From Marsupella aquatica (taxonomy: Eukaryota; Plantae; Marchantiophyta), in NCBI GenBank assembly GCA_973895155.1, contig OZ316898.1:20905292-20969291 (forward strand): a stretch of 64,000 nucleotides of DNA, given 5' to 3'. The notes beneath the pieces are model-generated. The model was not told where the DNA came from. It made no database searches and was given only the letters and a program-made list of their open reading frames with translations. Numbering within the stretch: position 1 is the stretch's first letter; every line of letters begins with the position of its first letter. This document shows, piece by piece, positions 1 through 64,000 of this stretch. The position numbers and the translations under genes were made by a program.

Positions 1-802
1 TAGTGTAAAAGTAGGGAACCAGACCTAAAGTAAATAAATTATAAACTAGAGGAAGGAAGTAGAGATGGCAGGGAGAAAATTTTTCCTCCTTTGGGATTGG
101 GAAGACAAGGAGATGGGGCAGGAAAGAAAGAATTATAGAGTGCTTAAAAAGGAGGAAAAGGAAGCCGAAAAGGAAGAAGCAAAACGACGTTTGAAGTTAT
201 GTAGTGAGTGCCTTGGATTAACAATTGATGATTAGCTAAGCAACCGTGAATAAGACCAGCTGAACCTGACCTTGAGACCTGACCTGACCTGAGTCGAGGC
301 CTGTATGAGGAAGAGCCGACAATGATGACTTTGTAGACTACAAAGATGTTGTAATTTCGAAACCTTAAAAGGGTTTAAAATGAATAAAAAGGAGAAGAAA
401 TAAAAAAGAGTGTTTCTGAAAAGTCTTGGATGTTGCAAAAGTGTTGTGAATAGATTGAGTGAATTCTAGCTATCCTGAAAACAAGAAATAAGAATAAGCG
501 TTGAAAATTAATTTGACATGATTGATTTTAAGGAGTGAACTAAAACAAATTTTGTTAAAACATCTATTATCTACAAAAAGCACCCTAGCTTAAACCAATA
601 AGGAATAGAATGAATGAATAGAGAAAATTGTTTGTTTTAAAGAAGCTAAAATACAAAAGGAAAAATTATGCCAAATAGAACCTCTTAACTCGAATTGAAA
701 CACATTAAGAAAACTGATACACGTGTGATTAAAAGAAAGTAAGAAAGTCCCTAAAATATAAGAAACTAGTATTTCATACCGCCATTAACGGTTCCCCGGA
801 CA
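1..802. mobile_element. Right end of an LTR-like element, same family as 52740-55233 but in the opposite orientation
   Basis: Ends ...GTTCCCCGGACA followed by CCGG (803-806), matching the reverse complement of TGTCCGGGGAC at 52740. From 65 it reads MAGRKFFLLWDWEDKE...EAKRRLKLCSECLG, matching SGRKFFLLWDWK...EARRRLKLCPTCLG on the - strand at 53129-53314. Confidence 0.75.
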
Positions 803-2762
803 CCGGATCCCATCGCGCATAATGGGCGTGCTACCAACTGGCAACGCCCATAACTTACTCGTTAGGCATCCGCAAGCGGAGTGCCTTAGCCCGTTGTGAC
901 CGGGCCGACCCAGTGAACATGCCTAGGCCCCCAGGTCCGATTGCCGCTCGGGGCCCCCGACCGGCCCAACCCGGCTCGAGCCATAACTTGTGCCCCAAGC
1001 GTCCGTTGCCCATGGCGTCAACTCCATTGGCCTTGGGCCCAAAAGAAGCTCACACTCAAGTCCTCAAAACTCAAAGTCCATCCGGAGGTCCGAACGACCA
1101 TCCTTGAGCTCGGCCCCTTTTCCCTTGACCCAACCAGCCATCAGCTCATCCAAGTCCTTAGTGTGTGCCCCTAGCCAGACTCGATGCCTCGCCAGTGCCA
1201 TGTCTCATTGCCCACAAGTCTCCCCATGCTAAGTCCTCCCTGGATGGCCTATCCGGGCCTGGACCATAAGGGAGCTCGGCGTCGGAGTCAGCGACGCCGG
1301 AGCTGAGTGTTAAGGTAGTCGAGTTTCGCGACTTGTTGCCGATCACGGAAAAATAAACTATTTTTCCAACGGATCACCATAGGGGCCCAAGAATCCCCAC
1401 ATGAGCCCGATCATGGGGCCGCATATTTCTCGGCCAACGGACCCAGTGGCCAAAAGTTATGGCCGACTCAAGCCGCATACTTGTAGTTTGGGCCCGTTGC
1501 CGATCACGGAAAAAATGAACTATTTTTCCAACGGATCACCATAGGGGCCCAAGAAGCCCCACATGAGCCCGATCATGGGGCCGCATATTTTTTGGCCAAC
1601 GGATCTAGGGGCCAAAAGTTATGGCCGATTTAGACTCGATTAGAGTCGTCGCGTATCGATGGACCAAGAGGGGGTTGCCTGGATCAGAGCGGGTTTAGGG
1701 CCGCAACTTTTAGCCCCTTATGCCACAATTTGTGCTTGAGGCCAAGTTACGGAAGGTTTTCGATTATCTTCGTTTCGAGCTAAGTGGCAGGGCCCACGGA
1801 CCCTCGGATAGGGGGCCAAAGATAGGGGACCAAAGCTGGTCCGGGGGTGGCAGGTCCCCAGAAGCATATATGAGGGGAGTGGTCCTCTCAAGTTTGAGCT
1901 CGAGCTGATCGCGATCGACGAAGATACGTCATTTTGAGTTTTGAAGCGGAAACAAGCATAACTCGACGACCGGATCTCCGTTGGGGGAGTTCTTGGGCTC
2001 GTTGGAAAGCTAATGAAGAAAGCTACCTCATGATGCTCTCTTATTGTGCATTGGATGGTTTTGGTTTTGAGGCTTGCAATGGGGGGAGTCCCTCTTGCCG
2101 ATCCGAAGTCGAACAGTGACCAAACCGCATTTGGTTTCCACGGGGACCTGATATTGGAGAGGTAGGACCAAGTAGACTCTGGGGGCTGCCATTGAGATCT
2201 GGTCCTGATGCATGGTGAGAGGTTGAGCGGAACCCGATTTCATAGAGAGGTGGCTAAGATCTAGAAACTGAATGGTCCCGGCGTGTTACTACTAGTTTGT
2301 GAAACTGAGTTTGGGCCATGGGCATGTCCTGGAGGCAGGGCGGTCAGCCATTGACGGGTAGAAAGTGGGGAAGTTTGGGCGACATCCGGTATATAGACTG
2401 TTTCGAACGAACAGTGATGCCGACCTTAGTTTCAGCTTATGGCAAGGCCATGCAGGCCTGGGAAGCTCTATCCGCTGACCTACTTACTAACGACTGTTGA
2501 GCTTGATGCAAGACAATGGTCTTAGGAGTTCCGAGATCAAGACGGGTTCTTACCGATTGGTTGGTTGCTTGTGCAGATAGTAAAGACCATTGAGCGACGG
2601 TTATGTTAACGAGGGCAAGTGCGGCTTCGTATGGGAGGGGTTGCTAACAACAAGGAGTATAGTCGGAGAGAACTTGCCCCAACATTCCGTGTTAGTGCAA
2701 GGTTTGACTTGTTTCAAGGCTAAGAAGCGAGTTTGGACGGGCACGTGGTGGGAGGTCCACCA
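803..2762. repeat. GC-rich non-coding repeat or LTR-like segment, probably a TE inserted in the giant-LTR copy that follows
   Basis: No credible ORF; contains an internal tandem duplication; ends ...GTCCACCA immediately before homology to the giant-LTR ORF begins. Confidence 0.35.
1335..1629. repeat. Two ~133-bp near-identical direct repeats, period 161 bp
   Basis: GTTGCCGATCACGGAAAAA...CCAAAAGTTATGGCCGA starts at both 1335 and 1496. Confidence 0.9.
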
Positions 2763-4689
2763 CTCAGAGGAAGGAGAGGGCACTGAAGGGGGAGCTTGAA
2801 AATCTCCACAAGGCCTTCCAACAAAAGAAGGATGAATTAGATGAGGCCTACAGGTGCGTCAATAAGTTGAAGGAGGACCTCAAAACCCTGTCGGCCAACT
2901 TTCAAGCCGACCTGCGTAAGAAGGACAACATGCTCGATCAAACCTACAAGAAGATGAATAAGATGGAGTTTGATGTCGTCCACAAGCTCAACGCAGAGCT
3001 GAGAGCAGCCCAAGAGGAGAGGGCGGCCTTACGGAAGGAGTTGGACAAAAACCAGGAGTTGGAAGAAGCCATGCAGAAAATGGAGAACTTGTAGAGGCGG
3101 GCGGACTACCAAACGGAGTGGTTGAAGAAACTGGCCGAGGAGTTAAATCGGCAGGCTACAACAAGTGGACCCCAAGTGGCGGCAACAGGGTTACAGGGCA
3201 TGGTACTGGCCAAACGACAAGCCAAGGCACCCTCACTTGTACCGGAAGTAATTGGCAAGGGGAAGGCACCAACTGCCTGGGAAGGGAAGGACAAGAAGAA
3301 GCAAAAACCTTTTGGGTCAGGGAGCAACGTGATTCCTCATGCCACCGTGACTAAGGTAGAAAGCATGGCACCGGCCTTATGCAAGGTAGTGGCTGTCAAG
3401 GTGGCAGTCTTGGAGGTAGGCCAAGAAGACCAGCTGGGGGAGGCCATGACGGGCACTGACTCAAGGTTGCAAATCATTGATTGGCATCAACCACAACCTT
3501 GGGAAGATAAGACAACCCGCCTCATAGGACGAGCCTATGAGGAGGACCACTACGTCAAGATGGTCAATGTTGAGACTGACAGTGCCAAAGCCACGGGCCC
3601 CACTGTTACAAGCTAGGGAAGCATAAGTCGGGGAAGTAGAAGCAGAGGTAGGAGTGGGACCCGATCACACCGAGGATGGGTTGACCCAGTCGGGAGCGGG
3701 TAACCTGTCAGAGGACAGACCGACTACATTGGCCGCCAAGGAAGGATTGGGAGTGTCCACTGAGGACCAGCCACCAGTGTCATGACAGTGGAGGAAGGTC
3801 ATCCCTTTTAGGGAGGGCGGACGTGGAGGTAGAAGGCGTGAGTGGGCAGAGTGGGCGCGGACCTCCAAATTTAGGATTAGGATTAGGGCCAAAAGGTGGC
3901 CCTAACACTTAGATTAGCGGGATTGCAGTCCACTGGTAAGAGCAACACTTGTGCTCTTGCCCGCTGTACATAGGTAGATTACACTTAGAGGTAAACTTGG
4001 CTTACACAACAAGGAAATAGGTAGATGCGCTGCCAAGATAAATACCTGTGGAGCGGGGACTTCAGGGCTTTTTCTTAGCAAGTTTTTAGTGCACCAGCAA
4101 GGTTGGGATCAATTAGTAAGAGAAACTCTCGGTTAGTTATGTAGTGACTCTTGTATATATTCATGTTTCTTAATGCCTAAGAGCTGAATAGAGTTGGCCT
4201 TCCAGTTTAGTTTGCAAATCTTGTGTGTGAGAAGTACTCCTTGTATGGCAATTGCATAGTATAACTTTGTCAGTATGAGTTATCTTTCTAGTTGTGTGTC
4301 GCATCAACTTGTGTGAAGATTGTCCACATCAACTACAGGAGAGAAAAGAAGTAAGTGAAGTCATAAGGAGCAAGAAGAGTTGGATGTGTTGAGCTGAGAG
4401 GAATCTTAGTGGCTACCCAAGTCGATTGGGCATCATTCCGATGGCGGAATCCAAACATACTTGAAGGGAGACCGATAGAAGAGAATAAGGAGAGGCCTAG
4501 AGTAGGCCGGCTACATATCTCATGACCCGATGAAGGATCTGTCCAGTATATGTGGGTAAAAAGTTAGTAAAGTAGTTTAGTAGTGTCCCATGCCAATAAG
4601 CCGCGAAACTGGCCCTAGCAAGAGCAAAACCAATGGGAATCGGCTTGTTTAGGGGTTCTTGGGTTTAGAAAGCCATGGGATGCAGCACA
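2763..4689 (+). mobile_element. Diverged 3' portion of the ORF-bearing giant gypsy LTR (copy 1)
   Basis: TQRKERALKGELE...ANFQADLRKKDNMLDQTYKKMN...GKGKAP aligns to the C-terminal part of ORF 58924-61941. The non-coding part aligns to 61940-62862 and ends AGCCATGGGATGCAGCACA. No PBS follows. Confidence 0.85.
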
Positions 4690-4985
4690 GCTTCTCACTT
4701 TGGTCATGTTAAATCTGCATAGAGGATCCATTGATCTTGAGGTAGCTCATTCTTTAAATCAGTCCACAACAACGTTCTTTCCCCCACATGATTTGGTGCA
4801 TACACATTGCTAAATTCAAAATTGCCATTTGCATGCTCCAATTGAGTCCATACAACTCTTCCTCCATCAAGATAGCCAGTAGCACGCACCTTCAGGAAGG
4901 GTGAATGAGAATAGTGCCCAATACCACCTTTACCTTCCACAGGAAGCGAATTAAAAAGCTGATAATTTGGTAGGATAGTCCGAAG
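4690..4985 (-). pseudogene. L1-type LINE apurinic endonuclease fragment
   Basis: NVYAPNHVGERTLLWTDLKNELPQDQWILYADL resembles the APE pattern NVYAP...R..LW...WI..GDFN. Confidence 0.75.
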
Positions 4986-5012
4986 TTTAGGGTTTAGGGT
5001 TTAGCTTTAGGG
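4986..5012 (+). repeat. Short interstitial plant telomere repeat, TTTAGGG x3 plus one variant
   Basis: TTTAGGG TTTAGGG TTTAGC TTTAGGG. Confidence 0.8.
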
Positions 5013-5659
5013 CCAACCAAAAGCTATCAACCTTAACTTCTTGTAGAGCAAGAGCATCCAAAGGAGGCCGTAAAGAAGAGACCCATTTAAGTACCACATT
5101 CTTCTGGTCCAGATTACATAACCAGCAAACATTCCATGAGGAGCGCTTCCTTCACAGCCTTGAGGCTGACATAATTGCAAATACAACATCACATAATGAA
5201 GCCTAGGTTGTGAAGAATTCTTGCATGCATACATTTGTTGACCTCATGGAAGAAGTTACACCCATGTGTTCTTCAAGCTGTTACAAGCCCCATTGCACTT
5301 GACGAGAAGGTGGGCGACACGAAGGCATAGTAGTTTGGTCCTTCACTCTGTAATCTGAGCCATTATAGAGTAGTCTCCAATTGAAGTCCAACCGGTTGCA
5401 TGCCTTACTTGGCATTTTGAACAAGTGTGTAGCAGTCTATAGGTCACTTGTCGCTACAATATTTTGGCAACAGGTTCATTGCCTAACTGTATATGTTTCA
5501 GACTCCCCAAAGTCTATTTTGGAGATTATAGTACGTGTTCCTTGTCGGTGATTGACTACATATTTGGAATAAATAAAGGATTTATGTTACAATGTGTCTC
5601 TCATGCACTGACTGTCGTTCCGAGCACTAAGTACAATGTAAGGCCCTTATCGGATATTT

Positions 5660-5956
5660 TGTAGGAAAACCGTCAGCTCCAGACTAGACAGCAATGCGGA
5701 ACATGAGAGCACTCAATCTCACACTACACCAACAAGACACCACGATCATGGAGAAACTCCTTAAGGATCCATAGCTCATGAGATTGAACATGTGAAAAAT
5801 GAGGGAGAGAATGCTCTCCCTCCAACCTATACCCCCCAAGGGGGACTAAGATGTGTGGGCCTAAATAAGTGGATCTTATCCTAAACTAACCAAGGGTTAA
5901 TTAACCCTAGTAAGGCCAAACTAACTATAGTCAAGAACTCGAGTCAATTTCTAACA
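5660..5956 (-). repeat. Copia 3' LTR (297 bp)
   Basis: TG...CA ends; adjacent PPT (ATCTCCACCTT on +, AAGGTGGAGAT on -) at 5957-5967. Confidence 0.95.
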
Positions 5957-6049
5957 ATCTCCACCTTGACTCCAGTTCACACAATGAGTCAGGTGATATA
6001 CAATATGTAACTAAGTAACATATCTACATAGTCTCTAGTTTGGCCCTAA

Positions 6050-9000
6050 CATTAATTATATCCACACAATGACTAAAGCTACTGGTAGGTAAAACTTTGG
6101 TAAACATGTCCGCTGCATTCTCCTCTGAAGCCACCTTCTCCAGAAACATCTACTTTGTCTCAATCACCTCACGGATGAAGTGATAATGAATATCAATGTG
6201 CTTTGTCCTAGCGTGGAACACAAGGTTCTTAGCTAGATGCAAAGCACTTTGACTGTCACACAGCAACACCGGTCTTTCAGGTAAAAGACCCAAATCACTC
6301 ACCAATCTTTGTAGCCAAATCAGTTCCTTGGTTGCCTCGCAGGCAGCCATGTACTCAGCCTCAGTAGTAGACAATGCAACACAGGATTGAGTTGCCGACT
6401 TCCAACTGATACAACCTCCACCTGCATAAACACATAGCCTGTAGTAGACTTCCTGTTATCCAAGTTACCAGCATAATCTAAATCTACAAAACCTCCCAAC
6501 TCTAATGTAGAGTCTGCTTTACCGTCAAATAGAATCCCACAATCTAAGGTATCTTTCAGATATCGCAAAACCCACTTCATTGCTTCCCAATGAAGTTTAC
6601 CAGGGTTTGCCATAGATCTACTCAAAATGCTAACGGCGTGGGCAATGTCAGGTCTAGTGCATGTCATTGCATACATCAAACTACCCATAATACTATCATA
6701 GGGAACCTGTTTCATCGCCAGTCTATCACTCTCACTAGAAGGGCAATTATTCTTTGAGAGTTTAAAGTGGGAAGCCAATGGAGTACCAACTGGTTTTGCA
6801 TTCTCCATCCCATACTTGGCAAGTACTTTCTCTAAATACTGTCTTTGAGACAACCATAATTGCCTCTGCTCCCTATCACGATGAATCTCCATCCCTAGAA
6901 TCTTCTTGGCCTGACCCAAGTCTTTCATTGAAAACTCCTTACTCAACATTGTTTTCAGATGGGCAACATCAAACTTATTCTCAGCCAGGATCAGCATGTC
7001 ATCCACGTATAGTGTCAGCACAATGTAACCAAAGCGTGAGTAATTCTCCACCTCCTTCATGTAAATACAACAATCATGTTCACTCCGCGTGAACCCCTGT
7101 GATAACATGAAGGAATCAAAAATGCTTATTCCATTGTCTGGGACTCTGCTTCAATCCGTATAACGAGCGCAAGAGCTGACACACCAAGTGTCTGGTCTTC
7201 TCATCAATAAAACCTAGAGGCTGAGCCATATAAATCTCCACATCAAGCAATCCATGTAGAAAAGCAGTAATTACATCCATTTGATCTAACTCAAGATCAT
7301 AGAATGCCACAATTGCAAGTTTGACAACTGGTGAGAAAATCTCCATGTAATCAAAGCCCTCCTTCTAGGTGTACCCTTTGGCCACAAGGCGTGCCTTGTA
7401 AGTGCCATCCTGCTTCTTCTTGTACAACCATCTACACGGAACCAGTGTCTTTCCGCGAGGCATGTCCACTAAGCGCCAAGTTGAATTCTTCTTCAAAGAA
7501 TTCATCTCCTTCAACATTGCCTCCATCCACTTATCCTTCTCTGGAGAGGCCATAGCTTCTTCATAGCTAGAGGGGTCTCCATCTTCAGTGAGCAATATAA
7601 CACCGGGATCATCGTCGTGCTCAACAACATGAACATGAGGATCTGCAAAACCAAATCTATCAGGGGGTTGGCCAAGTTGGCCCTTGTGGATCGCCTCAAT
7701 TGAGGAACTGCACCTCTACCAGAGGGACCAACAGTTTTCTCAACATCATCAAGCTCCACCGTAGTGGGTTCCTCCACCTGCTCCTCCTGATCATCCTGAG
7801 TTCTTGACAACCATTCTTCATCAAAAACAACATTTTTGCTCACAACTGCCTTGCAATCGACAGGATCCCACAATTTGTAGCCCTTTTGCCCCGGACTAAA
7901 GCCTAGAACAATACATTTCTTAGACTTGGGATCCAACTTAGACCTGTGTGTCTGCTCAATGTGAACATAGGTAGCACACCCAAAAACTCAGAGTCTAGAG
8001 TAATCAGCAGGTCTCTTATACCACAACTCAAATGGAGTTTGCATCAACTTACTATTGTGTGGTGACAGGTTGTAAACGTATGCAGCTTGGTTGACAGCTT
8101 CAGCCCAAACATTATTGGGCAACTTGGACCTACATAGCATGTTGCGTGCTTTCTCCAGTAATATCCGATTCAACCGTTCTGCCACTCCATTCTGCTGCAG
8201 GGTCTCCGGTACAGTGTAATGACGCTTGAGGCCAAGGTCCCGACCAAATTGGTCAAACTCATTGGACTTATACTTGCCACCATTATCTGACCAAACACAC
8301 TTCAACTCCTTTCTAGTTTGTAGCTCCACCATGGCTTTCCACTCCTTGAAGATCTCAAATACTTGAGACTTCTCCTTCATGTAGTATAGCCAACACATTC
8401 GAGAGTAATCATCTACAAACGTCACAAAATATCTGGCTCCACCCAACGACGGCTTCGACGCTGGACCCCAAACATCCAAATGTACATACTCAAGAATCTC
8501 ATGAGAATGGTAGGAACTAGAACTGAAACTCACTCTCCTTTGCTTGCCATAGATGCAATCTTCACAGAAAGAAAGTTTTCCAGATTGTGCGCCTTGCAAC
8601 AAATCTCTATTTGCCAAGGCTGCCAATCCTTTACCACTCAAGTGCCCCAAACGTGCATGCCATAAATCTATGGCATGTGTGCGACCAGATGTTGATGGTG
8701 CTTCAATTGAAGCAACCGACGACACCACTGCATCCAAACATTCCACCACAGAATCCACATGCTCCATTCTAGGAGCAATGACATATCCTTGCAAGATGTA
8801 CAAATTATTCTATCGGAGCGCCTTAATCAAAGATACCTCACCTTTGACAACAAAGAGCGCACCATCACGTGCAGTGAAATGATATCCACCAGCTTCCAAA
8901 GCACCAAGAGAAATCAAGTTCTTAGAGATGTCTAGTATGTGCCTGACTTCCGTCAATGCTCGCACAACACCATCAAACATCCAAAATTTGATAGTCCCCA

Positions 9001-9990
9001 TGCCAACAATCTCACATCAGACCCCATTGCCAATTTCCACGCTACCAGTACACGGTTGGCAAGTAGAGAAGTAAGATCGCGTCAGACACACGTGATAAGA
9101 TGAACCTGAATCCAACATCCATTTATTGTCATACACAGAATTAACCGCACCAATACATAGCACTTCAGCACCATCCTCATGATCAGCAATCACAATGCCA
9201 ACTGAAGATGAAGATGCACCATCAAAAGCAGGATGCTTTTTCCTGGTCAAAGAAGGGCAAGACCCCTTGGTGTGGCCCTTCTCATGGCAATGCCAACACT
9301 GAACCTTCTTACTACGGGACTTAGATTTAGATCTGTTATGAGATCTAGATCTAGATAGATCCGCAGTACGCTCAGTTGATCTACCTCTAACCATTAAGGC
9401 AACAGACTCATCATCATGGGAAGATAGATATCGCTTGCTCCATTCTGCAAGAACAATAGCCTTCATCGCATCCAGCTTCAACGAAGTCTTGTCATGTGTG
9501 ATGACCGTTACCAACGTCAAAAAGCTCTTCAAAAGCGACATTAACAAATGCATTGCAAGATACTCATCGGTCAACTTATCTCCCGCCGTGGTCACCTCGT
9601 GCACAATCTCATCGAAGAGACTAAGATGATCACACATGTTTCCACCATCCTGCAACTTCAACCTGAATAGTCGCTTCAACTGGTAAATGCGAGTAGTCAA
9701 TGAAGTACTTTGGTATAACTGAGTAAGCGTATCCCAAATCTTCTTGGCGTTGCGATTCATCCCCAACACGTTCTTGAGAATGTTGTTCGCCAAGAACAAC
9801 TCAATTGTACTACACGCCTGCACCAACATGTCGAGGCGTGAAGTGAAGTGAGGGCTTCACTCCAGTGATGGTCTTCTCAAGACCCTGCTTGATCAACATG
9901 TTGGTCACCTTCTGAGTCCAGAGGCTAAAGCTGACCTTCCCATCAAACTTTTCCACCTTAAATTTGGCGCCGCAAGCATTCTTGAAGTAA
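6050..9990 (-). pseudogene. Copia gag-pol, fragmented by stops and frameshifts
   Basis: KFDGKVSFSLW (gag), CWHCHEKGHTKGSC (zinc knuckle), WMLDSGSSYH (protease), LWHARLGH/FVDDYSR/QNGVAER (integrase), QMDVITAFLHG/LYGLKQSPR/LYVDDMLI (RT), STTEAEY/CDSQSA (RNase H). Confidence 0.95.
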
Positions 9991-10194
9991 TTGATGCTGA
10001 CACAAACACACAGGAAACACAAGTACCAAAATACCTCTACACACAATCACCAAAAAATGAAAGTTGGCAAAAGTGGAACTGTAATGCACCATCGCGTAGC
10101 CTGCAAGGTACACTACCAATATCTGAAAACGATTTGGCAAAAAATTGCTTCTAAAAAAAGTTATCCAAAAATATATTTTTTCTCCTCCTCAAAG

Positions 10195-10413
10195 CACCCG
10201 CGGAACAATGTTCCGTGGGTCCCTGTTTTTTCCCCACTGCAAAGTTGCCGCGGAACGGTGTTCCGTGGGTCACTATTTTTTCCCACCGCCAAGTTGCCGC
10301 AGAATGGTGTTCCGTGGCAACTGTTTTTTCCCACCAACGAACCGCGACGAAACAGTGTTCCGTGGGAGACTGTCTCACCACCACTGAGCTGCGATGAAAT
10401 AGTGTTCCGCGGG
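10195..10413. repeat. Five ~52-bp repeats with palindromic cores in the copia 5' leader
   Basis: CCGCGGAAC-aat-GTTCCGTGG, CCGCGGAAC-ggt-GTTCCGTGG and three more degenerate copies. Confidence 0.8.
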
Positions 10414-11081
10414 TGAAATTTCTCACCTCCACTCAGAACAAGCGCTAAACACGGTGTGATATTTGGACAAAATCACTGTTCACTTGTCATTTTCTGTTTG
10501 CCCTAAGTAACAACCACACCTCACCGCTATAGTGCGTGGCGGCTGCAAACTTGCACTCGTACTCCACCACACAAATTGTCGGCGTCGCCGCAAATTGTTG
10601 CGCAACGCGACCCAAGAGGTGAACGAAGAAAAAATTGAGAAAAACCACGAAGAAAAAAAAAGAACATCGATGTTTTCGCGAGAAAACATCAATCCAAGAC
10701 CCCATAAGAGATCAAGCCGAGCACAAAGACTCCATAGCCAAAGAGATTAGGCTACAAACAACAAAACATAAAAAATATTGCTCGGCACTCGCCGAATGAA
10801 ACGCTGTGAAAGTTTCACCGAGACGAAGTGCTCGCCGATGTGCATAATGAAATGTGAGACAGTCCGCTTGATAGTACATTCAGAAAACCAGAGACACATC
10901 CGACACTTCTGATGTGAAGTTTCAATCAGGAAACCGTCACTCCTTCTAAACGCAAAACCTCTAGCGCACAACGACCAGTGACACGATCACACAAATTGTT
11001 GAAAACAATCTGATCTGTCACCACAATTCAACACAAAGAGCACTCTCACCACTGTTCAGGCAACCAAACGTCAAACACAAA

Positions 11082-11093
11082 GCTCTGATACCA
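11082..11093 (-). promoter_or_regulatory. Primer-binding site for tRNA-iMet
   Basis: TGGTATCAGAGC on the - strand, 2 nt inside the 5' LTR. Confidence 0.95.
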
Positions 11094-11095
11094 CT

Positions 11096-11391
11096 TGTAG
11101 GAAAACCGTCAGCTCCAGACTAGACAACAATGCGGAACATGAGAGCACTCAATCTCACACTACACCAACAAGACACCATGATCATGGAGAAACTCCTGAA
11201 GGATCCATAGCTCATGAGATTGAACATGTGAAGAATGAGAGAGAGAATGCTCTCCCTCCAACCTATACCCCCCAAGGGGGACTAAGATGTGTGGGCCTAA
11301 ATAAGTGGATCTTATCCTAAACTAACAAGGGTTAATTAACCCTAGTAAGGCCAAACTAACTATAGTCAAGAACTCGAGTCAATTCCTAACA
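11096..11391 (-). repeat. Copia 5' LTR (296 bp)
   Basis: Near-identical to 5660-5956. Confidence 0.95.
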
Positions 11392-12249
11392 TATTTGATA
11401 GTGTTGCTTGGGAGAGCATGCAGAAGCGCAATAAAGCATCCCTTCACTGCACGGTAGAGACAACAACGATCCACAAAGCATAACTACAAAGAATAAGGCA
11501 GAAGCCATTATTAAAGGATAAACCACAATGCATTTTCTCATTCGGCATGGTCCAGGGGAAACAAACACCAACAACAAGAAACTCAATGGTGAAGACATCC
11601 ATCGCTCTGACATTAAGTATGGTAGTGAAAGTATATTACAAAGTATTGTGACAGAGCCATAATTTATTGCACTACTCGTCAACAATCAACACTATCTCCT
11701 CAAGCGTATGTGTGGGTGGAACGTTGCCTGACTTTGTGAATCCTATCAAGAAGGCCTGTACAAGCTCCCTAAAATTTGGTGACGTGGCCCAAGTTTGGCT
11801 GCACCAAATCTGGATATTTCCAATCACATCCATGATTGACTGGTTGAGCGCCACTGTGAGGACGGGTAACTATAAAGCCTAGGTCAGTAATTTGCTTGGC
11901 AAAAATGGTGGTGTTGCTCGGTTCTTTCTTGTCCTTCTTGGCTTTGACAGGGTGGGCCCATTTGATTTGCCGACTACCATGTTCATGTGATTTGAGATGG
12001 CTTGGCACATGTCTACCAAGGCGCCCATGTATTCGTCTCAAATTAGCTTGGAAAGACAGTTGCTTTGGCTTACGTTTGATGCTGAGTTTATCTGGTGCAT
12101 TGGGTCCACTCACCAAATTGTGCAAGTCATGGTAGCTCATTTTCTTTGTTGGCGAAGTCATTGGCGGCCATCCCTTCTTGGCAGCGTTATTGCCAGCCAT
12201 CCCCTTGCGCTTGGTTGTCCTCTTTGATCCCATCAATTTGTCCACCCAT

Positions 12250-15200
12250 CCTCATTTCCTCATAATACTTTTGTCTATCCCTACAGCAGGCGTGAGTGCC
12301 TCACATGCTGACTCCCGCTCAAGCTTTGCCACATTTTGCTGAGCTTCTTGTTTGAAGATAGACTCCGTCCAATGCGACAGTTCAATCAAAGCTTTTTTTG
12401 CAAGAGTTGGGTGGTATATATGAGATTTGCTCATAACATTTGGTTATAACTGCTTTGAACTTCTCGAATTGAAGGGTGGAGTAACCTCAATGTCCTGAGT
12501 TTGCTCGGGCTTTGATGTGTCCCAAATGTCATCATTAGAAGAGCACAGAGTGATATTATTTGGCAACTTCTAACGGTAATTGCGGGGCTTTGCCATGTAC
12601 AATGTTGAAATGGTGGTCAAGACCACCTTCAAATGACCCCATCTTTGTCCCAAGTTCATGGAGTACTTCCAATTTAGTCATCTTCTTTGTAAACAACAGT
12701 ACTTTTATTTGCACGGATAAACAAGGCAGTGTCCATAAGCAGGTGAGCATTCCTGATTGTCCCAATGTTATGGTGGCTCCGATAGAGGTGTTGTACTTCC
12801 TTGATGTTTGCAGGCGTTACCCTGAAGTGAATAGCCACATGTACAATGACAAGTATCTTTGTCCCAGTCAATAACAAGGTGCTCCTTTGTGGCCAAATTT
12901 TTGGAAGATGTGCTTCGAACACATGCACATTGGGCTAGCTTGCACTCAAAAATTTGCATAAAATCAGTTGGGATTGCCTTGGCCCTAGCTATTCAGGGAC
13001 TTATGCACATGGCCTTAAATTGTCTTATTCCTGATACGTCCTTGGAATTTCTCAGCAGCAATACACCAATAGTGATTCTCCAGCACCCTCAAACAACCTA
13101 GCAGCCATGGTATAGATCGACCTATAATGTTGTACCTGCCGGCCTTTTACTCCATCTTCAGAGTGTGGTGCCAACATTTGATACTACCATTTATATTCTG
13201 GTTAGTATGACGGTATCCTCGCAACTTGATTGCCCAACTGCAAACCTTACCGTGCCATTCTTTTTTGTAATACGCAACAAATAGGTTGGGAGTCTATCCA
13301 TTGATCCATGAAGGCTTGAGACTCTTCAGTGATGTCTGTAAAAAAATACAATTACTTGAGCACTGTATATATTAAGAGCCAAAGTGCAGAATTGCAAGGT
13401 GTCATGAATGGGACGAGTGTCTATGTGTGCAATACTACAACCAATATGACATAATTAAACTCACCAGTGACATTATTGTTTGAAAACATGATTGCTCCCA
13501 AATCCAAATTTATTTGGGCTTTGGCGAATGGACAGAATACCTTCAAGATAATGTTTTTGGTCCACGCTCTTCGGACGTGCCATGTACAAAAGGTGATATG
13601 CACATCCGGGAACACTTGCCTGTAAACAGTCAATCAGTGTACCTTTCAATCAGTCTATCGGGCCTGTCCTGTAAACATGACATGATAGTTTGTCTACCAG
13701 TAAGTTTATGAGTGTGGTAGTCTATCATGACTCAACGAGTGTGTATTTATTATGCATGCATTCATATGAACATGTGCAACTTGTACCTGATCGCAAGTTG
13801 CTGCTCGTCTACTACATCCACAATCCAGCAATTAGGAGTCCAAGGGAGTGGCAAATTCACTTGTGCCCTTCGGGTATTCACACAATCCTTCAATGTAGTC
13901 AACTCCTAGCTCACTTGCAGTGCTTTGTACATTTGCAACAGAGAAAATGCTACAGGAATGGCATTTTGGAATGTGCCAAAAACAATGATTGTGTAAAATG
14001 GGAACTGCCAAATATACACAAGTTTGTTGTTATTACGTAAGTATGTTGTGGTGTCAAAGATGTTGTGTGATGATGAGTAACAATTGAAGGCAAAAAGACA
14101 AACACATAAGCCAACACTCCTTAGGCCAAAGTGGTGGTGCCAAAAGTAGCATCAAATGCTACTGGTCCATCATGCCCGAGCTCTGCTAGCTTCTTTTGTT
14201 GCCAAGGAGATGACCACATGCGAATGAAAGGCTGATTTTCAGATGTTATTTTCGGTTGATATAATAGGACTTGGTCCTCATTTTGAAGGACCCACAATTT
14301 TGTGGCTTGAGCTTCGTCAGAGCAATAATCTGGTTGTTGTTGTCTCATAGAATCCCTCATTGTTTGCACATCTCTTGGCGTGAGATGCATGTCCCCGGAC
14401 ATGATGACATTGGTATCTTCATCCGGGGGGTCTTTCCGGCATCTTGTAAGAATTTCTTCAAAGTGTGCATCAACAATTGCCCCCACAGTCAACCCTGCTT
14501 GCAGATACCGCACAATTTTGCAATGTAGCTTCAACAAAATTCTTGGCGCAATGTGTGCATTTGCTTCGAAAGTGTGGGGTCTTGGAGGCCGTGGCAAACC
14601 TTGTTCTCCCTGTCCAGATGCTCTTTGCGTATCTGTTTTAGCATGACAGTCCCTGGGCGGTCCTCGTATTTAGTGCAAGTGAAGGAGCATCTACAACCAT
14701 GACGTACAAACATGCCTGCTAATATCGATCATGAGAACAAAACGCCCATACTAATAACTTTAGGATAAGATAAAGGGAGTATGAGTGCGTTGCAGCACCA
14801 AAGGGGTAAACAATTTTTTTTTACTTGTCACTGTTTTTCGTTTGAGGAACATGGTTCCCTCCTTGGATTTCAGATTCTCAAGGACTTTCGTAGATTTCCA
14901 ACCTCGATAACTGTCTTTGGGGCCGAAACAACAACAATACAGAGTTGTGGTCTTCACCAAAGGCCAAGTTTTGTAGATACGGTTCTCTAGCATTTGCAGG
15001 GTTGCAAATTGTGTATGACAATCCTACCTCATGTTCTCGTCCCATATGAAATCTTGAAGCCTAGCTTCGGGAATCCAAGCATAATTGCTCTTGGATCCAT
15101 ACCACTGAAGAGTAGCGTACTCAAATTCCCCTGGAGGAGGAATCTGGATCTTATCGCATTTGAGTATTTGGAATGGCTTTTGTGCAAAGAGGGCAATTTC

Positions 15201-15300
15201 CGTGGCAACTGGAAATTGTCAGAATGTACATGTATATTGAGGCCACACGGTTCATCCAAGACAACATCTAGGGCGTCTGGTACAACACCGTTCGCAAATA
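12250..15300 (-). pseudogene. Mutator-like (MULE) transposase relic with SWIM zinc finger
   Basis: YCCCFGPKD...GCRCSF...HLD...CHG (N-terminal Cys/His domain), GHDGPVAFDATFGTT (first catalytic Asp), FPDVHITFCTWHVRRAWTKN (CxxH), CHCTCGYSLQGNACKH (SWIM). Many frameshifts; no TIRs found; boundaries approximate. Confidence 0.8.
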
Positions 15301-16230
15301 GCACAAGCGGAGCATGTTGTGGCTTGAAAGCATCGAGGTGGGCTTCCAAGTGTGCAAGATCAAAGATGGAAGTTGGATTAAAATTGGACATGACAACAAT
15401 CCTGAGGTTACGCACGAGACAAAGACAAGGTGGTAGATTGCACAAGACAAACACAAATTTGGTAATTGCACGACATTCCAGTCTATTCCTTACTACAGAA
15501 TGGACTGCCAGGGAATGTGCAGAGCTTACGTCCCCCCCCCCCCCCCCATGAGAGTACATCTGGCTCAATCAAATATACACATTTGAAAGCTTATTGACAC
15601 ACAAATTTGAATGCGTAGAAGGGGCACTGAGGCCATTCCAGGGCGTTGCACGAGCCGACCCGAGAAGACGGATGGTTGCCGGTTGCGTGAAAGTGGGCCC
15701 AGGACCGGTGGCCGGACTTGGGGGGCTGGGAGGTAGGGATAGCCCGGTCCTGCCCTTCAGGTGAGGTGGCTCGGGCCAATGGTCCAGGAGGGACAGTCTA
15801 CCCGAACTGCCCAAAACGCTAATACGGTGTACTTCCGAAGGCCTGACTGTAAGTGGGCAATGTGGATGTACATTAGTACATCCATATTTCCAATCGTGCT
15901 GAATGCCAAATGGGGGAATGGTAGGGGGAGGAGGGGTGGAGCCTCATGGTCTGTAAATTTTCAGCAGGCTCCCTTTTACTCGATTGCCTACCTGTCCCTG
16001 AGTACGTAGATTGAAGCTTACACCGCGAGCTTTAATTAATCGCTTTGGAAAGGTTGAGGGTTTTGTGGCGTGGCCCCCCAATCGATGACTTGTGACTGGG
16101 CGAGAAGAAGACCCGAGCTTCACATTGGGATATGCCAAGTCTTCTACGTAGTAACTGTCATTCAGCCTGTCGGCCGAGATAAGTTCGTTCCTGGTTTTGC
16201 AGTTTTGCACTAGTGCTTCAAACTCATTTC

Positions 16231-18690
16231 ATGGTACGAGCAGTCAGCGGACAGCGACAATGCAGAGCCGGCGACAGCTTTGTGAGTGCTGCAAGGTGGG
16301 GTTTCTACGTTTGCCCTCTATTCTTGGGTGTCAGTCTAATCTTCGCCCCGCCCCCTAGTGCATTTTTTGTTGTCTTCGTGTTTGGAATCCCTGCTGGGAC
16401 AAGGTCTTAGTAAGCGGAAGAGGTGATCAGTGCCCGGGTTTATCTTTTCCTGAGGTTTGTGTATGAGCCCGGATCTGCATTTTGGGACACAGTAGTGTAT
16501 AGGAGACGCTGGGCAGCTTTTCAGGTCATGAGAATTTTACGTAGTGGAATAAGATGGATTGCTAACTGGGAGCTTGAATTGCAGAGTTAGGCCTTCGAAA
16601 ACATATGTAGCTTCTTCATTATTTCTTCCCCGCGTGTGACTCTGTGCACCAAAAAATCCACGGAGAAATTGGTGGCAATATGGGGATAGTTTAGGACGTG
16701 TTTGTGAACGTTCGCTATTTAACGATCACCCGGGAAGGTTTATTTATTGCGAGAGTATCCGATTCTCCAACTTAGATTGCTAATTCCTTCCTCGGCCCGC
16801 GTCATCTTGCAGAAGATTTGCTCTTCAACAAGTGAGTATGGCGTTCACCCTCTAGCGTACTAATAGGGCGCTAATCGCAGTAGGCGTAACCATCTCATAA
16901 TTCCAGGGCTCCCAAGAGTCACCCGGGGCAGAGAAGAATGATTTCAGACATCGTGAGATAGTGTTTAAATATCTAAGCAAGATCATTTTGGTGTCGCCGT
17001 GGGTGACAGCGAGCACATGTGTGTGTAGATGAATTCTCGATTCGTTCAACAGTGCGATAGGAAATGGAAGGTTACTCGACTTTCTATGTGCACTAAGGAC
17101 CCTGCTGTCCGAACAGTTAACTGCTGAATTGTTCCTGGATATATTCGATTATTCAGTTCCCCAGTTCCGAAGATTTCGTCCACTGCCGGTAGATTTTGTC
17201 CATCGAGCCCATTGTAGAGTCGTAGGCAGACATAGTCAAATTTGTATTAACTAGGTAGCATGTGAAGTAGTAGTGTTCACCACGTCATACTCTCGAATTG
17301 TAGCATTGGAAGTGAATTGTAATCTCCGCCCATTTGGACTATGTTTGAGATCATTGTAGTTGACCCCGAGTGTTTGTCCTTAACGCAATTACCAGACAGA
17401 TGCTCTTGTGTTGTTCTGATTGGGAGTTGAGATTGCAGAATTCAAGCAGCTCGCAACTGGTGCGAAGTTATGGACCGAAGGATACCAGGTTTGGAATCGA
17501 GGCGAGGCGAGCCCTCTTACACTTCAAGGTGTTGAGGAATTATCGAATGCTGAGAAGGTTACCATGCGCCCACTGGTATAGAAGACAGCTGCCCACCGTA
17601 ATTATTGTCAACCCCTTATAAAATTATGTTTATTTGTTTCGTATGTGCGTGAGATCCGTCGAACTCGTCACTCATTGCTTTGTGAATCTGTAACTCTTTT
17701 CCATGGTCGAAATGTGGTTACTGAGCAAAGTTTTGGTTCTCCTAAGTGAATAGGGATGATGTGACGGTGGCAAAGGCCATTGCAAACTTGCCTACGGATC
17801 CTGGTCCTCCTATTTACACCTCACTGGAATTCCCATTGTTCTTTCTTCTTTCAAGTATGGATGCATGCGATGTTGGAGGAAACAATCTTTCCAACGAACT
17901 AGAAGTTGTTGAGGGCATGAAGCTTGACCGAGGCTATATATATCCTTACTTATTTCAGATGTTAAGTCAAAAAGTTGTAAGTTTCAATGACCCGAGCATG
18001 ACGGCCTTTGATTCAGGCTTGCTATAGTGTATTAGTAACACTTGTCAAATGATTTAGACAGATGCCTGCCTACATCGTAGCAGAAAATGCTGGAGTGGAA
18101 GGAGCAGTTGTGGTGGGCAAGCTCCTGGAGCGGCAGAGCATATGTATTGGATACGACGAGGCAAGAGGTGTATGACTTTTCTATATCTTACTACGAATGA
18201 TTTCTTCCTGTTCTGTGATGATTAGGGAGATATAGCAGCTGAAAACAACGAGCCGTTGCAGCACTGGCATTGCTGAATTAATTAAGCAATTACAGTCAAT
18301 GAATTAGTTGTGCCCCTTTCAAGTGGCGTGGTTGGTGTGTAAATTTAGAAGGATTGGCTTTCACAATAATTGTTTGTGATTGTAACACAAATTCTGGTGT
18401 GACTTGAGTTGTGCTAACTATGCAAAAGCCTTGGGAAAAGGACTCGTATACAAACAGGCGGAATTCCTCGCACAGAAGGGAAAATCTTTAGAAAAGAGCT
18501 CAACGATGTCCGAATTAGGTGGATTTTCTTCAGTGAGAATGTATTTTTGGGGGAGTTATCCCGACCTTGGTTTTATGTGGATGAGTCAACTCTTCTATGA
18601 TGCCTATCAGTGGATTTGCTCTCGTTTTTACACCCTCAGGTGTATGTGGATATGGCCAACGCTGGCATCATTGATCCAGTGATCAACGAG
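16231..18690 (+). pseudogene. HSP60: Mitochondrial chaperonin-60 (HSP60/CPN60) pseudogene retaining introns
   Basis: Exon remnants: 16231-16295 (...RAGDSFVSAAR|gt); 16813-16831 (RFALQQ|gt); 17439-17575 (RSYGPKDTRFGIEAR, frameshift, LQGVEELSNAEKVTM); ~17705-17785 (GRNVVTEQSFGSP..DDVTVAKAI); ~17878-17977 (NELEVVEGMKLDRGYIYPY); 18062-18167 (AENAGVEGAVVVGKLLE..GYDEARG); ~18640-18685 (YVDMANAGIIDP). Large internal deletions. Confidence 0.88.
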
Positions 18691-19156
18691 TTGCCAAGCA
18701 TTGATTCCCCTGCAATTCCATACCGCCAGGACTGCAAAGTGTACTGCAGTGTGAACGAGCACATCGATTCTTTTAGCTACCTGGACATGTCTCTTCACAA
18801 TTATTTCGGTATTCTGTTCTAAGACCATTGTATTCTTGACAGATCGCGCTACTCTCAATTGAAATCGAATTATATCACTTTTGCACGTTTTTGGCGTATC
18901 AAGTATAGCAGCAGAGTTAGGGAGACAAGAAAATACATCTTTGGACGGAGGTAGGGTCCTAGCCCTAGAATGAGGGACTTACCGGTCTGCTATCTTGTTG
19001 TTAGCGTTTTATTGTAGAATATGGTCTTGACTTCAGAAGAAATTAAAAACAATTGATTGCACCTAGTGGAGTCGCTTGCATTTTGTGCCGGGTCGATCTG
19101 ATCGTTGGTTGTGGTGCCCACAGAGGAAGCCTAGATCACCTGAGTTTAATCATAAG

Positions 19157-22100
19157 ATGACAAGGAAAGCACTGTGGGTGGATGGCTGCTCTACACCAGC
19201 ATGGGTGAAGGCAAGGCTCAAATTGATTACTCAAGGCAGATTGCAATATCGTGCACATGGAATTGTAGGCCCCGTCATCCGGCAGATGTTTGGCGTAGCA
19301 AAACCTAACAACCCGTGCATACAGCGGGTGCAGCAGGAGCTCGATGCATTTCGTGATCAGTGGAGGCTTCAGAAGACGGATGCCGAGCTGTACGGGAGGG
19401 AAGCTCAATCAGCACAGCCTGAATACAAAGAGGAAGCTGAAGCCCGCGCTGGTTTTCGAAGTGTAACGGGGCATGACAACCATGTAGCACAGCTGGAGGC
19501 ACCGTCCACTCAAACTCGCCCAGAAGGTACCAAGCGGAAGGAAGCTGCAAAGATGATCGAGCAGTATCGGAACCCTGCACATAACGTCGTTGTTGGGATT
19601 GAATCACGTCAACAGAACACAGACAGCTTGAAAATTCAACTCGAACGAACAGGTGACATAAAAGTGAAATTAACCAGATCTATAATAGTGAATGGCGTAC
19701 ACGAGATTCGAGAGGCGGAACCTCTATCCAGGGAGGAAGAGGAGCAATCTTCAGCTATCTGTGAAGAAGGGGCGACTGAGAATTTAGGGAGGCAACACCT
19801 GATAACCGAGGAGCTGCTCGGGAAAGTAAATTGGAGGGAGGCAGGGCTCGATTTGATTGGTCAAGGCAGATTGCCTTCCCTTTCCAATTGTTGCAGCAGA
19901 GATTGGTCTCGAAACAGTGCACAACGGAATGGGAGTATCGACATGCATAGCGCGGAGACCACGAGCCAAGCAATTGCTGTGTTGCAGAATCATCTACAGC
20001 GAGGCATTAGTACAAACTCGTCCACATATGTTAAAGTTCTGCAGATGTGTTCAAAACAGAAAGACCTTTTAGCGGCGAAGCAGGTGCAAGACCACATCAT
20101 CCAGAGTGGAATGGATAAGAATCAATATGTGGCGGTAACCCTCCTAAATGTGTATATTAAATGTGGGGCATTGTTGGATGCACGTCGAGTTTTTGATCAA
20201 CTTGAGAGGAAGAGTGTTATAACTTGGACCAACATGATTGCAGGATATGCTAAGAGTGATCATGGTCAGTCGGCATTCGAACTTTTCAATCAAATGCGCC
20301 AAGAAGGCATGCATCCTAATGAGATCACATATCTGACCATCCTGAAAGGATGTACGAGCCCATTAGCTCTCCCATGCGGCAAAGAAATTCATGAGCGTAT
20401 TCGACAGGCCGGCTTTGACTCGGACGTGCGTGTAGGGACTGCCCTCGTACTAATGTACGCAAAATGTGGGTGCATCACCGAGGCAAGGAATGTCTTTGAA
20501 AAGTTGACCCATCGAAATGTCATTACATGGAATGTTATGATTGGAGCATATGCAGAACGTGGTCCTGATGCGGAACCATATCGACTGTTTCTCCGAATGA
20601 GACGAGAAGGTTTAGAACCAGATGCCTTCACTTACGCGAGCATCCTGAATGCATCTGCAAATGCGGGGGCTTTGGGGTGGGTAAAGGAGATTCATGGCCA
20701 CGCTAGCAAAGCCGGACTGGAGTCGGATTTGCGTGTGGGCAGTGCACTCGTTCACGTGTATACAAAGAGTGGAAGGATAGATGATGCCCGACTGGTTTTC
20801 GACAGGATGGAGAAACGCGATGTAATCACATGGAATGTAATGATAGGAGGACTTGCACAACATGGATGTGGGCATGAAGCGTATCGAGTGTTTCTTCAAA
20901 TGAGACGGGAAGGCTTTGAACCGGATGCATTCACTTATGCAAGTATTCTGAATGCATCTGCCAGTGCGGGGGCTTTGGAGTGGGTGAAGGAGGTTCATGG
21001 CCAGGCTAGCAAAGCCGGACTGGAGTCGGATTTGCGTGTGGGCAGTGCACTCGTTCACATGTATGCAAAGAGTGGCAGTATAGGTGACGCCCGACTGGTT
21101 TTCGACAGAATGGAGAAACGGGATGTTGTCACATGGAATACCATGATTGGGGGACTTGCACAACATGGATCTGGGTATGAAGCATATCGATTGTTTCTCC
21201 AAATGAGACGTGAAGGCTTTATACCAAATGCATTCACTTATGCGAGTATTCTAAATGCATCTGCAAGTGCGGGGGCTTTGGAGTGGGTGAAGGAGGTTCA
21301 CAGCCATGCTAGCAAAGCCGGACTGGAGAAGGATTTGCGTGTGGGCATTGCACTCCTTCACATGTATGCGAGGAGTGGGAGTATAGGTGATGCCCGACTG
21401 GTGTTTGACAGAATGGAGAAACGCGATGTAGTCGCATGGAATGTAATGATAGGAGGACTTGCACAACATGGATGTGGGCATGAAGCATATCGGTTGTTTC
21501 TCCAAATGAGACGGGAAGGCTTTGAACCAGATGCATTCACTTACGCGAGTATTCTGAATGCATCTGCAAGTGCGGGGGCTTTGGAGTGGGTGAAGGAGGT
21601 TCATGGCCACGCTAGCAAAGCCGGACTGGAGTCGGATTTGCGTGTGGGCAATGCACTCGTTCACATGTATGCCAAGAGCGGCAGTATAGATGACGCCCAA
21701 CAAGTTTTCGACAGACTCGGGAAACGCGATGTAATCACATGGAACATAATGATCGGTGGACTTGCACAACATGGACATGGGCATGAAGCCCTAGAACTTT
21801 TTAGAAAAATGAATGCAGACCATGTGAAGCCCATCGAGACGTCATTCATAGCTGTGTTGTCAGCCTGTTCTCATGGAGGCCTTGTTGATGATGGCCGTAG
21901 AATCTTTTCAGCTATGACGCAAGATTATGGTATCGAGCGTACTGTTGTTCACTATAACCTCATGGTGGATATTCTTGGGCGGGCGGGACACTTGGAGGAA
22001 GCAAAGCAGTTCATCAGTGAGATGCCGATCGAACCAGATGATGTAACTTGGACAGCTTTGCTTGGGGCTTGTCGAACTTACGGTAACGTGGAGCTGGGCG

Positions 22101-22654
22101 AACTGGCCGCGAACGAGCTTTTCAAGTTGGAGCCCGGTAAGGCCTCTACATATGTGCTTCTCTCCAATATCTACGCCGCAGCTGGGAAGTGGAAGAAGGT
22201 GTCATCTGTGCGGACTATGATGCAAGAGAGAGGTGTTTGGAAGGAGCCAGGGCGTAGCTGGATTGAAGTTGATAACAAGATCCATGAATTTGTTGTGGGG
22301 GATACATCTCACCCAGAAGCAGAGGCGATCTATACTGAGCTGAATAAATTGAGTGAAAAACTGAAGGCTGAAGGCTACATTCCGGATACCCAGCTTGTGT
22401 TGCATGATATAAATGAGGAGGATAAAGAGCTAGCTCTTTGCTCTCATAGTGAGAAGTTGGCTATTGTTTACGGACTCATGCACCTACCTTGGGGAGAACC
22501 AATTCGTGTAAGTAAGAACCTTCGGGTGTGTTCGGATTGCCACTCAGCAACCAAGTATATCTCTAAGGTGACCGGACGCGAGATTATTGCGAGGGATGCA
22601 AATCGGTTCCACCATTTTAAAGATGGAGTTTGTTCTTGTGGTGATTATTGGTGA
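19157..22654 (+). CDS. PLS-class PPR protein with E1-E2-DYW deaminase domain (organellar C-to-U editing factor), 20 PPR motifs
   Basis: L-S-(P-L-S)x5-P2-L2-S2, PG box (KEPGRSWIEV), HSEKLA and CSDCH zinc ligands, terminal DYW. First ATG is 19157; the track start at 19076 is a TTG inside a probable intron (18951-19123). Confidence 0.95.
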   Translation: MTRKALWVDGCSTPAWVKARLKLITQGRLQYRAHGIVGPVIRQMFGVAKPNNPCIQRVQQELDAFRDQWRLQKTDAELYGREAQSAQPEYKEEAEARAGFRSVTGHDNHVAQLEAPSTQTRPEGTKRKEAAKMIEQYRNPAHNVVVGIESRQQNTDSLKIQLERTGDIKVKLTRSIIVNGVHEIREAEPLSREEEEQSSAICEEGATENLGRQHLITEELLGKVNWREAGLDLIGQGRLPSLSNCCSRDWSRNSAQRNGSIDMHSAETTSQAIAVLQNHLQRGISTNSSTYVKVLQMCSKQKDLLAAKQVQDHIIQSGMDKNQYVAVTLLNVYIKCGALLDARRVFDQLERKSVITWTNMIAGYAKSDHGQSAFELFNQMRQEGMHPNEITYLTILKGCTSPLALPCGKEIHERIRQAGFDSDVRVGTALVLMYAKCGCITEARNVFEKLTHRNVITWNVMIGAYAERGPDAEPYRLFLRMRREGLEPDAFTYASILNASANAGALGWVKEIHGHASKAGLESDLRVGSALVHVYTKSGRIDDARLVFDRMEKRDVITWNVMIGGLAQHGCGHEAYRVFLQMRREGFEPDAFTYASILNASASAGALEWVKEVHGQASKAGLESDLRVGSALVHMYAKSGSIGDARLVFDRMEKRDVVTWNTMIGGLAQHGSGYEAYRLFLQMRREGFIPNAFTYASILNASASAGALEWVKEVHSHASKAGLEKDLRVGIALLHMYARSGSIGDARLVFDRMEKRDVVAWNVMIGGLAQHGCGHEAYRLFLQMRREGFEPDAFTYASILNASASAGALEWVKEVHGHASKAGLESDLRVGNALVHMYAKSGSIDDAQQVFDRLGKRDVITWNIMIGGLAQHGHGHEALELFRKMNADHVKPIETSFIAVLSACSHGGLVDDGRRIFSAMTQDYGIERTVVHYNLMVDILGRAGHLEEAKQFISEMPIEPDDVTWTALLGACRTYGNVELGELAANELFKLEPGKASTYVLLSNIYAAAGKWKKVSSVRTMMQERGVWKEPGRSWIEVDNKIHEFVVGDTSHPEAEAIYTELNKLSEKLKAEGYIPDTQLVLHDINEEDKELALCSHSEKLAIVYGLMHLPWGEPIRVSKNLRVCSDCHSATKYISKVTGREIIARDANRFHHFKDGVCSCGDYW

Positions 22655-23522
22655 ACCCAGATTGAAAGCTGTGTTGGGCTGGCTGGAATTGACTTTAAAG
22701 CAGTACTCTTACTGGCAGCGCACATGCAATCAGGTTTTCGTTGTTGCAATTCTGTAACATTAATTTTGAGATTCTGCAATGTTAGGTTGTCACTAGCCCT
22801 CTTCTGGCGGAAAGACCATTTCATGTAGGAGAAATGTCACGCGAGTTAAGTTTTGAGAGTCAAAATCATAGTGAAATCAAGCTCGTGGCTTGATATGCAG
22901 AAAGTTCTTTTGAAATGGTCGTCAAATTTTGTTGTGACATTTTAGAAGAAGGGTTTGCATACAGTAGCTGCCTTGCCGTGAATATGGTTCGGGAAGGGAA
23001 CTCAATTTGCTGACTGGAGACTGTAAAATCAAGGCCGTAAAGAAAAAATTGCCGATGGCAACCTCCACCAGCAAAAGAATTTAAAGCAATCAGTTTCAGA
23101 GTTCATTGACTTACAGAGGGAGCCTTTGGCTCCCAGACTCAGGAATGTATCCAGATCTTATACAGCTTGATGGTGTAGGTTGGAGATTAGGCAATTCAAT
23201 TCTAGTATGGTGGCCATGTTCTTCTGCTTGAAAGCGAGCTGGCAGTCTGAAGTCAACCAAAAAAGATATCTGTAGAAGGTCTTGAGAGAGATAAATCTGT
23301 TATCTCTTCGTTTTGGTTATAATTTGCTTGGGTGACATGTTGAAGACGTCTGGTGGAAGGACGCCATTCTTCTTTTGAACTAACCTGAGAACATTCTGAC
23401 AGCTAATGAATCACGAAATTTAATTTGTGCATGTTCTTGACAATGGAATGCCAATACGGTAGCTGTTTTCCTCAATCCTCTGCAGTCAAAACTCAACCGA
23501 CGAGGTATTGTGTGGAACGAGC

Positions 23523-23548
23523 AAACCCTAAACCCTAAACCCTAAACC
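23523..23548 (-). repeat. Interstitial telomere repeat (CCCTAAA)3
   Basis: AAACCCTAAACCCTAAACCCTAAACC. Confidence 0.8.
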
Positions 23549-23984
23549 GCCTTCTTTCATTGGACGAGGTTCTACTACCTCCCGGTTCTGCAGATGGAGC
23601 CATTTTCATGTCCCTAAGACTATCTCTATTGGATCATTGCAGTCGAGTGAGTTGAGTCAAAGGGAGATCAGATTTATTGCAAATAAGTAGGCTCTTCTGT
23701 TGGGTTTGAAGACACCTCAAGGAACAAAGATGGTGAGTCAGATGGAGATTGTTGTGTATTCGTTTCTCTATAGCTACTCAGCCTTTCTCGGTTGTCATTA
23801 ACCATTACCTTTACTCGTTCGGAGAGAATGAATTTGCGTACCCGCTGGCTCCCCTAAACATTCCTCTCTGTCAGATGACAAATATGGAGTTTCTCCTCTC
23901 GCTTCAGACCGACTCGATCAAACGCAATCGAGAATCTGAAGAATGAATTTTGCACCCAGGGATACATTGAGAATGCCCCCCCTT

Positions 23985-24680
23985 TTTACATCCAAATGAC
24001 CAACAAGGACTTTGAAATCCAGTTTCTGTCCGATGGAATTTGAAAGAGTTGGGATGATGTTTGGGTTCTACAGAACGAGGAGATCCAGCAAGAATGTGAT
24101 TTGCACATAGCTTTCAGCATCCTGAATGATAAAATGTTTTGTGTTTTCAATGGGAACCACAGGTTGTACTCGTGGAGTCTGCTTGCCGATGAGCACCTGC
24201 ATGATCTCAAGTACAATCCAAGAGTAGTGTGCAAGATCTTCAAAGGAGACAAGCATACATTTGTTCAAATTGAATCGGCGATGCACGCGTTGAACAAGTT
24301 GCATTGTCTTCATTGTTTCAGGTGTTTTCAAATGTCGTTCATAGCTAGCGATCTCGCTGACTTGAATTATATGTTTCAGGTTGACTCAATGCCAGGTCAA
24401 GAATTCCTGGGTTGTAGAGGCCAACCGGGTTGAAAAGATACTCAGTAGTGATCTTTCTGTTTACAAAGATCTAAGTGACGTTGAGAATTGCAAAATCTTC
24501 CAGCAGAAGATATTGGATATTAGGGAAACTTGCTTGGTATTAACAAAAATGACGCTCGATGCTTGTCTTTGTATCATGTGTGCTGCAAACATTGCATTGC
24601 AGACAGCAAACTTGAATAAGAAATTTGCTTTGAAGGAAACTCAAGGAGAACCTTTCTCCAAAGCTGCCCAAGATTAAGCA
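23985..24680 (+). pseudogene. Degenerate coding remnant with a ParB/Srx-like GNHRL motif, probably TE-borne
   Basis: KMFCVFNGNHRLYSW resembles the hhhDGxHRh ParB/Srx signature; the frame contains stops. Single-motif evidence only. Confidence 0.35.
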
Positions 24681-26659
24681 ATTGGGGAGGTGATAAAGGA
24701 CCAATTGGCAGACTGGAACGTGAAAGTCCCAAAGTATGGTGAGTCTGTTGTTGAATCCAGAATTTAGTGACCTCTTCAACAAGTGTGTAGAAATGAACAA
24801 TTATTGCGAGAAGGAAAGGAAGGAGGCCCACAGGACCGGTGATAACGGAAAGGGTAATATGTCGTGTGGTCTCAATATAGCAAGACTCTTCATTGGAGTT
24901 ACATCCTTGTCCCCTCAACTTCGATGCACACTTCTTGAAGCACAATTTGCCCAAATGTCCAAAGAAGTTCTTCCATCCGAGCCAATTCTGAGATAGTGAA
25001 ACAAGGTTGTGCGGTGAGAAATCCGACCACATCAAGAAAAGCGGTTGACAGAACAGTCCACGCACGTTTGTAAGCACATCTTTTCACACATCTTATTCCA
25101 ACGACCGTGTGAGATCCGGTCCAACTGTGCAAAGCAGGAGGGGCCCATTATCCAAACAGACAACTACTCCGCCACAAGCTTCGAAAAATTTCAACAGCAT
25201 CGAGTTTCGGAGTTCGGACATGCCTTCCTTCCTTCCTGCCTTCCTTCCTGCCAGCCAGTGCCTGCCCCGGCCCTTCCTTGAACACTGGAGATGGTCCTCG
25301 ACCGATTGGATCGAGCGCGGAAGATCCTACCAGCAAAGTTGAAGTCGTCAGACTGTTGCAGACCGTTGCAGACATGCTTCTCTCATGTCTGCAATAGTCT
25401 CAGAAATGATGCGTACCATACCATTCCTGATGCGAGGATCCAAGTGTACTCCGAAAAAAAATAAAATTCTTGGTGATTTAATACTAATGAGTACTTTAAG
25501 GATTTTCTTACCAAGTTAGAGGTGTGCGATTTCATAACTTTCGAGTCGCCCCACCCGAAATCGTTGTGTAGCTGCGATGGAGCCTTGCACCTTTGTGCAT
25601 GTCATCTATAGTGTACAGCTGAGATGGGCATGAGATGGGCATGCGGACCAAACAAACTAAACCAAATTTCTTAAAAAAAAAAAAAACTAGAGCAAAATCC
25701 AGTGTCCATACTATCCACACATAAGCCCATCTCGGCTAAAGACAACCCATAGTCTAAAAACATTGTTTTTTTTTCCCCTCAAATTTTGAACTTGAATTTA
25801 TTTTATTATTATTTTATGTTTTTTTGCTGGATCTGGGTTGCCTCTTTGAGATGACAACTGATATCGGGGCTGCCTCTTTGAGATAATGACTGATATCAAT
25901 TGACTGATGGATTTGACTCATAACAGATGGTTTTGTCATACTCATCAAGTCAAGACATGTTTTTCAAACTGGGTTTGACCTCCTAAGACTAATGAGAAGA
26001 TTAAAATCAGTTTGTCTTAAATAAGGGGAAAAAGATACATGTATCATTTTTTTGTTGATAGAGAGGCGTTGGACAAATGATATTGGTGAGTGATGCCTCG
26101 CTAGGTATCACTGTTTGATAAATTTAGGTAATGCACTTAATGTATTATAGTTAGATTAGGAACAACAGATTATAATAAAGTATAAACAAACCAATTAAGA
26201 GTATAATAATCTCATAAGTTATCAGTCAAGTCTATTGCAAGGATGGACTTCCTGTGTATATTTCATGGCAGACCAGTCTTTTTTGGCTACTACTGGTAAG
26301 AAAATATATAGGGTGAGTTGGGTCGGGTGGCTGTGGGTGGAGTGGTACTAAAACTTTGATGCTCGTGTTCATAGCGGAGAATCCCCAATTAAAGCAGTAT
26401 TGGTGTGTTTGTTTGTCTTAGAGTTTGGTTCTTTTGGCAAGTGCACTACTGGTAAAAAGTGAACGGACCTCACTCATGTTGTGTGGAAATTGAAGGTGTA
26501 GAGAAACCTAGTCACTTCACAATCGAGAGCCTTCTTTGCTACTAGTGCTGTCGTGATAATTCAGTTATTCATGATGGAATCACTATCATTAAGTATATTA
26601 CTAAATAGATAGGTTAGATTCATATTTTATTATGGGATAACTAAATAGTTTGACTATTA

Positions 26660-27135
26660 CTCATTTTATGTGCATGTAAGGTAAACAACTATGCAAGCCA
26701 CAAGATGCATGCATCAATTATTTAGATGCATGAGTAAATTATTTTATTTGCATGCAATAGTTGTTTTATGTGCATACAATGTGAAAAAATATGCAAGCCA
26801 CAAGGTGCATGAACAATTTGTTTTAGGTACATGCAAATAATTTTATTTGCATGTATTAGTTGTTTTATGTGCATGCAAGGTGAGCAAATGTGCAAGTCAC
26901 AAGGTGCATGCACAAATTATTTTATTTGCATGCATTAGTTGTTTTATGTGCATGCAATGTGAGCAAATGTGCAAGTTACAAGGTGCATGCATAAATTATT
27001 TTATTTGCATGCATTAGTTAATCTATGCGCATGCAATATGAGCAAATATGCAAGGTGAACAAATATGCAAACCACAAGGTGTATGCATGCATAAATTGTT
27101 TTAAGTGCATGCATTAGTCGTTCTACTTGCATGCA
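26660..27135. repeat. Minisatellite A: ~63-bp units rich in the TGCATGCA palindrome
   Basis: Repeated ATGCAAGYCACAAGGTGCATGCA.AAATTATTTTATTTGCATGCATTAGTTGTTTTATGTGCATGCAA. Confidence 0.85.
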
Positions 27136-27154
27136 TCATTTGTTTTGATTGCAA

Positions 27155-29222
27155 TAGTACTAGCACACATTCCTACGTTGGATGTGTGTCACTTGACTTT
27201 CATCCAAGCGTGTGGGCGTAATCCATGCCCTCTTGGATTCAATATAAATAAAGTGGTCAAGTACAGTCTCTCCTCATTCCCACGTTTTGATAATTCTCGC
27301 GTCGAAGCGATCTTTTTTTTATCTCTCATCTTTTTCTTCTATTCTTTGCCTTATGTACATAGTAGTGGAGCGTCCTTTGGCCCGTATAGTAAAGAAATGA
27401 GTGCTAGACTTGTAGATGGGACCTTAGGAAATAAGGTCTCTTTGGGAACTTAGAGGTGGAGCATCTTTTGACCCGAATAGCAAAGGAACAAAAGATCCAT
27501 TATGAATCCAGGAGAGATATATTCCTAATCTTTCCCTTTGTAACCCATTTTTTATTAGAGTCCATCTTTTAGACAAGCCCTTCATAATACAACATTTAAC
27601 CTACATTTTATAGCTCAACTTGCAGCTACTGTTATGGGTTCTAACGAGCCAATAATGTACCCAGTAGTGTCTTATCGATAGGAATGAGAGTGCATTATCT
27701 TTGTCCTCTATTAAAGTCATGGATCTGAATAGAAGTCCACATCATATTCATGTTTTATTTTCTCTTGGAGATATTATGATCATATGTTATTAAAAACTAA
27801 TTTTTGTGATTTGTTGATTCACAAGTATGATGAAGTAAGGTTTAATAGTATATTAGTTTTACCTGAACCTTTCTTAATACTCACTACCCTTCTTACTAGA
27901 GTTATTATTTTGGTTTTAGTGTAAAACTTATGGGCATGCAAGGTTGACTTCATAAGAGCCAACATGCTCTTACCAGAAAACATGGTCATCCGAATAGCGT
28001 TATCATGATTTTCTCTTAATATATAGAAAATTGTTTGTTTTAATATGTTATAGATTATATAAGTAGTTTAGTAGTTGGATTATAAGATTTAGACTTTAAT
28101 AACTCCACTAGCTATAGTGTACGGACCACAGTTGCTCTACTAGCTATAATATATGGACTACAATTGCTCCATTAGCTAGAGTGTACGGACTACAGTAGTT
28201 TCACTACCTACAATGTACGGACTACAGTAGTTTCACTACCTACAGTGTACGGACTATAGTTGCTCTACTAGCTATAGTGTACAGACTACAATTGCTCCAC
28301 TAGCTACAATGTACGGACTACATTAGTTCCACTACCTACGGTGTATAGATTACAGTAACTCCACTAGCTACATTATAATGTACAATTTTTCCACTATCTT
28401 TTAGCTACAGTACTAGCACACTCTTGTACCTTAGATGCTTGTCATTTGGCTTTCATCCAAGTGCTTGAGCTTGATCCATGTTCTCTTGGTGAGCACTATA
28501 AATAAAGTGGAGAGAGACACATTCTCCCCTCATTCCTCAATTTTCATCATTCAAAGTTGTGAAGCTCTTGGTGCCTTGAACATAGTAGTGGGGCATTCTT
28601 TGGCTCGGATAACAAATGAATGAGTGGTAGACTTATAGATGAGACCTTAGGGAATAAGGTCTTTTTGGGAACTTAGGGGTGGGGCGTCCTTTGGCCCGAA
28701 TAGCAAAGGAATAAAAAAACCATCATGAATCCAGGAGAGAGAGATATCCCTAATTTTCCCATTCATAACCCATTTTTTATTAGAGTCCATCTTTTAGACA
28801 AGTCATCTATGAGACAACATTTAACTTATCATTTTGGAGCTCAGTTTGCAGCTGTTGTTATGGGTTCTAACGAGCCAATAGTATATCCAGTAGTGTTTTA
28901 CTGAGGTGAGAATGTATTATCTTTGTCCTTTATTAAAGTCATGGATCTGATTAGGAGTCCAAATCACAATCTTGTTTTGTTTTTTCTTGGAGATATTGAG
29001 ATCATATGTCATAAAAAACTAATTTTTGTGATGTGTTGATTCGCAAGTATGGCAAAGTAGGGTTTAATAGTAAAATAGTTTTACCTGAACCTTTCTTAAT
29101 ATCCACTACCCTTGTTACTAGAATTATCATTTTGGTTTTAGTGTAGAACTTATGAGCATGCAAGGTTAACTTCATAAGAGCCAACATGCTCTTACCAGAA
29201 AATACGGTCATCTGGACAGCGC
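27155..29222. repeat. Diverged direct duplication of an ~830-bp unit (27155-28000 and 28409-29222)
   Basis: Both copies begin AGTACTAGCACAC and share TATAAATAAAGTGG, ACCTTAGG.AATAAGGTCT, TAACCCATTTTTTATTAGAGTCCATCTTTTAGACAAG and ACTTCATAAGAGCCAACATGCTCTTACCAGAAAA. Confidence 0.9.
28100..28408. repeat. Minisatellite B: ~9 units of ~31-33 bp
   Basis: Repeated CTCCACTAGCTAYAGTGTACGGACTACAGTTG variants. Confidence 0.9.
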
Positions 29223-29479
29223 TGCTATCCGTACCTTATGGTGTGTAAATGGTTTCCTTGCTCGGTGAAAATTGGGTAGCCATGTGGGGACTTGGAGCTA
29301 TTGAGTATAATTGGAAGGATGGCAAGCTCTTTTTCAATACTAACCTTGGTGTTGATACCAACACCGGGCAGGTCCAGGAGAGAAACGTTACGCATAGACT
29401 GCACTAGTGATCTGTGCATCTCAGTTAGCTACCCATTCCCTAGGCACTCTAGCGCAAGACTTGACTCCCATTCTGGTGT

Positions 29480-30050
29480 GCTTCTGAGAATTGCATCCTC
29501 TGACAGATGATGTACGGTATTCCTACTACACAACACTGACACTTTCCTACCCTCATAGCATTGGATCCTACCACCTGGTGCACACGTTGCACCCTTACAA
29601 TTCAAGAGGACATGTCCATTGCATTTGGACTTGTCCCACCTCTTAACTTGTTTGTAATTGGGTTCGAATCACTACATTTGCAACTGGCTTCAGCCACTGG
29701 CCAATTCCAATATGTCTTGTAGCCAGCCCACATCTTCCTGGCTTTTGAGCCACATCCTTAGGGCCATCACTAACTGGAATATATGGAAGGACAGGAGTTC
29801 TCATTTCATTGAACACACCCGCTCGGATTCCCATGCATGTAGTCATCCACAAATTTTGGCACAGGCTCATCCTCAACATCAATGGTATGGGAACTTGAAG
29901 GTTTAAAGAAAAATGTTATTGAAGTCTAAACAGAGGCTTGGCATGACACTGAGGCTCTACATGTGAAGTGTGTAGAGTGGGTCAGAAGGGTCGAGATGGG
30001 ATGGGGTGCCGCAGCGAAGAGGCAACGGGTCGAGGTGGGAGCCAACGAGT
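29480..30050 (+). pseudogene. Old L1-type LINE 3' fragment (zf-RVT region)
   Basis: ILRAITNWNIWKDRSS parallels LLRGITNWNLWKARCS of the LINE at 35210-35635. Confidence 0.6.
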
Positions 30051-31775
30051 TGATACTAGGAGGGTGAATGATGCCCATATTGCGAGGGGAGTTTGGGATC
30101 AAGGCCACTGCACTATCCGGGCTCCGGATGATTTCAGGTTTACAGATTTGCGGAGATTGATTTCCTTCGTATTCTCATTCCTTTGTATTTTCATGGCAGG
30201 CCGATCTGTATCAGACACTACTGGTAAAGAGCCCACAGAAAAAACCAGAAAGACCGGACATTCCATGTGGTGGGCTACACAAAACACTTTAGGGTTTACA
30301 AGGAACTATATAGATTTCCTTTGTATTATGGTTCCATTTTGAAGACCTGGAGTCAAATTCATCCCTGTAGTTTGAAGGTCCAGCCTGTTCATCTATTGAC
30401 AGGGCCGCACTTCCACCAACAAACGAAACTCATAATCTGACCCGACCTCTTGGTTATATTCCTTCTTCTGGTCGGCGATCATTTTCTAATTTCTCGAGTG
30501 TCTCTCCAGAACACTAATCAAACGTTTTTCGGCACAACTATGATGTCCCTATCCTCTAGACTGATATAGGCGGGACTATATGTTAGCAAGGCACTTGTGG
30601 GTGGAAGAATTGGGGTGATGCAATTAAAAAGTTTGCTCGCGCGAGTAATTTTTTTCTTGTTTCCTCTCACGCTACAATGACCATAGTGAAGGCAGAATGA
30701 TGTTGGCGAGCCTGAAGGTTGCTAGGCAGTTCAGTGGTGCCCTTCCACCAGACTTCTTCAACATCATTCTCACCCAAGCAAATTCAAACCAAAAGGAAGA
30801 GAGAACAGATTAATCTCTCTCAAGACCTTCTAGAGATGAATCTATTTTCTTGAAGTCGGTATCGGCCCAGCAGAAGCAACAGAACATGCTAATCCACTAC
30901 TCCTTTGCAGAACTATGCTCCCTTCTGCGTTCACGTCCGCTGTCTATCAGATTTCGGAATTCGATCATACCACCAACGTAGCTAAGTTTCGACTGCAAAT
31001 ACGGTCCACTTTCCTGCCTTGTCCGATAGTCCTCGAGGATAGCAGTGTACAGAGCATCATTCCCATTCTCGCGTAAGTTGAGAACTAAAACCCGGAGTAG
31101 TTAAAAAGCATTTGAGCACGTTTCACGACCTTATCTACGAATCTGCGAAGCTCAGACAGTTGAGTTGCCAATGGATATGTTTTTGGGTTGAATTCGGACT
31201 GTCAACTCGCTTTGAAGCAGAAGAACAGGGCCCCCTTACGAGAATAGAAATGTCTAACCTTCAACCTACATCATTAAGCTGTATAGAATCTGGAATCTGG
31301 GAGCGAAAGTCCCTCTGCAAGTCAATGAACTCTGGAACTGATTGCTTAAAGTTCTATCCTGGTGGAGGTTGTCATCGGCGAATTTTATCTTTATGCCCTT
31401 GATTTTACCGTCTCCTGGCAGCAAAGCGAGCTCCCTTCCTGTACCATGTTCACAGCAAGGCAGCAACTGTATGCAAACCCTTCTTCTAATCTAAAGACAA
31501 AATTTGCCGAAGATATCAAAAGAACTTTCTCCAGATCAAGCCAAGAGCTTTATTTCACGCATCTATGATTTCAACTTCCAAACTGAACTCGCGAAACATT
31601 TCTCTTACAAATTTTCTTTCAGCCAGAAGAGGGCTAGTTACAACCCCAAAGTTGCAGAATCTCAAAATCAATGTTACAGGATTGCAGCAACGAAAACCTG
31701 ATTGTATCTGCGCTGCCAGTGAGTACTGCTTTAGAGTCACTTTCCAGCCAGCCCAAAACAGCTTTCAATCTGGGT

Positions 31776-32431
31776 TCACCAGTAATCACCACAAGAACAC
31801 ATCCCATCTTTAAAATGGTGGAACCGATTTGCATCCCTCGCAATAATCTCGCGTCCGGTCACCTTAGAAATATACTTGGTTGCTGAGTGGCAATCCGAAC
31901 ACCCCGAAGGTTCTTACTTACACGAATTGGTTCTCCCCAAGGTAGGTGCATAAGTCCGTAAACAATAGCCAACTTCTCACTATGAGAGCAAAGAGCTAGC
32001 TCTTTATCCTCCTCAGTCATATCATGCAACACAAGCCGGGTATCCGGAATGTAGCCTTCAGCCTTCAGTTTTTCACTCAATTTTTTCAGCTCAGTATAGA
32101 TCGCCTCCGCTTCTGGGTGAGATGTATCCCCCACAACAAATTCATGGATCTTGTTATCAACTTCAATCCAGCTACGCCCTGGCTCCTTCCAAACACCTCT
32201 CTCTTGCATCATAGTCCGCACAGATGACACCTTCTTCCACTTCCCGGCTGCGGCGTAGATATTGGACAGAAGCACATATGTAGAGGCCTTACCGGGCTCC
32301 AACTTGAAAAGCTCGTTAGCGGCCAGTTCGCCCAGCTCCACGTTACCGTAAGTTCGACAAGCCCCAAGCAAAGCTGTCCAAGTTACATCATTTGGTTCGA
32401 TCGGCATCTCACTGATGAACTGCTTTGCTTC
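31776..32431 (-). pseudogene. Truncated PPR-DYW paralogue: end of S2 plus E1-E2-DYW only, frameshifted
   Basis: Near-identical to the 3' ends of both intact genes from EAKQFISE onward. A 1-nt deletion near 31901 turns LRVCSDCH into LRGVRIAT. The PPR array is absent. Confidence 0.92.
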
Positions 32432-34828
32432 ATATGACATATGATACGAATGTGACAGGACAAGAATCAAACCAGAAGTTCCATTCAAGTCTTCATCACA
32501 AAAGCCTCGTAGCAGGAAATTCACGCAACTATAAATGTCACCGTGGTGCTGGAACAAGAGTTTCTGTTTAAAAGTAGGTACGCATAACGTTGAAATCGCT
32601 CTTCAGTCTCATTACCTGAAGGCCTTGTACAAGAACAATGGCTGATACCCATACCAATCAAACCGGAGGATGAAGGACGAACTCTGCAAATCAAACGTCT
32701 TTGTTGAGAATGCATTCAAAGCCGTTTGATCACATCATAATCCAACAATGACATCCATACAAAATTAATCATACCTGGCTGTGGAGTGTAGCCTAAAGTG
32801 GTCCATATCCAAAATTTCCATCTAGTCAGATCAGTTCCCGTGCCGGGAATAGAGAGCTTAATGGCACAGTTGTGAGAAATATGATCTTACCCTGTTTGAG
32901 AAACGTTCAAATCAGTCTGAGTAGTACAATCTTGCAGAGCGCTCAAATTTCAAATCTCATCTTTCTTCCCCTTAGACTAAGGAAAGAAAATTCACTACGC
33001 GAAGGCTCTGTTGGGGAAACCTTGCCCGGACAGAGGAATCTCAGCTCAACTTAGCAGTAGCAGTCTCTTCTCCAGGATCACGTCCTCCTTCATTAAGAAT
33101 TTAGAACTAAGAAGTGCTGTACTCTTCTAAGAATTATCCCAGCTTTGCAATCAAAACTTGAGAATCAAAAAGTATGAGAATTCAAATCCCAAAGCACTCA
33201 CCACCATACCTGCACATTGCCCTCTGAAAAAGTTTGCCGCGAGTGCTTTTGTTTATTATCGCCCTCCAAGAAAGTTTGCCGCAAGTGCTCTTGTTTATTA
33301 TCCCCTCCAAGAAAGAACCCTTTCCAACGGAATTGTCCTGCATACCAAACGAAAAATTGACGACATTTCTCCAAAGAAGAAGTTGTGAACAAGTGATATT
33401 CATATGCAGAGCGTGTAAGTTGCAAATTGTTCAGGCTCGACAATTCTTTCAGAACAAGAAATTGAAGCAAGTGGGAACAAAATTGATCGACGTTGTGATG
33501 GGCAATAAAAGAAGCTCGTAACCGGAGACATCTTTTAAAGTTTGACATGTCTGAAAATAGAGGCAAATGCACATAATTGCAGGCAGCAGGAGACGTCATC
33601 CAAGAATTGAGCAGAAATAGAACCAGGATGGGGAGACGAAAAAGGTTCAAGGGGTGAAACAGAGATTCTGTCCCGCTTCCTTGGGCACTAAGAGTTGAGT
33701 AGTATTGTTGCCCAGCACTTTAGGGTTGAAACGCAGAAGAACATCGAGTATAGCTAGGGCCTCCCTAGGAATTCTCTGCCCAAAGGACATCGCGAGAGGC
33801 CGTGTAAAATTGGTACCGCGAACCTAACATGGATCATTGGATTCGTCAGCATGCAGCTACACACAGCTCCCCGACCAGCAACTAAAGCGACATTAAATAA
33901 TGAGTTACGACGAGTAATTCGTAGCAGATTGTGAATTCTGCAAGCATTGTTAGCTTGCGACATCCCGGGATTTGGGATAGCCACCGGGGATCTCCTTGGA
34001 TTCATGTAGGAACCTTGGTGGCGAGGAGGAGGAACCCTGAGAGGTGGCATTATTAAACCTGATCTGTCACTCGAAATTTCTCGCACAAACCTCGATCTGT
34101 CACTTGGAATTCAGCTGAACTGAGCCCAGCTAACTGAGCCGAACTGCGCTATTGCAAATCCGAACTGCGATTCGACTGGGGATTGAATGCCAACAGTTTC
34201 CTCAAAGCAGTAGTGCCGCTGATCCAATAGAGTTGAGGTAAACGAAGAGATCTGACCGCACATGATAACCTGAGGATTCTCAAAAGCCACAACTATGTGC
34301 ATCACTCCGAGAATACATCCACACTTCACGACTCTTCAATTGTCTCAAGACCCGATCGCCACGGCAACCCATTCAAAATGTTTTATGAGGAAAGCCTGAT
34401 GGTTTTGGGTTGTGAGGGTGGTGCGTGGACAGTTCGGGTTCAGGCGACCAAGGGTGAAGGGTTTGAGGGTTCAAGGTTGTCAGGGTTGTGCGTGGACAGT
34501 TCGGGTTCAAGGTCACCTAATGCAGTGTTCAAGGTGGAGGGTTGTGGGTGGACAGTTTGGATTGAGGTGACGAAGGGTGGAGGTTGGGGTCACTCTGATG
34601 CGAGCGGAGCGTCGCTTATACTGCGATTTGGGTGAAATACGCAGAAACTAGTCATCAAACTGCATAGATTAGCAACACGATGGGAATTAGGGCAATCATG
34701 GCAGTTAGAATAGGAGTAGGTTAGTTAAGTAATAAATTAATTAAGGACGCAAAGCCCAGGGCAGGACACCTGAAGGACGTCATGACTACGCCCGTACTTA
34801 GTGGCCGTCACTATCAAACCCGACTGAG

Positions 34829-37740
34829 GTTTGTTTGTTTTTTTATCTTGAATGGAGTACTTTATTTAAAAGGAGAAGTAAAACCCAATAAAAAATGGGA
34901 GTAACACAGGCCAGACCCAAGACGAGTCACAGACCAACCGCAACACCAAGACCGAACACATTCAGCCAAGTGAGCAAAGGCCAAACAGGAGAAAAAGTGG
35001 AAAGCCACTAAACCGGCACCACTAACTACCAGCTAAGAAAAAACAGAGCACAAGCAAAACCGAGGGCAAAACTCAGACCAAAGCAACAAGGAGAGGCCCA
35101 GTAATAACTGACACCTGGCCTACTGCACTTCAGCGAAAAACCACAATGAGAGGGCTCTTCCAACTGTCAACCACTAACTACCAGCCCCACCCAAAAAGCC
35201 AAACATGCTTCAAGGTGGGTCAAATAACCACAGCGGAGTATACTCCACAATGAACAATCCATCAATGATCCGGAATAAGCCACCATCTCTCCCAAAGTCA
35301 CAAATCATACGCCCTCTAAGCTCCTGTCCCCCAAGAATAGGAGAATCACAAAGTTTTAAGCGACTAGAACTCTGAAGCCAAGCTAGTTTCATGTTTAATC
35401 TGAGTTCCCTCCAGATTTTGATCTGAATTCCTACTTCTGTGATTCTAGTCTGTTCCTTTTCTAGAGAACATCTAGCCTTCCACAAATTCCAGTTCGTAAT
35501 CCCTCTGAGCAGCTGCCAGAGCTTAAGTGGAATACAAGTACCCGTATGGGATAATGGTGCACGGATAATCGCCTGTGCAGCCGTCAGAGAGAACCGTGAA
35601 TTCTCAATCACCACTGCAGCAACTTTATAACCCAATTCCAGATCTTCTGAGAGTCCACACTACTCCATTGGCAGTGGATTGAGTCCTCATGCCAATCACC
35701 TTCAATCGTCCACACCACCATACAGCATCATTTCTAGAAAAAGGAATAACTACACCATTATCATCCTTACGAGTAGATCGCCTCCCAATGAAGTGTTTGG
35801 TTGCGAAAACCCTGTGTGCAATCTGCCATACGAAGAAGTTCACCTTCATCTCCCGATATGGGTTCCAGATATTTCTCCAAATAGTCATGTCATTAGGCAC
35901 CATGCTTAACTCATTCCTCCACTTCTGCAACCCAATTATCTCTGACTTCTCCCGGAGCTGAACCAATTGCCTTATACTAGCCGTCAACGCATGAAAGAAA
36001 TCTTTTCCATCCTGCCATAGGAATTGATGAGTAACCCCTACAATTTCATGAAAAGAACCTTTCAAGCCTAATCCCATCTTATGTGTACTCCAATCCTTTA
36101 CTTATTAAAAACCCACGAGTAGTCCTCACAACCCCATGTATGAATGGACATTTCCTTAATCCGTGATTGTAGCAGAATCTGTAGCGGATGATGCCCCTTA
36201 GAAATTGCAAACATAATAAACCTAGCCAATGCCGCCACCTGGTGTTCCATTGCAATCAACCCCACACCTCCTTCTGATTTCTTCTTGGAGAGAGTTCAAA
36301 AATCCATCCGATGCTGAGCTGAAGTATCTTGACCTGCCCAAAGAAAATTAATCAGCTCCATTTTAATGTTGTGCAACTTCCGGTCCGATCCACACAGAGA
36401 ATCAATAAGAACCATAATGATCCCATCAAGATATGGTTAACCACCAGCACCCTGGCCATGAAAGAAAGCTGCTTCAACCCAGCTTGAATCATTTTCTTCT
36501 CCAGTAATAATCTGAGTGATTGTACTGTATTAGCGCTATCAATCCCTTCCACCCCAAACAGGAAACCAAGAAGAGTGCAGTAATTTTCTAGGCCTTCCCA
36601 TTTCCATTTCAAATCAAGCAATTCAATAGGGATCGGATCGTTGCTCAATAGAATTGCCATGGCTTCATCCCAGTTGCACTCTAAACCAGATGCCTTAGCA
36701 AACGTTTGAAACACTTCTTGACAGATATCGATATTCTTTCTCTCTCCGTTAATGATGATAGTCGTGTTATCTGCATAGAATTGTTGGGCAAGATGCAGTC
36801 CAACCTTCTTGAATTTGATCCATTCCAACATACCCGAAGATGTCTTCTTAGTCATCAGACAGTCCAGCCCCTGAATAGCAATAATGAAAAAAAGCGTCGA
36901 TATTGGACATCCTTGCCTCACCGATCTAGTGATCTGAAAAGACTTCAATGCCTTCCCATTGATCACAATTGCCAATGATGCATTCTCCGTAATTGCCCTA
37001 AAAAATCTCAGGAAATTCTCACCAAAGTCCAATCTGATCAGCATCTTTTCGATAAACACCCATTCAACACTATCAAATGCCTTCACCACATCCAGTTTGA
37101 GACACGCATACAGGTCTGGTTCACACATAGCTTGTGCTACCATCTCATTGGTTAATAGAAGAGTGTGGTGCATCGATCTGCCCGACAGATAAGCATATTG
37201 TTGTGACGATATGATTTTAACCAGCACTCTTATTAACCGCATTTGAAATGCCTTTGTACCCACCTTATAGCTCACTGTTAACAGAGAAATGGGCCTCTTA
37301 TTTTCGATACAACACTCATCTCCTTTTTTCTTCATAAGAATGATTAACCCTTTGAGAAAGTTATTGCTGAACCGGCCCTGAGCAATACCAAGTTGAAGGA
37401 CTTTTAACAATAAGGGACCCAACTCTTCCCATAACGCTATGAAAAACTCCATTGACACTCCATCATGCCCTGGAGCTTTGAGTTTTCAAGAGCTTTAGTC
37501 GCCAGAAAGATTTTTGCCAGTGAGAGATCTGCTTCCAATAGCCATTTCTCTTCCTGCAAAATTCGCTCATGCACATTTCCCAAAATACAGTTCAGCTCTG
37601 CTTCAGAAGGACGGTGTTTAGAAGCCATAAGATTATAAAATTCCGTGGCTATTTTTGCCATATCCACCCAGTCACTCTGCATCTGCAGATCTGCATCATA
37701 TAGCCCTTTCAATTCCATAGACGCCACCCTTGACTTAAAA
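34829..37740 (-). mobile_element. 5'-truncated degenerate L1-clade LINE (RT, zf-RVT, 3' UTR, A-rich tail)
   Basis: KRPISLL, LKLDVVKAFDSVEW, SVRQGCPIS, FYADNT. On the - strand AATAAA is followed by AAAAAAACAAACAAAC at ~34829-34867. Confidence 0.9.
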
Positions 37741-39564
37741 GAATTGAATTGTAACTTTGGGTGCATTGCAAGATTGAGTACTACCAAAGGAGGCAAAAAA
37801 GTCTCCAGTACTTTCATTAATCCAAGGACTGCCAACGACCAAGACAAGATTAGCACATCTAAAGTCAAAAAGGACTTAAAAAATCAAATGCATATTAGAC
37901 GCATTCATCAGTATTTCAGCTCCCGAGGTAACCCTTTCTTGTCCCAACTGTAAGTTATGAGCGAAGGACAACCGGTTCTCTAGGAGAGTGGTGAGGCTAT
38001 TAGTTCTGCGTGGAGGACTTTTCAAAAACAAGGAGTCAAAGTCCTTTGGGGAAACTCCTTTTCTGTCCTGACGTGTAATTTATAGTGGACATTGGAAGCC
38101 AACACGGACTACTGTAGCTTGGACAAACGAGATCGTTCTTGGAGATGAATTACCTTAGGACACAAGGAATGGAAAGGTAGGAGGTAATGCTGAGGCGTCT
38201 GGGGCACCAACGAAGGCTAGTTCCGCTTAATCAGTCAAATAGCCAGGCAACAGCAACACCAAATCAAAAGGAGCCAAAACCAGATCCTGAGTTTGAAGCA
38301 ACAGTGGAGACTTCACCACAAGACGATGATACGTGGTTGGGCTCAAAGCATTCCAGTGGATTTGCAGATGCAGTAGGGTTTTGCCTCATCGGCCATTTCC
38401 ACACTTGCTAGCAAAAATTCCTGTTTGCTCGCATCATACAATACCTCATTGATTGATTGCTGCCTGGACTGATTACGTTAGTTCAAAGGAAGAATGGTGT
38501 CCTTCCACCACACATCTTCAACATCATTCTCACCTAAGCAAATTCAAACCAAAAAGAAGAGATAACAGATTAATCTCTCTTAAGACCTCCTTCTCCAAGA
38601 TGAATCGATTTTCTTGAGGTAGGCATGGGCCCAGCAGAAGCAACAGACACATGCTAATCCACTATTCCTTGCAGAACTGTGCTCCTTCTCCGTTCACTTG
38701 CACTGTCTATGAGCTTGCAGATTTCTATCATGCCTCAACGTAGCAACATTTCTACTGCGAATACAGCCCACTTTCCTGCCTTGTCCGTTGACCCTTGACG
38801 ATAGCAGTGTACAGTGCATCATTCTCATTCTCACATAATTTGAGGACTTACTCCTTCTCTAAAGCCGGAGTAGTTAACATGCTTTAGAGCACCTTTCACG
38901 ACCTTATCTTGTGAATCTGCGAAGCTCAGAACAGTTGAGTTGCGGATGGAACTTCATATTGGTTGAATTCAACTGTCGACGACTAAGTTCGAAGCAGAAG
39001 AACACGGCTACCTTCCTAGAATTGAATTGTCTAGTCTCCCACCTACATCATCAAGCTGTATCAGATCTGAACACATCCATACTCTGGGAGCCAAGGCTTT
39101 CTCTCCAAGTCAATTAACTCTAAAACTGATTGCTTAAAGTTTTATGATAGTGGAGGTTGCCATCAGCGAATTTTATCTTCATGCCCTTGATTTTACCGTC
39201 TCATGTCAGCAAAGTGAGTTCCCTTCCAGTACTATGTTCATGGCAAGGCAGCTACTGTATGCAAACCCTTCTTCTAATCTAACAACAAAATGTAACGAAG
39301 AAATCAAACAAACTTTCTACATAGCAGGCTAAGAGCTTGATTTCACGGATCTACGATTTCGACTCTCCACTAAACTCGCGTAACATTTCTCTTACATGAA
39401 CAGGTCTTTCAGCCAGAAGAGTGCTACTTACAACTCCTAATTGCAGAATCTCAAATTAATGTTACAAAATTGCAGCAACGAAAATCTGACCTGTATCTGC
39501 ACAGCCAGCGAGTACTGCTTTAGAGTCACTTTCCAGCTAGCCCAACACAGCTTTCAGTCTGGAT

Positions 39565-42500
39565 TCACCAGTAATCACCACAAGAACACATTCCATCTTT
39601 GAAATGGTGGAACCGATTTGCATCCCTCGCAATAATCTCGCGTCCGGTCACCTTAGAGATATACTTGGTTGCTGAGTGGCAATCCGAACACACCCGAAGG
39701 TTCTTACTTACACGAATTGGTTCTCCCCAAGGTAGGTGCATGAGACCGTAAACAATAGCCAACTTCTCACTATGAGAGCAAAGAGCTAGCTCTTTATCCT
39801 CCTCATTCATATCATGCAACACAAGCTGGGTATCCGGAATGTAGCCTTCAGCCTTCAGTTTTTCACTCAATTTTTTCAGCTCAGTATAGATCGCCTCCGC
39901 TTCTGGGTGAGATGTATCCCCCACAACAAATTCATGGATCTTGTTATCAACTTCAATCCAGCTACGCCCTGGCTCCTTCCAAACACCTCTCTCTTGCATC
40001 ATAGTCCGCACAGATGACACCTTCTTCCACTTCCCGGCTGCCGCGTAGATATTGGACAGAAGCACATATGTAGAGGCCTTACCGGGCTCCAACTTGAAAA
40101 GCTCGTTAGCGGCCAGTTCGCCTAGCTCCACGTTACCGTAAGTTCGACAAGCCCCAAGCAAAGCTGTCCAAGTTACATCATTTGGTTCGATCGGCATCTC
40201 ACTGATGAACTGCTGTGCTTCCTCCAAGTGTCCCGCCCGCCCAAGAATATCCACCATGAGGTTATAGTGAACAACAGTACGCTCGATACCATAATCTTGC
40301 GTCATAGCTGAAAAGATTCTACGGCCATCATCAACAAGGCCTCCATGAGAACACGCTGACAACACAGCTATAAATGACGTCTCGATGGGCTTCACATGGT
40401 CTGCATTCATTTTTCTGAAAAGTTCCAGGGCTTCATGCCCATGTCCGTGTTGTGCAAGTCCACCGATCATTATGTTCCACGTGATTACATCGCGTTTCCC
40501 GAGTCTGTCAAAAACTTGTTGGGCGTCATCTATACTGCCACTCTTTGCATACATGTGAACGAGTGCGTTGCCCACACGCACATCCGACTCCAGTCCGGCT
40601 TTGCTTGCGTGGCCATGAACCTCCTTCACCCACTTCAAAGCCCCCGCACTTGCAGATGCATTCAGGATGCTCAGATAAGTAATTGCATCTGGTTCGAACC
40701 CTTCCAGTCTCATTTGGAGAAACAATCGATATGCTTCATACCCAGATCCATGTTGTGCAAGTCCCCCAATCATGGTAGTCCATGTGACAACATCACGTTT
40801 TTCCATTCTGTCGAAAACCAGTCGGGCATCATCTATACTCCCACTCTTTGCATACATGTGAATGAGTGCATTGCCGACACGCACATCCGACTCCAGTCCG
40901 ACTTTGCTAGCGTGGCCATGAACCTCCTTCACCCACTCCAAAGCCCCCGCACTTGCAGATGCATTCAGGATGCTCAGATAAGTGATTGCATCTGGTTCAA
41001 AGCCTTCCCGTCTCATTTGGAGAAACAACCGATATGCTTCATGCCCACATCCATGTTGTGCAAGTGCTCCTATCATTACATTCCATGTGACTGCATTGCG
41101 TTTCTCCATTCTGTCAAAAACCAGTCGGGCATCATCTATACTGCCACTCTTTGCATACATGTGAATGAGTGCACTGCCCACACGCAACTCCGACTCCAGT
41201 CCGGCTTTGCTAGCGTGGCCATGAACCTCCTTCACCCACTCCAAAGCCCCAGCACTTGTAGATGCATTCAGGATGCTCAGATAAGTGATTGCATCTGGTT
41301 CGAAGCCTTCCAGTCTCATTTGGAGAAACAATCGATATGCTTCATACCCAGATCCATGTTGTGCAAGTCCCCCAATCATGGTATTCCATGTGACAACATC
41401 ACGTTTCTCCATTCTGTCGAAAACCAGTCGGGCATCATCTATACTCCCACTCTTTGCATACATGTGAACGAGTGCACTGCCCACACGCACATTGGACTCC
41501 AGTCCGGCTTCGCTAGCGTGGCCATGAACCTCCTTCACCCACTTCAAAGGCCCCGCACTTGCAGATGCACTCAGAATACTCGCATAAGTGAATGCATCTG
41601 GTTCAAAGCCTGCCCGTCTCATTTGGAGAAACAATCGGTATGCTTTATGCCCACATCCATGTTGTGCAAGTGCTCCTATCATTACATTCCATGTGATTAC
41701 ATCTCGTTTCTCCATTCTGTCAAAAACCTGTCGAGCATCATCTATACTGCCACTCTGTGCATACATGTGAACGAGTGCATTGCCCACACGCACATCCGAC
41801 TCCAGTCCGGCTTTGCTAGCGTGGCCATGAACCTCCTTCACCCACTCCAAAGCCCCCGCACTTGCAGATGCATTCAGGATGCTCAGATAAGTGATTGCAT
41901 CTCGCTTGAAGCCTTCCCCTCTCATTTGGAGGAATAGTCGATATGCTTCGTGCCCACATCCATGTTGTGCAAGTCCTCCTATCATTACATTCCATGTGAT
42001 TACGTCGCGTTTCTCCATTCTGTCAAAAACCAGTCGGGCGTCACCTATCCTGCCACTCTCTGCATACATGTGAATCAGCGCAGAGCCCACACGCAAATTC
42101 GACTCCAGTCCGGCATTTCTAGCGTGGCCATGAACCTCCTTCACCCACTCCAAAGCCCCCGCACTTGCAGATGCATTCAGAATACTCGCATAAGTGAATG
42201 CATCTGGTTCAAAGCCTTCCCGTCTCATTTGGAGAAACAATCGATATGCTTCGTGCCCACATCCATGTCGTGAAAGTCCTCCTATCATTACATTCCATGT
42301 GATTACGTCGCGTTTCTCCATTCTGTCAAAAACCAGTCGGGCGTCACCTATCCTGCCACTCTCTGCATACATGTGAACCAGCGCAGAGCCCACACGCAAA
42401 TCTGACTCCAGTCCCGCTTTCCTAGCGTGGCCATGAACGTCCTTCACCCATGCCAAACCCCCATCACATGCGGATGCATTCAGGATGCTCGTATAGGTGA

Positions 42501-43371
42501 TTGCATTTGGTTCGAAGCCATCCCGTCTCATTTGGAGGAATAGTCGATATGCTTCCACACCATCACCACGTTCTGCCCATGCTCCAATCATAACATTCCA
42601 TGTAATGACATTTCGATTAGTCAACTTTTCAAAAACTTTCCTTGCCTCGGTGATGCACCCACATTTAGCGTACATCAGTACGAGAGCAGACCCTACACGC
42701 ACGTCCGATTCAAAGCCGGCATGTCGAATACCCTGATGAATTTCTTTTCCCCAATTGAGAGCTAATGGGCTTGAACATGCATTCAGGATGCTCAGATACG
42801 TGATCTCATTCGGCTTCACGCCTTCTTGGCGCATTAGATTGAAAATTTCGAGTGCAGATTCAACATGATCACTCCTTGCGTATCCCGCAATCATGCTGGT
42901 CCAAGTAATAACACTCTTCTTCTGAATTTGATCAAAAACACTACGTGCATCCGATAAACCTCCGCATTTGATGTACACATTCAAAAGCGTGATTGCCACA
43001 GATGGATTTTCGTGAATTCCACTCTCGATGATGCAATCATGAATTTGCTTGGCTCCTGAAAGGTCTTTCTGTTGCAAGCACATTTGCAGAACTTTAACAT
43101 ATGTGTACGAGTCTACGGCAATGCCTCGCTGTAGACGATCTTTCAACATAGCAATTGTTTGACCCGTGGTACCAGGATGCATACGCCTACTGCCAACCCC
43201 TTTTGCAGTGACTTGAGACCGATCTCTCGTGCAATAACTAACACTAGATGGAAATCTGCAGTGAGTAACCAAATTCGCCCTTGCCTTAACCCACGCTGGG
43301 GTTGACCATCCATCCACCCAAAGTCCTAGTCTTGTCAACTTCTGATTGAACTCAGGTGCTCTGGGCTTCCT
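39565..43371 (-). CDS. PLS-class PPR-E1-E2-DYW editing factor, 29 PPR motifs (main exon; start probably in an upstream exon)
   Basis: L-S-(P-L-S)x8-P2-L2-S2-E1-E2-DYW with intact HSEKLA, CSDCH and DYW. The track start at 43338 is TTG and the first in-exon ATG is 43182. A conserved acceptor (GACAG|AGG) lies at 43371. Confidence 0.93.
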   Translation of the reverse strand, partial: RKPRAPEFNQKLTRLGLWVDGWSTPAWVKARANLVTHCRFPSSVSYCTRDRSQVTAKGVGSRRMHPGTTGQTIAMLKDRLQRGIAVDSYTYVKVLQMCLQQKDLSGAKQIHDCIIESGIHENPSVAITLLNVYIKCGGLSDARSVFDQIQKKSVITWTSMIAGYARSDHVESALEIFNLMRQEGVKPNEITYLSILNACSSPLALNWGKEIHQGIRHAGFESDVRVGSALVLMYAKCGCITEARKVFEKLTNRNVITWNVMIGAWAERGDGVEAYRLFLQMRRDGFEPNAITYTSILNASACDGGLAWVKDVHGHARKAGLESDLRVGSALVHMYAESGRIGDARLVFDRMEKRDVITWNVMIGGLSRHGCGHEAYRLFLQMRREGFEPDAFTYASILNASASAGALEWVKEVHGHARNAGLESNLRVGSALIHMYAESGRIGDARLVFDRMEKRDVITWNVMIGGLAQHGCGHEAYRLFLQMRGEGFKRDAITYLSILNASASAGALEWVKEVHGHASKAGLESDVRVGNALVHMYAQSGSIDDARQVFDRMEKRDVITWNVMIGALAQHGCGHKAYRLFLQMRRAGFEPDAFTYASILSASASAGPLKWVKEVHGHASEAGLESNVRVGSALVHMYAKSGSIDDARLVFDRMEKRDVVTWNTMIGGLAQHGSGYEAYRLFLQMRLEGFEPDAITYLSILNASTSAGALEWVKEVHGHASKAGLESELRVGSALIHMYAKSGSIDDARLVFDRMEKRNAVTWNVMIGALAQHGCGHEAYRLFLQMRREGFEPDAITYLSILNASASAGALEWVKEVHGHASKVGLESDVRVGNALIHMYAKSGSIDDARLVFDRMEKRDVVTWTTMIGGLAQHGSGYEAYRLFLQMRLEGFEPDAITYLSILNASASAGALKWVKEVHGHASKAGLESDVRVGNALVHMYAKSGSIDDAQQVFDRLGKRDVITWNIMIGGLAQHGHGHEALELFRKMNADHVKPIETSFIAVLSACSHGGLVDDGRRIFSAMTQDYGIERTVVHYNLMVDILGRAGHLEEAQQFISEMPIEPNDVTWTALLGACRTYGNVELGELAANELFKLEPGKASTYVLLSNIYAAAGKWKKVSSVRTMMQERGVWKEPGRSWIEVDNKIHEFVVGDTSHPEAEAIYTELKKLSEKLKAEGYIPDTQLVLHDMNEEDKELALCSHSEKLAIVYGLMHLPWGEPIRVSKNLRVCSDCHSATKYISKVTGREIIARDANRFHHFKDGMCSCGDYW

Positions 43372-43552
43372 CTGTCAGCACCACAACCCACGATCAGATC
43401 TGCTACCAGGATAATATCCAGGAGATTCCACGAGGTGCAGAGAATTTGTAGTTATTTCTTGACGACTATGTTTCCAGTGATCTTTCTACAATGAGTGTTC
43501 AGAAATGGATAGCAGACCGGTAAGCCTCTCGAGTTCTAGGGTGCATTCCTAC

Positions 43553-43659
43553 CTCCGTCCACAGATGTATTTTCTTGTCTCCCTTGCTCTGCTGTGATCT
43601 TTGGTACAGATAACTTGCAAAAGTTAAATGACTCCTTTCCAACTGAGAGTAACGGCTAT
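43553..43659 (-). CDS. Probable upstream coding exon of the 29-motif PPR gene
   Basis: CTTGACAG|...GGACGGAG|GTAGG. 107 nt, open in the frame that joins the main exon (SRYSQLE...GDKKIHLWTE|RKPRAPEFNQK). Both splice sites are conserved in the + paralogue (18843-18950). Confidence 0.6.
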
Positions 43660-45619
43660 CTGTCAAGAATGCAATGATCTTAGAATAGAATATTGAAATA
43701 ATTGTGAAAGGCATATCCAGGTATCACCAAGCTCGTTCCTTCTCCCGTATTTCACTGTACCCACAGAAAGGACAGAGTCAAGAGCCTATCGAATTGGTAC
43801 TATAATACTTCAGCCAGAAGTCACATGTTATCCTTGGGTTGTGTACAGGACAGACTCTTAGGGCATCTTGACAGGCGTTCATTTGTAAGTTGCCTACACT
43901 GTCCTTTCTGCGCTATACACAAACCAGAATCTCAGGTTTCTAAAAGAGACTACTTAGAAATAAAGCCTAGCCATCATCTGTAGAATCCATCGTGATTAGA
44001 CACAGATGACATGAACGTGAAAGCGCTTCCCTCCCTCTCCTACAATTCAGAAATAAAGGCTATCCATCATTCTTTAACTTGGCTCTGATACAATCCGTGA
44101 AGAAACACATACGACATGAATGTAACAGCCTCCCCTCCCCCTCGCCCGCCCCTCCCCTCCCCTCCCCCCACCCTGTGCTTCTTAACATGAAAAAATAATC
44201 AAACTTGAAGTTCAACTCAAGTCTTGATCACATAATCCTCATAGCAGGAAATTCCCGCAACTATAAATGTCACACCGTGGTGCTGGAACAAGAGTTTCTG
44301 TCTAAAAGTAGGTACGCATAACGTTGAAATCGCTCTTCAGTCTCATTACCTGAAGGCCGTGTACAAGAACAATGGCGGATGCCAATACCAATCAAACCGG
44401 AAGATGAAGGATAAACTCTGCAAATCAAACGTCTTTGTTGAGAATGTATTCAAGGTCGTTTGGTCACATCAAATCCAACAAAATGACATGCATACAAAAT
44501 TAATCATACCTGGCTGAGGACTGTTGCCTAAAGCGGTCCATATCCAAAAGTTCCATCGAGTCAGCTCCGTTCCCATGCCGGGAATACGGAGCTCAATGGT
44601 ACAGTTTTGAGAAATACGATCTTACCTGTTTGACAAAGGTTCAAATCAGTCTAAGTAGTGCAATCTTGCAGAGCCCTCAAATTTCAAGTCTCCTCTTTCC
44701 TTCCCATGGACTAAGGAAAGAATATTCATTACGCGAAGGCTCTGTTGGGGAAACCTTGCCCGGGCAGAGGAATCTCAGCTCAGCGTAACAGTTGGAGGAA
44801 GCCCTAGAAGCATAGCAGTAGCGGTATCTTCTCCAGGATCAATTCCTCCTGCTGGACTCTTTTACGAATCATCCCAGCTTTGCCATCAAAACTTGAGAAT
44901 CAAAACTACAAGTTTTGAGAAGTAAAAGTATGAGAAGATCTTCCATCCAAACCCCAAAGCAACCCACCGTCATACCTGCACATTGCCCTCTGAAAAACTA
45001 TGGCGCGAGTGCTCTTGTTTATCGCCCTCCAAGAAAGAACCCTTTCCAACTGAAGTGTCCTGGATACCAAACGGAGAATTGACGACATTTCTTCAAAGAA
45101 GAACTTGTGAAGTGTTATGCAGACCGTGTAAGTAGCAAATTGGGCAGGCTCGACAATTCGTTCAGAACAACAAGTTGAAGCAAGTGGCAACAAAATTGAT
45201 CTAGATTGTGACGGGAAATCAGGAGACGGGCAGCAGGAGACGTCATGCAAGAAATGAGCAGGACTTGAACCAGGATGGACAGTATCCCGGGCTGAAAAAG
45301 AGATTCTGTCCCGCTTCCTTGGGCGCTCAGAGGTGAGAAGTATAGTTGCCCAGCAATCTAAGGTCGAAACGCAGAAGAACATCCAGTATAGCTAGGGCCT
45401 TACTAGGAATTCTCTGCCCAAAGGACATGACGACAGGCCGTGTAAAAGTGGTAACGCGAACCTAACAGGGATCACTGGATTCGTCAGCATGTAGCTACGC
45501 ACAGCTCGATACCAACTCCCCGAGAAGCAACTATAGCAATTCAGCAATCCAGCAATCCGAAGCCACTACGACAAGTAGTTCTTAGCAGATTGTGAATTCT
45601 ACAAGGATTGTTAGCTCAT

Positions 45620-46400
45620 TAAATTGTTCCCTTACCAGCTAATATTGTCTTTTCCAACTTATAAGTTGGTGTTAGTGGTAATTCCTGCTGATTATCTTCT
45701 TCATTTCTTGTTGTAGCTGTCCTTTCAGTTACCTCACTGGTATTTGGTCCTGCTGTCACTTGTGCTCCCTCACTCATTTTCTGAACACCCTAAACACACA
45801 CCCTAAACCCTACACCCTTCTCTGCATTGTGGAGCTATACATAACAATTCTTCAACAGTTAATTCCACTTTAGCCTTTGAAATAACCTCTACCAATTTCT
45901 TTATTATCTCTTGGTTCTTCCCTTAATGATTCATCACTTATTGGGTCTTCCTCATGTGTAAAGGACTCTCTGATTTCTTCTTTAAAACTCTCATCAGACT
46001 CTAAAATTTCAGCTCCATCTTCTATTCTATCATCCAAACCCATTAATCTTCTGGTCTTGGTAGCAATTCACTTTGTTGATGTTGTCGGATTTGTTCTGCT
46101 GTTTCTCGTGTTGTAGCGTCCAATTGTTCCCAACTGGTACTCGGTACTCCACTCGTGGACGGTAGAGCTAACATGATTGGTGGCTCTACCGGTTGTGACA
46201 TAGTCACTATATTCACATCCATTGTCTGAATTCTTACATGATTAACTGGTGCTTTAGTTTGTGCTTAGGTTCTTTCTTTATTATGTTGCACCCATAATTC
46301 ACACTTAGCCCCTCTTATATGTCCGGGCTTCCCACAATAATAGCAAGTAAGGGGAGGTCTTTCTCCCCCTTCCCTGAAGTTCCTCTTATTTGAATATTGT
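45620..46400 (-). pseudogene. Highly decayed retrotransposon gag remnant
   Basis: CYYCGKPGHIRGAKC zinc-knuckle-like motif at ~46300-46345; many stops. Confidence 0.5.
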
Positions 46401-47435
46401 CTGTCAGGATTCCTTGGAATTTATTTTTTCTTAAATAAAGAATGAAATAAATAATTATACTTCAGGATATATTCTTTATGTGTGTACGACCCCCTAAATT
46501 TTGTTGCTTGTAATAAAGTAATCATTTTAAAATGCTAAACCCTTTCAGGGTATTGCAAACACCTAATGAACAGCTGTTGTTTGGTTTGTCACACCATTCT
46601 AGGTAGTGTACGTTAGAGTGTATCGTACCATCTAGATCCGTATGTTTGGTATGTGTGCTATATGAGCCGATAAGGTTCCGTCAGGTTTGTGTGAGAGGGT
46701 ACTTCTCACTTGTGAGGCATTGAAAGGTCATCTTTCAATGTTGAACCTTGGAGAGAGAGGAGCTTGAGTGTGGCTATGGTGGCTGTGAGCTTCGCTTGTG
46801 TAAACGTGGATTCTTTGAGTAGTGCAAGGTGCGTTGGCTTGACATACGTGTGTGATCAGATCGGTGCGGGATTGATGGGGTATTGTTGATCAGGATCGTT
46901 GTGCCGATTGTATTGAGATTACATTGAAAGATCATGAGCTTCAAACTCTGTTGTGCGGACAGAAGCTCAGTCTGAGTTTGTCGTTGACGGTGATGGTTCG
47001 TGGTAGCTTGAATCAATTGGATTTGTGTTTGACACGGATGCATGTTTCTTGAATCGTTAGTTCTATTGTTTGAGTACACTATTGCTATTCGATCTGGTTC
47101 TAGCCAAGCTTGACCGTTGTTGTATCTGGATCTGGTCTAGATCTGGATCTGGATTGAGTCGGAGTCTAGATCTGGAAAGAGATCTGGAAAGATTGCTGCT
47201 TGTATCGAGCTGCTATTTTGTGGACAGATCTGTTGGAATTTTGAGTGCTCGCAGCGTTTTATTGTCAAGGGACACTCACGGAATGTCCCAGAACCATGCG
47301 CGACAGGTTTGCGGAGGTCGAGAGCCATCAACGTTGCCATTTTTATGAAGGAAATCGTTGCTTTCGAGTGGCAAATATTGCCATTTTTTAGCCCGATGAC
47401 TTTTGTTTTGTGTACACACACAACTGTACGCGCAT

Positions 47436-47607
47436 AAGGCGAATTGCGAGGTCACCCATCCCGGGACTATTCCGAGGCGCGAGCGCAAGGCGAAGTCCGA
47501 GGTCACCCATCCCGGGACTATTCCGAGTCGCGAGCGCAAGGCAAAGCGCGAGGTCACCCATCCCGGGGCTATTCCCAGCCGCGAGCGCTTAGCTGGCAAC
47601 TTCTCAT
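47436..47607 (-). promoter_or_regulatory. 5S rRNA-derived internal control region (A box-IE-C box) amplified as three 51-bp tandem units
   Basis: The - strand reads ATGAGAAGTTGCCAGCTAAGCG-N22-GGATGGGTGACCTC, versus plant 5S ATCAGAACTCCGCAGTTAAGCG-N22-GGATGGGTGACCTC (from memory). The C box is exact in all three units. Confidence 0.75.
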
Positions 47608-47897
47608 CCCACCTTGTGTACACACAAGCTTTCACAACTTGTTGTTTAAATTCAAGCGCCAGGAGGCTTTATACACTTTTTGGTTTGTTTAGAGGCCTAT
47701 TCTAGGCCAAATCAGAGGCTGCTTTAGGGTTTTTGATAATTCTGAGTCCATCTAGACTCACAGATTGAACCAATTTTGCCTTGATTCTCATCTACAACAT
47801 TGGAGTGCCATTGTGAAACCTATTATGAAGGCTCTTCCTTGAACCTTATGAAAATTATCATATTGATTTGCATTTGCTTTTGGGGGTATTTACAAAT

Positions 47898-48168
47898 GAC
47901 AGGAAACAGCAAACAGTAACAGGGAACAGAAACTGGTAACAGGAAAACGAGCGGTAATTTTTTATTTTTTTTAAATTTGGAAAAAAAAAAGTTTTTTTTT
48001 CTTCAAATTTTTTATTTTTTTGCCAGCGCCCAAAGCTAGCCAAAAAACGTTGCAATTTAATTTTTTTTGGAAAATGTGACTTTTAGAAAATATTTTTAAA
48101 TGGTTATTTTTCCTGGTAATAGTAATTTTTTGCTGGTACCAGTAAACCTGTTTCCTGTTTACTGTCAC
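47898..48168. mobile_element. Small foldback or MITE-like element
   Basis: Left CAGTAACAGGGAACAGAAACTGGTAACAG is an imperfect inverted repeat of right CTGGTACCAGTAAACCTGTTTCCTGTTTACTG; A/T-tract interior; no TSD verified. Confidence 0.45.
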
Positions 48169-48633
48169 GCATGCCATACCCTACTTTTGTGTGGAGAGTT
48201 GAATGGTATCCATTCTTGTTTCTGGATCCTCTTCACACATGCTTCCTGTTTATGCGCCATGTTAGTTTGGTGTGGGCGCTTGATTCCATAGGAATGATCC
48301 GGGTTTGCAACCGGACATTCTAGTTGTGCTACGTATTTCTCTCCTGGTGATGTTGGAGTGATGCCCAACACACCATGGTGAGTGCTTGTGGTGCTGACAT
48401 GGACAGATTGCCCTTAGGGTTAGCATATAGATTAGGTTAGGTTGGTCACCACAGCTTCTTCTGGTGCTGTTGGGTTACTCGATGGATGACGGACCGGTTT
48501 TACTCGGAGTGGGGTGCAATTTTGGCCAGCGGCATTGGTAGCAGTCAGCAGTGCAACTTCAGATAGTGATTCCGACAAGGACTCAATGACCAATTCTCCT
48601 TGTCATCAGGTGATTGCACCTTTGTTGTGGGAT

Positions 48634-51258
48634 ATGGAAGAGATGTACGGGGCTGCAAAGGGCCCAAGACGATACTCTGGTGCAGTTGGCACAATTGATC
48701 TGGATGAATTCATCCAGAAGTTTGATACGTGGTGCGATATGCAGACATTGTGTAACGCCATGTTGTTTACCCCTTTCATGGCATGGAAGGGATTATTTTA
48801 GCATTTGGAGGGGCCACCCATGGATGACTACCATGAGTTTCGGAAGACTCATTTGGTTGAAATTGAGGCAGCATTGGCCGCCTAATTACGTGTCCATCAC
48901 CTATGGCACTAGTGCGGTTGCCCAACCCATTGCCACAACTGCTGCTTCTTCTAGCAGCACTAGCCAGAGTGGCACACCATCCACCAGCAGCACTCCAACA
49001 GCATCCACCGCTACTCCTACCGGTGTGATTGTGACAGGGACTAGAGCTGCACCAGCATTTAACCCTGTGGTGGAATTCTTTGAGGTACTAAAGCAGAACT
49101 ATCAGGGTGTGAGAACTAATAAGTTGAAGGGTCTCCAAGAGTTTCAACGCAAGACTGGAGAGAGTTTGCGTGAGGCATACACTCGTATGCGCAGATTGAT
49201 CACTGTCACCAAGGGAGTGACAGAGGCTCAGGCAGTCCAGTTTTGGTATGCAATTCTGGATAGAGAGTTGCGACACAGAGTGAGAGATGTCACTCTACTT
49301 AGGGATGCAGATCCCACATTAGCAGTTGTTTTTACCCTTTCTGAGCGCATTGAGCTCAATATGGTGAATGAGAAGGTGGTGACTTCCGGATTTGCCAAGG
49401 AAGCACCAAAGGCTACATCTACATCCACACCACAGCCTACTGCACAAAAGAGCTAGAGGGAGAAGCCTCCTGCACAAGAGTCTACCAGCCAAAGACCTGT
49501 GCCCTCTTATGCTGGACAGTAGTCAGGATGTTGGACCTGTGGTGGGGATCATGCATAGAGATATTACCCAGATCATAGAGGATCAGGGGGAGCATCAGCG
49601 CCTGATCAGCGACAGTGTGATCACTGAGGAGCTTCTGGGCACACCAAGGATAGGTGTTTCTCACTCCATCCTGAGTTACGGAGAGGAGGATCCCGTACAC
49701 ATGATCAGGGAAGAGGAGGAGGTAGAGGTGGTGGACATGGTCGTGGCATGCCACATGCGGAGAGATAGGGAGGTGACGTTGCCCCTGCTGTAACCATAGA
49801 TCCAAAGGATACTAAGATTGCTCAATTGGAGCAACAGCCAGCTGCCATGGCTAGTTCCCAGGTGAGACCTACTTTTGGTGATGGGGCATCTACATCCTAT
49901 GGACCTTCCACATCCCATGGTCCTTCCACATCTTATGGAGCTGATGGAGACCTTGCCACCATGGGATTCATGTGTGGCACTACACTTATTGATGCATCAG
50001 CAGCTTTGACATGTGGGGCAGCCAAAGCTCTTGAGCCCCGAGGAGCAGTAGTGGAGCTAGATCCATAGAGGGGAGATGCACGTCGGCAGACAAAGCTTCC
50101 TCAGTCTTTTACATTGTTAGAGACAGTTCAGACTGTCTCTATAAACCCGGTTCGGACAAACCCTGGCATGGGTGAGTTGGCAGAATCAGGTAGTGATGCA
50201 TCAGGGATGACAAGTACCTTGTTGGGGGCGGCTACTGCCATGGTATGCGCCCCATTATTTTCAGTGACAGACATGCTGAACTTGGGAGTTGGTTTTGCAG
50301 AAGTGTTCATATTGGCAGCTACACTCTATGAGGACACTCCAGTGGTGGCTTCCCATGCAGAAGCAGCTTGCAGTGTTGAAGCAGTGAAGGCCATGCCACC
50401 TACTGCTACTAGTGAGACATGGCATGCAACAGCAACAAGGTTGGTGGATTTACCAGCACACCCTACATTTGAGAGGACTAGGTTTAAACCTAGTGTTGTG
50501 TCATTGGATAATCGGAGTGGTATCTTCTGATTAGTTGGGCCATCTGGAACAATATACCAGCCAGAGAGAGTGTTACTGGATACTGGTGCTTAGCCCTTGA
50601 TGTTGGGTAAGTCTGCCATACGTGGATTGGGATTGCGTCTAGAAGATTTGGAGGATTGTCCCTTTTCCATTCAGACTTCATTGGGGGGACCTACACCTAC
50701 ATAGCACATTACCAGGAGACCTCTTGATTTGAGGATTCAAGAAGGTCATACCACAGATAGCTCACAGATACAGGCACAAGCTATTTTGACTAAGGCAGAG
50801 TCATATGATGTGTTGGTGGGATGTACAGTGCTCTACCCCATGGGATTTATTCTTGATTTTTGGGAGGAATCAGTGTCATATAGACCTGATTGGCAATCAG
50901 GAGATGCTCGATTGAGCAAATTGCCAGTGAGATTTAGTGGACCTGTGGGAGACCCTATATCCACACCATTGTCTTTGGCAGCATTCAGTGGTGTAATTGC
51001 TGGACCTGATGATTTGCTTGAGGGTAATGCGCATGCAGCAGATGTTCCGCCATTGGAGGAGTCTCATGAGGAGCACATCATGCGAGGATTACCTGTTGGC
51101 AGTGTTGTGCCACCAGTGTGGGGCACTACACAGGCCTTGTCACAGGCAGCAGCACAATTGGTACATGATGCATGGCGTCATGCTTTTACACCACAGTCAG
51201 GAGTAGAGCAGTCTCTTGCAGATGGACCTGTGACTCTTTCACCATTGGATACCACTCC
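48634..51258 (+). pseudogene. Ty3/gypsy gag-protease relic, host of the giant-LTR insertions; resumes at 58194-58226
   Basis: IDLDEFIQKFDTWC and FQRKTGESLREAYTRMRRL (gag); CWTCGGDH and CDH*GASGHTKDRC (zinc knuckles); RVLLDTGA*PLMLG (aspartic protease). The frame continues PLDTT|PIAW*YPPEG across the TSD. Confidence 0.85.
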
Positions 51259-52739
51259 TGTGATGCCTAGCCAAGAATCACTAGGCCAGTGAAGTGGGGA
51301 AAACAGAGGTGTACCCTATAAACACATCAATATAGTAACAAAAACAAGGAAAATATAAACAACTAAGGGTGACTATGGAACCCGGGCCGAGGCTGGAGGT
51401 GAGGACATCGGGGAAGAGAACATGATTAGGGTTAGGGCGCGGTAAGCATCGGCGGCTAGGGGTAACCAATGAGAGGAAAAACCAGAGGAAGAGAGGGGTA
51501 AGGACTGCTCGCGAGGAATGGTGGTTCATTTGCAAGCACAAATGGGGCAGACGACTACGGAAGGTGAACTACTGTCAGCTGCTTAGGCAAGCACTCTAGG
51601 CGGGAGCAGATACCAACGATCAACTCAAAGAGGGTATGAGCAACGTCAATCAAGTAGCACATTTTTGGGGATGCCTGTTCGAACGGGCAACTGAGTACGT
51701 TAGGACTTATGAGGACGAAGAATCAGAGAGAGCAGCTCGAGAACGGCAGGAGCTCGCTCGACTATGGGAGCTGCAGAAGTCTGCCTTCTTAGGAGGAGAA
51801 CTCATCAAGGCCGAGTTCTTGTGGACTCCTACTGCCAATCAGCTCGATGACCTTCTATTTTGCGAAGACAGAATCGTCGGCATTTGGGAAGCCATCAACC
51901 GCTACAACAACGCGCACTGGGAGTTGAAGGGTAGCACGGAGGGGTGGACGAAGGCAACTATGCTAGGAGAAACATCCACGGCAACCGAGATGAAGAGGAA
52001 AGGAAACAACACCAAAGAGGCCACCCCGGCAAAAAGAACAAGGTCGGCGACACCAAGGAAGCCAGTAGAGGAGCAGAATAGGAGGCAGGTAGAAGCCAAA
52101 GAGGAGGAGGTCGATCCCATCAATGCCATTCCAACAAAGGATGACACTTGGAAAGGCTGGGTGGTGACCCTACCAGAGGAAGTGCAATTACATTTTGCAC
52201 GGGAGGAGGATGCATGCTTTACGGCCATGCAGACCAAGAAGTACCAGGATTTCATGGCCGGATCCGGCTTGGAAGCCTTTGTAAGATTACCATGGCTGAA
52301 GCCAGAGGTGCCGGACTTAGACTTATTAGAATTCGTGGGATCATGGGAACCCAAGACCAACTCCACGAGGGTGTATGGGAAGGATTTCTATCTCACTCCC
52401 CGGGTGATTGCCGAGGTGTTTGGCTTGCCGATGGGTAATAAGACCAAGGTTGATACCAGGAAGACCTTACCTGACAAGGAGTTCCGGTCGTTCCCAAGAC
52501 CATCAACGAAGAATGGCTTCTTCCGGAACACCTGCACCAACTCGCACATCGGAGAGATGATCGATTTCTTGCGGGTGACCATGCATTGTAACTTGCCGAG
52601 GGCAGAGATCGGCAAGGCTCAGGTCTACCTGGCAGAAAGGCCAGACCCAAGCCGGGATTACAACGGGTACCTCCTCAACCAATTGAAGAAGATCTTGAAG
52701 GAGGAACAGCAGGTGATCGGCGTGAGAAGCGTGTCCCGG

Positions 52740-55233
52740 TGTCCGGGGACCAGTTTAAAGCAGTATAAAAGTAGACTTTTTAATACTTTTAGGGACTTGG
52801 ATTTTCATAGTATTTCCTTAAGTTGGTTTAATCTTTCTTAATCCTAATCAGTTTCCATTTTAAATATGAAATTACACTAAGCTATTTTAACCTAAAACAA
52901 TAACTTTCTACTTTCATCTAAATTCGATGCATCACTCACATTTCCATAACAATTAAACATTTTTACCACAAGAGCATTTTATCATTTTGATCACATAAAA
53001 TAATTCAAACTCAACTTTTTATTTCAATCATTTTCAAAATATGAAGTTTGGTTCGGGTTTACAAAGTGTTTTTCGGTGGCTAATCTCCTAATTCAGGTCT
53101 CTCTACTAAACTCAGCTCAATCATCAGGTCAGGTCTTGGTCTCAAGCTCATTGATGGTTTCCCCCAAACATGTTGGACACAATTTTAGTCTCCGCCGAGC
53201 TTCCTTCACGTTGTCGTTCCTCTTACACTCTTCTTCTTGGCTCTTCTTCCTTTGCTCCTCAAGTTTCCAGTCCCATAGCAAAAAGAATTTACGGCCGCTA
53301 TCCTCATACCCCATGGCAACGGACTATCCCTAACCTAAAGATGGATCCAATCACCGGGTTCCACTCGTCGAATGTAGTCAACTTCCTTATTCTAAATTCA
53401 CAACACAACTTCAAACCTAAGGTGGTCGGGATGATCCATAATTCAAGTTGAAACTTCTTTACTAATTTCATAAATGGCTCATTTTTCTCCTTGTAGCACC
53501 CTAGAAGTTGAGTTCAGCAAAAATAAGTTAATCCAATGGCTCTTTTAACCTCCAATCCTTGATCTCCCTTTCTGCAGCTTGTTTCCCTCTTCTGAATTCT
53601 GAACTCTTCTTATTCATCTCCCGTGGTATGTATCCATCATTTAACCTTCCTTATGAACATTTTTATCAATGGTAAACTCACCTCTTTCCCTTTTCTTTTG
53701 TTCAAACTCAGCTTGCTTAGCTCACATTAGTCTCAGTATAGTTCTCAATGAGTTCCGTTCTTTACTGTTCTCTTTTGTCCTCTGTTCAACAATGTTCATT
53801 ACTGTTCTGAGATTTTCTGATAGACCTTCTTTTCAAGTCCCATAGCCTACTTCGTTTGAAACAAAAGTAATCCGTCCATCACTTTGCGAAGCGTGGCCAT
53901 TCCCTTCCTTTCACCTCCTTTTTCTGTGCTTCCCTAAGCCACTGGCGTTCTACTCACTTTCGACTTCTCTGCCAACGTTCGATTAATGTCTTCTCCTCTC
54001 ATCCGTTTCACTATCGTCCCTCAGATTCGATTCGAAAACAGCCGGAGAAGATTCAAATCAACCATGTTCTTCCGTCTCTCTCAGCCGATCATCGCTCTCA
54101 TTTCAGCTCACGATTGCCATCTTGCCCTGCACTCTCTGATCGGTCAAAAGCTTCAATAACACTGCTAATTGACGTCTTCGGGAGCAATCTTGCTGTGTAG
54201 TCCTTTGCGTCTAGCAGTCCAGTCTCTCTTTTCATCAGCCTGATCTCTTCTTTTACTCCATCTCAATTCTTGCCAGCCAAAAAACTGCTGCTGAATTCAG
54301 CCGGTCCTTGTTTCACTCCATCTTGATTTTTCATTATTCGCCCGGTCTTTGCACTTCCTTGCTTCCAAAATCCCACGAATAATCTCTCTCAAAAACTGTT
54401 GACATTCGATTGCTTCTTCTCAATCATTCAAGAGATCTTTTAATAGCTTTAACATTCAGCAGCGCTCACCCTGTTCATCCAAAAAACGAGATCTCCTTGT
54501 TCATTTGAGAAAATCCTCCACAGCCCTTCCTTATCATTCGAGAGAATCCACCACACAGCTCCCATGTTCTGCCGCTCGCGCACTTGTCATCTTTTCTTCT
54601 CAATCATTCCACGAATAATCTCTAAATGAAACTGTCAACATTCGACTGCTTTGTTCTCACTTTCTCCGAACCTCCATCGCGTACAACAGCCTTCACTCCA
54701 GAATTCCCAAAAAATTCATCCCTGCCACGACCATTCTTCTCCACCAAATATAGCTTGTTCACCCCGAAGATCTCCTAACAGGTCTTACGATCGGCAACAC
54801 TTCCCCTTTTTCATTCACTTCCCAAATCTTCCAATAATCACACGACACTCTGCCAACATTCGGCCGTTTTCCTTATCTCCCTCCTGAACCTCGATTGCGC
54901 CTCACTCTCCTTTCCTCTACTCCTCGCGAACTTCCTCCCTAACTTCCTTCTTTGATCGACCATTATTTTCCTCCCGATCCTCCTCTTCGCGTCTCACTTT
55001 GAATCTGACCCTTATGAAATGTGCTCACAGGATGCCACGTGTCTCAACCACAATAATTGTCTCTATTTCCTTAAGTCTAAGCTTCAACTTTCACTTGTTT
55101 TATTCCTCTTTTGTCTTTTTGAACTTTCTCCAACACAACAAAACTCACACCAAAACTGAATCCCTTCACCAAATATTTCCAACTCAAGAATAAGGCCTTC
55201 ACTTCCTTTCCTCTATTATCCATCCCGACGACA
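52740..55233. mobile_element. 2494-bp solo-LTR-like insertion with 4-bp TSD CCGG
   Basis: TGTC...GACA ends; CCGG at 52736-52739 and 55234-55237. The empty site (GTGTC-GCGG-CTTGG) is visible in the paralogue at ~59695-59708. Confidence 0.9.
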
Positions 55234-55965
55234 CCGGCTTGGCTATCACATGCTGCTGTTGTGCCGTTATGCCCAAAGTCAAATCTTTGCCCTAGTACTT
55301 CCCCTATCGGCAAGGGCACCGGAGGAGGTTTTGGAGCAGAGGCCAGCAACAGAAGAACCCAACCAGCCTGCCAGTCCTACGATCGAGCAGATGTTTCGGC
55401 CAAGGAAAGAAGAGTTACCGATGCAGCAATCAGGCATGCAGAATCTGCTCAAATTGCTGGAGAAGGAGAGAACGGCACCGGCAATGGCAACGGCACTGGT
55501 ACAGGACACTGCCCCAGAGGCCGGCCTAAGCCGAATCAGGAGGGAAAACCCCTTTACCGGAGTCAAGGAGAGAAGGAGGCCGGAACACAAGCCGGGAGTT
55601 TGAATGTATGTGGGAGCCTCAAGCCCCGAATCGGAGGCAGAGCAGCCTAAGGCTCCTTCCCACGGAAAGCAGAGGGAGAGGACAGCTTGGAAACCAGAGG
55701 AGGAACTAGAGCCCATGATCTATGAGGCAGTTTTCACGGCAAGACCAGGGGAACAGAGGGGGAAGCCGAGAGTCCAAGCAGTGGAGGAGGCGGTGGAGGA
55801 CTACAACAATGATAACTCCGGCTATGGGTCGGATCATCATGTTCCAGGAGTAAGGACCTATGGCCGGTTTATCCCCACGCTTCCACGAGTAGTTCGAGGG
55901 GACCCCACCCAGCAAAGTAGCCCCGAGTCTCCCCCACCAGAGGTTGCTCCCTCGAGCTTTGACGG

Positions 55966-57709
55966 TGTCGTGAAGTCCGTGGGCGATGTCAGGAAAGCCC
56001 GGGCTTCTGTCTGTCGGAAGAACAATGTGCTACGACGTGCTAATAAAACACTACGATCATTACCCGAAATCGTTCAATTGTCATGGGAACAACGAATGGA
56101 ATCGGGGATGAAATGATCATGGTATATGCCGACTCCCCAAAGTTTCTGATGATGAAGGCTCAAAACTCAGTTTTTTGGCGACATATCACCCGAACATTAC
56201 AATCTATACTAAAATTAGGCCTAGGAACTCTATTGAGGTCCATCTTGTAATTTAGAATCACGGTACAAGCTTCTTGAACATAGGAAATTCACCTACGGTT
56301 GTTAATTTCCTTTGTACCATATCAAACAAGCCAAGTATTTACTATCCTATCATCCCTCAAAGGTTCGAGTCAAAACTCTATCTCCATCAATAGGTACAAA
56401 GAACAATGGTGGACCTATCTAGATTGCAGGCTACGAAGACCCTGTCACCGTCACCATACTATATATCTCACTTAAAGATAGATATACCCTCAAAACTTTT
56501 TCCTAGGCATGACATAGCTTCTTATCTATTTCCAGGATTTTTTTTATAAATATGCATCTTATTCTAGGAAAATATTATAAGCAATATTCAAACTCAGAAA
56601 AATATGGTTCTATTTGAGCATAATCTAAACCTTCAAGTCATCATAACTTTCTAGTATTATACCAAAATCAAGTGATTCCAAAAGCAAACTTGGTGTGCTC
56701 ATCAAGGTGATCAAAGTTAGAATACTATTTTCCTAAGAAAAATATATCATAATAATTTCCTATATAGTACAACCTTTACTATTTAATAACTTTCTAACAA
56801 TGTCACATCCCTAGCTTCCAAGCACATTCTATGAATTCTTATACTCCCCACACTATTCTTGCACATAAGTTTGGAATAACAAAGAAACTCACCATGCCAC
56901 CCCCAAGGGGCAGGCCTCTTATTTATAGTGCTTTGGAGGGGTAATGACTCACCCCTTTGGTACACATGGTCCAATAATATTTGAACATGTAAACAACAAG
57001 GTGTTTGGATGCTATTGGGCATGTTTCCATGCGTATCCTCCTTTCGACACCTAATTGGCCATGTGTTTGATTCTAAATGGACATGCAACCATGCAAGGCC
57101 TTTTTACACATGTATGCCACGTATCCCTATATATTTTGCTATATCACAAATCTAGTGGAAAAGTAAAGCCACCTAGTAGGCCTATACTCTAGTTTATGAT
57201 AATTATTCATATAGCCCACAATACTTTATTTAAAAGTGCTTTGTCGTCACTCTAACCCATCATAGGATGCCTAAATTTTGTAACTAGGCATGATGAATCA
57301 CCAAACTAGCTATTATGTTAAAATATAAAAACATATAACCCACTTATGTGTATATGTAAGTGTGGGTAAGAACAAAGGTTGAGCGGATTCTTCAACCTCC
57401 CGAAGGAATCGCACACCAAAGTGATGCACGATGAATTGCCGAAAATAAACTTTCTCCATAACCCAAAACTGAAATTCAATGTGATTTGGAAATCCAACTG
57501 GCGCCCCGTGCACTCCATCCATTGTTGCTTTCTTGCCTTAGAGTTGTTGCCTCCTCCTCTCGTTCCTCGTTTCTTTATGAATCGGCAACCCGCTACAAGC
57601 ATAGGTACCCGACTTATGGTCTTATTTGTCATCTTAAGTCGAGATGTTGCAAACCCAAAATATACCCGTGTAACTTAGGTGTACTATTTGCACCAAAGTT
57701 ACCACGACA
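55966..57709. mobile_element. 1744-bp solo-LTR-like insertion with 4-bp TSD ACGG
   Basis: Perfect 7-bp terminal inverted repeat TGTCGTG...CACGACA; ACGG at 55962-55965 and 57710-57713. The empty site (TTCG-ACGG-CATAA) is at ~60349-60361. Confidence 0.92.
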
Positions 57710-58226
57710 ACGGCATAAAGCAGACGGCACAAGATTTTCAGGATCGATTTAGGGAGGAAGAGAAAGCAGCCCTGACACAAGAGAAAGATTTACCAGGAGG
57801 AGATTGGCCGGAGGACATCAGGCGGCTTGCCAAAAAAAGAAGCAACCCTCTTGCCACCATAGAAGAAATCCGCAAGGCGGCTTGGGAACAGAGGCCACGG
57901 TGGTTGATGCCGATGACTTCTACTTACTCCACCTATGCTAAAGATAGAGCCATGGAGTACGGGGAAATGTGTGGAGATCTTGCGCTTAGCATCTTTGGGG
58001 AGGAGTTGGAGCAGGGACCCTTTTTCCAGAGGGAGATGTATACGTGTGTAAAATGTTAATAGTAGTAGAAGGAGAGTTAGCAACGTCCCATGCCGCTAAA
58101 CCCCGGAAACGGCCTCGCCGAGGACAAAACCTACGGGAATCGGCTTGAGCAAGGGAGTTTTCTTGGGTTTGGGGAGCCATGGGACGCACCACAACTCCTA
58201 TTGCTTGGTAGTATCCACCGGAGGGT

Positions 58227-61200
58227 TGTGATGCCTAGACAGGAATCACTCGGCCGGTTAAGTGGGTAAAGCAGGAAGGCACCCTAGGAACACCTTAGTA
58301 TAGTGACAAAACAAGGAAAATATAAACAATTAGGGGCAACCATGGAACCCGGGCAGAGGCCGGAGGTAAGGCTGAGGGTGAAAACCCGATTAGGGTTAGG
58401 GCGCGTTAAGCGTCGGCGGCTAGGAAGGATCAACGGGAAGAAGGACCGGCAGAGGAGAGGGGTAAGGAGCGCTTGCAGGAGATGGTGGCTCATTTGCGAG
58501 CACGAACTAGGCAGACGACTACGGGAGGCCAACTACTGTCAGCTGCTTAGGCAAGCACTCGGGGAGAGAGTAGATACCGACGATCAACCTAAGGAGGGTA
58601 TGAGCAACGTCAATCAAGCGGCACATTTCTGGGGATGCCTGTTCGAACGGGCAACTGAGTACATCAAGACTTACGAGGACGAGGAGTCAGAAAGGGCAGC
58701 TCGAGAACGGCAGGAGCTCGCTCGATTGTGGGAGCTGTAGAAGACGGCTTTCTTAGGAGGCGAACTCATCAAGGACGAGTTCCTGTGGACGCCTACTTCC
58801 AATCAACTCGACGATCTTCTGTTTTGCAAAGACAGCGTCGTCGGCATCCGAGAGGCCATCAAGAACTGCAACGACATACACTGGGAATTAAAGGGTAGCA
58901 CGGAAAGGTGGACCCGGGCAACGGTGCTAGGAGAAACCTCCACGGCAGCAGAGATGAAGAGGAAGGGAGCCGTCAACGATGAAGCCACCCCGGCAAAAAG
59001 AACGAGGTCGGCGGCACCAAAGAAGCCAGCCGAGCAGCAGAGCAGGAGGCAGGGAGAAGCCGAAGAGGAGGAGGTCGATCCCATCAAGGCCATTCCAACC
59101 AGGGATGACACCTGGAAGGGCTGGGCGGCAACCCTACCGGTGGAGGTGCAACTACATTTTGCACGGGAGGAGGATGCATGCTTTACGACCATGCAGACCA
59201 AGAAGTACCAAGGCTTCATGGCCGGATCCGGCTTGGAGGCCTTTGTAAGATTACCATGGCTGAAGCCGGAGGTACCGGAGTCAGACCTATTAGAATTCGT
59301 GGGGTCATGGGAACCCGAGACCAATTGCACGAGGATATATGGGAAGGATTTCTATCTTACTCCCAAGGTGATTGCCGAAGTGTTTGGCTTGCCGATGGGC
59401 AATAAGACCAAAGTTGATACCAAGAAGACCTTGCCTGACACGGAGTTCCGGTCGTTCCCCGGGCCATCAACGAAGAATGGCTTCTTCCGGAACACCTGCA
59501 CCAACCCGCACATAGGAGAGATGATCGACTTCTTGCGGGTGACCATGCATTGTAACTTGCCGAGGGCAGAGATCGGCAAAGCACAGGTCTATCTGGCAGA
59601 AAGGCCAGACCCAAGCCGGGACTACAACGGGTACCTCCTCAACCAATTGAAGAAGATCTTAAAGGAGGAGCAGCAGGTAATCGGCATGGGGAGCGTGTCG
59701 CGGCTTGGCTATCACATGCCGCTGTTGTGCCGGTATGCCAGAGGTCAGACTTTTGCCCCGGTACTTCCCCTGCAGGTAAGGGCACCCGAGGAAGCTCCAA
59801 CGCCGAGGCCGTTGGCTGAGAAGCCTCAACCACCTGTTAGTCCTACGATCGAGCAGGTGTTTAGGCCCAGGAAGGAAGACTTGCCGATGCAGCAACCAGG
59901 CATGCAAAGTCTGCTGAAACTACTGGAGAAAGAAAAGAGATCGGCATCGGCAAAAACAATGGCAACGGCAACAATGCAGGACACTACTACAGAGGTAGGC
60001 CTACACCGGCTCACAAGAGAAAACCCCTTTGCTGGAGACAAGGAGAGAATCAGGCCGGAATCCAAGCCAGGTATTCGAATGTACGTGGGAACCTCAAGCT
60101 CCGAATCTGAGGCAGAATTGCCTGAAGCTCCTACCGACGAAGAGGAGAGGGAGAAGCCGGAAATCCAAGAGGTAGAGGAGGCAGTGGAGGACTGCAGCCA
60201 TGATAATTCCAGCTATGGGTTGGACCATCACGTTCCAGGAGTAAGGACCTGTGGCCGGTTTGTCCCCACACTTCCAAGGGTAGTGCGAGGGGACCCCAAC
60301 CAGCAGAGTAGCCCTGAGTCTCCCCCACCAGATGTTGCTCCCCCGAGCTTCGACGGCATAAAACAGACGGTGCAGGAATTTCAGGAGCGAATCAAGCAGG
60401 AGGAAGAGGCCGCCCTGGCTAAGGAAAAGGATTTACCAGGAGGAGATTGGCCGGAGGACATCAGGCGGCTAGCCGAAAAAGGAAGCAAACCTCTAGCCAC
60501 GATTGAAGAGATCCGCAGGACGGCTTGGGAGCAGAGGCCACGATGGGCGATGCCGATCACTTCTACTTACTCCACCTACGCTAAGAATAGAGCCATGGAG
60601 TATGGTGAGATGTGTGGGGAACTTGCGCTCGGCATCTTTGGAGAGGAGTTGGAGGTAGGACCCTTTTTCCATAGGGAGCAGTTGGAGAAGCACCAATTAG
60701 AAGAAGCGGTGGCTTTAGAGAGAAGCAAGAAGGACAAGGTCATTCGGCGGCTTAGGAGGATGGAAGCCGAGATTGAAGATCTAAGGGCGGCCAAGAAAGC
60801 CCAAGATGAACTGCGGATTAAACGACATGAGCTGAACATCATGCAGGGGCAGTTGGACGCCGCGCAGGCTGATAATCAGAATATCAAGGATAAACTGACT
60901 CAGACGCAGGAAGAGTTGGCCGACACGATCAAAGAAAGGGAAAAGTGGAAGCAAGAGCTGAAGAATACAGAGGAGGCCCACATAACAGCCAACAGCCGGG
61001 CCATGGCGGAGACCCAAAGAAAGGAGTGGGCGTTGAAAGGGGAGCTCGAGAAAATCCGCGGAGCCCTTGAGCAGAAGGAGGTCGAGTTAGGGAAATCCTA
61101 TCAAGGGATTATGGCGCTGCAGCAGGAGCTTGCGTCCCTGACGGCCAGCTTCAAGGCCGACCTAAGGGAGAAGGACGAGATGCTCGAACAGACTTACGCC

Positions 61201-62862
61201 AAGATGAACCAGATGGAGTCTGTCATCATTGCAGAGCTCGACAAGGAGCTAAGAGCAACCCAGGAGGAGAGGGCTACCTTGAAGAAGGAATTGGAGGAAG
61301 CCCACAGGGAGCAGGAGGAGGCCAAAAACGAGCTGGAGGGGGCACGTAAGGACCTGGATGAAACCCAAGAGGAGTTGGAGGAAATCACGAGGAAGATGGA
61401 GAACCTACAGCGGCGGGCCGACAACCAAACAGAGCGGCTGAAGAAACAAGCCGCAGTATTTAAATGCTTAGCTGCAGCAGGTCCATCTCCCGTTGGGACA
61501 AACCAGTTACCAAGGGTGGTACTTGCCGAAGGACAAGCCGCGCCACCTGCACCAGTGCCGGAAGTAAGTGGGAAGGGGAAGGGACCAGCTGCCGAGCCAC
61601 CAACGAAGAAGAGGCGGAAACCTTCAGGGTCAAGGAGTAATACGACTTCACAGGCCGTGGTGATCAAGGAGGTAGACCCAGCACCGACCCCAGACAGGGT
61701 CACGGCTAAGGATCCAACTACCCTAGGGGAAGGGGAGGCCGAAGCCGTGGGAGTGGCTGAAGCCGAAGCCGTGGGTATTGCCGAGGCCGGTGTCGAGGCT
61801 GAAGCCGAAGGTGGACCCAGTCAGGCCGATGGAGAGTTGACTCGGTCAAGGGCAGGTAATCTGTCAGTAGGCGGGCCAACGGCAGTGGCTGAGGAGGAAG
61901 TGTTGGGGGCGTCCATTGAGGATCCACCACCGGTGTCGTGACGGTGCAAGGGCGCCGTTCCTTTTAGGGAGGGCGGACGTGGAGGGAGGAGGCGTGAGTG
62001 GGCAGGGCGGGCACGGATCTCCACGTTTAGGATTAGGATCAGAACCAGGAGCGGCCCTGACACTTAGCTTAGTGGGATTGCGGTCCCACTGGTAGGAGCA
62101 ACACTTGTGCTCCTGCCTTGCTGTACATAGGTAGATTCGGGCAAGTAGATTACTGTTAAGTAGATTAGGCTTACGATGCAAAGAATGGCGGATCCACTAC
62201 CAGGATAAGTACCTGGGCAGCGGGGAGCTCAGGGCCTCTTCTTTAGCAAGTTTTTAGTTTGCACCAGCCGGGCTGGGATCAAGTAGTACGAGAAGCTCTC
62301 GGTTAGTCATACAGTGACCCTTGTGTATATTCATGTTTCCTCATGCCTAAGAGCTGAATAGAGTTGGCCTCACGGCTTAGTTCGCAGAACTTGTGTATGA
62401 GATGTACTGTTTGTATGGCAAGTGCATGGTATGACTCAGTCAGAATGAGTCATTTTGCTATTTGTGTGTCGCATTAACTTGTGTGAAGAGTGCCCACATC
62501 AACAGAAGGAAGGAAAGTAAGCAGGGGAGTGAGAGTTGGATGTGTCGAGCTGAGAGAGGTCTTAGCGGCTTAACCAAGCCTATTGGGGATCATTCCGGCG
62601 GCGGAATCCAAACATACCTAACAAGACGGAGGGGAAGACAGGGGAAGACAGGGGAAGGCCTATATTAGGCCGGCTACGTATCTCATGACCCGATGAAGGA
62701 TCTGTCCAGTATATGTGTGTAAAATGTTAATAGTAGTAGTAGAAGGTTAGCAGCGTCCCATGCCGCTAAGCCGCGGAAACGGCCTCGCCAAGCACGAAAC
62801 CTGCGGGAATCGGCTTGAGCTGGGGGGTTTCTTGGGTTTAGGGAGCCATGGGACGCACCACA
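58227..62862 (+). mobile_element. 4636-bp 5' LTR of a Ty3/gypsy element (copy 3); the element runs off the window
   Basis: Same termini as the TSD-flanked solo copy; followed by TTTT, a PBS and gag. Confidence 0.93.
58342..61941 (+). CDS. LTR-internal ORF of 1199 codons with one internal TAG (58738-58740): basic N-terminus, plant-mobile-domain-like segment, long coiled coil
   Basis: The ATG is conserved in copy 2 and the TAG is CAG there. Over 1000 codons are open downstream of the TAG. LLEFVGSWEPETNCTRIYGKDFYLTPKVIAEVFGLP resembles the PMD core W.PET...G...T...GLP. E/K/L-rich heptads at ~60680-61450. Confidence 0.75.
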
Positions 62863-62866
62863 TTTT

Positions 62867-62884
62867 TGGCGCTAGATGGAGGGG
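62867..62884 (+). promoter_or_regulatory. Primer-binding site, probably tRNA-Asn
   Basis: TGGCGCTAGATGGAGGGG, complementary with one mismatch to the plant tRNA-Asn(GUU) 3' end ...CCCTCCTTCTAGCG-CCA as I recall it. Confidence 0.8.
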
Positions 62885-62931
62885 GCATTTCTTAAGCCGT
62901 GAGATATGAAGTTAGAACGGAAGCGTAGGTA

Positions 62932-64000
62932 ATGACTGACCTTACGCCGAGGGAAGAAAGAGTGATTCAACGGGAGAGAGCTCGACTGCAGCAGCTCGCC
63001 GGGTGGCATGATACACAGCGACTGAGAGGGGCAGAAAGAGCTGGTAGCTCCGAAACTGGAAGTGGCGTCGAAGAAGACATACCAGAAGAAGAGTCGGTAA
63101 GGAGAAGTGAGTCTCCAACCGACATGGGGGAACCAGAGGCACGGCCAGACGAGAGGCCAGGGACCAGATTGAGCCAGCGGTCGCGCATACATTACAAGGC
63201 ATTTCATGGGAGAGGAGATGAGGATCCGGACGAATGGTTGGATGATTTCGAGGGAACCGCTGCAGCAAATGGAGAATCGGCCATCAAGATGCAGATTCTT
63301 CCCGGCCTGTTCAAGGGTGAGGCTAGGCCTTGGTACAGAGCATTAGATGTGGAAGATCAAGCCATCTGGGATATCTTCAAAACACTCTTTGTTAAGGAGT
63401 TTCGACCCATTGGAACTTCAGAACTAGCAGTGCTGAAGTTGGGACAACTTCGGTTCAAGGAGAACAAATCCTTCAGGAAGTTCTTGCAACGCTTTCAGAA
63501 ACTGGTAAGACGTACAAAGACCAATGCATCTGAAGGTATGCAACTTCAATGGTTGGTGAATGCTTTGCCACAGAAGATGAGTTTTGCAATTAGGAAGGAG
63601 AACCCGGAGACTTTAGCCGAAGCAATTAAGGATATTCAATTATACATTAATGCAGATATCACAAGCCGGAAGAAACAGCTTAAGTCTGAGAGTTCCTCAT
63701 CAGAGGAGGGATCACCCCATAAGAAAAAAGATAAGAAGAAGAAACATTCCAAGAAGTCTAGAAGTGATAAGTCAAGCTCGGATAGTGGGAGTAGCAAGAG
63801 TGAGTCATCTTCTAGTTCTGAAGAAGAAAAAACTAGGAAAAGGAAGGGCAGAAGGAGAGGGAAGACGAAAGTCAAGATGGAGGCTAAGCCACCAGATAAC
63901 ATCGTAGCCCTTACCGAGCAACTTAAGGCTATCATTGCAGAGGTAAAACCAAAGAAGAAGGTAGTACAGGAGGATAGCTCTGTATGGTGTGCCTTATGTT
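62932..64000 (+). CDS. gag: Ty3/gypsy Gag, open to the window edge (absent from the ORF track)
   Basis: MTDLTPREE...YKAFHGRGDEDPDEWLDDFEG...LFKGEARPWY...WDIFKTLFVKEF...NPETLAEAIK..., ending VWCALC (start of a zinc knuckle). Confidence 0.92.
   Translation, partial: MTDLTPREERVIQRERARLQQLAGWHDTQRLRGAERAGSSETGSGVEEDIPEEESVRRSESPTDMGEPEARPDERPGTRLSQRSRIHYKAFHGRGDEDPDEWLDDFEGTAAANGESAIKMQILPGLFKGEARPWYRALDVEDQAIWDIFKTLFVKEFRPIGTSELAVLKLGQLRFKENKSFRKFLQRFQKLVRRTKTNASEGMQLQWLVNALPQKMSFAIRKENPETLAEAIKDIQLYINADITSRKKQLKSESSSSEEGSPHKKKDKKKKHSKKSRSDKSSSDSGSSKSESSSSSEEEKTRKRKGRRRGKTKVKMEAKPPDNIVALTEQLKAIIAEVKPKKKVVQEDSSVWCALC

Follow-up and report, generated by a model that had tools for sequence, protein, structure and literature searches.

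Can the long terminal repeat (LTR) of a plant retrotransposon itself carry a protein gene? In plants, LTRs are regarded as control DNA without coding content, and solo LTRs as dead relics; a 3.3-kb selected gene within an LTR alters both views, and annotation is liable to miss such a gene or to mis-call it as a host gene. The question is raised by the right end of a 64,000-nt stretch of Marsupella aquatica DNA (the window), where a sequence-only reading had proposed a Gypsy retrotransposon whose 4.6-kb LTR encodes a protein of about 1200 aa. Our main reading, to which we assign a probability of roughly 0.55, is that of a Gypsy LTR with a selected gene of ~1,113 codons for a DNA-binding, anti-silencing protein of VANC/plant-mobile-domain (PMD) type. 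The features called upon below are as follows.

2762–4689 (+): copy 1, older 3' LTR fragment from the coiled coil to the LTR end, no primer-binding site (PBS) behind it
51259–58193 (+): copy 2, solo LTR with target-site duplication (TSD) ACTCC and two nested inserts, without the stretch matching 60679–62708
58222–58226 (+): AGGGT, left target-site 5-mer of copy 3, read from the sequence; partner beyond the window
58227–62862 (+): copy 3, 5' LTR, 4,636 bp, TG...CA, ends TGTGATGC...GCACCACA, from self-comparison and contig junctions
58321–58328 (+): TATA-like box TATAAACA, shared without change by copies 2 and 3 and a candidate promoter for the LTR gene
58342–58599 (+): codons 1–86 of the frame first proposed, probably 5' leader; one out-of-frame ATG at 58482
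58600–61941 (+): LTR-resident gene, 1,113 codons if begun at Met87, broken in copy 3 by a stop at 58738–58740
58600–58941 (+): N-terminal small domain, codons 87–200, dN/dS 0.15; matches P0005 and, weakly, P0019
59092–59745 (+): core helical domain, VANC/PMD-like by weak leads, dN/dS 0.13
60352–60678 (+): second conserved block, codons 671–779, dN/dS 0.16
60700–61470 (+): long coiled coil, ~250 residues; sub-threshold coiled-coil Pfam matches only
61942–62862 (+): non-coding 3' part of the LTR
62867–62884 (+): PBS, from the sequence and from the junction in an X6 contig
62932–64000 (+): gag, running off the window end (PF03732, PF19259)

Boundaries and copies of the repeat unit

The proposal that the 4.6-kb unit behaves as an LTR is borne out by its ends, by the PBS and gag that follow it, as had been claimed, and by changes of flank at 58227. 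In copy 3 the two ends form a short inverted repeat, complementary at 7 of 8 positions. The LTR stops at 62862 and, after TTTT, the PBS starts with TGG at 62867, 4 nt on; we take this site to be tRNA-Asn-like. The gag frame from 62932 onward matches Retrotrans_gag (PF03732) with an E-value of 2.7e-10, above cut-off, and PF19259 with 1.6e-4, below cut-off. This gag type fits Ty3/Gypsy; pol falls outside the window. Among the features compared with Athila/Tat (OTA) elements, the 5-bp TSD and the extra ORF fit, and a tRNA-Asn PBS would be of a type found there. A published survey gives tRNA-Asn PBS frequencies of 12% for Athila, 15% for TatII and 4% for Retand (PMC6317226), and liverwort Tat elements without aRH have been described (PMC10508981; PMC13468544).

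Contigs matching the window were found in 13 sequencing runs from nine studies, five of the runs covering half or more. Four (X1, X2, X5 and X6) were aligned on 57900–64000, with the left-end comparison using three of the four. Four contigs in X5 and four in X2 enter the unit at 58227 from dissimilar flanks, while 12 X2 contigs and one X5 contig cross the flank and carry on without the element, that is, through an empty site. At the other end, two X6 contigs exit at 62862 into dissimilar sequences, and an X6 contig spans the junction of unit, PBS and gag (62809–63068) with one difference. A further feature, seen once, is a purine run one base ahead of TG in an X6 contig reaching 58496, as expected of a 3' LTR behind its polypurine tract. 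The ratio of summed depth between the ORF and gag is 3.3, 3.9, 4.5 and 10.4 in the four runs, and that between non-coding LTR and gag is similar (2.8, 4.9, 4.9 and 7.3); such sums give no copy number. We hold it very probable that 58227–62862 is a Ty3/Gypsy-type LTR with the gene inside it.

Both LTR ends are present in copy 2, with ACTCC on each side. The claim that it stands alone between a perfect TSD is thus correct as to the TSD, but copy 2 falls short of a clean solo LTR, having two stops (in codons 1–86 of the proposed frame), two nested insertions and 2.0 kb missing. Copy 1 is truncated at its 5' end, leaving no TSD to compare; it retains the coiled coil, as stated earlier, and also the same stop codon as copy 3. 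The inserts within copy 2, at 52740–55233 (2.5 kb) and 55966–57709 (1.7 kb), are unrelated TG...CA solo-LTR-like sequences. Each has a 4-bp TSD (CCGG and ACGG), fitting the NCGN target preference reported for moss Phygy elements (PMC6317226). Copies 2 and 3, 33 bp apart, are both held by an older gag-protease-like element (~48500–51258 plus 58199–58226), the motifs of which were judged by eye and gave no Pfam match; its continuation at the empty site resembles, again by eye, the start of cytosine-methyltransferase motif I.

Reading frame, selection and transcription signals

The frame first proposed, 58342–61941 (1,199 codons), had been described as a single open sense frame, but in copy 3 it is split by a TAG at 58738–58740 (codon 133). 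The longest open frame in that copy is 1,066 codons, versus a maximum of 380 across 200 shuffles. Codon 133 is sense in copy 2, in 373k of 380k depth units in X1, in 307k of 320k in X2 and in all of X5 and X6; the stop is private to copy 3. Values of dN/dS were obtained from pairwise counts between copies, which include decay after insertion. Copies 2 and 3 give 0.27 (0.21–0.33) over 765 codons of the proposed frame, that is, not near 1; the two shifted sense frames give 0.73 and 1.08. After removal of codons in CG/CHG context the value is 0.16 on 398 codons, and comparison against copy 1 yields 0.38 (0.26–0.53) on 278 codons. By region, copies 2 and 3 show 0.90 (0.45–1.75) for codons 1–86, 0.15 for 87–200, 0.72 for 201–250, 0.13 (0.08–0.22) for 251–454, 0.31 for 455–670 and 0.16 for 671–779. 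Differences within codons 251–454 number 10, 10 and 33 by codon position, in agreement with the earlier remark that the central domain differs mainly at synonymous sites. These comparisons indicate that the gene evolved under purifying selection and, because all compared copies are LTRs, that selection acted while the gene sat in the LTR.

Codons 1–86 show no constraint in the proposed frame and contain the two stops of copy 2. Constraint starts at 58600, with Met87 as the next in-frame ATG; the gene probably begins there, with 1,113 codons that take up 72% of the LTR, and the figure of ~1200 aa is probably wrong. Between copies 2 and 3 a shifted, stop-rich frame of 58342–58599 has a dN/dS of 0.34 (0.17–0.64), and a short out-of-frame ORF starting at 58482 is present in both; the stretch is possibly a constrained leader or uORF. 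Since the ORF lies within the LTR, it is passed on to both LTRs and also to solo LTRs. The statement that the gene is doubled in every insertion and left behind in every solo LTR therefore holds for the DNA, but not for an intact gene, which is found in none of the three window copies.

That same absence of an intact copy would suit a passenger ORF, a gene, captured or once internal, that has lost its importance in the LTR. We regard this as improbable: constraint was measured among copies that are all LTRs, the stop belongs to copy 3 only, and among the 12 indels listed, of 18 in the four runs, 10 lie behind the ORF, in the non-coding 3' part, and the other two inside its last 80 bp. The chance is slighter still of the 4.6-kb unit being a separate mobile element which happens to adjoin a PBS, since the junction of unit, PBS and gag recurs in X6, a run from another organism, where the purine tract precedes the unit; moreover, self-comparison of 58227–62862 found no internal repeat or internal terminal repeats, and a Pfam search of it no transposase or RT match. 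The circumstance that leaves room for it is that the 3' LTR of copy 3 lies beyond the window and that no contig in the four aligned runs spans a whole element.

As for transcription, the LTR has a single TATA[AT]A match, at 58321, 94 bp in; its TATAAA is unchanged between copies 2 and 3 while the bases around it diverge, with no variant listed in three runs. Given the TATA peak at -32 in maize (PMC13192763), a start at ~58350–58353 may be inferred, behind the ATG of the frame first proposed. Further downstream, a T-rich stretch (~62230–62480) has four TGTA in its 250-nt bin versus zero to one in the other 18 bins. It presumably resembles a plant poly(A) region and is a candidate for one. The GATAA(A/G)TA box at 62204, just ahead of it, is kept in copies 1 and 3, whereas copy 1 lacks the TATA-like site seen at 62661; the suggestion that GATAA(A/G)TACC near 62204 is a candidate TATA is not borne out in copy 3, where the sequence is off the TATA consensus. 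Location in U3, as first proposed, is one of two arrangements. The TATA at 58321 may serve the gene alone, inside U3, with gag RNA starting at a second promoter near 62204; or gag RNA itself may start at 58353, U3 being short and the gene lying in R/U5. Under the latter arrangement, 58321 would be the sole LTR promoter, U3 would measure ~120 bp, and the genomic RNA would have the gene as its first cistron, gag being accessible through splicing or through read-through of the LTR poly(A) site. The singularity and conservation of 58321, the loss of 62661 in copy 1 and the common occurrence in maize of LTR-contained and spliced transcripts (PMC13192763) all speak for it. It would, however, require a minus-strand strong-stop DNA of 4.5 kb, and the box at 62204 before a TGTA-rich stretch agrees with a short R of the classical kind close to the 3' end; we consider it rather unlikely.

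The protein, its relatives and its possible role

From its N-terminus the protein comprises the small domain, the core domain, a linker, the conserved block, the coiled coil and a basic KKRRK patch (codons 1089–1096), followed by an acidic low-complexity tail. The core accounts for 18 of the 20 search matches, and distant relatives exist. No Pfam match to ATHILA ORF-1, Transposase_32 or PMD was obtained up to an E-value of 10 with the window domain and 27 alignment members, and the language-model similarity of the core to these families is 0.87–0.89 and 0.83–0.84, below 0.9. The Atlas look-alikes of the core are the Athila ORF1/Transposase_32 families (PF03078, PF20167), and its best, and only whole-domain, fold match is VANC21 (PDB 9LNK), at 9% identity. 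We consider kinship of the core with the PMD/Transposase_32/ATHILA group reasonably likely. An env-like ORF was rejected, as there is no transmembrane segment and the highest 19-residue hydropathy is 0.98. MMTV sag and HIV nef are protein genes in retroviral U3, duplicated with each provirus and far shorter than the gene described here; they share its position inside an LTR but are retroviral, and no shared feature was seen. The leads favour a VANC/PMD-like over a sag-like protein.

Several plant systems bear comparison. Athila ORF1/Transposase_32 proteins are likewise encoded by a sense extra ORF in Gypsy elements with a 5-bp TSD (PMC6317226 supplements 4 and 5; PMC11728184), and nuclear signals are reported for the sunflower protein (PMC11728184/PMC6317226); theirs, however, is 3' internal and, in sunflower, 487 aa long, whereas ours is inside the LTR, 1,113 aa long and without a Pfam match. 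PMD-A of Ogre and Transposase_28 of Retand are also Gypsy-borne accessory domains (PMC5418596; PMC6317226 supplement 4), and some Retand and Ogre ORFs match SMC-type coiled-coil profiles (PMC5418596; PMC6317226), but these are mostly antisense, 3' of the polyprotein and angiosperm, as opposed to sense, in the LTR and bryophyte. VANC21 of VANDAL21 has a coiled coil predicted to dimerise; VANC proteins, unlike this LTR gene ahead of gag, come from Mutator-like DNA transposons of eudicots (PMC10398659; PMC13547354). They bind tandem motifs, and no such array was found here, no 6–8-mer being enriched in four LTR non-coding stretches. ORF0 of Retrosat2, RIRE3 and RIRE8 combines LTRs of more than 3 kb, many solo LTRs and an extra ORF under selection, yet lies upstream of gag-pol, apart from the LTR, in a chromovirus lineage (PMC3485330). 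According to a review, additional ORFs reside in the internal region (PMC7264820), and Athila ORF1 is recorded as sense, in the 3' part of the element, with 166 hits (PMC6317226 supplement 4). No plant LTR-resident ORF was found in the literature searched, mostly at title, abstract or passage level, in which Neumann et al. class extra ORFs only as 5' or 3' (TatII sense ORFs: 23% 5', 26% 3'; PMC6317226), a pattern that LTR-borne genes would give. By these sources, the accessory-ORF theme is known, and what is new is the position of the ORF inside the LTR rather than between the LTRs.

In our main reading, an Athila/Tat-type 3' accessory gene would have been captured by the LTR when the polypurine tract, and with it second-strand priming, shifted upstream. 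The gene would be transcribed from the TATA at 58321 to the TGTA-rich stretch near 62400, possibly from either LTR or from a solo LTR. Through the coiled coil the protein would form dimers, and its core, bound to DNA of the family, would lift repressive chromatin in trans and shield the family from silencing. That the product is a nuclear, DNA-binding, anti-silencing factor we rate at somewhat short of even odds. It is judged likelier than a real accessory gene with another job, whether steering integration into retroelements or scaffolding particles through its coiled coil, which we hold to be doubtful. In favour of such a job are the insertion of copies 2 and 3 into one older element 33 bp apart, X2 contigs in which the LTR end is joined to other positions of that LTR, and the ~250 residues of coiled coil. 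Nested insertion is, however, common without a targeting protein, and the one fold match that spans the whole domain is to an anti-silencing factor bound to DNA. Athila ORF1-type proteins, for their part, are not assigned a function (PMC7264820; PMC6317226), which leaves other jobs some room.

More tentative is the extension of the anti-silencing reading to a bryophyte Gypsy family whose LTR would house an entire transcription unit for a VANC/PMD-type anti-silencing factor, so that every solo LTR would start as a free-standing source of a trans-factor. If true, the host's route of retrotransposon removal would spread the elements' counter-defence, and the VANC/PMD fold, described in angiosperms, would be extended to retrotransposons beyond that group. 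Should the VANC-like lead hold, the family would offer a testable case of retrotransposon anti-silencing and a handle on Athila/Tat accessory function.

Other features of the window

A land plant is the origin suggested by the PPR-DYW genes of the window. They form a cluster of PLS-type PPR-E-DYW sequences at 19067–22654 (+), 31174–32602 (-) and 39565–43374 (-), made up of long ORFs of 1,195 and 1,269 aa and a fragment, with 303-bp repeat units and inverted orientation. A decayed Ty1/copia element at ~5659–11391 (-) has 298-bp LTRs that are 97.7% identical and pieces of gag, integrase and RT. An RT ORF fragment at 36352–37485 (-; RVT_1, E-value 1.3e-23) is not linked to the LTR family of 58227–62862. 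Tandem-repeat arrays occupy 26655–28372, and an 850-bp local duplication pairs 27156–27999 with 28409–29221.
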